From: Candidatus Magasanikiibacteriota bacterium
Lineage (GTDB): Bacteria; Patescibacteriota; Patescibacteriia; Magasanikbacterales; GWA2-37-8
DNA: 64,000 bases
Reading direction: 5' to 3'
NCBI GenBank assembly: GCA_016182085.1
Contig: JACOYB010000004.1
Span: 4,250-68,249 of the forward strand
Shown: in pieces, positions 1 through 64,000 of the stretch
Layout of the letters: the number at the start of each line of letters is the position of its first letter
Numbering within the stretch: position 1 is the first letter of the stretch
Made by a program: the position numbers and the translations under genes
Notes under the pieces: generated by a model
Told to the model about the DNA's origin: nothing
The model's database searches: none
Seen by the model: the letters and a program-made list of their open reading frames with translations, nothing else

Positions 1-22
1 ATTGGGGATAAGCCGGCTTGCC

Positions 23-47
23 AATAATACCCCCCTGGGGTATTATT
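23..47. promoter_or_regulatory. Perfect palindrome AATAATACCCC-cct-GGGGTATTATT (11-bp arms) immediately upstream of the csoR start; candidate CsoR autoregulatory operator
   Basis: Seen directly: reverse complement of 37-47 equals 23-33. G/C-tract palindromes of the TACCC..GGGTA type are the known operator class for CsoR-family repressors. Confidence 0.5.
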
Positions 48-55
48 ATATTTGT

Positions 56-328
56 ATGAAACCAATCCTAAAAAATAAACTGCTTAAACGCCTCAAAATT
101 ATTGAGGGGCAAATTCGCGGTTTGCAGGCTATGTTGGAAAATGGCACCTATTGCGTGGATGTTATTACCCAAGCCAGCGCCGTAAAAAAAGCCGTTTCCA
201 GTTTTGAGGATGCTTTGCTCGAAAGCCACTTATCTACCTGTGTGATAAATCAAATAAAATCCGGCCAGCACGCCAAAGCCGTTAATGAAGTAATGAAGGT
301 TTACAAATTGTCTAAAAAAGACAATTAA
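56..328 (+). CDS. csoR: CsoR/RcnR-family (DUF156) metal-sensing transcriptional repressor
   Basis: ~90 aa; the ..KKLLKRLKIIEGQIRGLQAMLENGTYCVDVITQASAV.. helix with the conserved Cys is typical of copper-sensitive operon repressors. Start taken at ATG 56 rather than the TTG at 2 so the operator stays upstream. Confidence 0.75.
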   Translation: MKPILKNKLLKRLKIIEGQIRGLQAMLENGTYCVDVITQASAVKKAVSSFEDALLESHLSTCVINQIKSGQHAKAVNEVMKVYKLSKKDN

Positions 329-342
329 GTTTTTATAGAATT

Positions 343-792
343 ATGCGTTTACAAACATTTTTAAAATTAATTTCCGGGTTAACGGCCGGCGTGATAATGG
401 CCGTAGCCCTGCTTATTTTTATTTGTCCCGGAGTTTTTATGTCTGATACCATGGTATCTAGTCCCGATATGGCCACGCCGTGTCAGAGCGATGTGGGTAT
501 GGCTGTTGGCGCCGTAGATTCCAGCGGCTGCACCAGTGTTCATTTGGCCCAGGCCCAGCGTTTTATTGGCAGCTTAGGCGGTGAAATGAGTTTGTTGTTA
601 GGAGCACTGCTTACTGTCACAGTTATTTATTTTATATCTCGGGCTGAATTTTTGAACCGGACACGCGCCGCCTTTGTCCGCTATAAATATTATTACCGGT
701 TATACTTTGCGTCCATTCGTTTACAATGCCAAAAAAAGACGATGGCTTGGCTGGCGCTGCTCAAAAATTACGAAACCGCTTCACTCGCTTAA
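343..792 (+). CDS. Hypothetical small membrane protein with Cys/Met-containing loop, in copper operon
   Basis: Two predicted TM segments; no recognisable family. Confidence 0.4.
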   Translation: MRLQTFLKLISGLTAGVIMAVALLIFICPGVFMSDTMVSSPDMATPCQSDVGMAVGAVDSSGCTSVHLAQAQRFIGSLGGEMSLLLGALLTVTVIYFISRAEFLNRTRAAFVRYKYYYRLYFASIRLQCQKKTMAWLALLKNYETASLA

Positions 793-891
793 GTTTTTGC
801 TAGCTTGAAAGGTTGGTAGCGTATTTAGATAGCGAAACTATATGGTGGAGTGATTTTTAATTTTATTTTTCTCTTAAAATTAGTTTATTAT

Positions 892-2214
892 ATGAACAAA
901 AAAACAATTCCTATTCGCGGCATGCACTGCGCTTCTTGCGAAATACTTGTGGGCGATGAATTAAAAAAAATCGCCGGGCTTAGCAGTGTTTATGTCAGCC
1001 AAAAAAGGGCTTTGGCGATAGTGAAATACCCGGAGGCAGCCCAGATAAATGATAATGATATTATTAAAGCCGTTCAAGAAGCCGGCTACGAAGTCGGACA
1101 GAAGGAAAAATTACCATGGATTTCTCGCAACGCCGCCGATTACAAAGATTTGGCGCGCGCTGCCGGAATTTTTTTGGTAATTTATTTGCTGGTCAGATGG
1201 TTTAATTTGTTTGATTTGGGTTTTAACACTCAAAGTTCCGGCGTAGCCGTGGCGCTGCTAGTCGGGCTGGTGGCCGGGGTATCAACTTGTATGGCGTTAA
1301 TTGGCGGTTTGGTGCTCAGTCTGTCGGCGCGGCATGCCGAACAGCACCCGGAAGCCACAACCTTGCAAAAATTTCGTCCGCATATCTATTTTAACATTGG
1401 TCGAATCTTAGGGTTTGCTGTTTTGGGCGGTTTAATCGGTCTTATCGGTCAAGCCTTCAAACCATCCAACAACTTGCTTGGACTTCTAACCGTGCTAATT
1501 GGCGGGGTAATGATATTCTTTGGTTTGAAGTTGATAGAAATTTTTCCGGCCTTACGCGACAAAAGCATCACTTTGCCATCGGGTATTGCCCGGTTTTTTG
1601 GATTAAAGAAAGAAGTAAAAGAATATAGCCACAAGGGCGCAATGGTAATGGGAGGGCTGACATTTTTCTTGCCTTGCGGTTTTACTCAAGCGATGCAGCT
1701 CTATGCGGTCTCTACCGGCAGTTTTTGGCAAGGCGCCGCAATTATGGGGCTGTTTGCTGTTGGCACCGCGCCCGGACTTCTTGGTATTGGTGGATTAACC
1801 TCGGTATTTAAAGGACGCAAGGCGCGCATATTTTTTATGACCGCCGGACTGACGGTAATTCTTTTGGGCTGGGTAAATATTGCCAATGGCAGCCGGCTAT
1901 TTGGCGCTCGCGTTGACAGTAAATCAGTTCCTGTAGTTACAGATCAAAACGCGCAAGAAGTGCGGATGACTCAAGGACGCACCGGTTACTCCCCAAATAT
2001 ATTTACCGTTAAAAAAGGCCAGCCGGTGAAATGGATAGTAAAATCAGAGACTTCTTTGTCCTGTGCGGCATATTTGGTAATGCCCAAATACGGCATCAGT
2101 AAAGCGCTTCAATCGGGAGAAAATATTATTAATTTTACACCCACCCAAGTTGGCGAAATTCCGTTCTCTTGTTCCATGGGGATGTATCGCGGAAAGTTTG
2201 TTGTGGTTGAATAA
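892..2214 (+). CDS. Fusion protein: N-terminal HMA (GMHCASC) domain, polytopic permease domain (DsbD_2/TauE-like, conserved Cys in TM helices), C-terminal cupredoxin_1-like domain
   Basis: MHCASCE heavy-metal-associated motif; ~8 hydrophobic helices with STCMAL and LPCGFTQ motifs; C-terminal ..KGQPVKWIVKSETSLSCAAY...FSCSMGMYRGKFVV resembles the cupredoxin-like copper-binding fold. Start at ATG 892. Confidence 0.65.
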   Translation: MNKKTIPIRGMHCASCEILVGDELKKIAGLSSVYVSQKRALAIVKYPEAAQINDNDIIKAVQEAGYEVGQKEKLPWISRNAADYKDLARAAGIFLVIYLLVRWFNLFDLGFNTQSSGVAVALLVGLVAGVSTCMALIGGLVLSLSARHAEQHPEATTLQKFRPHIYFNIGRILGFAVLGGLIGLIGQAFKPSNNLLGLLTVLIGGVMIFFGLKLIEIFPALRDKSITLPSGIARFFGLKKEVKEYSHKGAMVMGGLTFFLPCGFTQAMQLYAVSTGSFWQGAAIMGLFAVGTAPGLLGIGGLTSVFKGRKARIFFMTAGLTVILLGWVNIANGSRLFGARVDSKSVPVVTDQNAQEVRMTQGRTGYSPNIFTVKKGQPVKWIVKSETSLSCAAYLVMPKYGISKALQSGENIINFTPTQVGEIPFSCSMGMYRGKFVVVE

Positions 2215-2228
2215 TTAGAAATGATTAT

Positions 2229-2441
2229 ATGCCAAACCAAAAATTTGTTATTACTAATTTAACTTGCGCGGCTTGCGTAAAATTGTCCACCCTGGCGCTT
2301 AAAAAAATTCCGGGTGTAAGCGCAGCGGCAGTTGATCTTGCTACCGGCGCTGCCGAAATTACCGGCGACCGCGATGTGGCGTGGAAAGAAATTGAAGGAG
2401 CGCTTAAGAGCGTGGATAAAACCGCGGCTCAAATTACTTAA
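2229..2441 (+). CDS. copZ: Small HMA-domain metallochaperone (CopZ-like, CxxC = TCAAC)
   Basis: 70 aa; betaalphabetabetaalphabeta HMA pattern with CAAC. Confidence 0.6.
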
Positions 2442-2451
2442 TTTTAATTGT

Positions 2452-5214
2452 ATGGATAAAATCTTACTCAAAATTACAGGCATGCACTGTGAGTCGTGCG
2501 AAAAAATAATCGGCATGGAGCTGTCGGAAATAGCCGGCGTCAGTAATGTTAAAATAAATTTTGCGGCCGGGTCCGGAGAATTAGAAGCCTCCACCGAAGT
2601 ATCAAATGAAGCGATTGTTCAGGCGATTGTGAAGGCCGGGAATCAGGGAGAGGTGGTAAGTCGTATTAAAGAGCAAACTTCCTCTGTTCCAAATACATTT
2701 GAGAAAAATATCGTTTCCGGCAATCAACCATTTAAAGTAAAGATTGAAGTGACTGTAGAACCGGAAGGCGCTGTTGTTGGGAGCTCGTCCGCATATATCC
2801 CTCGGCCTGCGACAGAAAAAATTTCTAATCAAACAGCCCCAGGTTCTGCCGTAAAAGAGAAAAAAGAAGAACAAGTGCAACTAGCTCTTACCGGCATGCA
2901 TTGCGCGTCGTGCGCGGGTTTGATTGAACGAGGCTTAAAAAAAGTGGCGGGTGTAAAGAGTGCTAATGTTAATTTTGCGGTTGAAAAAGCGCGGGTGGTG
3001 TTTGATAATTCAGTCGCATCGGTAGAGCAGCTTATTGGGGCGGTAGAAAAATCCGGTTACAAAGCGCGGCTGGCCGGCACCGGCAATCCCGAGGAAGAAA
3101 GATTGCAGCGAGAAAATGTTATCAAAAGATACTGGCAAAAGTTTTTCTGGGGGCTTATCCTTAGTTTGCCGATGCTGTATTTCATGCTTCTGGATTTCTT
3201 TTCGTTTCTACCCAGCAGAACATTTCTTTTGCCGTATATTGGTATCGTATCGCTTATTCTTACCATTCCCGTACAATTTATTATCGGCGCGGGATTTTAT
3301 AAAGGAATGTGGAGCAGTCTGCGAATGAAAACGTTTAACATGGATAGTTTGATTGCTATCGGTACAAGCACCGCGTTTTTCTACAGCTTGGCGCAATTTA
3401 TTAACTATGTTGCGCGTACCGGCAGCGTGGTTGGTTTAAATGGCGCGAAAATTCCCGAATTATATTTTGAAACCGCCGCTTTTTTGATTACTTTTGTTAT
3501 TCTGGGCAAGTGGCTGGAAGCAAAAACAAAAGGGCGAACATCAGATGCTATAAAAAAATTGATGGGGCTTCAGGCTAAAACCGCGCGCGTGATGAAAAAT
3601 GGCGTGGCTTTGGATGTACCCATTGAACAGGTTGTGGCCGGCGATACAATTGTCGTCCGCCCGGGTGAAAAAATTCCGGTAGATGGCGCGGTAAGCAAGG
3701 GGCAGTCCAGCGTGGATGAATCTATGATTACGGGTGAAAGTATTCCGGTGGAAAAAAATATTGGTGACATGGTGATTGGTGCGACTATAAATAAACATGG
3801 CAGCTTTGAATTTACGGCCACCAAAGTGGGAAGCGAAACTATGCTGGCGCAAATTATTCGGGTGGTTGAAGAAGCGCAAGGATCTAAAGCGCCGATTCAA
3901 GCGTTTGCCGATAAAATTTCCGCCTACTTTGTGCCAATTGTTATTGGTTTAGCGGTGCTTACATTTTTGGTTTGGTATTTTGCTCTTGGCGCCAGCCTTA
4001 CTTTCGCGTTAATGGCTTTTACTTCGGTTATCGTTATTGCTTGTCCTTGCGCTTTGGGACTAGCCACGCCAACAGCCATTATGGTTGGTACGGGCAAGGG
4101 CGCCGAACATGGCATTCTTATCAAAGGCGGTGAGCCGCTGGAAGCCGCCTGCAAAATTAAAGCCGTAGTATTTGATAAAACAGGCACACTCACCAAAGGT
4201 CAGCCGGAAGTTACTGATGTGGTAAGCGCCGGTCTGTCTGATGAAGAAGAAATAATTCGTATCACCGCCAGTCTGGAAAAACTTTCCGAGCATCCGCTCG
4301 CGGACGCGATTGTTAAATATGCTGAAGAAGAATCCGTGCCGCTTAGCGAGGTGGCCGGTTTTCGCGCTATTCCCGGTCATGGTGTTGAGGGTGTATTAAA
4401 TAGCGTTAAATATTATTTTGGTAACCGTAAATTAGTGACGGATGTGGTTGGTATTTCCACAGTTGTTCTGGAAAAAGTGGAGCGTAAAATTCGCAAACTA
4501 GAAGAGAGCGGCAAGACGGTAATGATTTTGGCTTCAACCCAAGAAATTTTGGGATTGGTAGCGGTGGCCGATACGATAAAAGAAACAACCGTAGATGCGG
4601 TGCGCGCCTTACAAGAACAACACATCGAAGTCTTTATGATTACCGGCGATAATCGCCGCACAGCCGAAGCCATTGCTCGCCAGGCCGGAATAAAAAATGT
4701 CTTGGCGGAAGTATTGCCGGAAGACAAAGCTAATGAAGTCAAAAAATTACAGGGAACAGGTATTAAAGTGGCGATGGTGGGCGATGGAATCAACGACGCG
4801 CCCGCGCTGGCGCAAGCGGATTTGGGTATTGCCATGGGAAGCGGCACAGATGTGGCTATGGAAACGGGCGGAATTGTTATTATTAAAAATGATCTGCGTG
4901 ATGTACTTACGGCTATTAAACTGAGCCGTGAAACTATGAATAAAATTAAACAGAACATGTTTTTTGCCTTGTTCTATAATGTTATTGGTATTCCTATTGC
5001 CGCGCGCGTGTTTGTCGGTATTGGCATAGTGTTAAAACCGGAGTTGGCGGGTTTGGCCATGGCGCTTAGTTCAATATCGGTAGTCTCCAATTCTTTATTC
5101 TTGCGCGGATTCAAACCGGGCAAGCGTAACTGGCTGTCTATGGCCGCGCCGATAGTGATGGGATTACTATTTACCGCCATATTCTTTGTCTTTGCCCGGC
5201 TTAGCCGAATGTAG
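2452..5214 (+). CDS. copA: Copper-translocating P1B-type ATPase with two N-terminal HMA domains
   Basis: Two MHCxSC HMA domains; TGES actuator motif, CPC in TM6 ([12 protein letters not shown]), [16 protein letters not shown]1B signatures. Start at ATG 2452 ([16 protein letters not shown]); the upstream 2332-2451 part of the ORF overlaps copZ in another frame. Confidence 0.92.
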
Positions 5215-5277
5215 AATAATCGGAGTAGTGATACAATGTATACTAAGAAGTGTCTATAAAAGAAAGGATCTGGAAAT

Positions 5278-6390
5278 ATGAAAAAAGAAAAACAAATCAT
5301 TGAATCTTTGTTGGCCGGTACGGGAATTAAGATAAACGGAAACAATCCCTATGACCTGCAAGTACACAATGAAAATTTTTATGGCCGCTTATTGCGGTAT
5401 GGCTCATTAGGGCTCGGCGAGTCCTATATGGATGGCTGGTGGGATTGCGCCAGTCTTGATCAGTTTTTTCATAAAGTTCTGGAAGCTGATCTACACAGCC
5501 GAGTGAAAAACGATCTTGGCATCGCTCTAAAGATTGCTTTAAATTTTGTGTTGAATGTTGGCAGAAAGTCAAAAGCCTTTAAGAATGGAAGGCATTATGA
5601 TGCTGGCAATGATTTATATCGCGCGATGCTTGATAAGCGTTTAGCCTATACCTGCGGATATTGGAAAGATGCCGTTAATCTTGATGATGCGCAAGAAGCA
5701 AAACTTGATTTGGTCTGCAGAAAGATGGGCCTAAAACCCGGGCAAAAAATATTAGATATCGGTTCGGGCTGGGGGAGTTTTATGGGGTATGCGGCCGAAA
5801 AATACGGAGTAAATGCCGTTGGAGTTACTGTCTCAAAAGAACAAAAGGCGCTTGCGGATACTCTTTATAAAAATCTCCCCGTAGAAACGCGGCTGCAAGA
5901 TTATCGCGATATCAATGAAAAGTTTGACCAGGTAGTATCTTTAGGGATGTTTGAACATGTTGGATATAAGAATTATCGTACCTTTATGAAGGTCGCGCAT
6001 AGCTCTCTTAAAGACAACGGTTTATTTTTGTTGCACACTATCGGCGGCAATCATTCGGCGCGCATTACGGAGCCATGGATTGAAAAATATATTTTCCCCA
6101 ACTCCATGCTTCCCTCAATCAAGCAGATTGGCAAAGCTATTGAAGACCTATTTGTGATGGAAGATTGGCATAATTTTGGGGTTGATTATGACAAGACACT
6201 AATGGCTTGGTATAAGAATTTTGAAGATAATTGGGATAAAATAAAATCAAATTATGATGAAAGGTTTTATCGGATGTGGAAGTATTATCTTTTAGTCTCC
6301 GCCGGAAGCTTCCGAGCCAGAACAAATCAATTATGGCAGATTGTCTTGTCTAAAAAAGGGGTTCCTGGGGGGTATATATCAGTTAGGTAA
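5278..6390 (+). CDS. cfa: Cyclopropane-fatty-acyl-phospholipid synthase family SAM-dependent methyltransferase
   Basis: Full-length match to CFA synthase architecture (LDIGSGWGS SAM motif, conserved C-terminal region). Confidence 0.8.
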   Translation: MKKEKQIIESLLAGTGIKINGNNPYDLQVHNENFYGRLLRYGSLGLGESYMDGWWDCASLDQFFHKVLEADLHSRVKNDLGIALKIALNFVLNVGRKSKAFKNGRHYDAGNDLYRAMLDKRLAYTCGYWKDAVNLDDAQEAKLDLVCRKMGLKPGQKILDIGSGWGSFMGYAAEKYGVNAVGVTVSKEQKALADTLYKNLPVETRLQDYRDINEKFDQVVSLGMFEHVGYKNYRTFMKVAHSSLKDNGLFLLHTIGGNHSARITEPWIEKYIFPNSMLPSIKQIGKAIEDLFVMEDWHNFGVDYDKTLMAWYKNFEDNWDKIKSNYDERFYRMWKYYLLVSAGSFRARTNQLWQIVLSKKGVPGGYISVR

Positions 6391-6440
6391 ATGGTAAAGA
6401 TAAAAAGATTGTAAATAATTTATAGAGTATTTATTATTTT

Positions 6441-8507
6441 ATGCCAGAAAACCTTCACGGAGAGCATGCCGGCCACGATATGCAAAAGATGAGCCATATG
6501 GATCACGAAGCGGCCATGACCAATCCGCAAATGGCCAAGCAGATGGAAGCGGATATGCGCCGCCGCTTCTGGGTTTCTTTGTTTCTTTCTGTGCCGATTT
6601 TTTTGTACTCACCGGTCGGCGTTAATATATTTAAATTTAATTTGCCAACACCACTTCCCGTAAATTGGCTGCTTTTTATTCTCACTACCCCGATAGTTTT
6701 TTGGACAGGTTCTATTTTTATCACTGGTACATACTATTCTCTTAAAAGTAGAAAACTCAACATGTCGGTGCTTATTGCCACCGGCGTATTGGCCGCGTAT
6801 TTATTTAGCGTTCTGCTTACTTTTACTATTGGCGGCGAAACATTCTACGAAGCCGCGGCGCTACTGGTAACATTTGTATTATTTGGCCATTGGATGGAGA
6901 TGAAATCACGGCGCGGTACGTCTGATGCGTTGCGAGCCTTGTTTGATTTGGTGCCGCCAAAAGCCAATGTTGTTCGCGGAGGCAAAGAAATAAACATCAC
7001 CAGCGCGGAAATAGTCCAGGGCGACATTGTCGTGCTTCGGCCCGGCGACAAAGTGCCGGTGGATGGTGAAATCACCGAAGGCGAAACTTCTATTGATGAA
7101 TCACTTATTACCGGAGAATCTATTCCAGTTACTAAAACTATCGGAGCAAAAGTGGTGGGTGGATCGGTGAATCTTACCGGTATCGCGCAATTTAAAGCTA
7201 CAAAGGTTGGGTCGGAAACGGTGTTGGCCCAGATTATAAAAATGGTAGAGACTGCGCAGAACTCCAAAGCTCCCGGTCAGCGCATAGCCGACAAAGCCGC
7301 CGGCTGGCTAGTTATTCTTGCTATTGGCTCGGGGCTGGCTGCGTTTTTTGGCTGGTATGTTGGCGCAGGCGTGGGTCTTTTGGCCGCTCTCACTTTTGCA
7401 GTATCAACTGTGGTGATTGCCTGTCCGGATGCTTTGGGGCTCGCCACCCCGACAGCGGTCGCTGTGGGAACCGGCATTGGCGCAAAATATAATATTTTAA
7501 TAAAAGATGCCGCTACTTTGGAAAATACATCTCGGCTAACAGCCATTGTTTTGGATAAAACCGGCACTCTTACAGAAGGAAAACCAAAAGTCACCGAGGT
7601 TGTTGTGCGATCGGGATACGATCACCACGAAGTTTTATCGCTTGCTGCCTCGGCAGAGCGAGGTTCAAATCATCCTATTAGCGCCGCTATTTTAGAAGAA
7701 GCAAAAAAGAATGGGTTGGATGCAAACGAAAAGGTAGAAAAATTTGAATCAATTGGCGGCCATGGCGTAAGGGCTGTTATAAATGGCAAAGTTATTATTG
7801 CCGGCACGGAGCGGCTTATGCAACAAAATAATATTGATCTTTCTCCGATCAAAAAAGAAATTGACCGTTTGCTTAGTACCGGTAATACCATTAGTATTGT
7901 TGCTATTGATGGGCAAGTGGCGGGTGCTATCGGGGTGGCGGACACTCTTAGGCCTTCGGCGAAAAAAACTATCTCGGCGCTCCAGTCGCTTGGGCTGGAA
8001 GTGGCGATGATTACCGGCGATCATGAACAGGTGGCAAAAGCGGTATCAGATGAACTTGGCATAAATCGCTATTTCGCACAGGTGTTGCCGGAAGACAAGG
8101 CAAAATATGTAAAAAAACTTCAGGATGAAGGCAAATTTGTGGCAATGGTCGGAGATGGAATCAATGACGCTCCGGCACTCGCGCAGTCAAATATCGGCAT
8201 TGCCATCGGCGCCGGTACGGATGTGGCGATTGAAACAGGTAATATCGTGCTTATGAAATCAGATCCGTATGATATTGTGGCCGCCCTTCGTTTGAGCAAG
8301 GCAACGGTAGTAAAAATGAAACAGAATTTATTTTGGGCGGCGATATACAACGTGCTGGCCATTCCGGTTGCGGCCGGCGTGTTTTATAACTCATTAGGTT
8401 GGTCGTTGCGTCCGGAAATCTCCGCGCTTTTAATGTCAGCATCGTCTATTATTGTCGCCACTAACGCCGTGTTGTTGAAGCGAGTTGAATCCAAATTAAA
8501 AATTTAA
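6441..8507 (+). CDS. Second heavy-metal P1B-type ATPase, CopB-like (His/Met-rich N-terminus, no HMA domain), with unusual CPD transmembrane motif
   Basis: N-terminus HGEHAGHDMQKMSHMDHEAAMTNPQMAKQMEADM; [19 protein letters not shown] present; TM6 reads ACPDALGLATP (codons TGT CCG GAT). Confidence 0.85.
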   Translation: MPENLHGEHAGHDMQKMSHMDHEAAMTNPQMAKQMEADMRRRFWVSLFLSVPIFLYSPVGVNIFKFNLPTPLPVNWLLFILTTPIVFWTGSIFITGTYYSLKSRKLNMSVLIATGVLAAYLFSVLLTFTIGGETFYEAAALLVTFVLFGHWMEMKSRRGTSDALRALFDLVPPKANVVRGGKEINITSAEIVQGDIVVLRPGDKVPVDGEITEGETSIDESLITGESIPVTKTIGAKVVGGSVNLTGIAQFKATKVGSETVLAQIIKMVETAQNSKAPGQRIADKAAGWLVILAIGSGLAAFFGWYVGAGVGLLAALTFAVSTVVIACPDALGLATPTAVAVGTGIGAKYNILIKDAATLENTSRLTAIVLDKTGTLTEGKPKVTEVVVRSGYDHHEVLSLAASAERGSNHPISAAILEEAKKNGLDANEKVEKFESIGGHGVRAVINGKVIIAGTERLMQQNNIDLSPIKKEIDRLLSTGNTISIVAIDGQVAGAIGVADTLRPSAKKTISALQSLGLEVAMITGDHEQVAKAVSDELGINRYFAQVLPEDKAKYVKKLQDEGKFVAMVGDGINDAPALAQSNIGIAIGAGTDVAIETGNIVLMKSDPYDIVAALRLSKATVVKMKQNLFWAAIYNVLAIPVAAGVFYNSLGWSLRPEISALLMSASSIIVATNAVLLKRVESKLKI

Positions 8508-8543
8508 ATAATTTATAAAGGCCATTTTAGTAAATTAAAAAAT

Positions 8544-8571
8544 AATCACGATTAAGCCGTGATTGTTTTTT
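8544..8571 (+). terminator. Rho-independent terminator after the second ATPase
   Basis: aatcacg-attaagc-cgtgatt hairpin followed by TTTTTT. Confidence 0.55.
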
Positions 8572-8624
8572 AATCCACCTGCAGTCGCTCTACCACCGGT
8601 TGTGAAGGGGTTGAACATTGGCGG

Positions 8625-8653
8625 TTGACAAAAACCGGATTTTATACTATTAT
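8625..8653 (+). promoter_or_regulatory. Sigma70-like promoter TTGACA-17-TATTAT driving the GC-rich ORF at 8817
   Basis: Consensus -35 at 8625-8630, 17-nt spacer, -10 at 8648-8653. Confidence 0.5.
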
Positions 8654-8700
8654 ACTTTGTTCTTTAATAATTTTTTCCAACTTTCTTTTGGCTAATCATT

Positions 8701-8728
8701 GTCATTCCCGCCATAGCGGGAATCCAGT
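8701..8728. repeat. Half-copy of interspersed palindromic repeat (TGTCATTCCCGC-catA-GCGGGAATCCAG)
   Basis: Same 28-nt hairpin unit as at 18108-18135, 27723-27750 and 31963-31990. Confidence 0.8.
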
Positions 8729-8816
8729 GGGCCGGAAGAAGGCTGGAAAAAATCAGCGCTTCCTCTTTGCCACGTCGGCGAGGAGTGAGCTTTCTCAAAA
8801 GAGGAGGCAAAGGACA

Positions 8817-9305
8817 ATGGTAATGGCAATCGACTTCTTGCTTTCGGCCGCCCACCTCAAGCGTGAACTTGGCGAGGAGCTGTTCGAGGCTTTGGTCAGC
8901 TCGAACAACACTGCGGCAGTTCGCAAATTCGCGGAGGAGCTCGTCAAGTTGGGACCCCCCACTGAGATGACCCTCGGCGATCGCGCCTACGACATTCTCG
9001 GCATCCTCAAGGGAGACGAGAAGTCGGTCATCGGCCATACGATGGTCAGCCGCGCCAAGGAGCAGAACGCCCACAACGGGAAGGAAGAGCGAGAGCACGT
9101 CCTAAAGTATCAGGACCAGATTCCCGCCGCCCTCCGCGGCAAGGTCGTCCTCGTCTTCACCGACGACAGGCACCCCGACGACCCCGAGGGCGTCTACTGC
9201 GTTGGCTGGGACGGCAAGCGCTGGGTCAAGGACTGGCGCTGGCTCGACTTTGACGACTGGCGCGGCCGCTATCGGGTTCTCCGTCGCAAGTCCCCGCAGC
9301 CCTAG
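8817..9305 (+). CDS. Hypothetical protein, GC-rich (about 62% GC, strong GC3 bias), probably horizontally acquired
   Basis: Strong SD GAGGAGG 9 nt before ATG 8817; codon usage (CTC/GTC/GGC/CGC) unlike neighbouring genes; no recognisable domain (C-terminal W/D/R-rich). Confidence 0.6.
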   Translation: MVMAIDFLLSAAHLKRELGEELFEALVSSNNTAAVRKFAEELVKLGPPTEMTLGDRAYDILGILKGDEKSVIGHTMVSRAKEQNAHNGKEEREHVLKYQDQIPAALRGKVVLVFTDDRHPDDPEGVYCVGWDGKRWVKDWRWLDFDDWRGRYRVLRRKSPQP

Positions 9306-9388
9306 AATTCTTAGTCGCTCAGAACTTTCGGGTTCTGTGCTCACTTGATCCCTTCGGCTCGCCTGCCGTCAGGCAGGCTCGCAAAAAT

Positions 9389-9426
9389 GCCCACCCTGGG
9401 AAACTAGGGTGGGCAAATTATTTTTT
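9389..9426 (+). terminator. Rho-independent terminator
   Basis: gcccaccctgg-gaaact-agggtgggc hairpin then aaattatttttt; preceded by a second hairpin gcctgcc-gtca-ggcaggc. Confidence 0.6.
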
Positions 9427-9525
9427 AGGGTATCCTATGGCAAATCAACAGGTCGGCTTATTGATTTAATCGCCCGTTTCGTATATATTAGCTAAAGTTC
9501 ATATATATAAATTAAGCTAAACTCT

Positions 9526-10326
9526 GTGTTTTTAGATATTATTAAAGCAATTGTCTTGGGTTTGGTAGAGGGCATTACCGAGTTTTTGCCTATCTCTTCT
9601 ACCGGCCATCTTATTATATTAAACAATTGGTTGAGTTTTAGCCCGGATCTAACGGTAATGTTTGATATAGTGATTCAGTTCGGAGCTATTTTGGCGGTAG
9701 TGGTTGTGTTTTGGAAACGATTATGGCCGTTTGGCAAAGACCAGATTGAGAGGCTTGGGATTTTTAATCTTTGGCGCAAAACCATAGTGGGAGTATTACC
9801 GGCCATTGTTTTGGGCGCGGCGCTAGGCAGTATAATTGAAGAAAAACTATTTAATCCGTTGGTAGTGGCCGCGGCTTTGGTGGCGGGCGGTATTATTTTA
9901 ATTTTAGTGGAAAGAAGACAGGTTACCGCTAATATATTATCTGCCAAAGATATTTCTTATCGCACCGCTTTTTTAATCGGTCTATTTCAATCTTTGGCCA
10001 TGATTCCGGGCACTTCGCGGGCCGCGGCCACAATTATTGGCGCCATGCTTTTGGGGGCAACGCGAGTAGTGGCGGTAGAATTTTCTTTTTTCCTAGCTAT
10101 TCCTACCATGCTAGCCGCTTCGGCATACAGTTTACTCAAATATGATTTAGTAATTAGTGTAAATGATTTTATAATTTTAGGTATTGGTTTTGTCACAGCA
10201 TTTTTTACCGCCTTGGCAGTAATTAAATTTTTATTAAATTATATCCAAAATAATAATTTTAAGGTTTTTGGATATTATCGCATTGGGTTGGGTATTTTGG
10301 TGTTACTATTGTTTATAATATTATAA
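9526..10326 (+). CDS. uppP: Undecaprenyl-diphosphatase (BacA/UppP)
   Basis: Full-length match to UppP (GITEFLPISSTGHLII, conserved C-terminal PGTSRAAATIIG). GTG start assumed. Confidence 0.85.
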   Translation: MFLDIIKAIVLGLVEGITEFLPISSTGHLIILNNWLSFSPDLTVMFDIVIQFGAILAVVVVFWKRLWPFGKDQIERLGIFNLWRKTIVGVLPAIVLGAALGSIIEEKLFNPLVVAAALVAGGIILILVERRQVTANILSAKDISYRTAFLIGLFQSLAMIPGTSRAAATIIGAMLLGATRVVAVEFSFFLAIPTMLAASAYSLLKYDLVISVNDFIILGIGFVTAFFTALAVIKFLLNYIQNNNFKVFGYYRIGLGILVLLLFIIL

Positions 10327-10328
10327 TT

Positions 10329-11264
10329 ATGTCTAATTACGAAATACTTTTGTATTATAAATATACACACATCTCCGACCCGGATGAATTTTGTGATAAG
10401 CAAAAACTGCTTTGCGAAAAATTAGGATTAAAGGGCAGGATAATTATTACCGAAGAAGGCATAAATGGAACGGTAGAAGGCTTAAAAGAAAATACTCAAA
10501 AATATATTGATGAAACTGTTAAAGATTCTAGGTTTGCCGACATGAATTTTAAAAGAAGCGAAGGCACAGGCAATGCTTTTCCTAAACTATCGGTAAAATC
10601 ACGCACCGAAATTGTGAGCGCGCATTTGGGAGAAGATGATATTAACCCAAATGTTATCACGGGTAAATATTTGCCGGCCGAAGAATTACACAAATGGATT
10701 CATAGCGATAAAGAATTTTATATTGTGGACATGCGCAACGACTACGAACATTCAGTTGGATTTTTTAAGGATTCAATTTTGCCGCCGCTCAAACATTTCC
10801 GTGATTTGCCAAAAATTTTGCCAGGCCTGGCGCACTTAAAGGATAAAACAGTGGTGACAGTTTGTACTGGCGGCGTGCGCTGTGAAAAAGCTTCGGGATT
10901 TCTGGTAAAACACGGATTTAAAGATGTGTATCAATTGCACAATGGTATTGTGAGTTATATGGAAAAATACCCAAATGAAGATTTTTTGGGCAAGCTTTAT
11001 GTTTTTGACGGACGCGTAACGATGGCTTTTAATAACCCCGACAAACCGGCAGAAGTGGTAGGTAAGTGCAAAAAATGCGGAAGTTCAAGCGAAAATTTTG
11101 TAAATTGCATGCAGCCAAGCTGCCACGATCATTTTATCTGTTGTGAAAATTGTTTGAGCAGGAAAAAAGAGGCGTTCTGTAATTGGAAATGCGCTTTTGT
11201 TAAAAAATTACGGGATAATTTCTCAATTTTTAAACACAGTGTAAAACATAAAGTTAGCTTATAA
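10329..11264 (+). CDS. trhO: Rhodanese-domain tRNA uridine(34) hydroxylase (UPF0176/YceA/TrhO family) with Cys-rich C-terminal extension
   Basis: CTGGVRCEKASGFL rhodanese active-site loop and overall UPF0176 layout. Confidence 0.8.
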   Translation: MSNYEILLYYKYTHISDPDEFCDKQKLLCEKLGLKGRIIITEEGINGTVEGLKENTQKYIDETVKDSRFADMNFKRSEGTGNAFPKLSVKSRTEIVSAHLGEDDINPNVITGKYLPAEELHKWIHSDKEFYIVDMRNDYEHSVGFFKDSILPPLKHFRDLPKILPGLAHLKDKTVVTVCTGGVRCEKASGFLVKHGFKDVYQLHNGIVSYMEKYPNEDFLGKLYVFDGRVTMAFNNPDKPAEVVGKCKKCGSSSENFVNCMQPSCHDHFICCENCLSRKKEAFCNWKCAFVKKLRDNFSIFKHSVKHKVSL

Positions 11265-11276
11265 ATATAAGGCGTT

Positions 11277-11615
11277 ATGAAAATAGTTTCCGGAGTGGTG
11301 GTAGAAGGCCGTAAAAAAGGCAGAGAGCTGGGATTCCCCACAGCCAATATTATTTTGTTAGAAAAAATGGAAGGTGGAATTTATGCCGGTAAGACTATTA
11401 TTTCCGATAAAGAATACATTGGCGCGATTTTTGTTTATCCGGGCGGCGATTTATTTGAAGTGCATCTTTTGGATTTCGATGGAGATCTTTATGGACAGGC
11501 GTTGAAAGTAGAAGTGGGGGAAAAGATAAGAGATTCCAAACAATTTGATAATGCGGAAGATTTAAAAGCGCAGATAGCTGCAGATATTGCTCATATTAAA
11601 AATCTAAGTGTTTAA
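11277..11615 (+). CDS. Stand-alone riboflavin kinase (flavokinase domain)
   Basis: GRKKGRELGFPTANI motif typical of the RibF C-terminal kinase domain; 112 aa. Confidence 0.75.
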   Translation: MKIVSGVVVEGRKKGRELGFPTANIILLEKMEGGIYAGKTIISDKEYIGAIFVYPGGDLFEVHLLDFDGDLYGQALKVEVGEKIRDSKQFDNAEDLKAQIAADIAHIKNLSV

Positions 11616-11618
11616 ATT

Positions 11619-12203
11619 ATGTTTACCGGCATTATAAAGAAAACTTCGGTTGTAAAAGATATATACAAGAAAAACGAAAACTTGTTTGCTTCTATTTCCA
11701 AAGAAAAAGATTGGCCGGTAGAGTTGGGGCAGAGTATTGCTATAAACGGCGTATGTTCCACCGTAAAAAGCTTTGATAAAAATAGTTTTTTGGTGGAGTG
11801 GATGCCGGAAACGCTCAAAAAAACCAGTGTAAATAGTTTTAAAAAAGGCACGATGGTAAACTTGGAAACCAGTTTAAATTTAAGCACGATGCTGGATGGT
11901 CATATTGTGCAGGGTCACGTGGATACGGTAGGCAAGGTGGTGGAAATAAAACCAAAAAAAGATTCAAAGGTTATAAAAATAAAACTGCCGTCCCAATTTA
12001 TGAAGTTTATTGCCGACAAAGGTTCGGTGGCAGTGGACGGTGTAAGTTTAACCGTGGTAGATACGGGTAAAGATTGGTTTACGGTATCGCTTGTTAGTTA
12101 TACGATAGAAAATACTAACTTTAAAAACACCAAAAAAGGGGATTTGGTAAATATTGAAACTGATGTGCTAGCCAAATATCTGTATAAACTGATGAAGAAG
12201 TAA
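11619..12203 (+). CDS. ribE: Riboflavin synthase alpha subunit
   Basis: MFTGII N-terminus, two lumazine-binding repeats. Confidence 0.85.
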   Translation: MFTGIIKKTSVVKDIYKKNENLFASISKEKDWPVELGQSIAINGVCSTVKSFDKNSFLVEWMPETLKKTSVNSFKKGTMVNLETSLNLSTMLDGHIVQGHVDTVGKVVEIKPKKDSKVIKIKLPSQFMKFIADKGSVAVDGVSLTVVDTGKDWFTVSLVSYTIENTNFKNTKKGDLVNIETDVLAKYLYKLMKK

Positions 12204-12207
12204 TTTT

Positions 12208-13530
12208 TTATGATTCTAAATCTTCTATATCTTCTCTATATTTATCAGCTTGCGCCATCACATTATCTCCGTAGAAGCGGTAACGAAGATTGGTACCGCC
12301 GGAGAAGTAGCGCATGGCAGCTTTCCATTCGCCGTCACGAGTGCCATCGGCGCCGTTATTTTTGAGCAGTAGTGCCGCGGCCATAAATGCGTCTCGTATA
12401 TCCCACGGGTCAGCCGGACTTTTGCCGGTTATTGCGCTGACTTTGTCTTTGTATCCCATCCAAGTAGAAGGAATAAATTGGGCTGGACCCATAGCGCCTC
12501 CCCAGCCAAGCTGGGAGCCATCCTTATTTTTCATTGGGCAAGAAACCGGAGTAACATCCGGATCACGTCCTAGTTCCTCCGTAATTTTTACAAATGGTTC
12601 TTGGTCACGCGTTGGTTTCATAATAACACGCCAGCCTTTTTCGGGCGGGTCGCCGGGGCGATTGCAGGTGCCAACATTTTTACCCAGATTTGATTCTTGG
12701 GTAAGAATGGCAAGGAGAAAAGCCGCGGATACGCCAGTTTGTCTGTCAGTGGCCTGGGCAATTTCTACCGCTTGTCCGAAAGTGATCTGCTTGCCAACGC
12801 CCAAGAGTTCATAGATACGGCTTCGGATTTCAGCGGCATGTTTTTTACTATCTTGCAAAAGGTTTTGATAAGTAAGTTCCAGTCCCTTGGTTTGTTCGAG
12901 TAGTTGATTTTGTTCCTGTAGTTTTCCGCCCAAAGCGCCCTGCTGAATCCTGGCTACATTTAACAACTTCTCGGCATCGTCTTGCTGATCCTCATAGGCA
13001 ATTTGTTGCTGGTTTAATTGTTTTTGTATTCCTTTTGCTTCCCGTACCAAATCGTTTATGGAAGCGGACAGCCGCTCATAATTTGTTGCTTCCACGAATG
13101 CTTCGCTTAGTCCGTCTTCAACCAAAATATTAAGCAAGAACATTTGTTCGTCTTTTTGTTGGAGCGTACGAAGCATTTTTGCTAGTTCTATACGCAGACC
13201 AGCGATTTTTGATTTATTGGCATCTATGGCTTTGGAAGTTTTTACTAATTTTTGTTCTAAATCTTCAATTTTTACGTTGGTAGCTTTAATTTCCAGGCGC
13301 AGCCTAGCCTCTTCGTTTCTAAGCTGTTTGATTTTATTGGCCAAAGTATTTTTCTCGCCTTTGGTAACGCTGATTTGCTTTTCTAATTCCTTAATTTGAG
13401 ATTCAATTGCCTGCAACTCATTTTCCAGCTGCTCTCGGTTGCTATCTGGGGCGGCTATGCTAATATTAGCCAAAAACAAACTAATCACTGCGAGTAGTAG
13501 TATGGATTTTTTTAACAATGCGTATTTCAT
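12208..13530 (-). CDS. Secreted protein: N-terminal signal/TM, long coiled coil, C-terminal lytic-transglycosylase (SLT)-like domain
   Basis: Heptad-rich 30-230 region; C-terminal ..AILTQESNLG.. catalytic-Glu motif of the SLT/goose-lysozyme-like fold. Confidence 0.6.
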   Translation of the reverse strand: MKYALLKKSILLLAVISLFLANISIAAPDSNREQLENELQAIESQIKELEKQISVTKGEKNTLANKIKQLRNEEARLRLEIKATNVKIEDLEQKLVKTSKAIDANKSKIAGLRIELAKMLRTLQQKDEQMFLLNILVEDGLSEAFVEATNYERLSASINDLVREAKGIQKQLNQQQIAYEDQQDDAEKLLNVARIQQGALGGKLQEQNQLLEQTKGLELTYQNLLQDSKKHAAEIRSRIYELLGVGKQITFGQAVEIAQATDRQTGVSAAFLLAILTQESNLGKNVGTCNRPGDPPEKGWRVIMKPTRDQEPFVKITEELGRDPDVTPVSCPMKNKDGSQLGWGGAMGPAQFIPSTWMGYKDKVSAITGKSPADPWDIRDAFMAAALLLKNNGADGTRDGEWKAAMRYFSGGTNLRYRFYGDNVMAQADKYREDIEDLES

Positions 13531-13692
13531 GAAGTTTTCATTAAAATCAGGCTATTGTAGAGTATCAATTTTTACTATTCTTTTCAAGAAAAATATTGGC
13601 TATCATTCTAATTTTGAAGCGCCAAGCGTAATTATCCACAGCTAATTCTACATAAGGCTTGTTTTTTGTTATAATTGCTAAAGTTAAGATAA

Positions 13693-13714
13693 TTATGAAA
13701 ATACATTTTCATAA
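13693..13714. promoter_or_regulatory. Perfect palindrome TTATGAAAAT-ac-ATTTTCATAA in divergent promoter region
   Basis: 10-bp arms; lies between divergently transcribed 13530(-) and 13743(+) genes. Confidence 0.35.
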
Positions 13715-13742
13715 CTTAATTTATTAATTTATTTTTAAGCTT

Positions 13743-16373
13743 ATGTTCAAGCTTAAGGAAGTTCTCAGGTGGGGCGTATTGTCCCTGGTTTTTAGTTTGC
13801 TCATTGTATTTTCAGCGCGAGCGCAGACCGCAACGGATACTAGTTCTGGTTCTACCCAAACTGCTGATCAGCAGTGTGTAAGCGGTGGTGGAAAATTGTG
13901 TAACAGCTCATCCGGTTCAAGCTGGTGTTCATATTCCACCAGTCCTTGCCCGGCTTATGATTCGGCCAGTTGCGCGGCGCAAAGCGGAGAATGGTGCGCT
14001 TATTCTGGCGGTACCGGCGGTTATTGCAACAGCACTCCGGGAAATTGTCCAATAAATGATGAAGCGACTTGTACGGCAAAGAGCAGGCCTTGGTGCAAAT
14101 ATTCTTCCGGCTCCGGCTCTACGGCTAGTACTTATGGAGGGTGGTGTGGCGAGGTGGGGTATAAATGCCCGGCCTATGACCAGCCGTCTTGTACCGCTCA
14201 AGGCAGTGAATGGTGCACATCTTCGTATGGCTCAGGATGGTGCAGTACTGTTCCGGGAAGTTGTCCTATAAACGATAAGGCCACGTGTGAATCAAAAAGC
14301 CGTACTTGGTGTATAGATAGCAGCAGTTATAGCACTAGTGGCGGTTGGTGCGCCTCTACTGGCAGCAGCTGTCCGAGTACTTCCACAAGCACAACTCCTA
14401 CTCCTAGCCCTACCCCCGTTTATTCTTCTTGGCCAAGCACGGAAAGCGATTGTACTAAGTATAAAGGCGTATGGTGTGTAAGTACTTATACCGGTGGTTA
14501 TAGCATGATGTCCGGTTCTTGTATGATGGCTGGGCAAACTTGTCCTTCGGCCACTCCGGCTGGGAAAATGAGTTGTTGGGATGGAACTTACGTTGATACA
14601 TATTCCAGTTGTCCGACTACTCCCAGCGGAAAGAGCGACTGTGAAACAAAAGGATATAAATGGTGCGATTCAACTGCTGTCTCTAGCTATACTACATATA
14701 GTTCCGGCTGGTGTACGGGAAAAACTTATAATTGTCCTACTTATCCGCCGGCAGGAAAAATGTCTTGCCCGGATGGGGTTACTTTTGCCACTACTCTAAC
14801 CGAGTGTCCTAAGGCTGATGCTGGAGTAACAAGCCCCATCTCACCAACGCTAAAAACTTGCCCGGACGGATCCGTTATAGATAAATCATGGGTATGCCCG
14901 GTTGTTTTTTTGACTTGTTCAGACGGCGTAACCAAAGTTAGGAGCTTGACCGATTGTCCGATAAAAACCGAAGACAGTATTTCTACGTGTCTTAACAAGA
15001 AAGGCGTTTGGTGTTTGGACAAAGCGGGAGGGAACGGTTATTGCGCGTTACAGGGTGGATGTAAGACGGCTTTGCCAGATGAAAAAGAACCGGTTGTAGA
15101 AAAAGAAGCGCTGGATGCGAAGCAAATCAAGCTAGTAGAAACCATGAAGAAAGATTATGCGCGAAATTTGGATACCCTGGAAAAAACATTTAAACGCCTG
15201 GGAGATACGGAATCACTCGCAAAAATCACGGTTCTTAAGGAAAAATTATCTTCATTGCCAGCGGATACATCGGTTTTTGATGCCTTAGAAGCTACGAAAG
15301 ACGATATAATGACCCTGCGTGAAGTAAAGGATGATTTAATTGAGAAAAAAGGCGAGATTGAAATGTCAGAAAGAGATGTAGAGATGCAAGCAAAAGCCTT
15401 AAAACAGATGAAGAAGAACATGCTTATATTTGAAAAACAGCTTAACAAAATGAGCACCAAAGCCGCTCAACTGAAAAAGCAAGGATTTTCTTTGCCAAGC
15501 ACGCTAGATGATCTTTTAACGCAAGGAAAAGAATTAATTAAAAAAATAAAAGCCAGTACGAATTTTGAGGAAGCGCGAGATGCGGGAGAATCGCTGGCCG
15601 AATTGAGTGAAGATTTAAATTTGTGGGCTACAAACTTGGATCAATTGGCAAAAATCAGTTCGCTGCTTAGAAATATAAATGCCCAAATTACGAGAAGAGA
15701 GACGGCGCTTAAGAGTGTGCGGACAGTAGCTGCCAGATTAAAAGTTGATTTGCAGGCAAATTTAGACGAGGTCAGCGCGACACTTGCATCGGTTAGAGAA
15801 GCGTATGGACAGTTAAAAACAAAGGAATGGAACCAAGACGAACCGTTTGAATTTGTTCAGTCAGCCATCATTGATAAACTTGAGGATATGGACAATGATA
15901 TGGCTAATATCCGAGCGCTTGCCAACCTTAAAGCTTCGGTAAATAAAATCGGAGCGCAAATTAATAATTTTAATGTCAGAATTGCCCGTTTGGCAAAACA
16001 AAAGAAAGATGTGGTGGAGTTGCAAGGCTTGGTTGAGCAGCTAAAAGAAACACATGGCGAGCTAAAAGCTTTGTCCGGAGAAAAGTTAGCTAATTTGGAT
16101 GTGGAGAGTGTTATAGAAAAATTAGGCGCGGCCAGCGCGCTGATGGAAGAAATTATGGATTTGTTAAAAATTAACGCTCCCTCTCTTCTGGAGAAACAAT
16201 TAAAACAGAATTTTAAAGTTGAAAAAATAGATGTTCCGGAAGTTGAAAAACAGGTAATCCGCGCTTATAGAGTAGCCACATTTTTCCGCCGAGCTCCCGA
16301 GCAGATGGCGCAATACGCCACCGGCGTTAAGGAGGCAATAAATAGATGGAGAAATCGTTTGGCGATTGATTAG
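13743..16373 (+). CDS. Secreted protein with ~8 tandem Cys-rich modules (C-x4-5-WC-x6-14-G[WY]C-x4-7-CP) followed by ~450-aa coiled-coil region
   Basis: Signal peptide; repeats such as CAAQSGEWCAYSGGTGGYCNSTPGNCPINDEAT / CTAQGSEWCTSSYGSGWCSTVPGSCPINDKAT; C-terminal half heptad-rich; no known family. Confidence 0.6.
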   Translation: MFKLKEVLRWGVLSLVFSLLIVFSARAQTATDTSSGSTQTADQQCVSGGGKLCNSSSGSSWCSYSTSPCPAYDSASCAAQSGEWCAYSGGTGGYCNSTPGNCPINDEATCTAKSRPWCKYSSGSGSTASTYGGWCGEVGYKCPAYDQPSCTAQGSEWCTSSYGSGWCSTVPGSCPINDKATCESKSRTWCIDSSSYSTSGGWCASTGSSCPSTSTSTTPTPSPTPVYSSWPSTESDCTKYKGVWCVSTYTGGYSMMSGSCMMAGQTCPSATPAGKMSCWDGTYVDTYSSCPTTPSGKSDCETKGYKWCDSTAVSSYTTYSSGWCTGKTYNCPTYPPAGKMSCPDGVTFATTLTECPKADAGVTSPISPTLKTCPDGSVIDKSWVCPVVFLTCSDGVTKVRSLTDCPIKTEDSISTCLNKKGVWCLDKAGGNGYCALQGGCKTALPDEKEPVVEKEALDAKQIKLVETMKKDYARNLDTLEKTFKRLGDTESLAKITVLKEKLSSLPADTSVFDALEATKDDIMTLREVKDDLIEKKGEIEMSERDVEMQAKALKQMKKNMLIFEKQLNKMSTKAAQLKKQGFSLPSTLDDLLTQGKELIKKIKASTNFEEARDAGESLAELSEDLNLWATNLDQLAKISSLLRNINAQITRRETALKSVRTVAARLKVDLQANLDEVSATLASVREAYGQLKTKEWNQDEPFEFVQSAIIDKLEDMDNDMANIRALANLKASVNKIGAQINNFNVRIARLAKQKKDVVELQGLVEQLKETHGELKALSGEKLANLDVESVIEKLGAASALMEEIMDLLKINAPSLLEKQLKQNFKVEKIDVPEVEKQVIRAYRVATFFRRAPEQMAQYATGVKEAINRWRNRLAID

Positions 16374-16393
16374 TAAAGAGTAAAATGATAAAA

Positions 16394-16421
16394 AATCCCT
16401 CGTAATTGCGAGGGATTTTTT
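16394..16421 (+). terminator. Rho-independent terminator
   Basis: aatccctcg-taattg-cgagggatt + TTTTT. Confidence 0.7.
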
Positions 16422-16499
16422 AATGGACAAGGAAGTCTAATTTTGTTAGAGTATTACTGCTTAATTACACTTTAAGCGGGCGGAATTTAAGCGCTAAAT

Positions 16500-17765
16500 A
16501 TGTGGATGTTGGCAGCGGTTTATTTTTTACTTTTTGTATGTTTGGCTTGGAAGAATTTCCGCTCAGCCGTATTTTTATTTATCCTCCTTCTGCCGTCCTA
16601 TCTTATTCGTTTTGAGGTTTTTTATTTTAGAAAAATAGTTTTTCCATCCACAGTTTTAGAGTTATCTTTTGGAGCTTTATTTTTGGTTTGGCTCATTAAA
16701 TATAGCCGAGAAGACATTAAAAAAATTATAACCGCATCCAAAAAGCACGTATGGTTTTTTATCGTTTTTGATTTATTTTTTCTCTCTTCGGTAATAAGTA
16801 TTTTTGTCAGTGATATGCCCATTCCATCGCTGGGGGAGTGGCGGGCTTATTTTTTGGAACCAATGATTTTTTTCTTGATTTTGGTGGGCAGACAGATTAG
16901 TATTTATAACTTAAACTCCGCTTTAGCGATCTCTACTTTAAGCATCAGTCTTTATGCCGTCGCGCAAAAATTTACGGGCTGGGGGATTGCTACGCCAGAG
17001 TGGGTGGCCGAATCTACACGGCGGGTGACGGCCTTTTATTCTTCGCCCAACGCGGTGGGATTATATTTGGCGCCGGTAGCGATGATTTTGTTATTTATTA
17101 TTTATAAGATGCGGGGGAATAGAAATCGCAATTTTTGGTTGGCCAGCATGATTTGTTTATTGTCGCTGGCCGCGCTTATTTTTACCAAATCCCAGGGCGC
17201 ATGGATTGGGTTAGGAGCAGGGTTGTTAGTATTTTTATTTTTTATAGGGTATAAAAAAATAGTTGCTGGCTTGGCGATTGCGGGGGTAATTTTTTCTTTG
17301 GCTGCGCCCTCAATGCGACAAGCAGTTTTATTCCAAGATCAAGCCAATCAAAACCGCCTGCGGCTTTGGGGTTATTCGTGGACATTTTTAAAACAGTCGC
17401 CAAATAATTTTGTCTTGGGTACGGGTGTGCGCCAATTCTTTAGAAAAGTACAAAAACCATATTATGATAAAATGATTATGGAAAGATTGATTTATCCTCA
17501 TAATATATTTCTTAATTTTTGGACGGAGATCGGATTATTGGGCATGCTGGCGGCGGTTATAATATTGGGATATGCTTTTTATTTATCTAATAAAATTAGA
17601 CAGGCTGACAAAATAATGGGCGCGGGGCTGATGGCGGCGCTAACGGTTTTGGTAGTGCATGGGCTGGTAGATGTGCCTTATTTTAAAAACGATTTAGCCT
17701 TTTTATTTTGGATTTTAATCGCCAGTGTATTTATAATCGAAATGAGCGAGAGAAATAGCCAGTGA
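16500..17765 (+). CDS. O-antigen ligase/polymerase (Wzy_C) family membrane protein
   Basis: ~10 TM helices with a central ..KSQGAWIGLGAGLL.. loop typical of O-antigen ligase domain. Confidence 0.6.
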   Translation: MWMLAAVYFLLFVCLAWKNFRSAVFLFILLLPSYLIRFEVFYFRKIVFPSTVLELSFGALFLVWLIKYSREDIKKIITASKKHVWFFIVFDLFFLSSVISIFVSDMPIPSLGEWRAYFLEPMIFFLILVGRQISIYNLNSALAISTLSISLYAVAQKFTGWGIATPEWVAESTRRVTAFYSSPNAVGLYLAPVAMILLFIIYKMRGNRNRNFWLASMICLLSLAALIFTKSQGAWIGLGAGLLVFLFFIGYKKIVAGLAIAGVIFSLAAPSMRQAVLFQDQANQNRLRLWGYSWTFLKQSPNNFVLGTGVRQFFRKVQKPYYDKMIMERLIYPHNIFLNFWTEIGLLGMLAAVIILGYAFYLSNKIRQADKIMGAGLMAALTVLVVHGLVDVPYFKNDLAFLFWILIASVFIIEMSERNSQ

Positions 17766-17859
17766 GATATTTATAACCGCTTGCGAGTTATAAATATTGA
17801 GCCTGGATATTTCCGAGCGAATGAGTTTATATGGTTTACCTATATTGTTAAAATGGACT

Positions 17860-18078
17860 ATGAAAATATTTATCAAAGCCAAGCCGAGCGCGTATGAGGA
17901 AAAAGTAGAAAAGATTGATGAAACGCATTTTGTCGTGGCGGTAAAAGAGCCGCCGCAAAATGGGTTGGCCAATAAAGGTATATGCAGAGCTTTGGCAAAA
18001 TATTTTGGAGTATCGCAATCAATGGTGGTAGTAAAAAAAGGATTTACCAGTAAGAATAAAGTTGTTGAAATAATTTAA
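17860..18078 (+). CDS. DUF167 (YggU/UPF0235) family protein
   Basis: ..VAVKEPPQNGLANKGICRALAKYFGV...VVKKGFTSKNK matches the DUF167 signature; start at internal ATG 17860. Confidence 0.55.
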   Translation: MKIFIKAKPSAYEEKVEKIDETHFVVAVKEPPQNGLANKGICRALAKYFGVSQSMVVVKKGFTSKNKVVEII

Positions 18079-18082
18079 CGGC

Positions 18083-18227
18083 TGTCATTCTGAGTGAAGC
18101 GAATAATCCCTGTCTGTCATTCCCGCCAAAGCGGGAATCCAGTCGAATCAACAATTGTCTGGATTCCCATTGCGATGGGAATGACAATTAAACCGACAGA
18201 GATCCTTCACTCCGTTCAGGATGACAA
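18083..18227. repeat. Full copy of nested palindromic intergenic repeat (outer IR GTCATTCTGAGTGAAG / CTTCACTCCGTTCAGGATGAC; inner hairpins GTCATTCCCGC-caaa-GCGGGAATCCAG and CTGGATTCCC-attgcgat-GGGAATGACA)
   Basis: Seen directly; related copies at 8701, 27618-27832, 31961-32042. Confidence 0.85.
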
Positions 18228-18253
18228 TTAATTTTTAAATTAAGTATCATTCT

Positions 18254-19393
18254 ATGGACAAAGTATATATAGATTCGCTTAAACTCCACAAAAAATTCCA
18301 CGGAAAATTGGAATTAAAAAGTAAGGTAGCAATAAAGAATAAAAAAGACCTATCTTTGGCCTATACGCCCGGCGTGGCCGAGGTATGCCGAGTAATTGGC
18401 AAAGATAAAAGCTTAGCCCGTGAATATACTATAAAGAAAAATACCGTGGCGGTTATCTCTGATGGTTCAGCCATTTTAGGCCTGGGAAACCTTGGGCCAG
18501 AGGCCGCCATTCCGGTCATGGAAGGCAAGGCCGTGTTATTTAAAGAATTTGGGGGTGTGGATGCCTTTCCAATCTGTTTGGATACTCAAGATACGGAAGA
18601 AATTATTAAAACCGTAAAATATTTGGCGCCGGTTTTTGGCGGGATAAATTTGGAAGATATTTCTGCTCCTCGCTGCTTTGAAATAGAAGAAAGACTAAAA
18701 AAAGAATTATCTATTCCGGTCATGCACGATGACCAGCATGGCACAGCCGTGGTAGTGCTAGCCGCCATGATAAACGCTTTAAAGGTAAAAAAATTGGATA
18801 AAAACAAGGCCAAATTGGTAATTAGCGGTGCCGGCGCGGCCGGCACAGCGGTGGCCAAAATTTTGATGAATTACGGATTTAAAAATGTGGCTGTTTGCGA
18901 CAGTAAAGGCTTGATCTATAAAGAAAGAGGCGATTTAAATAGTGCCAAGGCAGAATTGGCTGGCTTAACAAACCAGAATGCTTTGCCGGATAGCAGTTTA
19001 AAGGGAGTTTTAAAAAATGCAGATGTGTTTATTGGAGTAAGCGGGCCAAATATCATCACTCGCGCCGAAGTAAAAAGTATGAACGCAAAGCCGATTATTT
19101 TGGTACTGGCCAATCCGATCCCTGAAATTATGCCGGATGAGGCAAAAGCTGGCGGCGCGTATATTGTGGGTACGGGCAGGTCGGATTTCCCTAATCAGAT
19201 AAATAATGTTTTGGCCTTTCCCGGAATTTTTAGAGGCGCGCTGGACAATAAAGTTACACAGATTACGGAAAAAATGCTGGTTAAAGCCGCGGAAAATTTG
19301 GCCAAGTATGTAAAAAAACCAAATGTAGAAAATATTTTACCAAAACCATTTGATAAGGGTGTGGCCAAAGCGGTAGCTAGAGCTATAAAATAA
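18254..19393 (+). CDS. NAD(P)-dependent malic enzyme (short form)
   Basis: ..AYTPGVAEVC.., GAGAAG Rossmann motif, overall malic-enzyme layout. Confidence 0.85.
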   Translation: MDKVYIDSLKLHKKFHGKLELKSKVAIKNKKDLSLAYTPGVAEVCRVIGKDKSLAREYTIKKNTVAVISDGSAILGLGNLGPEAAIPVMEGKAVLFKEFGGVDAFPICLDTQDTEEIIKTVKYLAPVFGGINLEDISAPRCFEIEERLKKELSIPVMHDDQHGTAVVVLAAMINALKVKKLDKNKAKLVISGAGAAGTAVAKILMNYGFKNVAVCDSKGLIYKERGDLNSAKAELAGLTNQNALPDSSLKGVLKNADVFIGVSGPNIITRAEVKSMNAKPIILVLANPIPEIMPDEAKAGGAYIVGTGRSDFPNQINNVLAFPGIFRGALDNKVTQITEKMLVKAAENLAKYVKKPNVENILPKPFDKGVAKAVARAIK

Positions 19394-19406
19394 TTTAAAA
19401 AACAAA

Positions 19407-19440
19407 AATCCGAGCTGTATCGCGCTCGGATTTTTATTTT
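19407..19440. terminator. Bidirectional rho-independent terminator between convergent malic enzyme and VKOR genes
   Basis: aatccgagc-tgtatcgc-gctcggatt with A-run upstream and T-run downstream. Confidence 0.75.
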
Positions 19441-19456
19441 GAACAATCCGCGATTG

Positions 19457-20014
19457 TTATACTGATAATTCTTCCGGAGTATTATTAGTTTTATTTTTTT
19501 TGAGAAAAGTCAGGCTAAAGATAAACAATAAAGTAGAAGTAGTAGCCGAAACCATGCAGAAAATACAAATGGCTTTAATAACAAATATTTGTAAATAGAC
19601 AAATCTTAAGGAAAATAAAAAGCCAAATAAGGTGAGCAGGCTTACAAGCAGTAGAGGCGCTCGTTGTTTGGTTTGCAGGTAAATAGTAATGAGAAGTAAT
19701 ACAGACAGATAATACAGAGCGCCTAAAAGAGCCACAGGCAAGCCAAACATAATAGAATACTCGCTCGCAGTTACCTGCTCGCAGCCGTGCAAAATAGAGC
19801 AGGTAATTGGCTCTCCCAGGAAGTGTTTTGCCGTAAGATAAGTAGCATCAACAAAGCCGACAGCGCTTACGGCTAGAAAACCAAATGAAAATTTATTAGA
19901 GGGCGCCGCCAGCTTGCTGGATAATAGTTCTAAACTCTTCATAAGTTTTAGGGTTTTGTATTTTTTGATTGTTGAGGAAGAAACTAGGGGTGCCGTCAAC
20001 TTCGTTGGCGCCAC
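19457..20014 (-). CDS. Vitamin K epoxide reductase (VKOR) family membrane protein
   Basis: TM helices, CIFC active-site motif and upstream loop Cys pair (CSILHGC). Confidence 0.75.
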   Translation of the reverse strand: MAPTKLTAPLVSSSTIKKYKTLKLMKSLELLSSKLAAPSNKFSFGFLAVSAVGFVDATYLTAKHFLGEPITCSILHGCEQVTASEYSIMFGLPVALLGALYYLSVLLLITIYLQTKQRAPLLLVSLLTLFGFLFSLRFVYLQIFVIKAICIFCMVSATTSTLLFIFSLTFLKKNKTNNTPEELSV

Positions 20015-20636
20015 TTTGATAGTCGCTAGTTATTTTTGTTTTAGCTGTTGCGGATTTAAAATCAGTCTTGAATTTTTCCATATCCAAGCCTAATTTTTCG
20101 GCATAGATATTAAAGGCTTCTTCAGGGTTAGGTGATACGGACCAAAATTTTTGATTTTCAAATAGCATGTCGTGCATTTCCCAGAATTTGCCTTGCTTTC
20201 CGGCAGCTTCCGCGGCTTGGGCCGCTGGCCTGGCATTATCATGTTGAGGTAACGGAAAGTGTCTGTACACGATCGCTAAATTTTTAAATTCTTTGCCAAG
20301 CTGTTTGACCATTGGATAGTATGCGCCGCAAGCCGGACATTGAAAGTCGCTATATTCAGTTAATACCACTTTAGCTTCTGCAAGCGTCGCGCCTTTTACC
20401 CAGTCACTGGCATCAGCCGGTTTTACCGTTCCGCCGGCAAATTGAGGTCCTGATTTTTTTGAGGCGAGGGCAATCATGGCGCCTATAGTTCCAACCACAA
20501 ATACGGTAATAACCGTCCAGAGGATGGCTGATTGCATTTTCTTTTTATTTTTTTCTTCCATTTGTTTATTTATTTTTTCTTCACGTTTTGTTTCCTGGCG
20601 TTCCTTATGGCTTAGATTTTGTTCGTTTTGTTCCAT
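19896..20636 (-). CDS. Membrane-anchored DsbA-like thioredoxin-fold oxidoreductase (CPAC)
   Basis: EYSDFQCPACGAY active site; N-terminal TM anchor; 3' end overlaps VKOR ORF by ~119 nt in a different frame. Confidence 0.75.
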   Translation of the reverse strand: MEQNEQNLSHKERQETKREEKINKQMEEKNKKKMQSAILWTVITVFVVGTIGAMIALASKKSGPQFAGGTVKPADASDWVKGATLAEAKVVLTEYSDFQCPACGAYYPMVKQLGKEFKNLAIVYRHFPLPQHDNARPAAQAAEAAGKQGKFWEMHDMLFENQKFWSVSPNPEEAFNIYAEKLGLDMEKFKTDFKSATAKTKITSDYQSGANEVDGTPSFFLNNQKIQNPKTYEEFRTIIQQAGGAL

Positions 20637-20762
20637 ATCAAAATGATTAGTATTTACATACTACAGACCGTAGTATGTAAATTATATATCGGAATCAATA
20701 AAAGGTCAATAATATTTGTAGATACGTTGAACCCACCTTTGCTCAAGATGGGTAAGTCATTT

Positions 20763-21437
20763 TTATTCACAAACACGCTTGCTCTCCTCACTCGCTTCAA
20801 ACGATTCGGATGGGCACCTGCAGCTGTCATAGAATGTACCTTCGCACCACGTTTCGTCATGGGGCGGGCATTCTTGGTGCAGATTGCATAAATCGTTCAT
20901 ATCTATGGGCAAAACTTTATTTCCCTTGCCCCACGACATGATGGAGTAGGTGTCTCGGTGGTTTAGCCCCAAAGCATGGCCAAACTCGTGAGCTGAGGTA
21001 GGTGTGGTAATTTGCCCAGGATCGTTGAAGATGATCCGAGGCGAGCCGGAGTCGGTTAGGTAACAGCCGAAATATTTGGTTGGGGGCACTCCAAGTACAC
21101 AGCCATTTTCTTTTATCTGCAGAGAGATAGGGAAGTTAACTGCCCTGAGAGGCATCTCCTCTGGAGAAAATACGATGATGGTTTTTGGTCTGAATCTTTT
21201 GGGAAAATGCTTAAACCAATCATCAAGTCCGGCTCTAAACACATCCAATCTTTTCTTTACACAAACATCAGTATCACCATCACAACCTGTGCTGAAACTG
21301 GGATCTACAACGAAGTAGATCGGTTCCCGCAGATTCAGATAGTATGTGGGTGATTCTTGAGAAAGAATAAAACTGGTTAATCCAAGAGCAAGAGCTAATC
21401 CCATTGCCACCTTGGCCATGAAATATTTGGCGCGCAT
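20763..21437 (-). CDS. Secreted metzincin-type zinc metalloprotease (matrixin/M10-like)
   Basis: Signal peptide; HEFGHALGLNH zinc-binding motif followed by Met-turn (SIM). Confidence 0.7.
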   Translation of the reverse strand: MRAKYFMAKVAMGLALALGLTSFILSQESPTYYLNLREPIYFVVDPSFSTGCDGDTDVCVKKRLDVFRAGLDDWFKHFPKRFRPKTIIVFSPEEMPLRAVNFPISLQIKENGCVLGVPPTKYFGCYLTDSGSPRIIFNDPGQITTPTSAHEFGHALGLNHRDTYSIMSWGKGNKVLPIDMNDLCNLHQECPPHDETWCEGTFYDSCRCPSESFEASEESKRVCE

Positions 21438-21527
21438 GCTGTACTCCTCTACGCGTCAAACGCGTTGTGAATTGTAAAAGTTCGCTACTCTTTTAAGGTA
21501 GCATATTTTTGAGAAGCAAGCGAGTAT

Positions 21528-22256
21528 TTAGGGCAAGATAGGGGTGTTTCCTTTTTGTTTAGACATTTTGGAAAATAAAGGCATATACATGTCTTCTCGT
21601 ATATCAATATGCAGTTCTTTAGCATTTATTTTTTCACAAAATTCAATCGGCGCGTTTTTAATAATTGCAAGCGGCTGTCTTTCTTTGCCTTCACCCATAA
21701 CCAGCACTGCCGCCGTGGCCAGGCTATCGGCTATATCAACTTTGGAAAATTCAAATTTTTTGCCAAAGATATCGGATGTGCCAATATAATTTTTAATTCC
21801 TTTTAAACCAGCGTATCCTAGCGCTACGCCGGTGATGCCAGCGCGCAGCGGCATAGTGCGGCCATCGGTAATAAGCACGCCTAAATTTTTTATTTTATAT
21901 TTTTTTCGTAATTGCAGGCGCAGATTGTGGGCGGATTTGAAACTGTCTTTTGGCAGGAGTATTAGTTTGCCACCCGCATTGGATTCGTCTATGCCGGCCG
22001 AAGCCATGACCATGTTGTCTTTTATCGTAAGCCAGACATATTTGGTGGGCATTGCCATTTGGCTTTCAGCGATGATCAACCTTTCTTTTTCTTTGTGATT
22101 TTTTACCATCGCTGTCCGATTTTCTGCCAGAGCTACGATTTTGGAAGTAACCACCAAGACTGATTTTTCCGGCAATTTTTTTATATAATGTGTAATAAAA
22201 TTAAAAAGATTTTTACCTTCTTTAAATACCCGGGTTTTTATTGGTTTGACGATCAT
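21528..22256 (-). CDS. CofE-like (F420-0:gamma-glutamyl ligase family) protein
   Basis: ..ASAGIDESNAG.. and ..GVLITDGRTMPLRAGITGVALG.. motifs typical of the CofE/F420 ligase domain. Confidence 0.6.
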   Translation of the reverse strand: MIVKPIKTRVFKEGKNLFNFITHYIKKLPEKSVLVVTSKIVALAENRTAMVKNHKEKERLIIAESQMAMPTKYVWLTIKDNMVMASAGIDESNAGGKLILLPKDSFKSAHNLRLQLRKKYKIKNLGVLITDGRTMPLRAGITGVALGYAGLKGIKNYIGTSDIFGKKFEFSKVDIADSLATAAVLVMGEGKERQPLAIIKNAPIEFCEKINAKELHIDIREDMYMPLFSKMSKQKGNTPILP

Positions 22257-22266
22257 ATATTAAAAT

Positions 22267-22626
22267 TTATTTGCGAGTGCGGGAAATTTCTATGCCGACT
22301 GATTTAAGAAAATTAAAACGGTTTGGCTTTTCAACTCTTACCATAACATATCGGACACGCGGGTTAAAGGCAAGGCTGTAGTCGCCGATAGCGCTGGCCA
22401 AAGTTTCAATAAGGCCAAATCGCGAAGTGCCGGCTAGTTCTAAAATGTACCGGTAAACTGGCCGATAATCAACCGTTTTATTAAGGTCGTCATCGGCAAT
22501 GGCTTCAATTACATCGGCGGCTAATTCCACATTTATTAAAATATCCTGCATTTCTTTTTTTTCTTCTTCATTAATACCAATCTGGCAGCGCACCAAGAGG
22601 TCTTTTATAAATATTTTTCCAAGCAT
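22267..22626 (-). CDS. folB: Dihydroneopterin aldolase
   Basis: 119 aa, conserved FolB pattern (RCQIGINEEE..LIETLA). Confidence 0.7.
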   Translation of the reverse strand: MLGKIFIKDLLVRCQIGINEEEKKEMQDILINVELAADVIEAIADDDLNKTVDYRPVYRYILELAGTSRFGLIETLASAIGDYSLAFNPRVRYVMVRVEKPNRFNFLKSVGIEISRTRK

Positions 22627-22778
22627 ATGTTTGTTGAATTATTATTTTAATTTATGACAAACAAAAAACCGCCGATAGGGCGGGAAAGAATACAAAATTC
22701 ACCCGCTCCTATTAGTCAGAAGGGTTGTGGTCAGTAAATCCGGACCAAGTAACTGTGTATTTATTATGAAGCATAATG

Positions 22779-23777
22779 TTATTTTTTCATCCCATGATGA
22801 ACCGTTTCTTTACTGCGGATCCATAGAGCGCCAACGACAGAAATTAATAGAGAGATGCCCACGACAATGCTAAAGGCATGGAGCGAGTTAGCAAATGGCA
22901 GAGATACATTCATACCATAAAATGTGCCAACAAGAGTTGGAAGCATTAGGATAAGGGTGAGTCTGGTCAGCCAATTAACGGTGCGAGTAAGGTTGTTGGA
23001 AATTAAGGAGCTTAAAGCGTTACGGGTATCTTCCGCAATGTGGCCATATACTTTTACCACCTCTAAAGCCTGGCGCATTTCATCCAGGGTATCATCAAAC
23101 AACTCTCGATCATCCTCGGTTTCCATAAAACCGCGCCGGCGGGCAAGTTTTTCTAAAACAATATAGTTTGACGATAAAGCTGCGTTGAAATAAACCAGAG
23201 AGCGTTCAATACTTAACAAGTCAATAATTTCTTTATCTAATTCTCTTAAACGGCGTTCAGCCAGAGGAATTTGTAAGCGGTTATATAAATCGCGAAGGTA
23301 GCGCAGATAAATTTTTGCGGTAATCAAAAGTACTTTGGTGACAAATTGCGGCTGGTGCTGGGTGTCTACAATATGGTTGCGGCTGGTATTTTTTATTTTT
23401 GTTTCCAAATAACTAATCACGTCGTTTTTTCTGGCGCTTATCGTTACTATGCATTGCGGTGTCAGCAGTATGGCGAGTGGATTTACGGAGTATTTAATAT
23501 CCAACTGCTCTGTATCTTTGGGCGGGGTAGAGAGCGGCGTCTGCGCGAGCAAGTAAAACATACCGTCCAACCTGTCCAGTTTTGGCACTTCGTTTACATC
23601 GCGCACATCAGTAATTACCTCCTCAGGAATCTTAATGAGGGGGGCAAGCGCGATGATATCGTCTTCAGTCGGAGATTCTAATTCAACCCACACTTCCGAA
23701 ACTTCTTTCATCTGCTGTTGGGTAAGATTGGGAAGCACCTCTGATTTTCCATCGTGAATTGAGTATATACTAAACAT
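22779..23777 (-). CDS. corA: CorA-family Mg2+/Co2+ transporter
   Basis: C-terminal two TM helices with YGMN motif (LVGTFYGMNVSLP); start placed at ATG 23777 (ORF extends to TTG at 23828). Confidence 0.8.
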   Translation of the reverse strand: MFSIYSIHDGKSEVLPNLTQQQMKEVSEVWVELESPTEDDIIALAPLIKIPEEVITDVRDVNEVPKLDRLDGMFYLLAQTPLSTPPKDTEQLDIKYSVNPLAILLTPQCIVTISARKNDVISYLETKIKNTSRNHIVDTQHQPQFVTKVLLITAKIYLRYLRDLYNRLQIPLAERRLRELDKEIIDLLSIERSLVYFNAALSSNYIVLEKLARRRGFMETEDDRELFDDTLDEMRQALEVVKVYGHIAEDTRNALSSLISNNLTRTVNWLTRLTLILMLPTLVGTFYGMNVSLPFANSLHAFSIVVGISLLISVVGALWIRSKETVHHGMKK

Positions 23778-23887
23778 ATTTAAGTGCAATAATAGCCATA
23801 GTATATCTAAGAAAGTGAAATTTAACAAGCTTAAGAAGCATTCCTTAGAGTTCCTCTAAAACAGTATCTAATTAGAGTTTGTGCTTA

Positions 23888-23920
23888 AACAAAAAGAGAG
23901 GCCCGATTCCAGACCTCTCT
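23888..23920 (-). terminator. Rho-independent terminator (minus strand) downstream of small membrane protein gene
   Basis: agagagg-cccgattccagac-cctctct hairpin with A-run on plus (= T-run on minus). Confidence 0.5.
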
Positions 23921-23931
23921 TTGTATGTTGT

Positions 23932-24186
23932 TTAAAGCGGTCCGACTTTACCCCAGAACATGACTTTCCAGTCGTTGTCGTCGCCGTCGGAAACCCAAGC
24001 GCCAAACGGACGCCAGCCCGAACCAAGCTGGGCATAAGGTTTCATCCAGCCATTTTCCATGCGGTACTTATAATCCGCGGTGGACTTCACCTTTTTAATA
24101 GCGCCGCCTTTTACCCACGGAGCCCAGAAAAGAAGACCGACAACTGCCACTGCGACCAGCAGGGCAATCACAAGTTTTTTTCTCAT
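23932..24186 (-). CDS. Small membrane-anchored hypothetical protein (84 aa, W-rich)
   Basis: N-terminal TM helix; own terminator. Confidence 0.4.
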   Translation of the reverse strand: MRKKLVIALLVAVAVVGLLFWAPWVKGGAIKKVKSTADYKYRMENGWMKPYAQLGSGWRPFGAWVSDGDDNDWKVMFWGKVGPL

Positions 24187-24244
24187 ATGCTTGCTGCATT
24201 TAAAAATTAAAACTCTTTATATATATGATACACGAATTTCGCTT

Positions 24245-24263
24245 GTCGGGGTAGTGGGACTTG
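24245..24263. repeat. 19-nt direct repeat duplicating the 3' end of tRNA-Pro (T-loop to discriminator + 2-nt flank); att-like scar
   Basis: GTCGGGGTAGTGGGACTTG identical at 24245-24263 and 24587-24605. Confidence 0.7.
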
Positions 24264-24587
24264 GCCTCGACTCATAATGCCCGCGAGCATTATGGTCTGG
24301 CCACCGCCTCGCCATCCGCGCGAGCGGATATGGCTCCGGCGTTCAAGTCCCAACACGAGCAAAACTTTTTGCTCGTTCTACCTCTCCTCATTTCATTCGT
24401 CGGCCTAATATCGCAATTACAGAACTTCATCGGCTTTACACCGCCATCTCACGGGCAGTGGAACGCGCGCCAGAAGATCTCCAGATAGAGAGTTCCAGTT
24501 CCCATTCCCTTACCTGATTGAGCCAAAGAACAACCAAAAGGCCTCATGTGATGCAGGAATGATAACAGTTCGATATGTTCTGATTCC

Positions 24588-24661
24588 GTCGGGGTAGTGG
24601 GACTTGAACCCACAATCCCCTGCTCCCAAAGCAGGTGCTCTAGCCAATTGAGCCATACCCC
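24588..24661 (-). tRNA. tRNA-Pro (anticodon TGG)
   Basis: Cloverleaf on reverse complement: CGGGGTA acceptor, D arm, anticodon loop tTTGGGa, T arm GTGGGTTCAAGTCCCAC. Confidence 0.85.
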
Positions 24662-24673
24662 GTTTATATTATC

Positions 24674-24746
24674 TCGTGCCGCGAGTCAGAGTCGAACTGA
24701 CCACGCCAGCCTCTTCAGGGCTGCGCTCTACCGATGAGCTATCGCG
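24674..24746 (-). tRNA. tRNA-Phe (anticodon GAA)
   Basis: Reverse complement GCCGCGATAGCTCATCGGTAGAGC..CTGAAGA..GGTCAGTTCGACTCTGAC..CGCGGCA folds as canonical tRNA. Confidence 0.85.
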
Positions 24747-24752
24747 GCTTAT

Positions 24753-24989
24753 TTATATCCTATTTTTTAAAAATCGTCTACCGAAACCAGTTTTGAAATA
24801 TTTTTCCCTGGCCAGTGCTTTATTTTTAGATAAACACGCTTCGTAATATACCAATTGAAGTGGTCGTCTAGCTAATGTGGCCGGCACATGTCCGTCACAG
24901 TGTTCTTTGAATCTAATCTTTAAATTTTCGCTATATCCAATGTAAAGTTTGCTATCTTTTAAGCTTTTTAATACATAAGTATAGTGCAT
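24753..24989 (-). CDS. GIY-YIG nuclease family protein (UPF0213-like, 79 aa) inserted between tRNA-Phe and tRNA-Ala
   Basis: MHYTYVLKSLKDSKLYIGYSENLKIRFKEH...RPLQLVYYEAC matches GIY-YIG motif; start at ATG 24989 (upstream part of the ORF is tRNA/repeat sequence). Confidence 0.7.
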   Translation of the reverse strand: MHYTYVLKSLKDSKLYIGYSENLKIRFKEHCDGHVPATLARRPLQLVYYEACLSKNKALAREKYFKTGFGRRFLKNRI

Positions 24990-25055
24990 ATTAATGTGGC
25001 TGCGCTCCCGCGCCCGCAACGCCTGAGCAAGCTCAAGCTTGCGATGGCGGGCGGG

Positions 25056-25077
25056 TACCGATGAGCTATCGCGGCTT
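25056..25077. repeat. 22-bp direct repeat duplicating the 5' end of tRNA-Phe plus 3 flanking nt; together with 24727-24748 it brackets the GIY-YIG gene
   Basis: TACCGATGAGCTATCGCGGCTT identical at both sites. Confidence 0.7.
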
Positions 25078-25080
25078 TTG

Positions 25081-25153
25081 TGGACCCTATCGGGCTCGAA
25101 CCGATCACCCCCGCGTTGCAAACGCGGTGCTCTACCAAATGAGCTAAGGGCCC
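25081..25153 (-). tRNA. tRNA-Ala (anticodon TGC)
   Basis: Reverse complement GGGCCCTTAGCTCATTTGGTAGAGC..TTTGCAA..GGTTCGAGCCC..AGGGTCCA; G3:U70 Ala identity pair present. Confidence 0.85.
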
Positions 25154-25190
25154 GTAACCAATTAAAAAAGTAAAAATATTCTATCAATAG

Positions 25191-25219
25191 TTAACAAAAA
25201 AGTCAACTGATGATATAAT
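25191..25219 (+). promoter_or_regulatory. Sigma70-like promoter TTAACA-17-TATAAT upstream of the MgtC-family gene
   Basis: Seen directly. Confidence 0.4.
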
Positions 25220-25252
25220 GATTTTGTCTTTATTAATTAAAATTAATATATT

Positions 25253-25672
25253 ATGGGACAGTTCTCTATGTTGGGGCAAGTAATTTTGGCCTTGTTGTTG
25301 GGAGGGCTTTTAGGTTGGCAAAGAGGTGCAAGAGGCAAATGGGCTGGGCCGCGAACATTTGCGTTTGTAGCTGGGGGTTCAGCACTATTTACGGTACTAT
25401 CTCTTTATGCTTTTGGAGCTGATATAGCCAGAATTGCTTCGCAAATTGTCGTAGGGATAGGTTTTTTGGGCGCAGGTACCATTTTACATACAGAAAACAG
25501 GGTGGTTGGTCTTACGACAGCTGCCGGACTTTGGATGGCATCTGCCATCGGGATGTCTGTGGGAGTCGGTTATTATTTGTTAGCTGTTTTAGTAAGTTTG
25601 CTGGCCCTCGGTATTTTTATGATGGATGATAGAAACTACGAAAAAAATTTGGAAAACAAAGATACTAAGTAA
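25253..25672 (+). CDS. MgtC/SapB-family membrane protein
   Basis: LLGGLLGWQRG and following four TM helices typical of the MgtC N-terminal domain. Confidence 0.6.
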   Translation: MGQFSMLGQVILALLLGGLLGWQRGARGKWAGPRTFAFVAGGSALFTVLSLYAFGADIARIASQIVVGIGFLGAGTILHTENRVVGLTTAAGLWMASAIGMSVGVGYYLLAVLVSLLALGIFMMDDRNYEKNLENKDTK

Positions 25673-25754
25673 TTTTCTTTTTGAAGCAGACCAGAAAAAT
25701 AATCGTAATAAAAATAACCCGCCCAGATTCTTGGACGGGTTATTTTAAATATTG

Positions 25755-26822
25755 TTATTCTTCAGTTGGGGGCGGCGCATTCTCGTCTTCATCGGCCGGT
25801 TCTTCTTCCGGAGCTTCGCCCTTCTCTACTACTTCCCAAATGTCTTTGGAAATAGCCTTCAGAAGTTTAGGATTCTCTCTTAAGAATTTTTTAGCGGTTT
25901 CTCTGCCCACACCCAGTTTTTCATCGCCATAGCTGTAAGAATTTCCGGATTTATTTATAACTTTATAAATGACGCCGTTATCAAGCACATCACCGGAAAC
26001 AGAAATACCTTCGTTATACATGATATCAAACTCACAGGTGCGGAATGGGGGAGCGACTTTATTTTTTACAACTTTAACTTTCACTCGGTTGCCGATAATT
26101 TTATCACCCTGTTTGATTTGCGCGGCGCGGCGAACTTCTATACGCAGAGAAGAATAAAATTTCAAAGCATTGCCGCCAGTGGTTGTTTCCGGATTACCAA
26201 ACACAATCCCAATTTTCATTCTGGTTTGGTTAATAAAAACAACGACAGTTTTGGATTTGCTGATAATACCAGTCAATTTTCGCAGAGCCTGACTCATAAG
26301 TCTGGCCTGTAAGCCCATATGTGAATCGCCCATCTCACCTTCAATTTCCGCTTTTGGCACTAGGGCCGCAACCGAGTCTATAACAATTACATCCACCGCG
26401 TTGGAACGTACCAAAGTTTCTACGATATCCAAGGCTTGTTCGCCAGTATCTGGCTGGGAGATTAAAAGCTCGTCTACTTTTACACCGATTTTTTTCGCGT
26501 AATCCGGGTCTAGTGCGTGTTCGGCATCCACAAACGCGGCAATGCCGCCCAGTTTTTGCACTTCAGCCACAATGTGTTGAGCGAGCGTGGTTTTACCCGA
26601 GGCTTCCGGCCCATAAATTTCAACGATACGTCCGCGCGGCACTCCGCCTACGCCTAAGGCGATATCAAGTGATAAACATCCGGTAGGTACGGCATCCACT
26701 TCCATGGTTTTGGATTCACCGAATTTCATTATCGCTCCATCTCCGAATTTACTTTTAATCTGTTCTATGGCGCTTTCCGCGGCCTTCAATTTCTCCTTTA
26801 CCTCCTCGGATATTTTTGGCAT
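25755..26822 (-). CDS. recA: Recombinase A
   Basis: Walker [12 protein letters not shown], full-length RecA. Confidence 0.95.
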
Positions 26823-26904
26823 ACAAGCTTTGCATTATGAATAATGAGCCATAAGTTATGGACCCAAAAGGTCCTTAGCATATAATTCACAATTCACAAT
26901 TCGT

Positions 26905-27606
26905 TTAGAAGTTTGATTCTATTTTTTTAACGGTCAAATTATTGGATTTGACGATAATGTGCCGGGTAACCATTGTGGTTTTGCCGTGTTTTTTGATTGC
27001 AGATATAGTAATCGTATTTACTCCATTTGACAAGTCAATTGGCACTTCAAACCTTCCTTGATTATTTGCCATGGCCTCCTTGCCGTTTACGGTCAGACGT
27101 ACCTCTTTTTCAGTTTCACCTTGCACGATTGCTACCGGCTTATTGGAAATATACCCTTCAATAGGGCTAAATACAGCCAGTTTTGGCGGCTGTAAAATGC
27201 CATTTACTTGCCAGATAAGATAACTGACAAATCCAACCACTAAAACTCCCAGGGAAACATATCTAAAAAGATTGGATAATGAACTCATACGCCATAATCG
27301 TAAGACACGAAGCGGGTGAGTCGGCTTGTAATTGTGCAAATCCGATTCTTGTGAAAATTGATGCAAAAAGCTGGCTGGATTTAAATTCAGAGTTTCCGCG
27401 TACTGACGGATATAAGCCAAACGGTGGGCTTTGGCTTGGGGTAGTTCTTTAAAACGCGCGCTTTCAATGGCCTCTAAATATTTTATTGGTATCCTCGTTT
27501 TTTTAGAGATATCTTCCAAAGATAAGCATAGTTCTCGGCGAGTTTTTTTTAAACGTTCTCCCACCCGGATCAGCGGCTCTAATTTTTTTAGACAAAACAC
27601 TGCCAT
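26905..27606 (-). CDS. XRE-type HTH domain membrane protein, RodZ-like
   Basis: N-terminal HTH (LKKTRRELCLSLEDISKKTRIPIKYLEAIE), single TM, C-terminal beta-rich domain. Confidence 0.5.
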   Translation of the reverse strand: MAVFCLKKLEPLIRVGERLKKTRRELCLSLEDISKKTRIPIKYLEAIESARFKELPQAKAHRLAYIRQYAETLNLNPASFLHQFSQESDLHNYKPTHPLRVLRLWRMSSLSNLFRYVSLGVLVVGFVSYLIWQVNGILQPPKLAVFSPIEGYISNKPVAIVQGETEKEVRLTVNGKEAMANNQGRFEVPIDLSNGVNTITISAIKKHGKTTMVTRHIIVKSNNLTVKKIESNF

Positions 27607-27617
27607 ATGCTACTTTC

Positions 27618-27832
27618 TTGTCATGCTGAATTTATTTGCAAGTCGAGTGAGAGAAAAGTAAAAGTTTACTTTTCCGAACGAGCGAAGCAAATATGTTTTA
27701 ACTATATTTCAGCATCTTCATTTGTCATTCCCGCAACAGTGGGAATCCAGTATCCATAAATTGTCTGGATTCCCGCCTTGGCGGGAATGACAATGTACGT
27801 ATAGAGATCCTGAAACAAGTTCAGGATGACAG
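27618..27832. repeat. Composite copy of nested palindromic intergenic repeat (GTCATGCTGAAAT / ATTTCAGCATC IR; GTCATTCCCGC-aaca-GTGGGAATCCAG; CTGGATTCCCGCCTTGGCGGGAATGACA; ATCCTGAAACAAGTTCAGGATGAC)
   Basis: Seen directly. Confidence 0.8.
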
Positions 27833-27839
27833 TTATTTG

Positions 27840-30137
27840 TTAATTATCTTTTTCTTCTTCAGGAATCAGGTCTTCAAACACCGGCGCTCCGCCCGAATTT
27901 AAAGTTTGCCTCTCCTCGGGTATATCATCGGATTCAGTTGGCCGCATATGTTCGGTAAATAGCTCTCTAGGTTTGGCACCGTCCGCTGGTCCTACTATAC
28001 CAGCTTCTTCCATTTCATCCAAGAGGCGGGCAGCTCGGGCATAGCCGATTCTCATACGGCGCTGCAGAAGCGAGGCGCTAGCTTTGCCGGATTCAATTAT
28101 TATTTTTTTAGCTTCATCAAAGAGCGGGTCTAAATCGCTGCTGGCGCCGCCAAACATATTTACGGTTCCACTGCTGCTACCGCCGCCCCTGGAAGTAATA
28201 GATTCATCATATACTGGCGGTTCATCGCCTTTTAAATTATTTATCACTCGTTTCATTTCTTCTTCAGAAACAAAAGCGCCTTGCAAGCGTTTTGGTTTGG
28301 AAAGCTCGGCTGTTAAAAATAACATATCACCGCGCCCTAATAATTTTTCCGCGCCCGGTGAATCTAAAATGGTGCGGGAGTCAATAAGCGATGCCACCGA
28401 AAAAGCGATGCGAGCCGGAATGTTGGCTTTCATAAGACCGGTAATAACTTCCACACTTGGCCGCTGCGTGGCCACGATTAAATGTATGCCAACCGCGCGG
28501 GCCATTTGAGCGATACGAATAATACCGGCTTCCACTTCGCTGGCAGCCATAGCCATCAGGTCGGCAAGTTCATCAATTATAAATACAATATACGGAAGCG
28601 GTTCGGCCGCGGATTTGTTGTATGAACCAATATCACGTTTACCGGCTTCAGCAAGCATGGTAAAGCGTCTATCCATTTCGCCAATGGTCCACTTTAAAGC
28701 GTTTACGGTTTTGGCTGGGTCGGTAATTACCGGCGTCAGTAAATGAGGAATGCCATTATATAATGTTAGTTCCACGCGTTTAGGATCAACCATTATCAAA
28801 CGCAATGTTTCGGCTGTGTTTTGGTAAAGCAAACTTAAAATAATTGTATTAATACAAACAGTTTTTCCCGAACCGGTGGAACCAGCCACGAGAAGGTGGG
28901 GCATTTTAAGCAAATCTCCGAACCAAACTTTGCCAGCTACGTCTTTGCCGAGCGCGATCATCATGTTATGTGTATCTGGGTTTTTAAATTCCGGGCTTTC
29001 CAGCAATTCGCGAAGTGTGACCATGGCTACTTTTTGGTTTGGCACTTCAATACCGACAAGAGACTGTCCGGGAATCGGAGCCTCAATACGAATTGGGTGG
29101 GCGGCGAGCGCCAGCGCCAAATCATTGCTTAAATTGGTGATGCGGGTAAGTTTGACGCCTTTGGCAGGCTTCATGGAGTATTGGGTAACCGTTGGGCCGA
29201 CACGCACTTCACCCATATCCACTTCAATACCAAAATTTTGAAAGGTATCACGGATCACTTCGGCATTGCCTTTAATATCTCCGGAAGTTGGTTTGGTTTT
29301 GGACGTATATAATAAATCAATTGACGGCAAATCACGAATAATTGGTTTAGGAATTTTAGGCATTTCAGTTTTTTCTTCGGTAATTTCTTCCTCACTTTCT
29401 ATTTGTTCATTTTCAACATCTTGTTTTGCAATTACGCGCTGCTGAAACACTCGCTGTTCTTCTTCCTCTTCTTCTATTTCTTCTTCATCCATTTCCGCGC
29501 TTGCGGTTTCTTGATAGTCGCCCTTTATTTGAAACGCGACTTTTTCATTTTTAAATGAGCCGAAGAAAGCAATAATTTGTTGTCCGAACCAGCCAAGCAA
29601 TAAAAAGAATTTTTTATGCAGTTCAACAATTTGCGCCAAGGATGTATTGAATAAAAAGATAATGCCAATAAGCAGGAAGGCGACAAGCACCATGGTGGCG
29701 CCCCAATAGCCGATATATTGGTTTAGAAACCAAGCAGGTAAATAGCCGATAAGTCCGCCACCGTACCCTTGGGTAGCCAGATCAAACATTTCTTCGGCCG
29801 GTTTTTGTAAATGAATTAAGCCGTTAAATCCGGTGATAAATAAAATTGAACCAAGCCAGTGAGTGGCGCGGTACTCGTACTCCATGTCTTTGATTATCAA
29901 AATTGCGACCAGAATTAGGATAATAGGGAAAATGTAGCGAACCTGGCCAAAGGTAATGGAAAGCAGCGAATCAATAAATTGTCCGGCCACTCCGGCGAGT
30001 GAAAAGAAGCTGAGGGCGGAAATACCGCCGATAATAAATAACAAAATAGCCAAAAGACCTCGGCTAATATCTGGATTTAGGTTTATTTTTTCTGAAAATG
30101 ATAATTTGCGGTTTCGTTGTCTGGGCATAACAGGCAT
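27840..30137 (-). CDS. ftsK: DNA translocase FtsK/SpoIIIE
   Basis: N-terminal TM helices, acidic linker, motor domain with Walker A AGSTGSGKT and C-terminal gamma domain; start at ATG 30137 (MPVMPRQ). Confidence 0.9.
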   Translation of the reverse strand: MPVMPRQRNRKLSFSEKINLNPDISRGLLAILLFIIGGISALSFFSLAGVAGQFIDSLLSITFGQVRYIFPIILILVAILIIKDMEYEYRATHWLGSILFITGFNGLIHLQKPAEEMFDLATQGYGGGLIGYLPAWFLNQYIGYWGATMVLVAFLLIGIIFLFNTSLAQIVELHKKFFLLLGWFGQQIIAFFGSFKNEKVAFQIKGDYQETASAEMDEEEIEEEEEEQRVFQQRVIAKQDVENEQIESEEEITEEKTEMPKIPKPIIRDLPSIDLLYTSKTKPTSGDIKGNAEVIRDTFQNFGIEVDMGEVRVGPTVTQYSMKPAKGVKLTRITNLSNDLALALAAHPIRIEAPIPGQSLVGIEVPNQKVAMVTLRELLESPEFKNPDTHNMMIALGKDVAGKVWFGDLLKMPHLLVAGSTGSGKTVCINTIILSLLYQNTAETLRLIMVDPKRVELTLYNGIPHLLTPVITDPAKTVNALKWTIGEMDRRFTMLAEAGKRDIGSYNKSAAEPLPYIVFIIDELADLMAMAASEVEAGIIRIAQMARAVGIHLIVATQRPSVEVITGLMKANIPARIAFSVASLIDSRTILDSPGAEKLLGRGDMLFLTAELSKPKRLQGAFVSEEEMKRVINNLKGDEPPVYDESITSRGGGSSSGTVNMFGGASSDLDPLFDEAKKIIIESGKASASLLQRRMRIGYARAARLLDEMEEAGIVGPADGAKPRELFTEHMRPTESDDIPEERQTLNSGGAPVFEDLIPEEEKDN

Positions 30138-30237
30138 ATTGTAGCATAATTTTATATTGCGAGAAAGAAAAAATATTCCAGCTTGGAAGTTTACAACAGG
30201 TTTGCTATATGTTAGGGTTTTTATAAGGGAGGAAGTC

Positions 30238-30603
30238 ATGTCCCAACAGCCGGAACTGATTTCTCTGGATGGTGAACGGCAGAAACGCTGGCGAAAACTG
30301 AGGCGGTGGCTGCGTCAACGACGGCAAAAACGGCAAAAGGCCAGAAAAAGCGCATGCCCTTGTCAGCGGTCTAAAAGGGTGCAAATTGTCGGTGTCTCAA
30401 TCCCCACGCTCAACGCTGCATACGGAGCAGCTGCCTGGGCTTTGGGTTGGTCATTGGAAATGGCGGTGGTTCTATCTGTCACTGCGGCCCTGGCGCTTCT
30501 TGGAGTATTCGGTTATATGCGCAATGGGCATGGAGTTGAAACGCAGCCGCACCTGCCAAGTTGCCCTCATCAGAAAAATGCAGAGCTATCCGCTCGACGA
30601 TAA
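30238..30603 (+). CDS. Hypothetical 121-aa protein, GC-rich foreign-looking gene: Arg/Lys-rich N-terminus, one TM helix, Cys/His-rich motifs
   Basis: Perfect SD AGGGAGG 6 nt upstream of ATG; enterobacterial-like codon usage (CTG, CGC, GCG); followed by strong terminator. Confidence 0.5.
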   Translation: MSQQPELISLDGERQKRWRKLRRWLRQRRQKRQKARKSACPCQRSKRVQIVGVSIPTLNAAYGAAAWALGWSLEMAVVLSVTAALALLGVFGYMRNGHGVETQPHLPSCPHQKNAELSARR

Positions 30604-30669
30604 CTCTGTTTTTGCTCTTTCACCTGTCGAGAGTTGTTCATGTATAAAATATTTTTATCCAGGGCCAAA

Positions 30670-30712
30670 CAAAAAATCCTCCAATGTTGCATTGGAGGAT
30701 TTTTTGTTTTTT
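30670..30712. terminator. Strong bidirectional rho-independent terminator
   Basis: aaaaaa-TCCTCCAATG-ttgc-ATTGGAGGA-ttttttgtttttt. Confidence 0.8.
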
Positions 30713-30987
30713 CTGCATTAAGCTGCGACAAGAATTGCATGTTTTAATGAGCGAATCAAATTTAGAAAACTTTCTCTGAACAAAGAAATGTTCAAGAGAA
30801 AAGAGAGAGATTTGTTTAATAAATTCGATCCGATTGAGACATCAACTCTTGCGCAACTTGATGAAGAAAAATATATTATAAAAAAATACTGCACTATATT
30901 TTATAACGAAAAAATATTTTGTCAAGTTTAGGCATAAATTTTTTATAAAATCTATTTTTGATAGAAAGTTTTTTTATTTTTTTAAAA

Positions 30988-31057
30988 CAAAAAAGCCGCC
31001 AACCAATCATGTTCCAAAATATTTAGAACATAGTTGGTGTGGTGGCGGCTTTTTTTG
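30988..31057. terminator. Long imperfect hairpin with flanking A- and T-runs; terminator for minus-strand GC-rich ORF
   Basis: aaaaaaGCCGCCAACCAATCATGTTC...GAACATAGTTGGTGTGGTGGCGGCttttttt. Confidence 0.6.
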
Positions 31058-31091
31058 CGCCTTCCATCGCACACGGGCTTGGAGCTGTTGC

Positions 31092-31523
31092 CTACGAGGC
31101 GTTCAGGCACCAGATGATGGCCGCTCGGCCCCGCGTGAGGGCCGCGTCTCGATCGGTTAAAGGAGACATCATTAACCGAGATAACAACCGCGGATCATCC
31201 CCTCGCTGCCACCAGTTCAAGAGCCAGGTAGAGTTGGGGAAATCCGCCGGCGGTCGTCGCATCGGCATGACCTCTTTCGCCAGTCGGAAGATCAGTACGG
31301 CCATCGCTTTCTGGACATGCTGTTGAGTCATCTTGTAGTCGGAGACTTTCTCAGGGAGAGGTGACTTGTCCAGGTAGGTCACTGCTTCGGGCAGAGCTTC
31401 TCGCGCCCGTTTCATCAACAGCCGTCTGGTATGTGAGCGGATGTATGCCAGCTCTACTTCACAGTGGTTCTCGGCCAGCACTTCTTGGACGAACTCATTC
31501 AAGAGTTCGAGGATGGATTTCAT
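31092..31523 (-). CDS. Hypothetical 143-aa protein, GC-rich foreign-looking gene
   Basis: GC3-biased codon usage unlike flanking DNA; SD AAGGAA upstream; no recognised domain. Confidence 0.5.
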   Translation of the reverse strand: MKSILELLNEFVQEVLAENHCEVELAYIRSHTRRLLMKRAREALPEAVTYLDKSPLPEKVSDYKMTQQHVQKAMAVLIFRLAKEVMPMRRPPADFPNSTWLLNWWQRGDDPRLLSRLMMSPLTDRDAALTRGRAAIIWCLNAS

Positions 31524-31960
31524 AGAGTTTTCCTTGTGGAGGACTAAAGTTGAACATACTAAAAAAATGTAAAAATGTCAATATTAAAAATGGAAAAGTA
31601 TCAAATTTATGGATAAACTGTGGATAAAAAGCCAATTTTTTAGCAGATTTTCAGCTTTAATGCTAAAAATACTCTAAAATTAGCCAAAATAATCATTTTC
31701 CTTGACAAACTTTAAAATTCGTTAAGTTCTTGACAATCCTTTATTTTTAGCGTAATATGTAAATACTTAACACTTCTGTGGAGAGAGAAAACGGTTTTTT
31801 GGCTTAAATTAGCGCAAATCTAGCAATCCTGGTTTCATCTGGATTGCAAAGTCGTGCAAGGAATAAATAAATTTACATGCTGGCCTTGCTTTTATTGGCT
31901 AAACTTTAAGAAAAAAGGAAAAAACGCCCTCAAGGCGCCAATTTTTGTTTTACATACCAA

Positions 31961-32042
31961 CTGTCATTCCCGTCAAAGCGGGAATCCAGACAAAACAGAT
32001 CGATTAGATGCTAGATTCCAGCTGAAGCGGGAATGACAATGA
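31961..32042. repeat. Copy of palindromic intergenic repeat (CTGTCATTCCCGTCAAAGCGGGAATCCAG ... GCTGAAGCGGGAATGACAATG) just upstream of rpoB
   Basis: Seen directly. Confidence 0.8.
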
Positions 32043-32083
32043 TAAAATTAATTTAAAAAATAATTTAAGTTTAATTAATCTGT

Positions 32084-35000
32084 ATGCCCATTTTTAAACG
32101 CCAGGCTCTGAAAACGACTGAACGAAAATTCTTCACGAGTGTCCGTGACGCGATGCCCGTACCGGATCTTATTGACGTGCAAAAAAGTTCGTATGACTGG
32201 TTTTTAAAATTTGGCATTAAAGAATTATTTGATGAAGTTTCACCGATGACCGATTTTACCGGACGCGATCTGGAATTATATTTGGAAAATTATTATTTGG
32301 ATGATCCAAAATTTGATGAAGTGGTTTGCCGCGAAAGAAATTTAACTTTTGAAGCCCCGCTTCGCGTAACTGCTCGTCTGGTTAATAAACGCACCGGCCA
32401 ATCCAAATCCCAAGAAATTTATTTAGGCGATATTCCGCTCATGACCCAGCGCGGCACGTTTATCATAAACGGCATTGAACGCGTGGTAGTATCCCAGCTT
32501 ATCCGCAGCGCCGGCGCGTTCTTTACCGCCGAAAATATTCGCGGCCGCAGATATTATGGCGCGAAAATTATTCCAAATCGCGGCGCTTGGATTGAAATTG
32601 AAACCGACATGAACAATGTCGTGTGGATTAAGGTAGACCGCAAACGTAAAATGGCTGCCACCTCGCTGCTTCGCGCGTTTGGCTATGAAGGCGATGAAAA
32701 GATGATGGAATTATTTAAAGATGTAAACAATCATCCAACCGTAGATTATGTTGACGCCACGCTTAAAAAAGACGTAGCCAAAACGCAGGATGAAGGACTT
32801 ATTGAAGTATATAAAAGAATTCGCCCGGGTGATTTGGCCACTGCCGACAATGCCAAGAGTTTGATCTTCGCGATGTTTTTCAATTTTGATCGGTATGATT
32901 TGGGCCGCGTGGGTGTATATAAATTTAATACCAAATTTGATTTTGGACATAAGAACGAAGATTTTGATAAAAAAGAAAACAGAGTATTGTCTCCGGAAAA
33001 GTTGCTCGCAGTGCTTAAAGAAGTTATTCGTTTAAATGTTACGCAGGAAGAACCGGATGATATTGACCATCTTGGCAACCGCCGTATTCGCGCCGTGGGT
33101 GAACTCGCGCAAAACAGATTCCGTGTAGGCCTAGCTCGTATGGAACGTATCGTTAAAGACCGTATGAGTACCCAGGAAATGGAAGCATTGTCTCCAAATA
33201 AATTAATCAATGCTCGTCCGGTAATTTCCGCAATTCGTGAGTTCTTCATGAGTTCTCAGCTTTCACAGTTCATGGATCAAACCAATCCACTTTCTGAATT
33301 AGAACACAAACGCCGCGTAAGCGCGCTTGGCCCAGGCGGTTTGTCTCGCGATAGAGCCGGCTTTGAAGTTCGTGACGTACACACCACGCACTATGGCCGT
33401 ATTTGTCCAATTGCAACTCCGGAAGGACCGAACATCGGTTTGGTAAACCACCTTTCCAGTTTTGCTCGCGTGAACGAATTTGGGTTTATTGAAACTCCAT
33501 ATAGAAAAGTGTTGAGAGAAGTTCCAAATGATCCTAAATTTACAGAAGGTGAAATTTTATTAAATGAAACAGAAGGCGTAAAAGCCGGTACAAAAATTAC
33601 CAAAGACGTAGCTGCCAAGCTAGCTAAGGCCAAAGCAAAAATTATTCCAGTTCACGCTCGCGTGACCAATGAAGTTGTTTTCCTAAATGCTTTCAAAGAA
33701 GAAAAAGTAAATACCGCCGCGGCCACTACGAAAGTTGATGAAAATGGTTATTTCTTGGAAGAATCCGTGCCAACTCGTATCCATGGTAATCCGGGTGTAG
33801 GTAAAACCAGCGATTTGGATTACATTGACGTTGCTTCAAATCAAATTATTTCTATTGCCACTTCCTGTATTCCATTTTTGGAACACGATGACGCCACTCG
33901 CGCGCTCATGGGTACGAACATGCAAAGACAGGCTGTGCCTTGTATTCGTCCGCAACAGCCGCTTGTTGGTACTGGTACCGAACAAAGCGCCGCGTATTAT
34001 TCAGGCTATGTAGTCTTATCCGAAGTAGATGGTGAAGTTACGGAAGTAGATGGCAACCATATTGTGGTAACTGACAAGAAAGGCGTACACCATACATATT
34101 ATTTAAGTAAATTTGTTCGTTCCAACCATTCCACCTGCGTAAACCAAACGCCGATTGTGAAATTGGGAGAAAAAGTTAAAAAAGGACAAGGTCTTACCGA
34201 TGGTCCCGGTATTAAAGACGGAGAATTGGCGCTTGGCCAGAACATGCTCGTTGCCTATATGGTATGGGATGGGTATAACTATGAAGACGCGATCATTGTT
34301 TCCGAACGCGTCGTGCAAAAAGATAATTTCACTTCCATTCATATTGAAGACTATACGATTGATGTTCGTGAAACCAAACTTGGTCCGGAAATCATTACCG
34401 CCGATATTCCAAACGTAAGTGAAGAAAAATTAAAAAATTTGGACAGCGAAGGTATTATCCGCATTGGCGCCGAAGCAAAATCCGGTGATATTTTGGTTGG
34501 TAAAATTACGCCAAAAGGAGAAACCGAACTTTCCGCTGAAGAAAGACTCTTGCGCGCGATTTTCGGTGAAAAAGCCCGTGATGTTCGCGACTCTTCTCTC
34601 TATTTAGAACACGGTGAACATGGACGTGTAACCGGCATTAAAGTATTTTCCACTGAAAATGGCGATAAGCTGCAGCCAGGTGTTATCAAACAAGTCCAGG
34701 TCAGAGTTGCCGACATGAGAAAAATTCAAGTAGGTGATAAAATGGCCGGTCGCCATGGTAACAAAGGTGTAATTTCCAGAGTTGTCCCAGCCGAAGATAT
34801 GCCTTTCTTGGAAGACGGAACTCCGGTTGATATTATTTTGTCTCCGCTTGGTGTTATTTCCCGTATGAACTTGGGTCAGATTTTGGAAACTCATTTGGGT
34901 CTGGCGGCCAATGCTTTGGGATATAAAGTTGCAACACCGGTATTAAATGGTATTAACGAAGCCCAAATAAAAGAAGAGTTGGAAAAAGCCGGTCTGCCAA

Positions 35001-35527
35001 CTGGCGGCCAGGTTACTCTTTATGATGGCCGTACCGGCGAACCATATGACCACAAAGTAACTGTGGGTTATAACTACATGCTTAAACTCAACCACATGGT
35101 TGAAGATAAGATTCACCAGAGATCCACCGGTCCTTACAGCTTGATTACCCAACAACCTTTGGGCGGTAAAGCTCAATTCGGTGGTCAGAGATTTGGTGAA
35201 ATGGAAGTCTGGGCCCTGGAAGCATACGGCGCCGCCCACACTTTGCAAGAAATTTTGACTATCAAATCCGATGACGTCCCAGGTCGCTCCAAAGCCTATG
35301 AAGCGATTATTAAAGGTGAAACTATCAGTCGTGTAAACTTGCCGGAATCATTCAACGTACTTGTCAGAGAGTTGAAAGGCTTAGGTCTAGATGTTGAACT
35401 TCTCAAGAAGTCAGAATCCGGAGAATACAGGCCGATGGAGGAAGTTAGAAAACAACAAGAAAAAGACGCAAGGTCGGAAGGTGAAGGAAGAACCGAAGTG
35501 CAGGCGGGAAAAAACTCTGATAAATAA
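32084..35527 (+). CDS. rpoB: DNA-directed RNA polymerase subunit beta
   Basis: Full-length, universally conserved motifs. Confidence 0.97.
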
Positions 35528-35561
35528 TTCATTAATGTCATCATTACAATAGAATAAATAT

Positions 35562-38500
35562 ATGAATGATACTATTTTCCCAGCCGACTTTGATGCCATT
35601 CGCCTCAAACTTGCATCCCCCGAAGTCATTAAAGGCTGGTCATACGGCGAAGTAAACAAGCCGGAAACCATCAATTACCGCACTCAGAAACCGGAAAAAG
35701 GCGGACTCTTTGCCGAAGAAATTTTTGGCCCAACCAAAGATTGGGAATGTTATTGCGGCAAGTATAAAAAAATTCGGTATAAAGGAATCGTATGTGACAA
35801 ATGCGGCGTAGAAGTAACGCATTCTTCCGTACGCCGTGAACGCATGGGTCATATTGAACTTTCCACTGCCGTTGCTCATATTTGGTTCTTACGCTCTGTG
35901 CCTTCCAAGATCGGTTTGATCCTGGATCTTTCCGCGCAGTCACTAGAAAAGGTAATTTACTTTGCATCATTTGTTATTACTCACGTTAATGAAGAAGAAA
36001 AGAAAAAGACCGCCGACCTCTTGCGTCAGGAATATAAATCCAAGAAAAAACAGATTGAAAAAGAAGGCCAAGACCAAATAAAGAGCGCCAATGATAAAAA
36101 ATTGGGCGCCCAAGCTTTGGAAAAAATCCAGGAAGAAACCGAAAGAAAACACAAAGCCTTGGAAGAAGATTTCCAACAAGCAGACAAAGAACTTAAAGAA
36201 CTCCAGGTAATGAAAATTATTTCTGAAAATAAATATCAGGAATTGTCATTGCGTTATGGCCACTTGTTTGAAGCATCCATTGGCGCCGAAGGTGTTAGAA
36301 ATTTATTGTCTCGCATTAATCTTGAAGACACCATAAAAAAATTGGAAGAAGAGCAATCTAAAGCCAAGGGTTCAAAATTGGAACGCATCATTCGCCGTAA
36401 AAAAGTATTAAAGAGTTTCTTCTTAAATAATATTCGTCCGGAATGGATGGTCTTGCAGGCAATCCCGGTTATCCCCCCGGATTTACGTCCAATGGTTGCG
36501 CTTGATGGCGGCCGTTTTGCTACCTCCGATTTAAACGATCTATACCGCCGTGTAATTAACCGCAACAACCGTTTGCGCAGACTCTTGGAACTTGATGCTC
36601 CGGAAGTTATTTGCCGCAATGAAAAACGCATGTTGCAGGAAGCCGTTGACGCTCTCATTGATAACAATGCGCGTCAAGCCAAAACGGTAACTGCTTCTAC
36701 CGGTCAAAAGAGACAATTACGATCACTGGCTGATATTTTGAAAGGCAAGCAAGGCCGTTTCCGCCAAAACTTGCTCGGTAAACGCGTAGACTATTCCGGT
36801 CGTTCCGTAATCGTGGTTGGTCCAAACTTAAATATTGATGAATGCGGTTTGCCAAAACGCATGGCTTTGGAACTATTTAAACCATTTATCATGAGCGAAG
36901 TTATCAAGCGTGAACTTGCTCACAATGTTCGCAGCGCTTCTAAATATATTGAAGCCGAACATGATGAAGTGTGGGATATTTTGGAAGATTTGACCAAAAA
37001 GACCCGCGTACTTCTAAACCGCGCGCCGACCTTGCACCGTTTGGGTATTCAAGCATTCCACCCGCGTCTTATTGAAGGTAAGGCTATCCAACTCCATCCT
37101 TTGGTATGTACCGCGTTTAACGCCGACTTTGACGGTGACCAGATGGCTGTACACTTGCCGCTTACGGCCGAAGCCCGTTGGGAGGCCGATAACTTAATGG
37201 CCGCGGAAAAAAATATTCTAAAACCTGCCACCGGCAGTCCGGTAATTACGCCGAAACAAGATATTGCTCTCGGTTGTTATTATCTTACTCGCTATGAAAC
37301 CAATGACACTGGTGAAGTAAAGAATCACTTCAGTTCGGAAAAAGAAGCTATTTTGGCTTATCGTTCTCGCGTGATTTCTTTGCAAGAGAGAATAAAAGTT
37401 CGTTTCCAGGATGTAAGCCGGTTTGCGGAAGGTGTAAATCCTATCTTAGAAACTTCAGTTGGCCGAATACTGTTCAATAAAATTTTACCTCCACAGCTTC
37501 CATATTTTAATGAAACGATAAATGTAAAGAAGCTTGGCCACATTATTCGTTTGTGTTTGGAACTTACAAATGATCAGCAGGAAGTTGCTTACTTTTTGGA
37601 TGAACTCAAAAACCTTGGTTACCGCTATGTTACTAAATCCGGCTATTCCTTGGGCATGGATGATTTCCCAGCCATTTCCGAAAAACCGGGCATGCTGGCC
37701 GAATCCGACAAGATGGTAGCGATTGTTGAAGAACAATATCAAGAAGGTTTGCTCACTCAGTCCGAACGTCACGTAAAGATTTTGGAAATCTGGGCCGAGA
37801 CCAAAGAAAGAATTGTTGCCAAGAACCAACAAACCTTGCGCAAAGATGGTCCGGTATTTGCCATGATTGATTCCGGCGCGCGCGGCAGCTGGGGCCAGTT
37901 GGGTCAGGTTATCGGTATGAAGGGTCTTGTGGCTTCGCCATCCGGTGATACCATTGAACTTCCGGTTAAAGGCAACTTTAAAGAAGGCGTGGAAGTTCTG
38001 GAATTCTTTATTTCTTCCCACGGTACCAGAAAAGGTTTGGCCGATACCGCGCTTCGTACGGCTAATGCCGGTTACTTAACCAGACGTTTAGTAGATGTAT
38101 CGCAAGATGTGATCGTGTTTGAAGAGGATTGTGGAGATACAAATGGTGAAACCTTTACCGCTGCTCAATCCAAAGAAATGGGTGAAAAATTGTCCGAACG
38201 TATTTGGGGCCGTTATTCACTGGAAACCATAAAGGTGGGTAATAAAGTAATTATTAAAGAAGGTGAAACCATTGATGATAAGACTGCTCGCTATGTTGAT
38301 GAGCATAAACTTGAATCCGTGCGTGTTCGCAGTATTCTGCAATGCAGAATGCAAAAGGGTGTTTGCCGCAAATGTTACGGCTTTGATCTGTCCAAGAACA
38401 AGCCGGTAGAGTTTGGCGTGGCCGTGGGTATTATTGCCGCGCAATCCATCGGTGAACCTGGTACGCAGCTTACTATGAGAACCTTCCACACTGGTGGTGT

Positions 38501-39437
38501 GGCTGGCGGCGACGATATCACTCAAGGTTTGCCAAGAGTAGACGAACTCTTTGAAGCTCGCGCTCCAAAGAAACAAGCTATGCTTGCCGAAGTGTCCGGT
38601 GAAATTGAAATAGAAAAAGCCGATGGAAAAATTATTACTTCTCCAAGCGGCAAGAAAATCTTTGAAGGCCGCCGCGGACAGGAAATAATTCATATTCACT
38701 TCTCCGGTGTTGATGAAATGAAGATAAAAACAAAATCCGAAGATGAGCTCATGGTTAAAGATGGAGATTCCGTACAAAAAGATCAGGTAATTTTGGTGCG
38801 CGGCTCATCGGGAGAAGAAGTCTTGGCCAAATATCCAAGCACAGTCAAAGTTGAAAAGAATACCGTTACGCTTACCTACGAAGGCCCGCATGTACGCGAA
38901 TATATCGTACCATTGGGTTACAAAGTGCTGGCAAAGACCGGTGATAAAGTAGAAAAAGGCGACGTGCTTACCGATGGCAGTATCAATCCTCATCAGCTCT
39001 TTGAACTCAAAGGCAGAGAGGCCGTACAGCGATATATTTTACAGGAAGTACAAAATATCTACTCCGCTCAAGGTCAGAAAGTAAATGATAAGCACGTAGA
39101 ACTTATCATTCGCCAAATGTTTAGCCGCGTCTATATAGAAGACGCCGGTGAAACCGACTTGTTGCCGGGTGAAGTGGTAGAAAAATCCCAAATGGATGTT
39201 TCTAATCGCCAAGCCAAAAAAGATGGCACCAAACCTGCTATTGGCCGAGAAATGTTCTTGGGTATTTCCAAAGTTGCTCTCTCCACCCAAAGCTTCTTGT
39301 CCGCCGCTTCCTTCCAGGAAACTGCCAAAGTGCTCATCAATACTTCTATTACCGGTAAGATCGACTACTTGGACGGTTTGAAAGAAAACGTAATTATCGG
39401 CCGCTTAATTCCGGCTGGAACTGGGTTTAAACAGTAA
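35562..39437 (+). CDS. rpoC: DNA-directed RNA polymerase subunit beta'
   Basis: Zinc-binding CX2C..CX2C, NADFDGD catalytic motif, full length. Confidence 0.97.
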   Translation: MNDTIFPADFDAIRLKLASPEVIKGWSYGEVNKPETINYRTQKPEKGGLFAEEIFGPTKDWECYCGKYKKIRYKGIVCDKCGVEVTHSSVRRERMGHIELSTAVAHIWFLRSVPSKIGLILDLSAQSLEKVIYFASFVITHVNEEEKKKTADLLRQEYKSKKKQIEKEGQDQIKSANDKKLGAQALEKIQEETERKHKALEEDFQQADKELKELQVMKIISENKYQELSLRYGHLFEASIGAEGVRNLLSRINLEDTIKKLEEEQSKAKGSKLERIIRRKKVLKSFFLNNIRPEWMVLQAIPVIPPDLRPMVALDGGRFATSDLNDLYRRVINRNNRLRRLLELDAPEVICRNEKRMLQEAVDALIDNNARQAKTVTASTGQKRQLRSLADILKGKQGRFRQNLLGKRVDYSGRSVIVVGPNLNIDECGLPKRMALELFKPFIMSEVIKRELAHNVRSASKYIEAEHDEVWDILEDLTKKTRVLLNRAPTLHRLGIQAFHPRLIEGKAIQLHPLVCTAFNADFDGDQMAVHLPLTAEARWEADNLMAAEKNILKPATGSPVITPKQDIALGCYYLTRYETNDTGEVKNHFSSEKEAILAYRSRVISLQERIKVRFQDVSRFAEGVNPILETSVGRILFNKILPPQLPYFNETINVKKLGHIIRLCLELTNDQQEVAYFLDELKNLGYRYVTKSGYSLGMDDFPAISEKPGMLAESDKMVAIVEEQYQEGLLTQSERHVKILEIWAETKERIVAKNQQTLRKDGPVFAMIDSGARGSWGQLGQVIGMKGLVASPSGDTIELPVKGNFKEGVEVLEFFISSHGTRKGLADTALRTANAGYLTRRLVDVSQDVIVFEEDCGDTNGETFTAAQSKEMGEKLSERIWGRYSLETIKVGNKVIIKEGETIDDKTARYVDEHKLESVRVRSILQCRMQKGVCRKCYGFDLSKNKPVEFGVAVGIIAAQSIGEPGTQLTMRTFHTGGVAGGDDITQGLPRVDELFEARAPKKQAMLAEVSGEIEIEKADGKIITSPSGKKIFEGRRGQEIIHIHFSGVDEMKIKTKSEDELMVKDGDSVQKDQVILVRGSSGEEVLAKYPSTVKVEKNTVTLTYEGPHVREYIVPLGYKVLAKTGDKVEKGDVLTDGSINPHQLFELKGREAVQRYILQEVQNIYSAQGQKVNDKHVELIIRQMFSRVYIEDAGETDLLPGEVVEKSQMDVSNRQAKKDGTKPAIGREMFLGISKVALSTQSFLSAASFQETAKVLINTSITGKIDYLDGLKENVIIGRLIPAGTGFKQ

Positions 39438-39475
39438 CACAGATTTAGACAGATTATAAAGGGATTACACAGATT

Positions 39476-39510
39476 AAAAAACGGCCGCCATTACAGCGGT
39501 CGTTTTTTGT
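39476..39510. terminator. Bidirectional rho-independent terminator after rpoC / TrmB-family gene
   Basis: aaaaaACGGCCGC-cattaca-GCGGTCGTtttttt. Confidence 0.7.
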
Positions 39511-39520
39511 ATTCCCCATT

Positions 39521-40255
39521 TTATAATCGATCCCACAGTAGCTTAAAGATTTTTCGCTGAAACTGGGCAAAAGTCGGGCTTTCAATAATAGACGCAACTT
39601 CATTTTTAAAATCAATAAATGATACTTTGTCCCGGTAAATAAATTGGGTTATATCATACATAAATAGATCGTATTTACTCGGTACGGTTTTAAATAAACG
39701 GCCCAAGCGTTTTTCTTTGCCCTTACGATTTTTGGTAATTTCATTGGTAATAATCAACCAATCAACCTCAGTTTTATCTAAAATACGTTCCCGATATTGG
39801 CGCGGAATATACCGATCATATTTAGTATGATCTTTTGGTGATTCGTAGCGGTAGATTATGTCTGATTTTTTAACAGTGCTGAGAAAATCAAAATACGCCT
39901 GGCGGATACCTTGCTCGCCATAGTAATACCGAATTACCGGTCGGTTTAGACTGGCAGCGTAGGTATGCATAAGAGCCGGAAGCTCTGTGCTTAGATTATC
40001 CTCAATGCGTCTGACCAGATGTTTTAGATTTTCCGGATGTTCAGCGCTATATACGTTACGTTTCCCTTTTTTAGATTCTAGCACCAACCCTTTTTCTATA
40101 AGGATAGGTATATGACGATAGATCATAGGACGATACAAGCCAGTGCGCTCGGCAATATCGCTTATGCCAAGCACACCGCCTTCCACGAGCGTTCGATATA
40201 TAGTGCTTTCTTCTTGGCTTAAGCCCAGTTGTGACAGAGCATCAATTTTTTTCAT
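39521..40255 (-). CDS. TrmB-family winged-helix transcriptional regulator
   Basis: N-terminal LSQLGLSQEESTIYRTLVEGGVLGISDIAERTGLYRPMIYRHIPILIEKGLV typical of the TrmB N-domain. Confidence 0.6.
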   Translation of the reverse strand: MKKIDALSQLGLSQEESTIYRTLVEGGVLGISDIAERTGLYRPMIYRHIPILIEKGLVLESKKGKRNVYSAEHPENLKHLVRRIEDNLSTELPALMHTYAASLNRPVIRYYYGEQGIRQAYFDFLSTVKKSDIIYRYESPKDHTKYDRYIPRQYRERILDKTEVDWLIITNEITKNRKGKEKRLGRLFKTVPSKYDLFMYDITQFIYRDKVSFIDFKNEVASIIESPTFAQFQRKIFKLLWDRL

Positions 40256-40446
40256 AGTATTGTATTATTAGTAATACACTTTTTATATTACTTTTTTATT
40301 TAATAAATAGATACTTTTAGCTTTATAAAATAATTATAGTACGAATTATAGTACAAATCAACATATAGAGTGGGTAGATTGGTAGAGTATAGATAGATCT
40401 TTCACAATACGAAAAACCAAAGTGTCAGATCTAGAAAGGATTGTGT

Positions 40447-41319
40447 ATGAAAACGCTTCTTATCGGTCTTGGTCAAATTGGTCTCGGCCTCATCGCTCCC
40501 ACTTTCCAGAAGGCAGGATACGCAATTGTTGGTACTGATGCGAATGAAGATCGTCTCAGCGCCCTTCGTCATGGATATATTCTCAAAACTCCCAGCAAAG
40601 TTGAGAATATAAATATTGATGTCGAAAGTATGGATAAAGTCACGGAAAATTTTGATTTAGTTGTGACCTCTGTTGGTCGGAAACATTTAGGCAAGGTTGC
40701 GGTTTGGTGCCAGGAGAAAGGAATTGTTGCTCCTGTGCTTATGGCAGAGAATCTGCCCGATCCAGTTAGTTTTTTTCCTGAGCAAATCCCGATTGTTATT
40801 GATCGAATTTGCCCCAGAATAGAAACACAGGGTAGCTTGTTGACGGTCATAGCTGAAGACTACTACAAGATTGTATCTTTGCAGAATCCGATAACTAGTT
40901 CGTTGGCAGTGGTGGAAGCCGTGGAACTCAAAGATTCGGAATTGAGCGTTGAAAGCAGAAGGAAGCAGAAGATGTTTACAGTGAATACTTGCCATGTTCT
41001 TGCTGCTCTTTTCGGCCAGCAGTTTGGTTGTTCGTTGGTTGAGGAATCTGCCAGACATCCCGAAGTTGTATCCAGAATTATGGCTGTGGTTTCCGAGGTC
41101 GGGCCATGGTTGGGTTTTGACTCTCAAGGCGCCGCAGCAAGAGCAAGTGAGATCCTGTTGAGATTTGCTAATCCGATTCAAGATTCACTGTCCAGAATCC
41201 TTAGCACAACTAACCGTACCTCTGCTCTAAGGTATATTGAGATCCCGCTTAACGGCCTTCGTTCGCTGGGTATTCAAGCGCCCGTCTTGGAGGAAGCCTA
41301 TTTGCTCCTAAGTTCCTAG
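40447..41319 (+). CDS. Putative NAD(P)-binding dehydrogenase (GxGxxG Rossmann N-terminus; possibly mannitol-1-phosphate dehydrogenase-like)
   Basis: LLIGLGQIGLG at N-terminus; divergent from sugar-regulator-like TrmB gene; specific family uncertain. Confidence 0.4.
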   Translation: MKTLLIGLGQIGLGLIAPTFQKAGYAIVGTDANEDRLSALRHGYILKTPSKVENINIDVESMDKVTENFDLVVTSVGRKHLGKVAVWCQEKGIVAPVLMAENLPDPVSFFPEQIPIVIDRICPRIETQGSLLTVIAEDYYKIVSLQNPITSSLAVVEAVELKDSELSVESRRKQKMFTVNTCHVLAALFGQQFGCSLVEESARHPEVVSRIMAVVSEVGPWLGFDSQGAAARASEILLRFANPIQDSLSRILSTTNRTSALRYIEIPLNGLRSLGIQAPVLEEAYLLLSS

Positions 41320-41688
41320 TAATATAGTCTTGAGGTTGTTCTTTCCTTGGCTCACCGTTTGTGTGGGCCTGGTTGTTTTATAAGTCGGTAGAGAAAAAAT
41401 TTAAAATATACTAGTTTAGATAGATTTATGACTATTTTTTACCATTTTTCCTCTTGACCCCGTATAATTACGCCCGAAATCGCTTATGCAAATTGCGATA
41501 TATGGGATTATTTTACTAAAGTTGATAATAATTAATTTTAAAAGAAATTATCATATAGTTGCGATTACCAATTTGCTCGGGCGTATCTATACGGGGAATT
41601 GTGGATAAGTTGAGTAAAAATATGGTATAATAATTACGTAATTGGCGGATGAGAACTTTTTCAAATAATTATTTTTTAAAATAAAAAT

Positions 41689-44600
41689 ATGCGCGGAGGG
41701 AAATTTCGTCTTTGTCGTGGCTCGGTCACGATTTTTTTGGTTTTTACTGTTGGTATCCTCGTGGCGGGAGTGCTGGCGGTAGTTTTGGTGTTGCGACCAA
41801 AAACATCGGTGCCGGACAAGGGTTTGCCAGGGATATCTAAAACAATGGGCGGATTTGTGAAGACGCCAATTGGCGCAGCTACGCCGTCAGTTAAATTGGA
41901 AAGCCGTGTGCTTGAATTGACACCGGCGACAACTAAAACATTTTTAACGGAATTGGCGCAATCTGATAAATCAACGCAGCATGTCTATGTCCGCTTGGCG
42001 CGGTATCCGCAACTGGTTGATCGGGATACGTTGGAAAAAGCCGGAGTGACGCTTCTGGATTTTCTCGGCCAGCGCGTGTATATGGCCGTTGTTTCTGGTA
42101 AATTCACGGTTGATGATTTGGGCAAACAGCCGCTGGTTGAGGCCTTGGCAAAGATTGAGGATGCCGATAAAGCTCATCAAGATATTTGGAAAGAGAGATT
42201 TTTTGTTTTTGTCGTTAAACCGGGAGAAGATGAAAATGAGCCGGAGATTAATTATGTGCAAAATTCCGACGGTACGTTGAATTTAACGGTAGAATTTTTT
42301 GCCGATGTGGCCGCATCAGTCGCGAGAAATATTTTACAGGACGCTGGCGGCGCTAGAAGCGCCATGGGGCGTGGGCTGTGGGAAGTGAAATCAGCGCCCG
42401 CCTCGGCTGTTCGTCGGTTGGCTGCTTACGATGCAGTGAAACGTGTTGATCCGGGTCCGGCGCCATTTATGGCGGACAACAATCGCAGCCGCGCCGCGCT
42501 TAATGTTGATACCGTGCAGAATTTCACCACGGCCACCAATGTTTTTGGCGGTTTGAGCGGTTTGGGCGTGCAAGCGATTATTTTTGAAAGCATGATGGAT
42601 GAAACGCATGATGATTTTAGTTTGCTTGATGCCGCTAATAATATTATCGGCAGTCGGGTTGCCCGCCATCAGCCATCGGCGCATGCTACTCATGGCAGTC
42701 ATGCTACGCATGTGGCGGGTATTGTCGGCGGCAACGGGTTTATGAGTACAAGCACTATTATTGTTCAATGTCCGGGGACACCGGCGGTCAGCGGCACCCC
42801 TTGGCTGTTCCGCGGCATGGCACCACAGGCCACGCTTCTTGATTATGCCAGTTGGGAACGGACGCCAGACGGCATTCTTGATGCGGTTGCTAATTTTGGC
42901 ACCGAGTTGTCCAATAATTCATACTCAATTACATATGACGGGGATTATAGCGCCGCTATGCAAATCAACGACCGGCTGATCCGCGGTTCGGCCGTTTCAT
43001 CAGGGGGCGTAGCAGTGCCAGGCCGATCGATGATGTTTTCGGCAGGTAATCATGGATCCTATACATATAACGGCGGCGAGCAGGTTGGCTATTTTGCTCT
43101 GACTAAACAAAATAAAAATGACACCATGGTGGGGAATTGGAATGCCTGTGGCGCTACGCTGGCCGGTGGCAACATTGGTACCAGTATGGGTCCTGCTTAT
43201 GACGGGCGTATCAAGCCGGATGTGGTTGCTTCGGGCAGCTATGTTATATCCACGCAAAGCAACAATAATGGTTACACCAACAAATCAGGAACCTCAATGG
43301 CTACTCCGGCAGTGACTGGCGTCAGCGCGCTAGTTCTACAACAATACGCCACGACTTATGGTGTCAATCTTGATGTGAATCCGCCGCGTCCTTCAACTAT
43401 TAAAGCAGTATTAGTTAATACCGCAACTGATATTGACTGGGCAACGGCCGCGCCCGCCGGCTATGTTTATCCGCCCGCCGGCGGTATAACTGGCTGCGCT
43501 CCCGGGCTTCTCAATAATCCGGCATTTTGCGTGGGTGACGGCCCGGTGGTTTTCTTTCCCGGTCCTGACTTTGCGACTGGTTGGGGCATGGTTAACGCCC
43601 AAGCCGCGGTGAATGCGGTGGCGGCGCAAACTTTATTTGAAGATCAGATCGATGTGACTGGACAATTCCGTGGCATACAGTTTAGCGTTGCTTCGGGTAC
43701 AACCAATATGCGCATGACGCTGGCCTGGGATGATGTGGAAGGCAGTCCCGCAATTCTCGATACGAGCCCGCACTTGGTTAATGATCTTGATCTTGAGCTG
43801 ACTGACCCGGCCGGAGTCGTGTTTTACCCTTGGCAGTTGAATCAAGCCATTGCTGATGTTGCGGGTGTGCCATTGCCTAATGAACAGCAATATCCTGGTA
43901 CCGGTATCGTAATTACCACTGCGTTGGCACCGACAGCCGCGCCTATTGACTGCGATGGCAGCGCTGCTGATCCGAATCCATGCATACCCCAGAACGACTA
44001 TCCGGGCACCATTCCGGTAGCGCCCGCCGGCCAGGGGCGTGATCACCTCAACAATGTCGAGCAAGTATTTGTCTCGGCGCCGGTTGCCGGCACGTGGAAC
44101 TTGCGCGTTACCGGCTTCCAGATCCCTGATCCGGCTAATCCCCAGCCATACTCCATCGCCGGTTTGTCGGCCGCCGGCAATGCCTGGCCTGACCTGACGC
44201 CGATTGGCGATGTAACTATTGATGAAGGCGCGACCATGATTATTCCAATTACCGCCGTTGATCCCGAAGGCACGCCAATCACGCTTACCGCCAGCGGTCT
44301 GCCACCGTTTGCCGCCTTTGCCGATTTGGGTGGTGGCGCCGGCACGCTTACTCTGACACCAAGTTGCACTGACACTGGCGTCTATCGCGGTCTGGCTATC
44401 ATTGCTACTGATGGCGGCGCGCCGATAAAATATGAAGGCCAATATATAACCATTACCGTTAATCCGGCCAACTGCGCTCCGGCTATTGATCCGGTTGCCG
44501 ATGTGACTATTACCGAAGGCGATACACTTGATGTGCCGGTGAGCGCTACCGATCCGGAAGGCGATGCGTTGGTTTTGGCCGCTCCTGATTTGCCGCCGTT

Positions 44601-46827
44601 TGCCGCCTTTGCGCCAACAGGTCCGGGTACCGGGGCAATAAATTTGGCGCCAAGTTGCAGTGATGCCGGTGTTTATGCAGACCGGACGATTACTGCCACC
44701 GATAGTGGCGCTCCACCCCAGACAATGACTGAACTCTTTACGATTACCGTCGACGATGATTTGGTTCCGGTGGCTAATGCCGGAGCGGACATCGTTACGT
44801 ACAGCGCCATGGCTACCGTACTCAACGGCGCCGCCAGTAGCGATCCGGAGGCCAAGCCATTGACCTATAGTTGGGCACAGACCGCGGGTACACCGGTGGT
44901 TCTGGCCGGCCTCGATACAGCCACGCCGAGCTTTACGGCACCAACGGTCGCCGCCAGCGAAACGCTTACCTTCACCGTAACCGTTACCGATTCGTGCGCG
45001 CAACCTGCCGCCGACACTGTCGTTGTGACTGTCCGTCCGCTCGTTGATGCTTCTATTATCCTCGATCGTTCCGGCAGTATGATGTGGCCTGTGCCGGCCG
45101 AGGGCGGCGGCACCATTACCAAGATGAACTCATTAAAAAATTCGGTCAATCTTTTCCTCTCGCTCTTTGTTAATGAACGCCCGGGCGCGCCTGATAAGCT
45201 CGGTATTGTTAAGTTTGCCGACAACACGGCGGCGGATACGCAAACAATCCGTCCGCTGGCCGATGTCGAACCGGCGGACATAGCGCCTGCCGGCGCCGTG
45301 AGCGCGCTGATTTCCGGTCTGACCACCGATGCGACCACGTGGATTCGCGGCGGTCTTAATCTTGGATTGGCGGAACTGTTCGGTCCGGCCGGAGTAGCCA
45401 GTCACAAAAAAGCGATGGTACTCTTCTCCGACGGCAAAGAAAATGAATCGCCTTTGACGCAGGATCCGCCGCCGGCGCCGGATGGGGTTTTAAGCGATCC
45501 TGATTTTATCAGTACGTCAGTATATGCGGTCGGCTTTGGCGTCGCTGGCGCGGCCGGCGATACCGGTATTGATGAGGCGCTCTTAACCACCATTCAAAAC
45601 GTCGGTGCCGCCGATGGTTTCGTCAATGTTACCGCCGAGCCGTTGGCGCTTACCAAGTTCTTTGTTGAGGCGTTGGCCACCATGTTCGATCAAACCATAT
45701 CGCTTGATCCGGTGACCACGTTATCCGGAGCCGGGTCATCGTTCCAGTCGGCTACCATCAGTAGCGCCGATCGCCAGGCCACGTTCGTGCTTACTTGGAA
45801 TCAGCCGCAGACCGATGCGCTCGACCTTAAACTGCGTACGCCCGAAGGTGAACTGATTACTACCGCCGACGCCGCGCCGGGAACACCGATTGAATATGTG
45901 AGTGGCGCGACGTTCAAGTACTTTATCGTGCGTTTTCCGCTTACCGGTCGTTTGCGCGGCATTCACGCCGGCACTTGGCAGATGGAAGTCAGTCGCAATC
46001 AGGCGCCCGCCAATCAGCTGGCGACCTTTGCCACGGCGGTCATGGTAGATAGTCCTAGTTTGCGCTGGATGCCTTCAATACCATCATCTATGCTGTTTAC
46101 CGGGGATGAATTCGGCATCCGGACATCGCTGCTTGAAAACGGCAAGCCGATTGCCAATGCCAAAGTGTTTGCCGACATTGAACGCCCAATAGTCAACCCG
46201 CATCAGGTTGTGGTCACGGCCAAGCTCGATCCGCGCCAAGCGTATATTCCATCTGTTCTCAAAACCGATCCGCCGTCGCCGTATGACCAGAAATTGCTTC
46301 AGATTATTAAAAACGCCCGCGGTAAAAATCCATTTCCTGTGAGCAAGGAGCGGGTGCAACTCTTTGATGACGGTAAGCATAATGATGGCAAAGCGAACGA
46401 TGGCACGTATGGCGCCAATCTAACTAAAACCAATGTTGGCGGTGTCTACCGCATTCATCTGCGCGCCCAAGGTAAAAGTTCGCAGTACGGGGCATTTACC
46501 CGTGAGTCCAGCCGGAGTATTACCGCTATCATCAAAGCTAGTCCCAAGGCATCGAATGTTACCATTGCGCCGATTACCAAAGCTTCAGCCCGTGGGACCA
46601 TATACCAATTGACGGTGACACCGAAAGACAGCCAAGGAAACATAGTTGGCGCTGGCTATGCTAGTATGGTTAAAGTAAGTGGCGCCGATATCAAGCCGAT
46701 TGAAGCGGTAGAAGACAAGACCAATGGCAGTTACACACTGCGTTTTACGGCCGACCCGCGGGCCATTCTGACTGTCCGGTTTGGTGATGAGAAGCTTGCC
46801 AGTATGGTAGTTGAAAAATCTCAATAG
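41689..46827 (+). CDS. Giant (1712 aa) secreted subtilisin-like serine protease (S8) with cadherin-like/Ig-like repeats and a von Willebrand factor A domain
   Basis: Signal/TM; HGSHATHVAGIVGG (His) and GTSMATPAVTG (Ser) motifs; three ~90-aa repeats (DPEGTPITLTASGLPPFAAF..); VDASIILDRSGSM vWA MIDAS motif. Confidence 0.85.
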   Translation: MRGGKFRLCRGSVTIFLVFTVGILVAGVLAVVLVLRPKTSVPDKGLPGISKTMGGFVKTPIGAATPSVKLESRVLELTPATTKTFLTELAQSDKSTQHVYVRLARYPQLVDRDTLEKAGVTLLDFLGQRVYMAVVSGKFTVDDLGKQPLVEALAKIEDADKAHQDIWKERFFVFVVKPGEDENEPEINYVQNSDGTLNLTVEFFADVAASVARNILQDAGGARSAMGRGLWEVKSAPASAVRRLAAYDAVKRVDPGPAPFMADNNRSRAALNVDTVQNFTTATNVFGGLSGLGVQAIIFESMMDETHDDFSLLDAANNIIGSRVARHQPSAHATHGSHATHVAGIVGGNGFMSTSTIIVQCPGTPAVSGTPWLFRGMAPQATLLDYASWERTPDGILDAVANFGTELSNNSYSITYDGDYSAAMQINDRLIRGSAVSSGGVAVPGRSMMFSAGNHGSYTYNGGEQVGYFALTKQNKNDTMVGNWNACGATLAGGNIGTSMGPAYDGRIKPDVVASGSYVISTQSNNNGYTNKSGTSMATPAVTGVSALVLQQYATTYGVNLDVNPPRPSTIKAVLVNTATDIDWATAAPAGYVYPPAGGITGCAPGLLNNPAFCVGDGPVVFFPGPDFATGWGMVNAQAAVNAVAAQTLFEDQIDVTGQFRGIQFSVASGTTNMRMTLAWDDVEGSPAILDTSPHLVNDLDLELTDPAGVVFYPWQLNQAIADVAGVPLPNEQQYPGTGIVITTALAPTAAPIDCDGSAADPNPCIPQNDYPGTIPVAPAGQGRDHLNNVEQVFVSAPVAGTWNLRVTGFQIPDPANPQPYSIAGLSAAGNAWPDLTPIGDVTIDEGATMIIPITAVDPEGTPITLTASGLPPFAAFADLGGGAGTLTLTPSCTDTGVYRGLAIIATDGGAPIKYEGQYITITVNPANCAPAIDPVADVTITEGDTLDVPVSATDPEGDALVLAAPDLPPFAAFAPTGPGTGAINLAPSCSDAGVYADRTITATDSGAPPQTMTELFTITVDDDLVPVANAGADIVTYSAMATVLNGAASSDPEAKPLTYSWAQTAGTPVVLAGLDTATPSFTAPTVAASETLTFTVTVTDSCAQPAADTVVVTVRPLVDASIILDRSGSMMWPVPAEGGGTITKMNSLKNSVNLFLSLFVNERPGAPDKLGIVKFADNTAADTQTIRPLADVEPADIAPAGAVSALISGLTTDATTWIRGGLNLGLAELFGPAGVASHKKAMVLFSDGKENESPLTQDPPPAPDGVLSDPDFISTSVYAVGFGVAGAAGDTGIDEALLTTIQNVGAADGFVNVTAEPLALTKFFVEALATMFDQTISLDPVTTLSGAGSSFQSATISSADRQATFVLTWNQPQTDALDLKLRTPEGELITTADAAPGTPIEYVSGATFKYFIVRFPLTGRLRGIHAGTWQMEVSRNQAPANQLATFATAVMVDSPSLRWMPSIPSSMLFTGDEFGIRTSLLENGKPIANAKVFADIERPIVNPHQVVVTAKLDPRQAYIPSVLKTDPPSPYDQKLLQIIKNARGKNPFPVSKERVQLFDDGKHNDGKANDGTYGANLTKTNVGGVYRIHLRAQGKSSQYGAFTRESSRSITAIIKASPKASNVTIAPITKASARGTIYQLTVTPKDSQGNIVGAGYASMVKVSGADIKPIEAVEDKTNGSYTLRFTADPRAILTVRFGDEKLASMVVEKSQ

Positions 46828-46852
46828 TATTTATTTATAATCTTCATACTAT

Positions 46853-47554
46853 ATGCCGGAACCAAAAAAGATACTCCTCGAAGAGCCATATAAGGTTTCT
46901 ACCATTCCAGTTAAACCGTGGAGCAAAAACGCGCTTGAATCCTTGCGCGGTCAGGTGAGCGACTTGTTATTTAACACCGGCGCTGTCGACCGACCGCGCG
47001 GACCGATTTTACTTGATACTACCACTACGACGCCGAAGAGGCCGCCGCGTGGACCGGTGGTCGGCGAACCTCCCGTCGAACCGGGTGCAGGCGAACCGGC
47101 AGGCGGCGGAAATCCTCTGGGCGGAGGAAATAACCAACAGCCCGACCAGCCAGCGCCGCGTGTTATTCCGTGCGACAATGTGATTATCGATGAGAGCGAT
47201 GGGGCTGGCGGCAATCCTCGTCGAGGTGGTGGCAACGGCGGTGGCATGCCGCCCGGAGCTGGCCAGCAGCCACGCGAGCGAATCGTTGAAATCCCCGAGG
47301 ATCTACAGCCATGTATATTTACCCAGCATCACACCGCGGATAACGGTGAAGGGTGGGTGGTGCTTGTCCATATCGAGGGAGGGCGCATGAAGCGAGTAGT
47401 TGTCATTGATGAGAAAGGTAACCAGCGATACATTCATCAGAATGTCGGCAAGATAATCAAGGTGCATAAAGACAATAATAAAATAACCGTGGTCGGCGAC
47501 AAGAAAACTTGTATTTACTTCATTGTCACAAATCAACTGGTTTGTTATTCCTAA
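46853..47554 (+). CDS. Hypothetical protein with Gly/Pro-rich low-complexity centre
   Basis: ORF immediately downstream of the protease, shared terminator. Confidence 0.45.
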   Translation: MPEPKKILLEEPYKVSTIPVKPWSKNALESLRGQVSDLLFNTGAVDRPRGPILLDTTTTTPKRPPRGPVVGEPPVEPGAGEPAGGGNPLGGGNNQQPDQPAPRVIPCDNVIIDESDGAGGNPRRGGGNGGGMPPGAGQQPRERIVEIPEDLQPCIFTQHHTADNGEGWVVLVHIEGGRMKRVVVIDEKGNQRYIHQNVGKIIKVHKDNNKITVVGDKKTCIYFIVTNQLVCYS

Positions 47555-47568
47555 ACAGTTTGTAAGAT

Positions 47569-47612
47569 AAAACTCCGGCCGCCTAAAACGGCCGGAGTTT
47601 TATTTATTTTTA
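47569..47612 (+). terminator. Rho-independent terminator
   Basis: aaaaCTCCGGCCG-cctaaaa-CGGCCGGAGtttta ttt attttt. Confidence 0.8.
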
Positions 47613-47797
47613 TAGGCGTTATAATGTAAAAAAATACCGTTGAGGTTTATTCTCAACGGATAGTATTTGCGCGTTAAGGCAATTCCAAAAACATTTCAAA
47701 CATCTCACAACAAGTCAATGGCCAAGCTTATGCAATAAATTGACGCACTATAAATTAAGATATACAATTGCGGGTATATACATTAAATATTTAAAAT

Positions 47798-49630
47798 ATG
47801 GCAAATGAAATATTGGTTCCGCCGGAACAAAAATTCTCGCTGTCTGTAAAATTATTATTAGCCGCGGGCGCAATTCTTGCGGTAGTCGCCGCCGCCGTGG
47901 CGGGTTATTTTTTTGCGCAGAATAAAAATAGTAATAATCAAAAACTTACTGAAAACTCTCTGCAAAATACTTCGTCATCAGTAAATAATCAACCAGTTGA
48001 AGAGGTCGTTAGTCCCACCTCAACTAATAATGCAAATGCTGAACCAATATCTATAAATTTCCCCACCACCTCTTTGCCTCAGGAAATCGCAGCAAAGATT
48101 AATTGGACCCAGCCAAATAAGCTTAACGATCTGCGCTGGTTTGTAGAAAAAAAATCATACGCGCCAGAAAATTCAGAATATGAAGTAATGATTTTAAATG
48201 AGTATTATGAAGTCGGAACCTTTGAGTATAATGGCGAGCGCGGCAGGGTAGTGTTAGTGCAAATTCAGCCCGAGGAACCGAGTTCCCCGTGGTATTTTTA
48301 TATTCTAGATTTCAAAAAACAATTTACAGTGCTGGCAAAATATTCTGGGTTTGACGGATACACTAATAAACAATTTGATTCAAATCCTATTTCAACCTTA
48401 GAGGCACATTTGGCAAACTTTGTTCCGGAAATACAAAAATTAGCAAAAGTAGATTTAAATTTTACTATTCCTGCTCTTGAATTTCCTAAAACCGTAAAGG
48501 GTCCGAAAGAGCGCCAGGTTTTAAATCTTAGAGGAGTTTATCCTCTACAGGAACGCGTTGGTTTCAGTAATGTGACGGTAAAAGCAGAGGTGCCAGTATT
48601 TGTTGATCCTCAACTCGGAATGGTGTATACATCGGCAGTTACCGGAGGTTTTTATGTACATGGTCCAGATGGCACTCGAGCTGCTTACGCACTGGAACCA
48701 GACTTCTTTAATCCAAATAGCGCCCAGGCCCAAATTATTTGGAATGACGGGTCTTGGAATGGGTATGAATATATGTACGGTGACCAGGGAGGTTGCGGCG
48801 CGATGAATTATATTTCGGTTGTTACTTCAACAGATATAACCCTAGCCAATGATTTAGCTGTAGTAGGAAAAAATAGCAAAGGAGATAATATCTATGAGTT
48901 AAAAGACAAAAATCATAGATTATTAAAATCATTTTATAGCGGCGCATATTTCCCTCAGCAGAATGGTTATAAAATAAGTTATGAAGAATTTGTTACATTA
49001 AAACCAATAATATTTTGGGTAGATCCGTTTGGCAGGTTGATTAAAATGACAAATCGACGTTTTATCATTCCGGCTGAATGCGGCAAGCCGGTTATCTATC
49101 TGTATCCGGAAAAGACTACAAATGTATCGGTGCGTGTTGAACCAAAAGGCGGCATGAGTGTTTCTGATCCGTTTTATAATGGGGGTTGGGAAGTTATGGC
49201 CGAACCAAGTGGACAGCTAACAGAATTAAAATCAAACAAAAAATATCCGTATCTTTTTTGGGAAGGCCAGGGCGATTTATATCAGCAACCCGAACAAGGA
49301 TTTATTATGAAACGAGAAGATGTTGGCAGTGAGTTGCCAAAGAAACTGGCTCGGCTTGGGCTAAACACAGCCGAGATAAAAGACTTTATGGAATTTTGGC
49401 ATCCGCGTATGCAGGAAAAGCCATATTATTTTGTAACGTTTTTAGGCACTCAGCAAATGAATCAGCTAGCGCCTCTAACTGTTTCTCCGAGTCCTGATAC
49501 AGTCGTAAGAATTCTTATGGATTTTACTCCGCTTGACCAGCCAAAAAAGGTATTGCCATTGCCACTCGGCCGTACACCAGAGCGGAAAGGATTTACCGTG
49601 ATTGAATGGGGCGGGGTCATTAGAAAATAA
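47798..49630 (+). CDS. Hypothetical membrane-anchored extracytoplasmic protein (610 aa)
   Basis: N-terminal TM; no known domain recognised. Confidence 0.5.
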   Translation: MANEILVPPEQKFSLSVKLLLAAGAILAVVAAAVAGYFFAQNKNSNNQKLTENSLQNTSSSVNNQPVEEVVSPTSTNNANAEPISINFPTTSLPQEIAAKINWTQPNKLNDLRWFVEKKSYAPENSEYEVMILNEYYEVGTFEYNGERGRVVLVQIQPEEPSSPWYFYILDFKKQFTVLAKYSGFDGYTNKQFDSNPISTLEAHLANFVPEIQKLAKVDLNFTIPALEFPKTVKGPKERQVLNLRGVYPLQERVGFSNVTVKAEVPVFVDPQLGMVYTSAVTGGFYVHGPDGTRAAYALEPDFFNPNSAQAQIIWNDGSWNGYEYMYGDQGGCGAMNYISVVTSTDITLANDLAVVGKNSKGDNIYELKDKNHRLLKSFYSGAYFPQQNGYKISYEEFVTLKPIIFWVDPFGRLIKMTNRRFIIPAECGKPVIYLYPEKTTNVSVRVEPKGGMSVSDPFYNGGWEVMAEPSGQLTELKSNKKYPYLFWEGQGDLYQQPEQGFIMKREDVGSELPKKLARLGLNTAEIKDFMEFWHPRMQEKPYYFVTFLGTQQMNQLAPLTVSPSPDTVVRILMDFTPLDQPKKVLPLPLGRTPERKGFTVIEWGGVIRK

Positions 49631-49639
49631 TTCCACGTT

Positions 49640-51460
49640 ATGTCTGTTAAAACCAAGTTGCTAATCTATATTGTTGTCATAGCGTTGCTGGCAACAATAG
49701 GGGCGGCGCTTGGTTTTTGGTTTTATAATAATAGCAGTTTTGCATCTCTACCTTCCTTCGTTAAGGAGACTTCTCAAGAAGAATCCCAGATGCACAGGGC
49801 TTATTCCATGGACGAAGGATTCTATAGTGTTTTCTTTGCCAATAATAAACAAACAAAAAATATTGAAGAGAAAGTTGTGTCGGCAGTGGTGCCGCATCAT
49901 TTAATTGCCGGACAATTTATCGGTTCTTTTTTTAATAGTATGGCAGGGCAAAAGCCGGATACGGTCGTTATTATCGGTCCGAATCATAAACAGGTAGGAA
50001 ATAGTTCTGTTATTACCAGTAATTTGTCTTGGCAAACTCCGTATGGCACTTTAAACACAAATAAAAAGTTAATTAATAAAATTATTGCTACCAATATTGC
50101 TTCTTCACATCAAGAAGTTATGGGTGATGAGCATAGTATTTCCAGCCTCGTGCCATTTGTAAAAAAAACTTGGCCTAAAGCCATGGTGGTGCCAATTATT
50201 TTAAAAAATAATGCTAAAGGCTCGGATTTAGATAGATTAGTTGAGACGTTGTCAGATTCAAAAGAAAAAATTTTAGTCTTGGCCAGTGTTGACTTCTCAC
50301 ACTATTTGCCGCAATCAGTCGCGGATTTTCATGACGCGCTCTCTATAAATACCTTAGAAAGCGGCAGTTTCCAAAATTTGCGTGAACTGGAAATAGACAG
50401 TCAGCCAAGTTTGTATGCATTATTAAAATATAATGAATATAAAAAATCACAAGCCTTTACTTTGCTGTCTCATACAAATAGCGGCGAAATTATTGGTAAA
50501 GATATAAGCGATACCACCAGTCATATCATTGGATACTATAGGGGCGGCGCCCCCGGTAAAAAACCGGCTGCTTCGGTGCAGTTTTTTGGCGATATTATGC
50601 TTGATCGCGAAGTGGCTAAAGTGATGGGCAAGACCGGGCTAAATTATATATTCAAAAATTTGCGCGCCGAAGAAGATAGATTTTTTCAAGGAATGCATAT
50701 GCTTGTGGCAAATTTGGAAGGCCCGTTTGCGCCAGCGCGAGTGTCTACAACCAAATCAATCGCGTTTCGGTTTGATCCAAAACTGGCAGGAGAGTTAAAG
50801 TCGCATGGCTTTGATGCATTTAGTCTAGCCAATAATCATAGCATGGACATGGGTCGAAAGAATGTTGAGTTTACCAGAGGAGTATTAAATCAAAATGGGT
50901 TTGGTTATTTTGGCGATGAGTATAATCAAGGTTTAGAGTATTCGTATATTGCCGGAGAAGAAAAAAATTTGCCATTTAACATAGCTTTTATTGGTTTAAA
51001 TTTTACCGAAGGGCCCTTGGATATGGTTAAAGTTAAAGAAGCTATAGATGATGCTAGCATGCAAGCCAAGTTTGTAGTCATTAATATTCATTGGGGAGAA
51101 GAATACAAGCGTAATTCCAATAAAAGCCAGCAAGATTTGGCCCACCAATTGATTGATTGGGGCGCGGACGTAATCATTGGCCATCATCCTCATGTGGTTC
51201 AGGAAGTGGAAGTATATAAGGATAAGTACATTTTTTATTCCTTGGGAAATTTTATTTTTGATCAGTATTTTTCTAAAGATACTCAAGAGGGCATGAGCGT
51301 TGGTTTAATTTTACAAGATGATGGTGGGGTAAAAGTCCATATTATTCCTTTTTTCTCCAAAAGATCCCAGGTGCAGGTGATGACTGGAGCGCAGAAAGAG
51401 GAGTTTTTTAAATGGATGAAGGAAAATAGCAGAATGGGGAGTTCTTCTTTTAGGTTTTAA
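49640..51460 (+). CDS. Membrane-anchored fusion of a Memo-like (MEMO1/AmmeMemoRadiSam protein B family) domain and a CapA/PGA_cap metallophosphatase-fold domain
   Basis: N-terminal TM; ..VVPHHLIAG..VVIIGPNH..WQTPYG..EHSISSLVPFV..SVDFSHY resembles Memo fold; C-terminal ..FFGDIMLDR..SLANNHSMDMG..IHWGEEY..IIGHHPHVVQ..YSLGNFIFDQ is the CapA signature. Confidence 0.65.
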   Translation: MSVKTKLLIYIVVIALLATIGAALGFWFYNNSSFASLPSFVKETSQEESQMHRAYSMDEGFYSVFFANNKQTKNIEEKVVSAVVPHHLIAGQFIGSFFNSMAGQKPDTVVIIGPNHKQVGNSSVITSNLSWQTPYGTLNTNKKLINKIIATNIASSHQEVMGDEHSISSLVPFVKKTWPKAMVVPIILKNNAKGSDLDRLVETLSDSKEKILVLASVDFSHYLPQSVADFHDALSINTLESGSFQNLRELEIDSQPSLYALLKYNEYKKSQAFTLLSHTNSGEIIGKDISDTTSHIIGYYRGGAPGKKPAASVQFFGDIMLDREVAKVMGKTGLNYIFKNLRAEEDRFFQGMHMLVANLEGPFAPARVSTTKSIAFRFDPKLAGELKSHGFDAFSLANNHSMDMGRKNVEFTRGVLNQNGFGYFGDEYNQGLEYSYIAGEEKNLPFNIAFIGLNFTEGPLDMVKVKEAIDDASMQAKFVVINIHWGEEYKRNSNKSQQDLAHQLIDWGADVIIGHHPHVVQEVEVYKDKYIFYSLGNFIFDQYFSKDTQEGMSVGLILQDDGGVKVHIIPFFSKRSQVQVMTGAQKEEFFKWMKENSRMGSSSFRF

Positions 51461-51547
51461 ATAATTTAATACCTGTTGATTTTTCATTAAAGGGACGGTA
51501 AAATTATGTAAAGCTTTTATACTTAAATCCTATTAAATTTTTATCCT

Positions 51548-52564
51548 ATGGATAAAGAACGGCAATTTCTTGACCCTGTCGATCTCGAATTTGACGAACC
51601 GCCAGAAGGGCAAGAACAAGAACCTCTTCCTGTAAATCCTCGGATCGAAAGTCTGCACAGAGATTTTCGTGTCGTGGAATCTAATATAGTTAAATTTAAA
51701 AAGCGCATCGATAAATTTGAAGGGGACGGTGGTAGGCAGGTAGGTGAGGTCATTAGAGATCTTCTATCAATAAAAGGTATTGTAGAAAAAGACCCAAGCA
51801 GTCTTTCGGAAGATGAGTGGCAAAAGTTTAGGGAAATATCTACTAAGATCGGAATTGGCTTTTATCGTTTTGAAAAAGAATATGATGATATTTGTAAATG
51901 GGCGGATTTGTTGGCTAGACAAGACACGGGCATAGGAAGTCAATTAGAGGCTCTTAGGGGGTTTGAACTAGAAAGTGAATTTGCAGAATTAGAGAAAATG
52001 GTTAACGAACAACATAACAAACATTTTCAACCAGCCTTTGAACAAGGCGCAGGAGTGCTAGAGAAGAATGGTCAATTTTTACAAGAAATTAGAGCGGCGT
52101 CTGAAATGTTCAGGAGTTTTGTTGCAAATGCGCGCCTACTTTTAGATGCTCTGCCACAGAGATTAGATGGATTACGTGCTCGTGCGGCTGCAGAGAGTGA
52201 CAAAGAAAGCGCCGACATAGAATTATTGGATTTACAGAAGAAATTGGATAAAATTTTATTAAAATATACAAGTACATTAAGACTTGTGCTTTTGAAATTA
52301 ACTAGAAGAATAAAGGAGGACGACGAGATGACTAAAAGAGACGAAAGCCGTTTCAAGCAGTTAGAAGCTGCGAAAGCAGAAAAAACTAAAGCGTCAAGAG
52401 AGATAGAACGTGAATTCCGCTCGTTGAAGCAATTACAAAGGCAGTTGGAGTATGTGGTAGGTGCAAGTAAGGAGGGCGCAAAAAGAAAAATGAAGCACGA
52501 TCAACCAACCCTATATGATAACTACATTGATTTTGTGGAAAGTTTTGCTAAGGAAGCAGTTTAG
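51548..52564 (+). CDS. Hypothetical cytoplasmic coiled-coil protein
   Basis: Acidic N-terminus, heptad-rich. Confidence 0.45.
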   Translation: MDKERQFLDPVDLEFDEPPEGQEQEPLPVNPRIESLHRDFRVVESNIVKFKKRIDKFEGDGGRQVGEVIRDLLSIKGIVEKDPSSLSEDEWQKFREISTKIGIGFYRFEKEYDDICKWADLLARQDTGIGSQLEALRGFELESEFAELEKMVNEQHNKHFQPAFEQGAGVLEKNGQFLQEIRAASEMFRSFVANARLLLDALPQRLDGLRARAAAESDKESADIELLDLQKKLDKILLKYTSTLRLVLLKLTRRIKEDDEMTKRDESRFKQLEAAKAEKTKASREIEREFRSLKQLQRQLEYVVGASKEGAKRKMKHDQPTLYDNYIDFVESFAKEAV

Positions 52565-52640
52565 TTATTTTGCAATTTTACTAAAAATTTCTACATACTA
52601 AGTTATTTTAAGAGGAAGAATAAAATTTAACTTTTTCCTC

Positions 52641-52669
52641 TTGATTTTTTATCTTAAAAATGGTATAAT
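52641..52669 (+). promoter_or_regulatory. Promoter TTGATT-17-TGgTATAAT (extended -10) for the yebC-ruvC operon
   Basis: Seen directly. Confidence 0.5.
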
Positions 52670-52741
52670 CATATTGTTAGATGAAAATTTTTGAAGAAAT
52701 GATGAGCAGTTCATTGCAGGGCAAGGAGTAAATGAAGTTAT

Positions 52742-52822
52742 ATGAGTGGACACAGTAAATGGCACCCCGGTAGCAGATCCGCACGGGCGGCTCGCTACGG
52801 GGTAGGCGTACTGAATTTGTAG
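52742..52822 (+). pseudogene. Short ORF in the yebC leader that re-encodes the first 8 aa of YebC (MSGHSKWH) with different codons, then a GC-rich structured tail
   Basis: ATG AGT GGA CAC AGT AAA TGG CAC versus downstream ATG TCC GGT CAT TCA AAA TGG CAT at 52856. Confidence 0.4.
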
Positions 52823-52855
52823 ATATCCTGCTTAATCAGAATTGCATAACATAAT

Positions 52856-53569
52856 ATGTCCGGTCATTCAAAATGGCATAACATTCAGGCAAGGAAAGGA
52901 AAGCAGGACGCGCTGCGAAGCGGACAATTTACCAAAGTTTCTAAACTTATCACGATTGCCGCCAAAAGCGGCAGCGATTCGGCAACAAATTTCTCCTTAC
53001 GCTTGGCCATGGAAAAAGCCAAAGAGGTGGGAATGCCGAAAGATAATGTAGAACGCGCGATAAAACGGGGTACCGGCGAGCTCGCTGGCGACCAAATAGA
53101 AGAAACCCTTTATGAAGGATATGGACCGGGAGGGGTGGCAATCCTTATAAAGTGCCTAACTGACAATAAAAATCGCACCGTTTCCGATATTAAACATATA
53201 TTATCAAAACACGGCGGATCAATGGCCGGAGCCGGAAGCGTAATGTGGATGTTCCAGCAGCTTGGTGTTATAACACTAGAAAAAGATAAAATAACCAATA
53301 AAGATGATTTTGAACTGCAAATGATAGAAGCAGGGGCTGAAGATATGGTAGAAGATGGGGAGTTGGAGATACGAACAAAAATAGATAATCTTCAAAAAGT
53401 TTTGGCTAAGATAAAAGAAATAGCGTTGGAACCGAAAGAATCAAGTTTGCAATGGATAGCCAAAGATACAGTGCCGGTAAATCAAGAAGTTGCGGAAAAA
53501 TTAGAGAAATTATTTGCGGAATTTGAGGAAAATGATGATGTAGAAAATTATTTTACCAATGCCCAATAG
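52856..53569 (+). CDS. yebC: YebC/PmpR-family DNA-binding protein
   Basis: MSGHSKWHNIQARKGKQDA.. N-terminus and full-length family match. Confidence 0.9.
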   Translation: MSGHSKWHNIQARKGKQDALRSGQFTKVSKLITIAAKSGSDSATNFSLRLAMEKAKEVGMPKDNVERAIKRGTGELAGDQIEETLYEGYGPGGVAILIKCLTDNKNRTVSDIKHILSKHGGSMAGAGSVMWMFQQLGVITLEKDKITNKDDFELQMIEAGAEDMVEDGELEIRTKIDNLQKVLAKIKEIALEPKESSLQWIAKDTVPVNQEVAEKLEKLFAEFEENDDVENYFTNAQ

Positions 53570-53578
53570 TAAAGCCAT

Positions 53579-54079
53579 ATGAAAGAGGAAGTTATATTGG
53601 GAATAGACCCGGGATTTGGCAGAATGGGGTATGGCATAATTAAAAAAAATAAGAAAGGCGAGTGGGATGCAATGGGGTATGGATGTATAGAAACATCCGG
53701 CAAGTACAGCTTTGTCCAAAGATTAGCTCAAATACACCAGGCACTTTTAAAAATTATTGATACATATAAACCCACAAGAATGGCCGTGGAAGAGTTATTC
53801 TTTTTCAAGAACGCTAAAACAGCCATTGAAGTGGGGCAGGCCAGAGGGGTAATACTCCTTACAGGAATTGAAAGTAATTTAGCCATAGATGAGTTTACGC
53901 CGCTGGAAGTAAAACAAGCCATGACCGGGTACGGCCGGGCCGAAAAGAGGCAGATGCAGAAAATCGTGGCAATGGTCCTTAATATAAAAGATAAAATAAA
54001 ATCCGATGATGCAGCCGACGCTTTGGCGGTAGCCATTTGCGCTGGTCAAAGTTTATGGGTAAAAAAGCTGAATAAATAA
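53579..54079 (+). CDS. ruvC: Crossover junction endodeoxyribonuclease RuvC
   Basis: ILGIDPGFGRMGYG N-terminus, conserved acidic residues; yebC-ruvC synteny. Confidence 0.88.
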   Translation: MKEEVILGIDPGFGRMGYGIIKKNKKGEWDAMGYGCIETSGKYSFVQRLAQIHQALLKIIDTYKPTRMAVEELFFFKNAKTAIEVGQARGVILLTGIESNLAIDEFTPLEVKQAMTGYGRAEKRQMQKIVAMVLNIKDKIKSDDAADALAVAICAGQSLWVKKLNK

Positions 54080-54144
54080 CATATATACTCATTCGCTCGG
54101 AAATAATCAAACACATTTGATTATTTCTCTCACTCATTTCGTAT

Positions 54145-57100
54145 ATGAAAAAACGCCTGGGTTTTTCCCTCCTCATCGCCGCATTTAGCTTGGCGATCTA
54201 TGTATCTTTTTTGGCTCCAAGCAAAGTTGCGGCTGATTCAAATCTGGTTGAAGACCCGGGCTTTGAAACGAGCATGTCTAACTTTGAACCAAATCAAGAC
54301 GGTACATCCGTATCTCTTACGAGCATTAGTCCAATTAACGGATCCCGAAGTTTGGTAGTTGGCACTACTGGTTATGGTGATAGTGTATTATGGCAAGGCC
54401 GGGATATTTCTACCTTTGCTACCAAAAGATCAAATCAATTTACCGCTTCAGTGCGTATTCGTTCCACCGTTGGTTCGGCTTCAGAGATTTCTTTTTGCGG
54501 TTTGGTAGATTACGCAACTGGCGAAGGCGTTCGCAATTGTAAAGAAGTAACAGGTTCGGTTGGTGACAAAGGCACAGTCAATCTTTCCTTTGCTCTTGAT
54601 AACAGCCGAGATTTAGACAGAGTCCGTGTTGGTATTTTCCAAGAAGGAAGCGCCGCCTTACGTGAAGTTTTAATTGATGACTTGTCAGTGATATTAACCG
54701 GTATTTCCATCGGTTCGCCAGCTCCTACTCCGGTAAATGGTGCGTGTGGATCTTCAAATAACGCCACTGTTGCCAGCGCTCCAACCACCAACCTCTGTTC
54801 ATCCGGTTCTGCCAGCACGGTTGCGGGTTCCGGTCCATGGACTTGGAGCTGCGCCGGATCAAATGGCGGTACAACCGCCAGCTGCAGCGCTCAAATGATT
54901 TCTACTTCAAATCCAGTAAATGGTACTTGCGGCGCGGCTAATAACACCCAAGTTTCTTCAGCTCCAACTAACTATCTGTGTTCATCGGGTACAGCCAGTA
55001 CTGTTTCTGGTTCCGGCCCATGGACATGGAGTTGTTCGGGTACAAACGGTGGTACCAACTCTAGTTGTAGCGCTCAAACAATTACTACCCAAAATCCAGT
55101 AAACGGTGTTTGCGGCTCGGCTAATAATACAACAGTTTCAACAGCCCCAACGACTGGTCTTTGTTCCGTTGGCTCAGCCAGCACGGTGGCCGGTTCCGGC
55201 CCATGGACATGGAGCTGCGCCGGTCAAAACGGCGGCACAACCGGTAGTTGTAGCGCTCAAAAAACTATTTCTTCCACACCGCCGCCTGTTTCAAGCGCAA
55301 ATAATTTAATTGAAGAACCTAGTTTTGAAACCACTCTTTCTAATTTTGAACCAAATCAAGCCGGCACCTCTGTTAATGTTACAAATGTTAATCCCATTAG
55401 CGGCGCTAGAAGTTTATCTATAACTACCGGCGGCTACGGCGATAGTATTCTTTGGGCAGGCCGGGACATTTCTACTTTTACTACCAAAAGATCTTCTCAA
55501 TTTACCGGTTCTATCCGTATTCGTTCTACCGTTGCTTCTGCCTCCGAAATTTCATTCTGCGGTTTAGTTGATTACGCAACCGGATCCGGCGTACGTAATT
55601 GTACTAATGTTAGTGGTTCTGTTGGCGATAAAGGTACAGTTAATCTTTCCTTTGCTCTTGATAGCGCTCGTGATTTAGACAGGGTCCGTGTTGGTATTTT
55701 CCAAGAAGGCAGCTCTCCTCTTAGAGCAGTTATGCTTGATGATGCTTCCGTAGTTTTAGCAGGTATTTCTCCTCCGATTCCAGTAAGCGGAGCTTGCGGA
55801 TCATCTAATAACACCACTCTTTCATCTGCCCCAACTACCAATCTTTGTGCCAGTGGCAGCCCGAGCTCTGTATCCGGTTCGGGTCCTTGGAGTTGGACAT
55901 GTAATGGTTCAAATGGCGGCACTACTGCTAGCTGTACTGCCCAAAGAACTATTACCCAAACTCCGGTAAATGGCGTATGTGGTTCAGCCAATAACACAAC
56001 AGTTTCAACTGCTCCAACTACCAATCTGTGTTCTTCCGGTTCTGCCAGCACGGTTGCCGGTTCTGGCCCATGGACTTGGTCTTGCGCCGGTTCAAATGGC
56101 GGCACAACCGGTAATTGTAGCGCTCAGCTTTCCGGATCAACTACAATTCCACCTTCAACTAGATTTACAATCGGTCAACGCGTGCAAACAACAGCTAATT
56201 TAAATGTTAGAGCCACTCCAAATACCGCAGGTACTTTGCTTGGCACACAAACTTCCGGTTCGTTAGGCACAGTAACAGGCGGGCCAGTAGCCCAGGGAGG
56301 CTATAATTGGTGGGGTATAAACTACGATGCGGGAGCAGACGGATATTCGGTAGAAAATTTCTTAACCGCCTATTCATCTCCAAATCCTCCTCCAACTCCT
56401 CCACCGGGCGGCGCCATAACTTATCCGGCCTTTAATTTAAACGATCCGGCAGATGCCCCGCTTATTAAATTTGCAGAAACATGGGCAAGAAATTGGAATT
56501 TTGAAGGACATAATGTTGATCCTAACTTTAGCGGCAATAGCGGCAATTGGAATTATACCGAAACCACTTATGAGCCATGGCTTTTTGATCGTGCTTCCGT
56601 TGGTTACTATTTATATAAAAGAACTACCGACCCTACGCAAAAAGCTCGCTGGTATCAGCAATTTTTATCCGACTTTGCTTATTATAGAAATCATATAGAT
56701 TCAGCCGGTATATTTACTCCAAAAGGATATGGCGATACAAAATATAGTTATATCACTCCATTCTTACTTTACGAAAAAGAAACCGGAGACACTCAATATC
56801 GTCCAATTGCCCAAAGAATCTATAATGCATGGATGAGTGATTTTAGTAGCACATATTCACCAAATGGAAACGATCTTTGGACAGAACGTGAAATTGGTCT
56901 GGCTTTGGAAGCGGCCGTGTCTTGGTACGAAATTACTGGTGATTCTTCCGCGCTTACTCGCGCCAATGCTTTGATATCTCAATGGACTGTGGTGGCCAAC
57001 GCAGGCGGAGGCGTACCTCTTACTACCGTAGATCGCCATGAAGGTGGCGGAGGAACACAACTCATCACAAGTCCTTGGATGAGTGGATTATACTTCCAAG

Positions 57101-59904
57101 CTGCCCGCAGACTTTATGCTATAACTGGCAATACAGAAATATTGCAACAAGTAACTCGTTATGCAGATTGGATGGAACAGCACGCCTATTTTGATGCCGG
57201 TGTTGTAGACGATCCATATGCCGGAATAACGGCTGCTTACTATTTGGTTGGTCCTACAGGTCCTTACACTCCGGAAACTCCAAGCGCAGGCGACCTAGAC
57301 CACTGTTTAGATGTTTCAGGAATAGTATCGTTTGCCATTAGCGCCAAACAGCTTCTTGGTCAATCTGCTACTGCGCTTACCGCTCGCCATGCTCAACTAC
57401 GAACTTGCGCGGTATATGCATTTAATGATGCCACTCGCACCACCATTACTCTTCCTAAATATCGCGTAAATCCTCCTCGCAAATTTAATTGGTGGATGCG
57501 TTCTACCCTTGGATATAATGGTCCAACCAGTCCTGTCACTCCTCCACCAACTACTTTAGTAAATGGCGTTTGTGGTTCTGCAAACAACACTACCGTTGCT
57601 TCTGCTCCAACCACCAACCTTTGTTCCGCTGGAACAGCTAGTGCGGTCGCCGGTTCCGGCCCATGGACTTGGTCTTGCGCCGGATCAAATGGCGGCACCA
57701 CTGCCAACTGCAGCGCTCAAAGAACAGCTTCAACTCCGCCAACTAGTTATTCTTTATCCGTATCTCTTGGTGGTAGTGGTACCGTAGTTTCAACTCCGAC
57801 TGGTATTAACTGTGGCGCTGCCTGTACTGCCAACTTTACGAGCGGTACTTCGGTTACTCTTACCGCAACTCCAGCAACCGGAAATACATTTATTGGTTGG
57901 AGCGGTGGAGTTTGTAGCGGTACTGGAACCTGTGTCGTTTCAATGACTGCCGTTAGAAGCGTTGGCGCGACATTTGCAGCAAATACTACCCAAACTTCCG
58001 TAAGACCTTTGGCTACTGCCAATCCGCGCGTTTTGTTAAATGATGCTACGACCGTATCAAGATTACAAAATGCTTTGTCTACAAATGCGGCTGGCGCGGC
58101 CAGATTTAGAACCATGGTAAACAATGAACTTGCAAGTCCGGGCACAAACTATGCCTTCCAAGGATGGTTTGCCGCTTTAATGTATCGTCTCACCGGTACA
58201 GCGAGCTATGGAACCTTTGCCGTAAATAAAGTAGATACATTTGTTAATGCCGAAATGGCCAGAATAAACGCCGGCCAACGTCCGCTTGTCGCTGGTGATA
58301 GTTTCTTAGAAGTGGGAGATATGGTCGGCGATGTGGCCCTTGTATATGACTGGGCAAACAATTTACTTACTCCAGCTCAAAAGACAACCTGGGTTAACTA
58401 CATGAATTTAGTTTTAAATAATTTATGGGGTAATCCGGACGCAGTTCGTTGGGGCGGAGTTTCTTATCCTTGGTCCGGCTGGTCATTAAATGATCCTTAC
58501 AACAATTATTATTATTCATTCTTGCAAGCCACCATGTTGACTGGTTTAGCTACTTACGGAGATAACCCTCAAGCGCAACAGTGGTTAAATAAATTTTATA
58601 ACGATAAAATCATCGCTCAATTATTGCCAGCCTTCAATATTATGCCAGGCGGCGGATCTCGTGAAGGTACGGGTTATGGCACGGCTCTGGCCAGATTATT
58701 CAAGTTATACTTCTGGTGGGAAAAATCAACCGGTGTAAATATTGCCAACCAAACTCCGCACACTTTGGGCACAATGTTCTGGTTTACCCATTCCATCGTT
58801 CCATCACTTGATAAATTGGTTCCAACCGGCGATCATTCTCGCGATGAAACTGCCGAGTTGTATGATTACCATCGTGATTTACTTCAGAATTTAATTTCTC
58901 TCTATCCAAACGAACAAATTTCTGGAGCGGTAAAACAACTATTGTCCCAGTCCAATGTACAAAGAATGCAGTTTAGCGTAAGTTACTGGTCGGACTTTGT
59001 AAATGATTGGCCATCCATTACTGCCAGACCTTTAACTACTCTTAACACCACCTATTTTGGAACCGGTACTGGCAACTTCTATACCCGTTCTTCTTGGAAT
59101 AATAATGCCATAATGGTACACATGATGGCTGGCCCTTACGACCAAAGCCATGCTCATAGGGATCAAGGTTCAGTTCTGCTTAATTCTGCCGGCGCTTGGT
59201 TATTTGATGATGCAAACCGCCGCTCTTCTAGCGGTATAGAATTAGACGAAGAGATGCATAACTTGGTACGCTTCCGTTCCGGTGGAAGTACTGTCAGACA
59301 AGTAGAAAGCGCTGCCCCATCCGAAGTTTTGGCTTTATCTGATGGAACTTTGTTCTCTTATGAACTGGCCAATACTAAACCGATTTATAACAACAAACCG
59401 GAAGTAGTAAAATCAGAAAGAGAAATGGTCTTTATTAAACAGGGCGCGGTTGTGCTGTTTGATAGATCTGCTGCCAACTCATCTGCGGTTTCCAGAATTT
59501 TCCAGTTACAAATGTCAACCGCTCCGTTTATCTCTGGCAACCGATTAACCTTTACCAGTGGTGCGCAAAGAGCCGATGTGTGGAGACTCTCTCCTGCCAA
59601 TGTTCCATGGACAACCGTGCCTGTATTTAGCGGTCAACGAGCAGAAGCTGTAGACAACAACGGCACTCAATCTTTGTTCCTGCATGTTATAGGTGTAAAC
59701 AGCCAAGTAACATCGGTAATCTCTGATAATACGGCCACCGAAACCGGTGCTCGCATCACCTTTAGTGATGGAACCGTGGCTACCGTACGCTTTAGCAATG
59801 CTGGTCGCGGCGGTACATTAAACATGGTAAGTGCCTCTGGCCAAACCTTGTATAATGCCGCTCTACCTATAACTGTAAATACATTCCCGCAATATCAACA
59901 ATAA
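54145..59904 (+). CDS. Giant (1919 aa) secreted surface protein with a heparinase II/III-like lyase domain
   Basis: Signal peptide. Two ~180-aa carbohydrate-binding-like modules, seven ~55-aa four-Cys repeats (PVNGxCGSANNTTVSxAPTTNLCSSGSASTVAGSGPWTWSCAGSNGGTT), an SH3b-like segment and a B-repeat-like beta domain. C-terminal part has SHAHRDQGSVLL (HxHxDxxS) and surrounding features of heparinase II/III. Confidence 0.8.
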   Translation: MKKRLGFSLLIAAFSLAIYVSFLAPSKVAADSNLVEDPGFETSMSNFEPNQDGTSVSLTSISPINGSRSLVVGTTGYGDSVLWQGRDISTFATKRSNQFTASVRIRSTVGSASEISFCGLVDYATGEGVRNCKEVTGSVGDKGTVNLSFALDNSRDLDRVRVGIFQEGSAALREVLIDDLSVILTGISIGSPAPTPVNGACGSSNNATVASAPTTNLCSSGSASTVAGSGPWTWSCAGSNGGTTASCSAQMISTSNPVNGTCGAANNTQVSSAPTNYLCSSGTASTVSGSGPWTWSCSGTNGGTNSSCSAQTITTQNPVNGVCGSANNTTVSTAPTTGLCSVGSASTVAGSGPWTWSCAGQNGGTTGSCSAQKTISSTPPPVSSANNLIEEPSFETTLSNFEPNQAGTSVNVTNVNPISGARSLSITTGGYGDSILWAGRDISTFTTKRSSQFTGSIRIRSTVASASEISFCGLVDYATGSGVRNCTNVSGSVGDKGTVNLSFALDSARDLDRVRVGIFQEGSSPLRAVMLDDASVVLAGISPPIPVSGACGSSNNTTLSSAPTTNLCASGSPSSVSGSGPWSWTCNGSNGGTTASCTAQRTITQTPVNGVCGSANNTTVSTAPTTNLCSSGSASTVAGSGPWTWSCAGSNGGTTGNCSAQLSGSTTIPPSTRFTIGQRVQTTANLNVRATPNTAGTLLGTQTSGSLGTVTGGPVAQGGYNWWGINYDAGADGYSVENFLTAYSSPNPPPTPPPGGAITYPAFNLNDPADAPLIKFAETWARNWNFEGHNVDPNFSGNSGNWNYTETTYEPWLFDRASVGYYLYKRTTDPTQKARWYQQFLSDFAYYRNHIDSAGIFTPKGYGDTKYSYITPFLLYEKETGDTQYRPIAQRIYNAWMSDFSSTYSPNGNDLWTEREIGLALEAAVSWYEITGDSSALTRANALISQWTVVANAGGGVPLTTVDRHEGGGGTQLITSPWMSGLYFQAARRLYAITGNTEILQQVTRYADWMEQHAYFDAGVVDDPYAGITAAYYLVGPTGPYTPETPSAGDLDHCLDVSGIVSFAISAKQLLGQSATALTARHAQLRTCAVYAFNDATRTTITLPKYRVNPPRKFNWWMRSTLGYNGPTSPVTPPPTTLVNGVCGSANNTTVASAPTTNLCSAGTASAVAGSGPWTWSCAGSNGGTTANCSAQRTASTPPTSYSLSVSLGGSGTVVSTPTGINCGAACTANFTSGTSVTLTATPATGNTFIGWSGGVCSGTGTCVVSMTAVRSVGATFAANTTQTSVRPLATANPRVLLNDATTVSRLQNALSTNAAGAARFRTMVNNELASPGTNYAFQGWFAALMYRLTGTASYGTFAVNKVDTFVNAEMARINAGQRPLVAGDSFLEVGDMVGDVALVYDWANNLLTPAQKTTWVNYMNLVLNNLWGNPDAVRWGGVSYPWSGWSLNDPYNNYYYSFLQATMLTGLATYGDNPQAQQWLNKFYNDKIIAQLLPAFNIMPGGGSREGTGYGTALARLFKLYFWWEKSTGVNIANQTPHTLGTMFWFTHSIVPSLDKLVPTGDHSRDETAELYDYHRDLLQNLISLYPNEQISGAVKQLLSQSNVQRMQFSVSYWSDFVNDWPSITARPLTTLNTTYFGTGTGNFYTRSSWNNNAIMVHMMAGPYDQSHAHRDQGSVLLNSAGAWLFDDANRRSSSGIELDEEMHNLVRFRSGGSTVRQVESAAPSEVLALSDGTLFSYELANTKPIYNNKPEVVKSEREMVFIKQGAVVLFDRSAANSSAVSRIFQLQMSTAPFISGNRLTFTSGAQRADVWRLSPANVPWTTVPVFSGQRAEAVDNNGTQSLFLHVIGVNSQVTSVISDNTATETGARITFSDGTVATVRFSNAGRGGTLNMVSASGQTLYNAALPITVNTFPQYQQ

Positions 59905-59917
59905 AAATATAGCAGTT

Positions 59918-59958
59918 TAAAAACTAAAGGCCGCCCTCCAGGCGGTTTTTAGTTTTGG
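59918..59958 (+). terminator. Rho-independent terminator
   Basis: aaaactaaaGGCCGCC-ctcca-GGCGGtttttagtttt. Confidence 0.7.
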
Positions 59959-59968
59959 TTTAATAGGG

Positions 59969-59997
59969 TTGACAAAGAGGTTCTTGTATGATAATGT
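59969..59997 (+). promoter_or_regulatory. Sigma70-like promoter TTGACA-(15-17)-GATAAT/TAATGT
   Basis: Seen directly, upstream of small GC-rich peptide genes. Confidence 0.45.
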
Positions 59998-60078
59998 CTG
60001 TTATCTTGTATGACTTATAGCGCCTTATTATAGGCGCCTAAAGCCCGCTGCAAGATCAACAACCGGGAGAGTAACTGA

Positions 60079-60219
60079 ATGCTGTTTAGCGCTTCTGATC
60101 TGATTTCTCATCTCTGGCTGGAGGTCAAGGCACAGTCCAAGAAGTCCCTGATCTACGGGATCGTGACTGCGATCCTTCTAGGGCTCGGGGTAAAGTTTGT
60201 GATTTGGCTCTTCTTGTAG
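60079..60219 (+). CDS. Small hydrophobic peptide (46 aa, one TM helix), GC-rich foreign-looking
   Basis: SD GGGAGA; distinct codon usage; followed by 10-bp-stem hairpin terminator. Confidence 0.4.
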   Translation: MLFSASDLISHLWLEVKAQSKKSLIYGIVTAILLGLGVKFVIWLFL

Positions 60220-60249
60220 AAGGTGAGTCAATCGCAACGGTTGTCAGTG

Positions 60250-60287
60250 GCACGGCGGCTCAAGCAGGCCGCCGTGCACCCCATTTT
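60250..60287 (+). terminator. Hairpin terminator GCACGGCGGC-tcaagcag-GCCGCCGTGC + ACCCCATTTT
   Basis: Perfect 10-bp GC stem. Confidence 0.5.
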
Positions 60288-60492
60288 AATATAAATCAAA
60301 AAACTGCCGTAGTAGGCAGTTTTTTGATTATAAAAAATTATGCTTATTCGGCTCTTGAAAAAATGGTTAAATTATGGTAGTATTATCTTTCTTGCATAGT
60401 GCTCGGTGGCACCTTTAGAAAGGTGCGCCAAGCCGGTTGCAAGTGTTCGTAAACAACTAGCGCCCGTATTGTGCGGGTGGAGGAATGGTCGC

Positions 60493-60690
60493 ATGATCAC
60501 CTATGATAAGTGGTACAAGCCGTTTGGTTCCGCGCTCGTGTTTCTGGTCATCGCCGTTACGGCGCTGACCATTGCTCATGGGGATCCAAGTTTCCTGTAT
60601 TCCTTGGGTCAGTGGTGGCAGGAGACCCGCTGTCATCTGATCTCTGGCTTTCCTACGGCCATGTGCCCCTACGCACCGCTGTCGTTCTAA
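60493..60690 (+). CDS. Small membrane protein (65 aa, one TM helix, Cys/Trp-rich tail), GC-rich
   Basis: Strong SD GGAGGAA 8 nt upstream; ORF could extend to 60406. Confidence 0.4.
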   Translation: MITYDKWYKPFGSALVFLVIAVTALTIAHGDPSFLYSLGQWWQETRCHLISGFPTAMCPYAPLSF

Positions 60691-60807
60691 CAGGGGCGAT
60701 GCAGAAGGTTGTTCCACGGATTTATGGGCGAAGCTCTGCGCGAGTCAAGCCCCACGCCTTTTATACATCAATGGTATGGTGTCTAGAAGAAGTGAAATAT
60801 TTTCTAT

Positions 60808-61290
60808 ATGGTTCTTGATAAGAAAAATGAATTAAAGAATTTTATTCTTATTCTTCCCAATATTCGCAGCGGCCACAATGTGGGCGCAATTTTTCGTACG
60901 GCTGATGGCGCGGGCGCAGACAAATTATATCTAACCGGTTATACGCCATGTCCGCCTCATACCCAAGTAGACAAAGTATCGCTGGGAGCGGAAAAATGGA
61001 TGCCGTGGGAATATCACAAGCAAGCCGGAAAATTACTTAAAGAATTAAAGAGAGTAGGGTATAATATAGTGGCTCTTGAACAAACGAAAACCAGCCAGAA
61101 CATATTTAAGTGGAAACCGGTGTTTCCATTGGCGCTGGTTTTAGGAAATGAAAAGACAGGCGTATCCAAAACACTGCTAAAATATTGCGATGAGGCTTTG
61201 GAAATTCCTATGCGCGGAAAGAAAAATAGTTTAAATGTCAGCGTGGCCGCCGGTGTGGCGATGTATCACATTTCAAATTCTAAATACTAA
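60808..61290 (+). CDS. SpoU/TrmH-family RNA 2'-O-methyltransferase
   Basis: ..HNVGAIFRTADGAG.. and ..LVLGNEKTGVS.. SPOUT motifs. Confidence 0.8.
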   Translation: MVLDKKNELKNFILILPNIRSGHNVGAIFRTADGAGADKLYLTGYTPCPPHTQVDKVSLGAEKWMPWEYHKQAGKLLKELKRVGYNIVALEQTKTSQNIFKWKPVFPLALVLGNEKTGVSKTLLKYCDEALEIPMRGKKNSLNVSVAAGVAMYHISNSKY

Positions 61291-61295
61291 ATACA

Positions 61296-62018
61296 ATGCA
61301 ATTCACCATACAACTCTTCAATCATTTGTATAAAAATTTACCGCCACTGGTGCCCGAGTCGGTTGTGTTGGGTATGCAACAGGCGCTTGAAAATTTAGAA
61401 AATAATTCCAATATTAGTCTAGAAGAAATAGAAGACATAATGATTCAGTTTGGTTATCAAGTTTGGGCGTGGAATCAAGCATATAAATACTTTTTGACTG
61501 CAGCCACCGAACAGTTTGGCGATCATTTTTTACTGCCGCGCCTGAGCGATGAGTTGCGCAATAGATACCTATCTTTTCAAACGTATGGCGGTACGTTACA
61601 AGATCTGCATTCTGGGCGTCCGGCATCATTTTTTACGTCCGAGCAGCGAGCTGAACTCTGCGAAAGATTGGTGGAAATGAGACAACATGTAAAGGAATAT
61701 GTAAATAGGGATGTAGTAGGGGTAAACCAAAATTCTTACCTTGCCAAAGTAGAAGAATATAAAGATTTACTGGAAAAAATTAAGTTTAATTTGGAATCCC
61801 TGCGTAATTTTGTGGAAAAGGAAGAAGACGGCTCAACACTAGTTAGTGAAATTAATGCAAAAATTAAAGATTTTGAACATAGTTTATGTTTGCTTGGGTC
61901 AGAAATGGATTATGAGGCGGTGTGTCAGGCCCAAGATTTTTTTGTTGGAAGAAAAGTGGAATTAAGCCGAATGAAGGGTATTAATATTCCTATGCAAATA
62001 GACTTCTTTAATTCTTAA
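61296..62018 (+). CDS. Hypothetical protein
   Basis: ORF only. Confidence 0.4.
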   Translation: MQFTIQLFNHLYKNLPPLVPESVVLGMQQALENLENNSNISLEEIEDIMIQFGYQVWAWNQAYKYFLTAATEQFGDHFLLPRLSDELRNRYLSFQTYGGTLQDLHSGRPASFFTSEQRAELCERLVEMRQHVKEYVNRDVVGVNQNSYLAKVEEYKDLLEKIKFNLESLRNFVEKEEDGSTLVSEINAKIKDFEHSLCLLGSEMDYEAVCQAQDFFVGRKVELSRMKGINIPMQIDFFNS

Positions 62019-62037
62019 GGGACGCGCTTTTGTCTGT

Positions 62038-62760
62038 TTATATTTTCTCCGCTGTTATATAACCTAATTCGCTATTTTCAATATAGCCTTTCCAAAAATC
62101 TTCTCCCATTTTTATTTTTCCTTCATCTGAAATTATTGGTGCATGAGAAGTAATATTTTGAAAGCCAGCTTCCTTAAGTAATTGTTTTATTGTTTCTTCT
62201 TTAAAGTAAGTTGCATGAAGAGATAAAATAAATTTTCCTTGATTGTATAGGTCAATTTGCATGTTTGCCCCATCTATATTCTCATCTAAAGTTTTTTTTG
62301 CTCCAAATTTTTCTAAGTTACTTCCTGAAGGTTTGTCGAAAACTAATACTATTTTGCCATCTGTATTTAATGTATTAAAAAGACGTTGGAAGTAATTAGA
62401 AAGAGTAAGTGTATCAGTGGCATAATTGAGTACAAACGGGCTGTTTATAAAATCAGCTTTGGGTAATTCATCTTTAAAAATATCTGCTAATCTATACTCT
62501 GTTTTTTCAGATTTTATTTTATTTGCAAGTCCGATTTGTTTTTCTGAATTGTCAATACCAATAACTTTTACTGCGCCTTGACTTGCTAGTTGTTCTGTAA
62601 AAAATCCATCTCCACAACCTAAATCTAGTACAGTTTTTCCATCAAGTCGCTCAGCTAATTGTAAAACAGTTGGAAGAATAGAGTATTTTTTATCTGGTTT
62701 TATATCACTTTCACTATATTTCTCTGCTATTTCATTATATCTATTTTCCTGGAAAGGCAT
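62038..62760 (-). CDS. Class I SAM-dependent methyltransferase
   Basis: VLDLGCGDGFFT motif I. Confidence 0.7.
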   Translation of the reverse strand: MPFQENRYNEIAEKYSESDIKPDKKYSILPTVLQLAERLDGKTVLDLGCGDGFFTEQLASQGAVKVIGIDNSEKQIGLANKIKSEKTEYRLADIFKDELPKADFINSPFVLNYATDTLTLSNYFQRLFNTLNTDGKIVLVFDKPSGSNLEKFGAKKTLDENIDGANMQIDLYNQGKFILSLHATYFKEETIKQLLKEAGFQNITSHAPIISDEGKIKMGEDFWKGYIENSELGYITAEKI

Positions 62761-62789
62761 ATTGTAGTTTATTCTAACGTATACTGAAA

Positions 62790-63770
62790 TTAGTTTATCT
62801 CAGTTGGTTTTATAGGAGAGAATTGGGAAATGGTTTTAGCCATTTCTTTTTTGTTTAAAGGTATTTTATCGGAAGAAGCAATAGAAATAACATGGCTGCT
62901 ATTTGCAATACCCCATAGCAATGCAGTATCAATGTCTTCTTTATAGAAGCGCGCGGCTAGATATGCCGCGGAAAACGCATCACCAGCACCGGTTTTGGAT
63001 AGCACTTCTACAGGGAAGCTTTCACAGTGCCAAACTTTGTCTTTATTTCCGGCCCAAGCACCCTTGGCGCTATCGGTAAGGGCGACTTCTTTTGCCCCTA
63101 AGTTCAGCAGACCGTCTATACATGCGCGGATTTTTGCCGGATTAAATTTTGTGTTCAAAATTGCTTCCGCTTCTTCTACGTTTAGAATTAACATATCCGT
63201 ACGGGCAATAACTTGTTTTACCAGCGGAATGTTTTTTAATTGCAGAGAGCCCGGGTTATAAGCCAGATGTATTTGTTTGTGTTTATTTAAAAAATCAAGC
63301 ATTTTTTCTTGGAGTGTTTCATAGCCTTCACTAAGACTTGTATAGTAAACCCAATCTATCTGCGGCAGATCTTCATGAAAATCATATTCTCTTTTTTCAT
63401 GATAGGATAAAATAGTTCTTTCTTTTTTAAAATTCAAGACCACTGAATAGCGAGTGGGGGTTTGCTTGTCTACGGAAACAAGATTGGTATGTACTTTTTG
63501 TTTTTTAAGTTCTTCTTTTACCATTTTGCCGCTGGCATCATCGCCAATTGTCGTAAGAATTGCGGTTTTAAGGCCTAAATTTGCCGTCCCCACCGCCACA
63601 TTGGCAGCATTTCCTCCCAAAGCCTGGAAGCTGTGAGTAATGGGAATCTTAGTGGCGAAATTCAAGCAGAGCTGACAGTTTTCTTGATTAAGGTCGCATT
63701 CAAGCGTGGCATTATCTATAAAAACATGCGTATCAATAAGCGCGTCCCCGATGGTGATGAGATTAAACAT
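62790..63770 (-). CDS. PfkB-family carbohydrate/nucleoside kinase
   Basis: GGNAANVAVG and TGAGDAFSAAYLA motifs. Confidence 0.8.
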   Translation of the reverse strand: MFNLITIGDALIDTHVFIDNATLECDLNQENCQLCLNFATKIPITHSFQALGGNAANVAVGTANLGLKTAILTTIGDDASGKMVKEELKKQKVHTNLVSVDKQTPTRYSVVLNFKKERTILSYHEKREYDFHEDLPQIDWVYYTSLSEGYETLQEKMLDFLNKHKQIHLAYNPGSLQLKNIPLVKQVIARTDMLILNVEEAEAILNTKFNPAKIRACIDGLLNLGAKEVALTDSAKGAWAGNKDKVWHCESFPVEVLSKTGAGDAFSAAYLAARFYKEDIDTALLWGIANSSHVISIASSDKIPLNKKEMAKTISQFSPIKPTEIN

Positions 63771-64000
63771 ATATTAAGGAGTAGTGGGTAAGGTGTAGGG
63801 AGTAGTGAGTGGGTAAAAGTATTTTATTATTACTCTTTACGCCCCACGCCTCACTTTTTTCTTTATTTTTTTTCATCAGATGTCGCGATTGAGTGTTTAT
63901 GTTTGCCGATAATGATTTCTATATATTCTATAGAGCTGCCAACCAGTAGTCCGAGCATGGCCAGTGAAAAGATTTTATTGCCAATCCAAATCGAGTAAGT

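Follow-up and report, generated by a model that had tools for sequence, protein, structure and literature searches.

Results

Two tandem units in a variable slot

The window (the whole stretch of 64,000 nucleotides that was analysed) comes from a Candidatus Magasanikbacteria MAG, an uncultured groundwater CPR bacterium, and carries two tandem units, A and B, in positions 59969-60800 (Table 1). Each unit has a sigma-70-like promoter, a Shine-Dalgarno (SD) site, a small ORF for a protein with a single transmembrane (TM) segment (46 and 65 aa, respectively) and 3' hairpins. They occupy a slot whose neighbours (RuvC, the giant surface-protein gene, SpoU, a 240-aa gene and PfkB) keep their synteny across relatives. 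The left border of the slot is the intrinsic terminator of the giant surface-protein gene, which was also matched on the minus strand by the terminator scan and has an equivalent in all relatives; at the right border, the SpoU product is 100% identical to a protein of an NCBI Candidatus Magasanikbacteria MAG.

Table 1. Features of the slot and its borders, in window coordinates.
Feature	Position	Strand	Detail or basis
Giant surface-protein gene	54145-59904		upstream of slot
Bidirectional intrinsic terminator of giant surface-protein gene	59920..59956	.	inverted repeat I2, 16-nt arms between A and T runs
Unit A promoter	59969..59997	+	TTGACA at 59969-74; read from sequence
Unit A 5' leader	60004..60070	+	covariance model R1, 65.1 bits, E=6e-15
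ORF A SD GGGAGAG	60065..60071	+	7 nt before ATG; read from sequence
ORF A, 46 aa, ATG start, C-terminal TM segment	60079..60219	+	ORF list
Unit A 3' hairpin	60250..60277	+	perfect 10-bp stem 60250-59/60268-77, 8-nt loop; inverted repeat I6
Canonical bidirectional intrinsic terminator between units A and B	60294..60329	.	inverted repeat I1
Unit B promoter	60355..60383	+	TTGAAA-17-TAGTAT, extended TG; promoter scan
Unit B 5' leader	60390..60457	+	covariance model R1, 48.6 bits, E=2e-10
Second 5'-UTR hairpin of unit B, CGCCCG-loop-CGGGUG	60461..60479	+	three-orthologue consensus fold
ORF B SD GGAGGAA	60479..60485	+	7 nt before ATG; read from sequence
ORF B, 65 aa, N-terminal hydrophobic helix then amphipathic helix	60493..60690	+	gapless orthologue alignment
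Unit B 3' hairpin GGGC..GCUC-loop-GAGU..GCCC plus invariant motif	60726..60760	+	MFE fold
Last hairpin ACAUCA-loop-UGGUGU before SpoU start	60765..60782	+	read from sequence
SpoU/TrmH-family RNA methyltransferase gene	60808..61290	+	Pfam PF00588, E=1.6e-38; right slot border

Relatives carry 0, 1, 2 or 3 units in this slot: none in the related loci L082, L160, L161 and L162, one in L074, L076 and L163, and three in L071. The first-pass annotation had suggested looking for presence or absence in related genomes, and the outcome is that the units are accessory genes of one and the same slot. The promoter and 5' leader of units A and B are paralogous, a point absent from that annotation, and sequence comparison indicates that tandem duplication has multiplied the units, which are paralogues and number 0-3 per genome.

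Within unit A, the promoter escaped our consensus scan because its best -10 element, GATAAT (59990-95), lies at 15-nt spacing; the other candidate, TAATGT (59992-97), has a 17-nt spacer, and the promoters of orthologous units score 10-11/12 at the same place. The leader folds into a P1 stem (CUUGUA/UGCAAG) around P2 and a hairpin GCGCC-loop-GGCGC, followed by a CA-rich linker. Over the C-terminal 19-residue window of the ORF A product (residues 28-46) the Kyte-Doolittle hydropathy is 2.43. By eye, ORF A and the ORF of the orthologous unit 2 of L071 both have an SK(K/R) motif before the C-terminal TM segment. The 3' hairpin, followed by ACCCCATTTT (that is, ACCCCAUUUU), is kept in L071 unit 2 with sequence changes. 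The 46-aa single-TM peptide and its 10-bp-stem hairpin are both present as first described. The canonical terminator between the two units has 15-nt arms of 100% complementarity, flanked by an A run in front and a T run behind, and its Rfam matches are all sub-threshold and of the terminator type.

The promoter of unit B is conserved in L071 unit 3 and in L159, and the consensus fold of its leader, made together with these two, places a P1 stem (CUUGCA/UGCAAG) around the hairpin GGCACCUUU-aga-AAGGUGC, with the linker GUGUUCGUAAACAAC after it. The hairpin reported earlier in front of ORF B, GCACCTTT-aga-AAGGTGC, was found at 60409-27, and the GGAGGAA SD is likewise in place. A second hairpin directly precedes this SD and shows one compensatory pair, C-G to U-A, among the three orthologues. 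The ORF B product has an N-terminal hydrophobic window of 2.19, in agreement with a single-TM protein; the description 'Cys/Trp-rich' was overstated, as the 65 residues include 3 Trp, which the orthologues conserve, and 2 Cys, which they do not. A single-sequence AF2 model predicts a generic two-helix hairpin (helices 3-29 and 33-51, pLDDT 70). Downstream, L071 unit 3 and L159 have the 15-nt motif CAAGCCCCACGCCUU that goes with the 3' hairpin in identical form, whereas the inner stem GCUC/GAGU is changed to GGC/GCC. The last hairpin before SpoU has the counterpart ACACCAC-uuag-GUGGUGU in L071 unit 3, and there is no canonical terminator between unit B and SpoU.

A shared 5' leader

The predicted transcripts of A and B have in common a stem-loop leader of ~50 nt, TCTTGYAT...AAGCCSGYTGCAAG. 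The pattern TCTTGYAT-N20-50-TGCAAG occurs twice in the window, where 0.05 occurrences are expected, and in all eight units, counting those of relatives, the leader starts 33-36 nt after the start of the -35 element (35 nt in unit A). Covariance model R1, run over a search space of 540 kb from 84 related loci, matched only the window (2), L071 (3), L074/L080 (1) and L159 (1), with E=1e-10 to 1e-15. The leader of the L163 unit was dropped as a demonstrable homologue; since R1 failed to recognise it even with filters off, we take it as analogous. Pattern matches of the form TCTTGYAT-N20-50-AAGCCNGNTGCAAG in GTDB species genomes (53) and IMG/VR (15) had no promoter or hairpin context, and on inspection all of them were due to chance or to an unrelated phage coding gene.

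The predicted structure is supported by an alignment of seven sequences from four genomes, which was fitted to the model and so inflates the counts: 91.8% of cells pair, compared with 29-47% when the partners are slid. In the same seven model-fitted sequences, six pairs show double changes, and none of 500 shuffles reaches the covariation score. No Rfam 15 family matched the units at gathering threshold (in the window only three tRNAs pass), and relaxed searches (E<=10 in 58500-62000, E<=0.5 in L071, L074, L163 and L159) returned solely sub-threshold, terminator-like matches. The leader is a candidate new RNA motif, with a structure that the covariation supports.

Coding capacity, codon usage and divergence

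ORF A has GC1/2/3 values of 0.49/0.30/0.70 and ORF B a GC3 of 0.68, to be compared with 0.31-0.48 in core genes of the window, which confirms the codon usage unlike that of the host reported for both. The GC periodicity is specific to the ORF frame when set against shuffles (p=0.0004 for A, p=0.048 for B). Across the units, GC3 in the ORF frame is 0.58-0.79, the periodicity reaches p<=0.0004 in four of the eight ORFs, and six of the eight products have a hydrophobic window above 2.1. ORF B, its counterpart in L071 unit 3 and P0122/L159 align without gaps over 65/66 codons, with dN/dS of ~0.24. Because GC periodicity supports both ORFs and ORF B has gapless orthologues, both appear to code for protein. 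With promoters and SD sites of their own in addition, they agree with the earlier description of promoter-driven, independent genes for small single-TM proteins. Gene callers missed or mis-called most unit ORFs, and in L071-L073 they called ORFs on the opposite strand.

The proteins diverge quickly. Between ORF B and L071 unit 3, pN is 0.39 and pS 0.71; for the same genome pair dN is 0.55 in ORF B and 0.09 in SpoU, and in a closer pair dN/dS is 0.64 as against 0.065 for SpoU. The coding sequences of B and L071 unit 3 are 54% identical, their 5' UTRs 70% and their 3' UTRs 65%. Promoters, leaders and 3' trailers are more conserved than the fast-evolving coding parts.

The high GC3 outlives this divergence: the orthologues of peptide B, far from having the native codon usage that the first-pass annotation held would speak against its proposal, have a GC3 of 0.72. 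The usage persists after saturation of synonymous sites. Other orphan genes in these genomes are GC3-rich as well and have promoters of their own. One such gene, a 162-aa orphan in the window (8817-9305), has 24 homologues, three of them named and all three from Candidatus Magasanikbacteria, the rest being metagenome proteins. A further array of GC3-rich orphan cassettes was noticed at L074 12740-13720. Among possible causes of the bias, whole-mRNA structure was set aside, the folding z-score being exceptional in unit A only, and so was translational selection, given that rpoB and rpoC have a GC3 of 0.39-0.42 and no other core gene of the window exceeds 0.50. Recent import from a GC-rich phylum is unlikely, as the bias outlasts synonymous saturation and the named homologues of the 162-aa orphan are Magasanikbacteria.

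Homology searches returned little. A word-index protein search with ORF B found the query itself only, and HMMER against 1.84 billion representatives added a single true homologue, P0122, besides a spurious repeat protein; ORF A is not on record in an exact look-up of a 15-billion-protein collection. No Pfam family matched any of seven unit products at E<0.01, neither PHROG nor PADLOC matched a unit product, and the units had no relatives in IMG/VR, among INPHARED phages or among PLSDB plasmids. What the products of window unit B and of the L074 unit have in common is limited to the hydrophobic segment, which contains ALTIAH (BLASTP E=0.006). Because no significant similarity joins ORF A to the 88-aa ORF of its orthologous unit, L071 unit 2 (BLASTP E=12), unit A may be in decay or may function as RNA.

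Discussion

Our analysis favours, with a probability of about 0.55, reading the region as an array of two self-contained cassettes whose products, small single-pass membrane proteins that may be signal-anchored or secreted, are fast-diversifying and accessory and would be controlled through their predicted leader. Within a narrow clade of Candidatus Magasanikbacteria, the array occupies a variable slot that lies downstream of the giant surface-protein gene. Judging from promoter geometry, transcripts would start ~0-3 nt from the leader, and each would run from the leader (P1 CUUGYA/UGCAAG plus inner hairpin) through a CA-rich linker, a strong SD and a GC3-rich ORF to 3' hairpins. The shared 5'-terminal stem-loop could then be a post-transcriptional control or stability element of the whole array, protecting the 5' end from 5'-dependent RNases, binding a common regulator, or both. 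The ompA, ermC and aprE leaders are 5'-terminal stabiliser stem-loops of bacterial mRNAs and resemble the present one in having a stable hairpin a few nucleotides from the predicted 5' end, upstream of a strong SD. In contrast to them, the leader sequence and its internal loops (AUAGUG, CAAGCC) are conserved here across paralogues with unrelated ORFs, which suggests that the stem is specifically recognised and is not a generic protector of the end. The envelope may be where the proteins work, perhaps in concert with the giant surface protein, to which adjacency links them.

The first-pass annotation had likened the pair to type I toxins, and the units might be type I toxin-antitoxin-like modules, that is, membrane toxins whose mRNAs are silenced and which an antisense or trans RNA neutralises. 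Type I toxins are hydrophobic proteins of 20-60 aa encoded on short mRNAs of 150-400 nt, and those of hok, aapA1, zorO and ldr are stand-alone intergenic units of ~300-400 nt, often tandem, with a small hydrophobic ORF, a structured 5' end, terminator stem-loops and a narrow phylogenetic spread (T1TAdb, PMC8594479). The present units fit these descriptors: their mRNAs would measure ~290-390 nt, with stem-loops at the 5' end and in the terminators and with a hydrophobic ORF, and the units occur in tandem and are narrowly distributed. ORF A (46 aa on an RNA of ~290-325 nt) is within the usual size and ORF B (65 aa on ~385 nt) is borderline, and unit products in relatives have 27 (L163), 66, 88, 97 and 111 aa; those of 65-111 aa are larger than the usual range and have sizeable parts outside the membrane. 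The bidirectional terminator that precedes each unit could serve to stop an antisense RNA. However, where the antitoxin of a type I system is an antisense or divergent small RNA of 60-200 nt that pairs with the toxin mRNA, the antisense promoter search that had been proposed, done as a consensus scan in which the plus-strand unit promoters score 9-11/12, called no minus-strand promoter in or facing the units of four genomes, bar one 9/12 site in the AT-rich promoter of L071 unit 3.

Between their 5' and 3' parts, A-type units are predicted to pair (CAACCG/CGGUUG in window unit A, CAACCA/UGGUUG in L071 unit 2), with one compensatory change. B-type units have a conserved hairpin in which the SD and AUG pair with codons 5-11, and their first codons (YDKWYKPF) could be bound to the SD and AUG. 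Both pairings would suit a silenced mRNA. The SD site is predicted to be paired (P>=0.8) in most units, yet its 8-10 paired nucleotides out of 11 are matched by 15-48% of dinucleotide shuffles. Long-range 5'-3' pairing is confined to window unit A, L071 unit 2 and the L163 unit, with none in B-type units, and in most units neither type of pairing is above shuffles. SD sequestration and 5'-3' locking, once counted as evidence for a toxin mRNA, were downgraded after this control. The proteins are under weak constraint (dN/dS 0.24-0.64), no antitoxin family of type I systems in Rfam matched at threshold, and the literature searched holds no link between CPR/Patescibacteria and type I systems, nor anything pertinent on their small ORFs. 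The toxin-like reading is left unsupported by the promoter scan, by SD pairing at shuffle level and by products of 27-111 aa, and we regard it as rather unlikely.

Class II bacteriocin and peptide-pheromone loci combine a conserved N-terminal leader with a variable mature peptide and small membrane immunity proteins. The units might, by comparison, encode secreted bacteriocin-like or effector peptides (B-type, with a Sec signal) together with an A-type tail-anchored immunity-like or helper protein. The likeness lies in very small genes that form arrays and are flanked by conserved regulatory sequence, in small TM proteins, and in a conserved N-terminus ahead of a hypervariable remainder: the downstream part of B-type products evolves fast, and where window unit B and the L074 unit still resemble each other, their common segment includes a candidate signal-peptidase motif, ALTIA/H, read by eye. 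The array also adjoins a giant surface protein in an episymbiont lineage. Against this, L071 unit 3 has VIF/R at the candidate cleavage position, a poor signal-peptidase site, and the helical hairpin predicted by AF2 for ORF B would be compatible with a membrane-resident protein. Unlike class II loci, the units lack a double-glycine leader, and neither an ABC transporter nor a processing gene lies nearby; kinase or regulator genes are absent too, as is any Pfam or other sequence similarity. Secretion is putative, and we consider this reading distinctly unlikely.

Quite improbable, in our view, is that the units are non-coding or dual-function structured small RNAs whose ORFs are incidental, at least in unit A. 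That unit does fold far better than its shuffles (z=-6.0); the others reach -1.4 to -3.4, unremarkable beside a host control mean of -1.2. Structured RNAs are known to show up as GC-rich intergenic islands in AT-richer genomes (PMC8632094), which the GC-rich unit bodies match. The UTRs are also more conserved than the ORF region, and the orthologous A-type ORFs, of 46 and 88 aa, differ wholly in sequence. Yet the frame-specific GC3 excess is significant in unit A and in most units, every ORF has an SD at the right distance, no Rfam family matches, and the B-type ORF keeps its frame, length and hydrophobicity over saturating divergence.

Horizontal acquisition from a GC-richer donor, with the units as phage morons or mobile-element remnants, is highly improbable. 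A moron is a promoter-gene-terminator unit lodged among the genes of a phage. What stands of the moron comparison in the first-pass annotation is that each unit has its own promoter and terminator, a deviant composition and a site occupied in some genomes only. The location and homology do not bear it out, as the slot lies between chromosomal core genes, with no phage, integrase or transposase genes in its flanks and no phage or plasmid homology, and the units differ further from morons in their shared structured leader and tandem duplication. A GC3 of ~0.7 in orthologues despite a pS of 0.71, at saturated synonymous sites, indicates that the bias is maintained and is not a fading import signature, and the Magasanikbacteria homologues of the 162-aa orphan point the same way. 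Integron cassettes were dismissed, the units having their own promoters and no attC-like core being seen.

Returning to accessory membrane-protein cassettes under leader control as the preferred reading, a bolder extension of it can be offered, which we hold to be doubtful. The leader may be a new class of cis-regulatory RNA, recognised by a protein, an RNA or a ligand, that in CPR episymbionts gates, in a co-ordinated way, a hypervariable set of GC3-rich small membrane or secreted proteins encoded beside giant surface-protein genes. In a wider sense, GC3-rich orphan cassettes, each family with its own conserved leader and trailer, may form a distinct population in intergenic hot spots of Magasanikbacteria genomes; in a variant of the same idea, the units would represent the first toxin system of type I-like design in CPR.

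Little is understood of the small genomes of CPR (Patescibacteria), in which hardly any small proteins or regulatory RNAs have been annotated. If the units are merely accessory membrane proteins, the gain is a modest improvement in annotation. A leader that truly acts as a control element would offer a handle on how an episymbiont regulates fast-evolving envelope proteins next to a giant surface protein. GC3-rich, lineage-restricted orphans run against the usual pattern of AT-rich orphans, and their bias points to a process, which could be selection acting on the RNA, biased conversion in hot spots or the existence of a separate gene pool. The orphan cassettes, should the broader reading be true, would be an undescribed way to generate and maintain accessory small proteins.

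Results

The slot between the giant surface-protein gene and SpoU extends for about 900 nt from the giant-gene terminator and holds all the features of the first-pass annotation, whose ORFs, Shine-Dalgarno (SD) sites and hairpins are present where it placed them, within 60079-60690 (see table). The window belongs to a Candidatus Magasanikbacteria (CPR/Patescibacteria) MAG: its SpoU protein (60808-61290) matches an NCBI protein from such a MAG at 100% identity, and a second protein of the window has the locus tag HYT15_00365. Two tandem cassettes, units A and B, encode ORF A and ORF B respectively. Their description as a promoter-driven pair stands: the unit B promoter was called by the promoter scan, and in unit A a TTGACA is seen at 59969, which went uncalled because the spacing to its -10 is suboptimal. 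Leader A opens with 10 nt (TCTTGTATGA, 60004-60013) that also occur 22 nt upstream in the promoter -10 region (59982-59991), a copy that may account for this odd spacing. With a third-codon-position GC (GC3) of 0.70 in ORF A and 0.68 in ORF B, against 0.31-0.48 in core genes, GC content and codon usage are indeed unlike those of the host. The original observation is confirmed, and its interpretation is partly supported.

Features of the window and their positions
Feature	Position	Strand	Details
Giant surface-protein gene	54145-59904		1919 aa; InlB B-repeat and GH127-like matches
ORF A	60079-60219		46 aa; ATG start
ORF B	60493-60690		65 aa; ATG start
Shine-Dalgarno sites			GGGAGAG (ORF A), GGAGGAA (ORF B); both 7 nt 5' of start codon
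Hairpin, unit A	60250-60277		Perfect 10-bp stem
Bidirectional terminator	60294-60329		15-nt arms
Unit B leader hairpin			GCACCTTT-aga-AAGGTGC
Unit B promoter	60355-83		TTGAAA-17-TAGTAT (promoter scan)
162-aa orphan	8817-9305	+	GC3 0.83 from ATG, 0.72 over longer ORF
143-aa orphan	31092-31523	-	GC3 0.69; just upstream of rpoB
52-aa ORF	24330-24488		GC3 0.66; GC-rich stretch (24230-24500) adjoining tRNA cluster
1712-aa ORF	41689-46827		GC 0.54, GC3 0.53
SAM-dependent methyltransferase gene	62038-62760	-	AT-rich: GC 0.30, GC3 0.15

The promoters and first ~50 transcribed nt of the two units can be aligned, and on this alignment A and B are judged to be paralogues, a relationship missed earlier. 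Both leaders carry TCTTGYAT ... hairpin ... AAGCCSGYTGCAAG; this pattern has two occurrences in the window, where 0.05 would be expected, and in both leaders an outer stem (CUUGYA paired with UGCAAG) folds around an inner hairpin. The leader matches no Rfam family, whether the gathering threshold or a permissive one is applied. A covariance model trained on six copies matches the window twice, locus L071 three times, and L074/L080 and L159 once each (E=1e-10 to 1e-15), and finds nothing beyond the training copies and orthologues in 540 kb of sequence drawn from 84 related loci; a hairpin in the L163 unit, similar in architecture and different in sequence, is not scored by the model. Across seven distinct sequences, in an alignment fitted to the model, 91.8% of cells are paired, against 29-47% with slid partners, and both-side changes occur in 6 of 14 pairs; the covariation score, from this small and model-fitted sample, was reached by none of 500 shuffles. 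The distance from the first -35 base to the leader start is 33-36 nt in each of the eight units, which puts the start 4-7 nt past the -10 hexamer at 17-nt spacing; on this promoter geometry the hairpin should therefore lie at the extreme 5' end of the transcript.

SpoU homologues at 75-88% identity are abundant, and their loci keep the order RuvC, giant gene and slot where present, SpoU, a 240-aa gene and PfkB. Presence or absence in relatives, proposed earlier as a check, shows the slot to be polymorphic with 0-3 units: it is empty, the giant gene abutting SpoU, in L082/L161/L162 and L160, and the giant gene is accompanied by one unit in L074/L080, L076 and L163, two in the window and three in L071-L073. 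The giant gene is absent from L081, L083 and L088, and other cargo occupies the RuvC-SpoU interval in L165 (a PD-(D/E)XK_3 protein) and L167 (a 132-aa AT-rich membrane protein); the interval is variable as a whole in this clade. The common build of the units is a promoter (9-11/12), 5' stem-loop, CA-rich linker, GGAGG-type SD, GC-rich ORF of 27-111 aa, 3' hairpin and, usually, terminator. Public gene calls in the slot are inconsistent, with opposite-strand ORFs called in L071-L073, and ORF A has no entry in the protein collection by exact look-up. In a more distant relative, L091, a GC3-rich (0.70) ORF for a small membrane protein of ~77 aa (225-470, minus strand), with its own GGAGG SD and terminator hairpin, lies on the strand opposite to SpoU, ~550 nt upstream of it.

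That the unit ORFs are protein-coding is supported. Their GC excess is frame-specific (GC3 > GC1 > GC2), and the periodicity exceeds that of nucleotide shuffles for ORF A (p=0.0004) and three ORFs in relatives (p<=0.0001), being borderline for ORF B (p=0.048). ORF B aligns without gaps over 65/66 codons both to unit 3 of L071 (L071u3) and to P0122, its homologue on L159, with the common motifs MxxYDKWYKPF and WWQE. Between ORF B and L071u3, pN is 0.39 and pS 0.71 (saturated), and identity is lower in the CDS (54%) than in the 3' UTR (65%) or 5' UTR (70%); the closer pair, L071u3 and L159, has a dN/dS of 0.64, compared with 0.065 in the neighbouring SpoU. Because of these coding signals and the comparison with SpoU, we regard the proteins as real, but under weak constraint or diversifying. 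L071u2, orthologous to unit A, has retained the promoter, the leader and the 3' hairpin and encodes 88 aa without significant protein similarity to ORF A; by eye, a C-terminal TM segment preceded by an SK(K/R) motif can be seen in both products. A strong hydrophobic window is present in six of the eight unit products, and AF2, run on the single sequence of ORF B, predicts helices at 3-29 and 33-51 (pLDDT 70). No unit product matched Pfam, PHROG or PADLOC; a word-index protein search with ORF B returned the query alone, and HMMER against 1.84 billion representatives found P0122 as the only true homologue. A 15-nt motif in the B-type 3' UTR, CAAGCCCCACGCCTT (window 60746-60760; L071 about 7933-7947; L159 about 464-478), is invariant in three genomes whose coding regions there are only 54% identical, and akin C-rich motifs (ACCCCATTTTA, CAACCCCCTTTACA) lie 3' of the other units' hairpins.

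These genomes appear to have GC3-rich orphan cassettes as a class, because further orphans with their own promoters occur in the window and a tandem pair in L074. The 162-aa orphan (region 8626-9400) has a TTGACA promoter and a terminator, and its ~190-nt 5' UTR contains a hairpin (TCATTCCCGC-cata-GCGGGAATC); among 24 homologues from a protein search (55-75% identity), the three with a named source are all called Candidatus Magasanikbacteria and the rest are metagenome proteins. The 143-aa orphan also comes with a terminator and a short leader, and its consensus TTGACA promoter lies at about 31578; neither orphan matches Pfam, PHROG or PADLOC. In the rpiB-ileS slot of L074 (12740-13720), a second tandem array, absent from L076, holds two paralogous Cys-rich ORFs that encode 89 and 91 aa (GC3 0.71 and 0.67), each unit with a conserved leader (TTTTTAGrTGGGAwTTCCTAT...hairpin...TATGGGA) and a trailer hairpin (CCCCGATTCGTCGGGG / CCTCGATTCGTCGAGG). 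As causes of the high GC3, translational selection was ruled out by rpoB/rpoC (GC3 0.39-0.42), and general RNA structure by an exceptional fold z-score in unit A alone (-6.0; other units -1.4 to -3.4, host mean -1.2).

Other compositional outliers were also seen. Beside the 52-aa ORF, the 12-mer TCGGGGTAGTGG at 24246 has a second copy at 24589, the tRNA-Pro end, which suggests a partial tRNA copy. The 1712-aa ORF and the following 233-aa ORF (GC3 0.53; no Pfam match) form a 6-kb GC-rich block (41689-47554) of up to 59% GC, the window having 43%. The methyltransferase gene is an insertion that separates the 240-aa gene from PfkB, two genes that are adjacent in L071, L074 and L076.

Discussion

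We consider it most likely, at a confidence of about 0.55, that the units form an accessory array whose genes encode small membrane or secreted proteins and diversify fast. Tandem duplication would have multiplied the array in a hot spot adjoining the giant surface-protein gene, and the structured 5'-terminal leader common to its members probably stabilises or co-regulates their mRNAs.

Type I toxin systems are described by a short mRNA, a hydrophobic toxin of 20-60 aa, an antisense RNA of 60-200 nt, SD/anti-SD pairing, 5' stem-loops, terminators and 5'-3' long-distance interactions (T1TAdb, PMC8594479). The units are alike in build, and the first-pass suggestion of type I toxin-like modules holds for size, 5' stem-loop, terminators, tandem copies and hydrophobicity. 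However, the defining antitoxin feature was tested for and not found: the promoter scan, answering the proposed search for an antisense RNA promoter, detected no minus-strand promoter in the units of four genomes. The SD is predicted to be paired, but 15-48% of dinucleotide shuffles attain the observed value, and long-range 5'-3' pairing is confined to window unit A, L071u2 and the L163 unit, leaving such modules an unlikely explanation. One compensatory change in the A-type 5'-3' pairing (CAACCG/CGGUUG vs CAACCA/UGGUUG), and a hairpin common to B-type units that pairs SD and AUG with codons 5-11, are leads, not evidence. Secreted bacteriocin- or effector-like peptides with a helper protein are slightly less likely again, and non-coding or dual-function RNAs would be an improbable reading of units whose ORFs carry coding signals. 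Phage morons, as once proposed, or mobile-element remnants are very improbable, since the slot is flanked by core genes, related sequences are absent from IMG/VR, INPHARED phages and PLSDB plasmids, and the GC3 bias is no fading import signal, because both orthologues keep ~0.7, rather than native codon usage, past saturation of synonymous divergence.

The proteins and leader of the accessory array lie outside any described family, and autonomous small-membrane-protein cassettes with structured leaders are of a kind already known. The finding would carry more weight if the leader RNA turned out to bind a regulator, or if a specific process lay behind the class of GC3-rich orphans.
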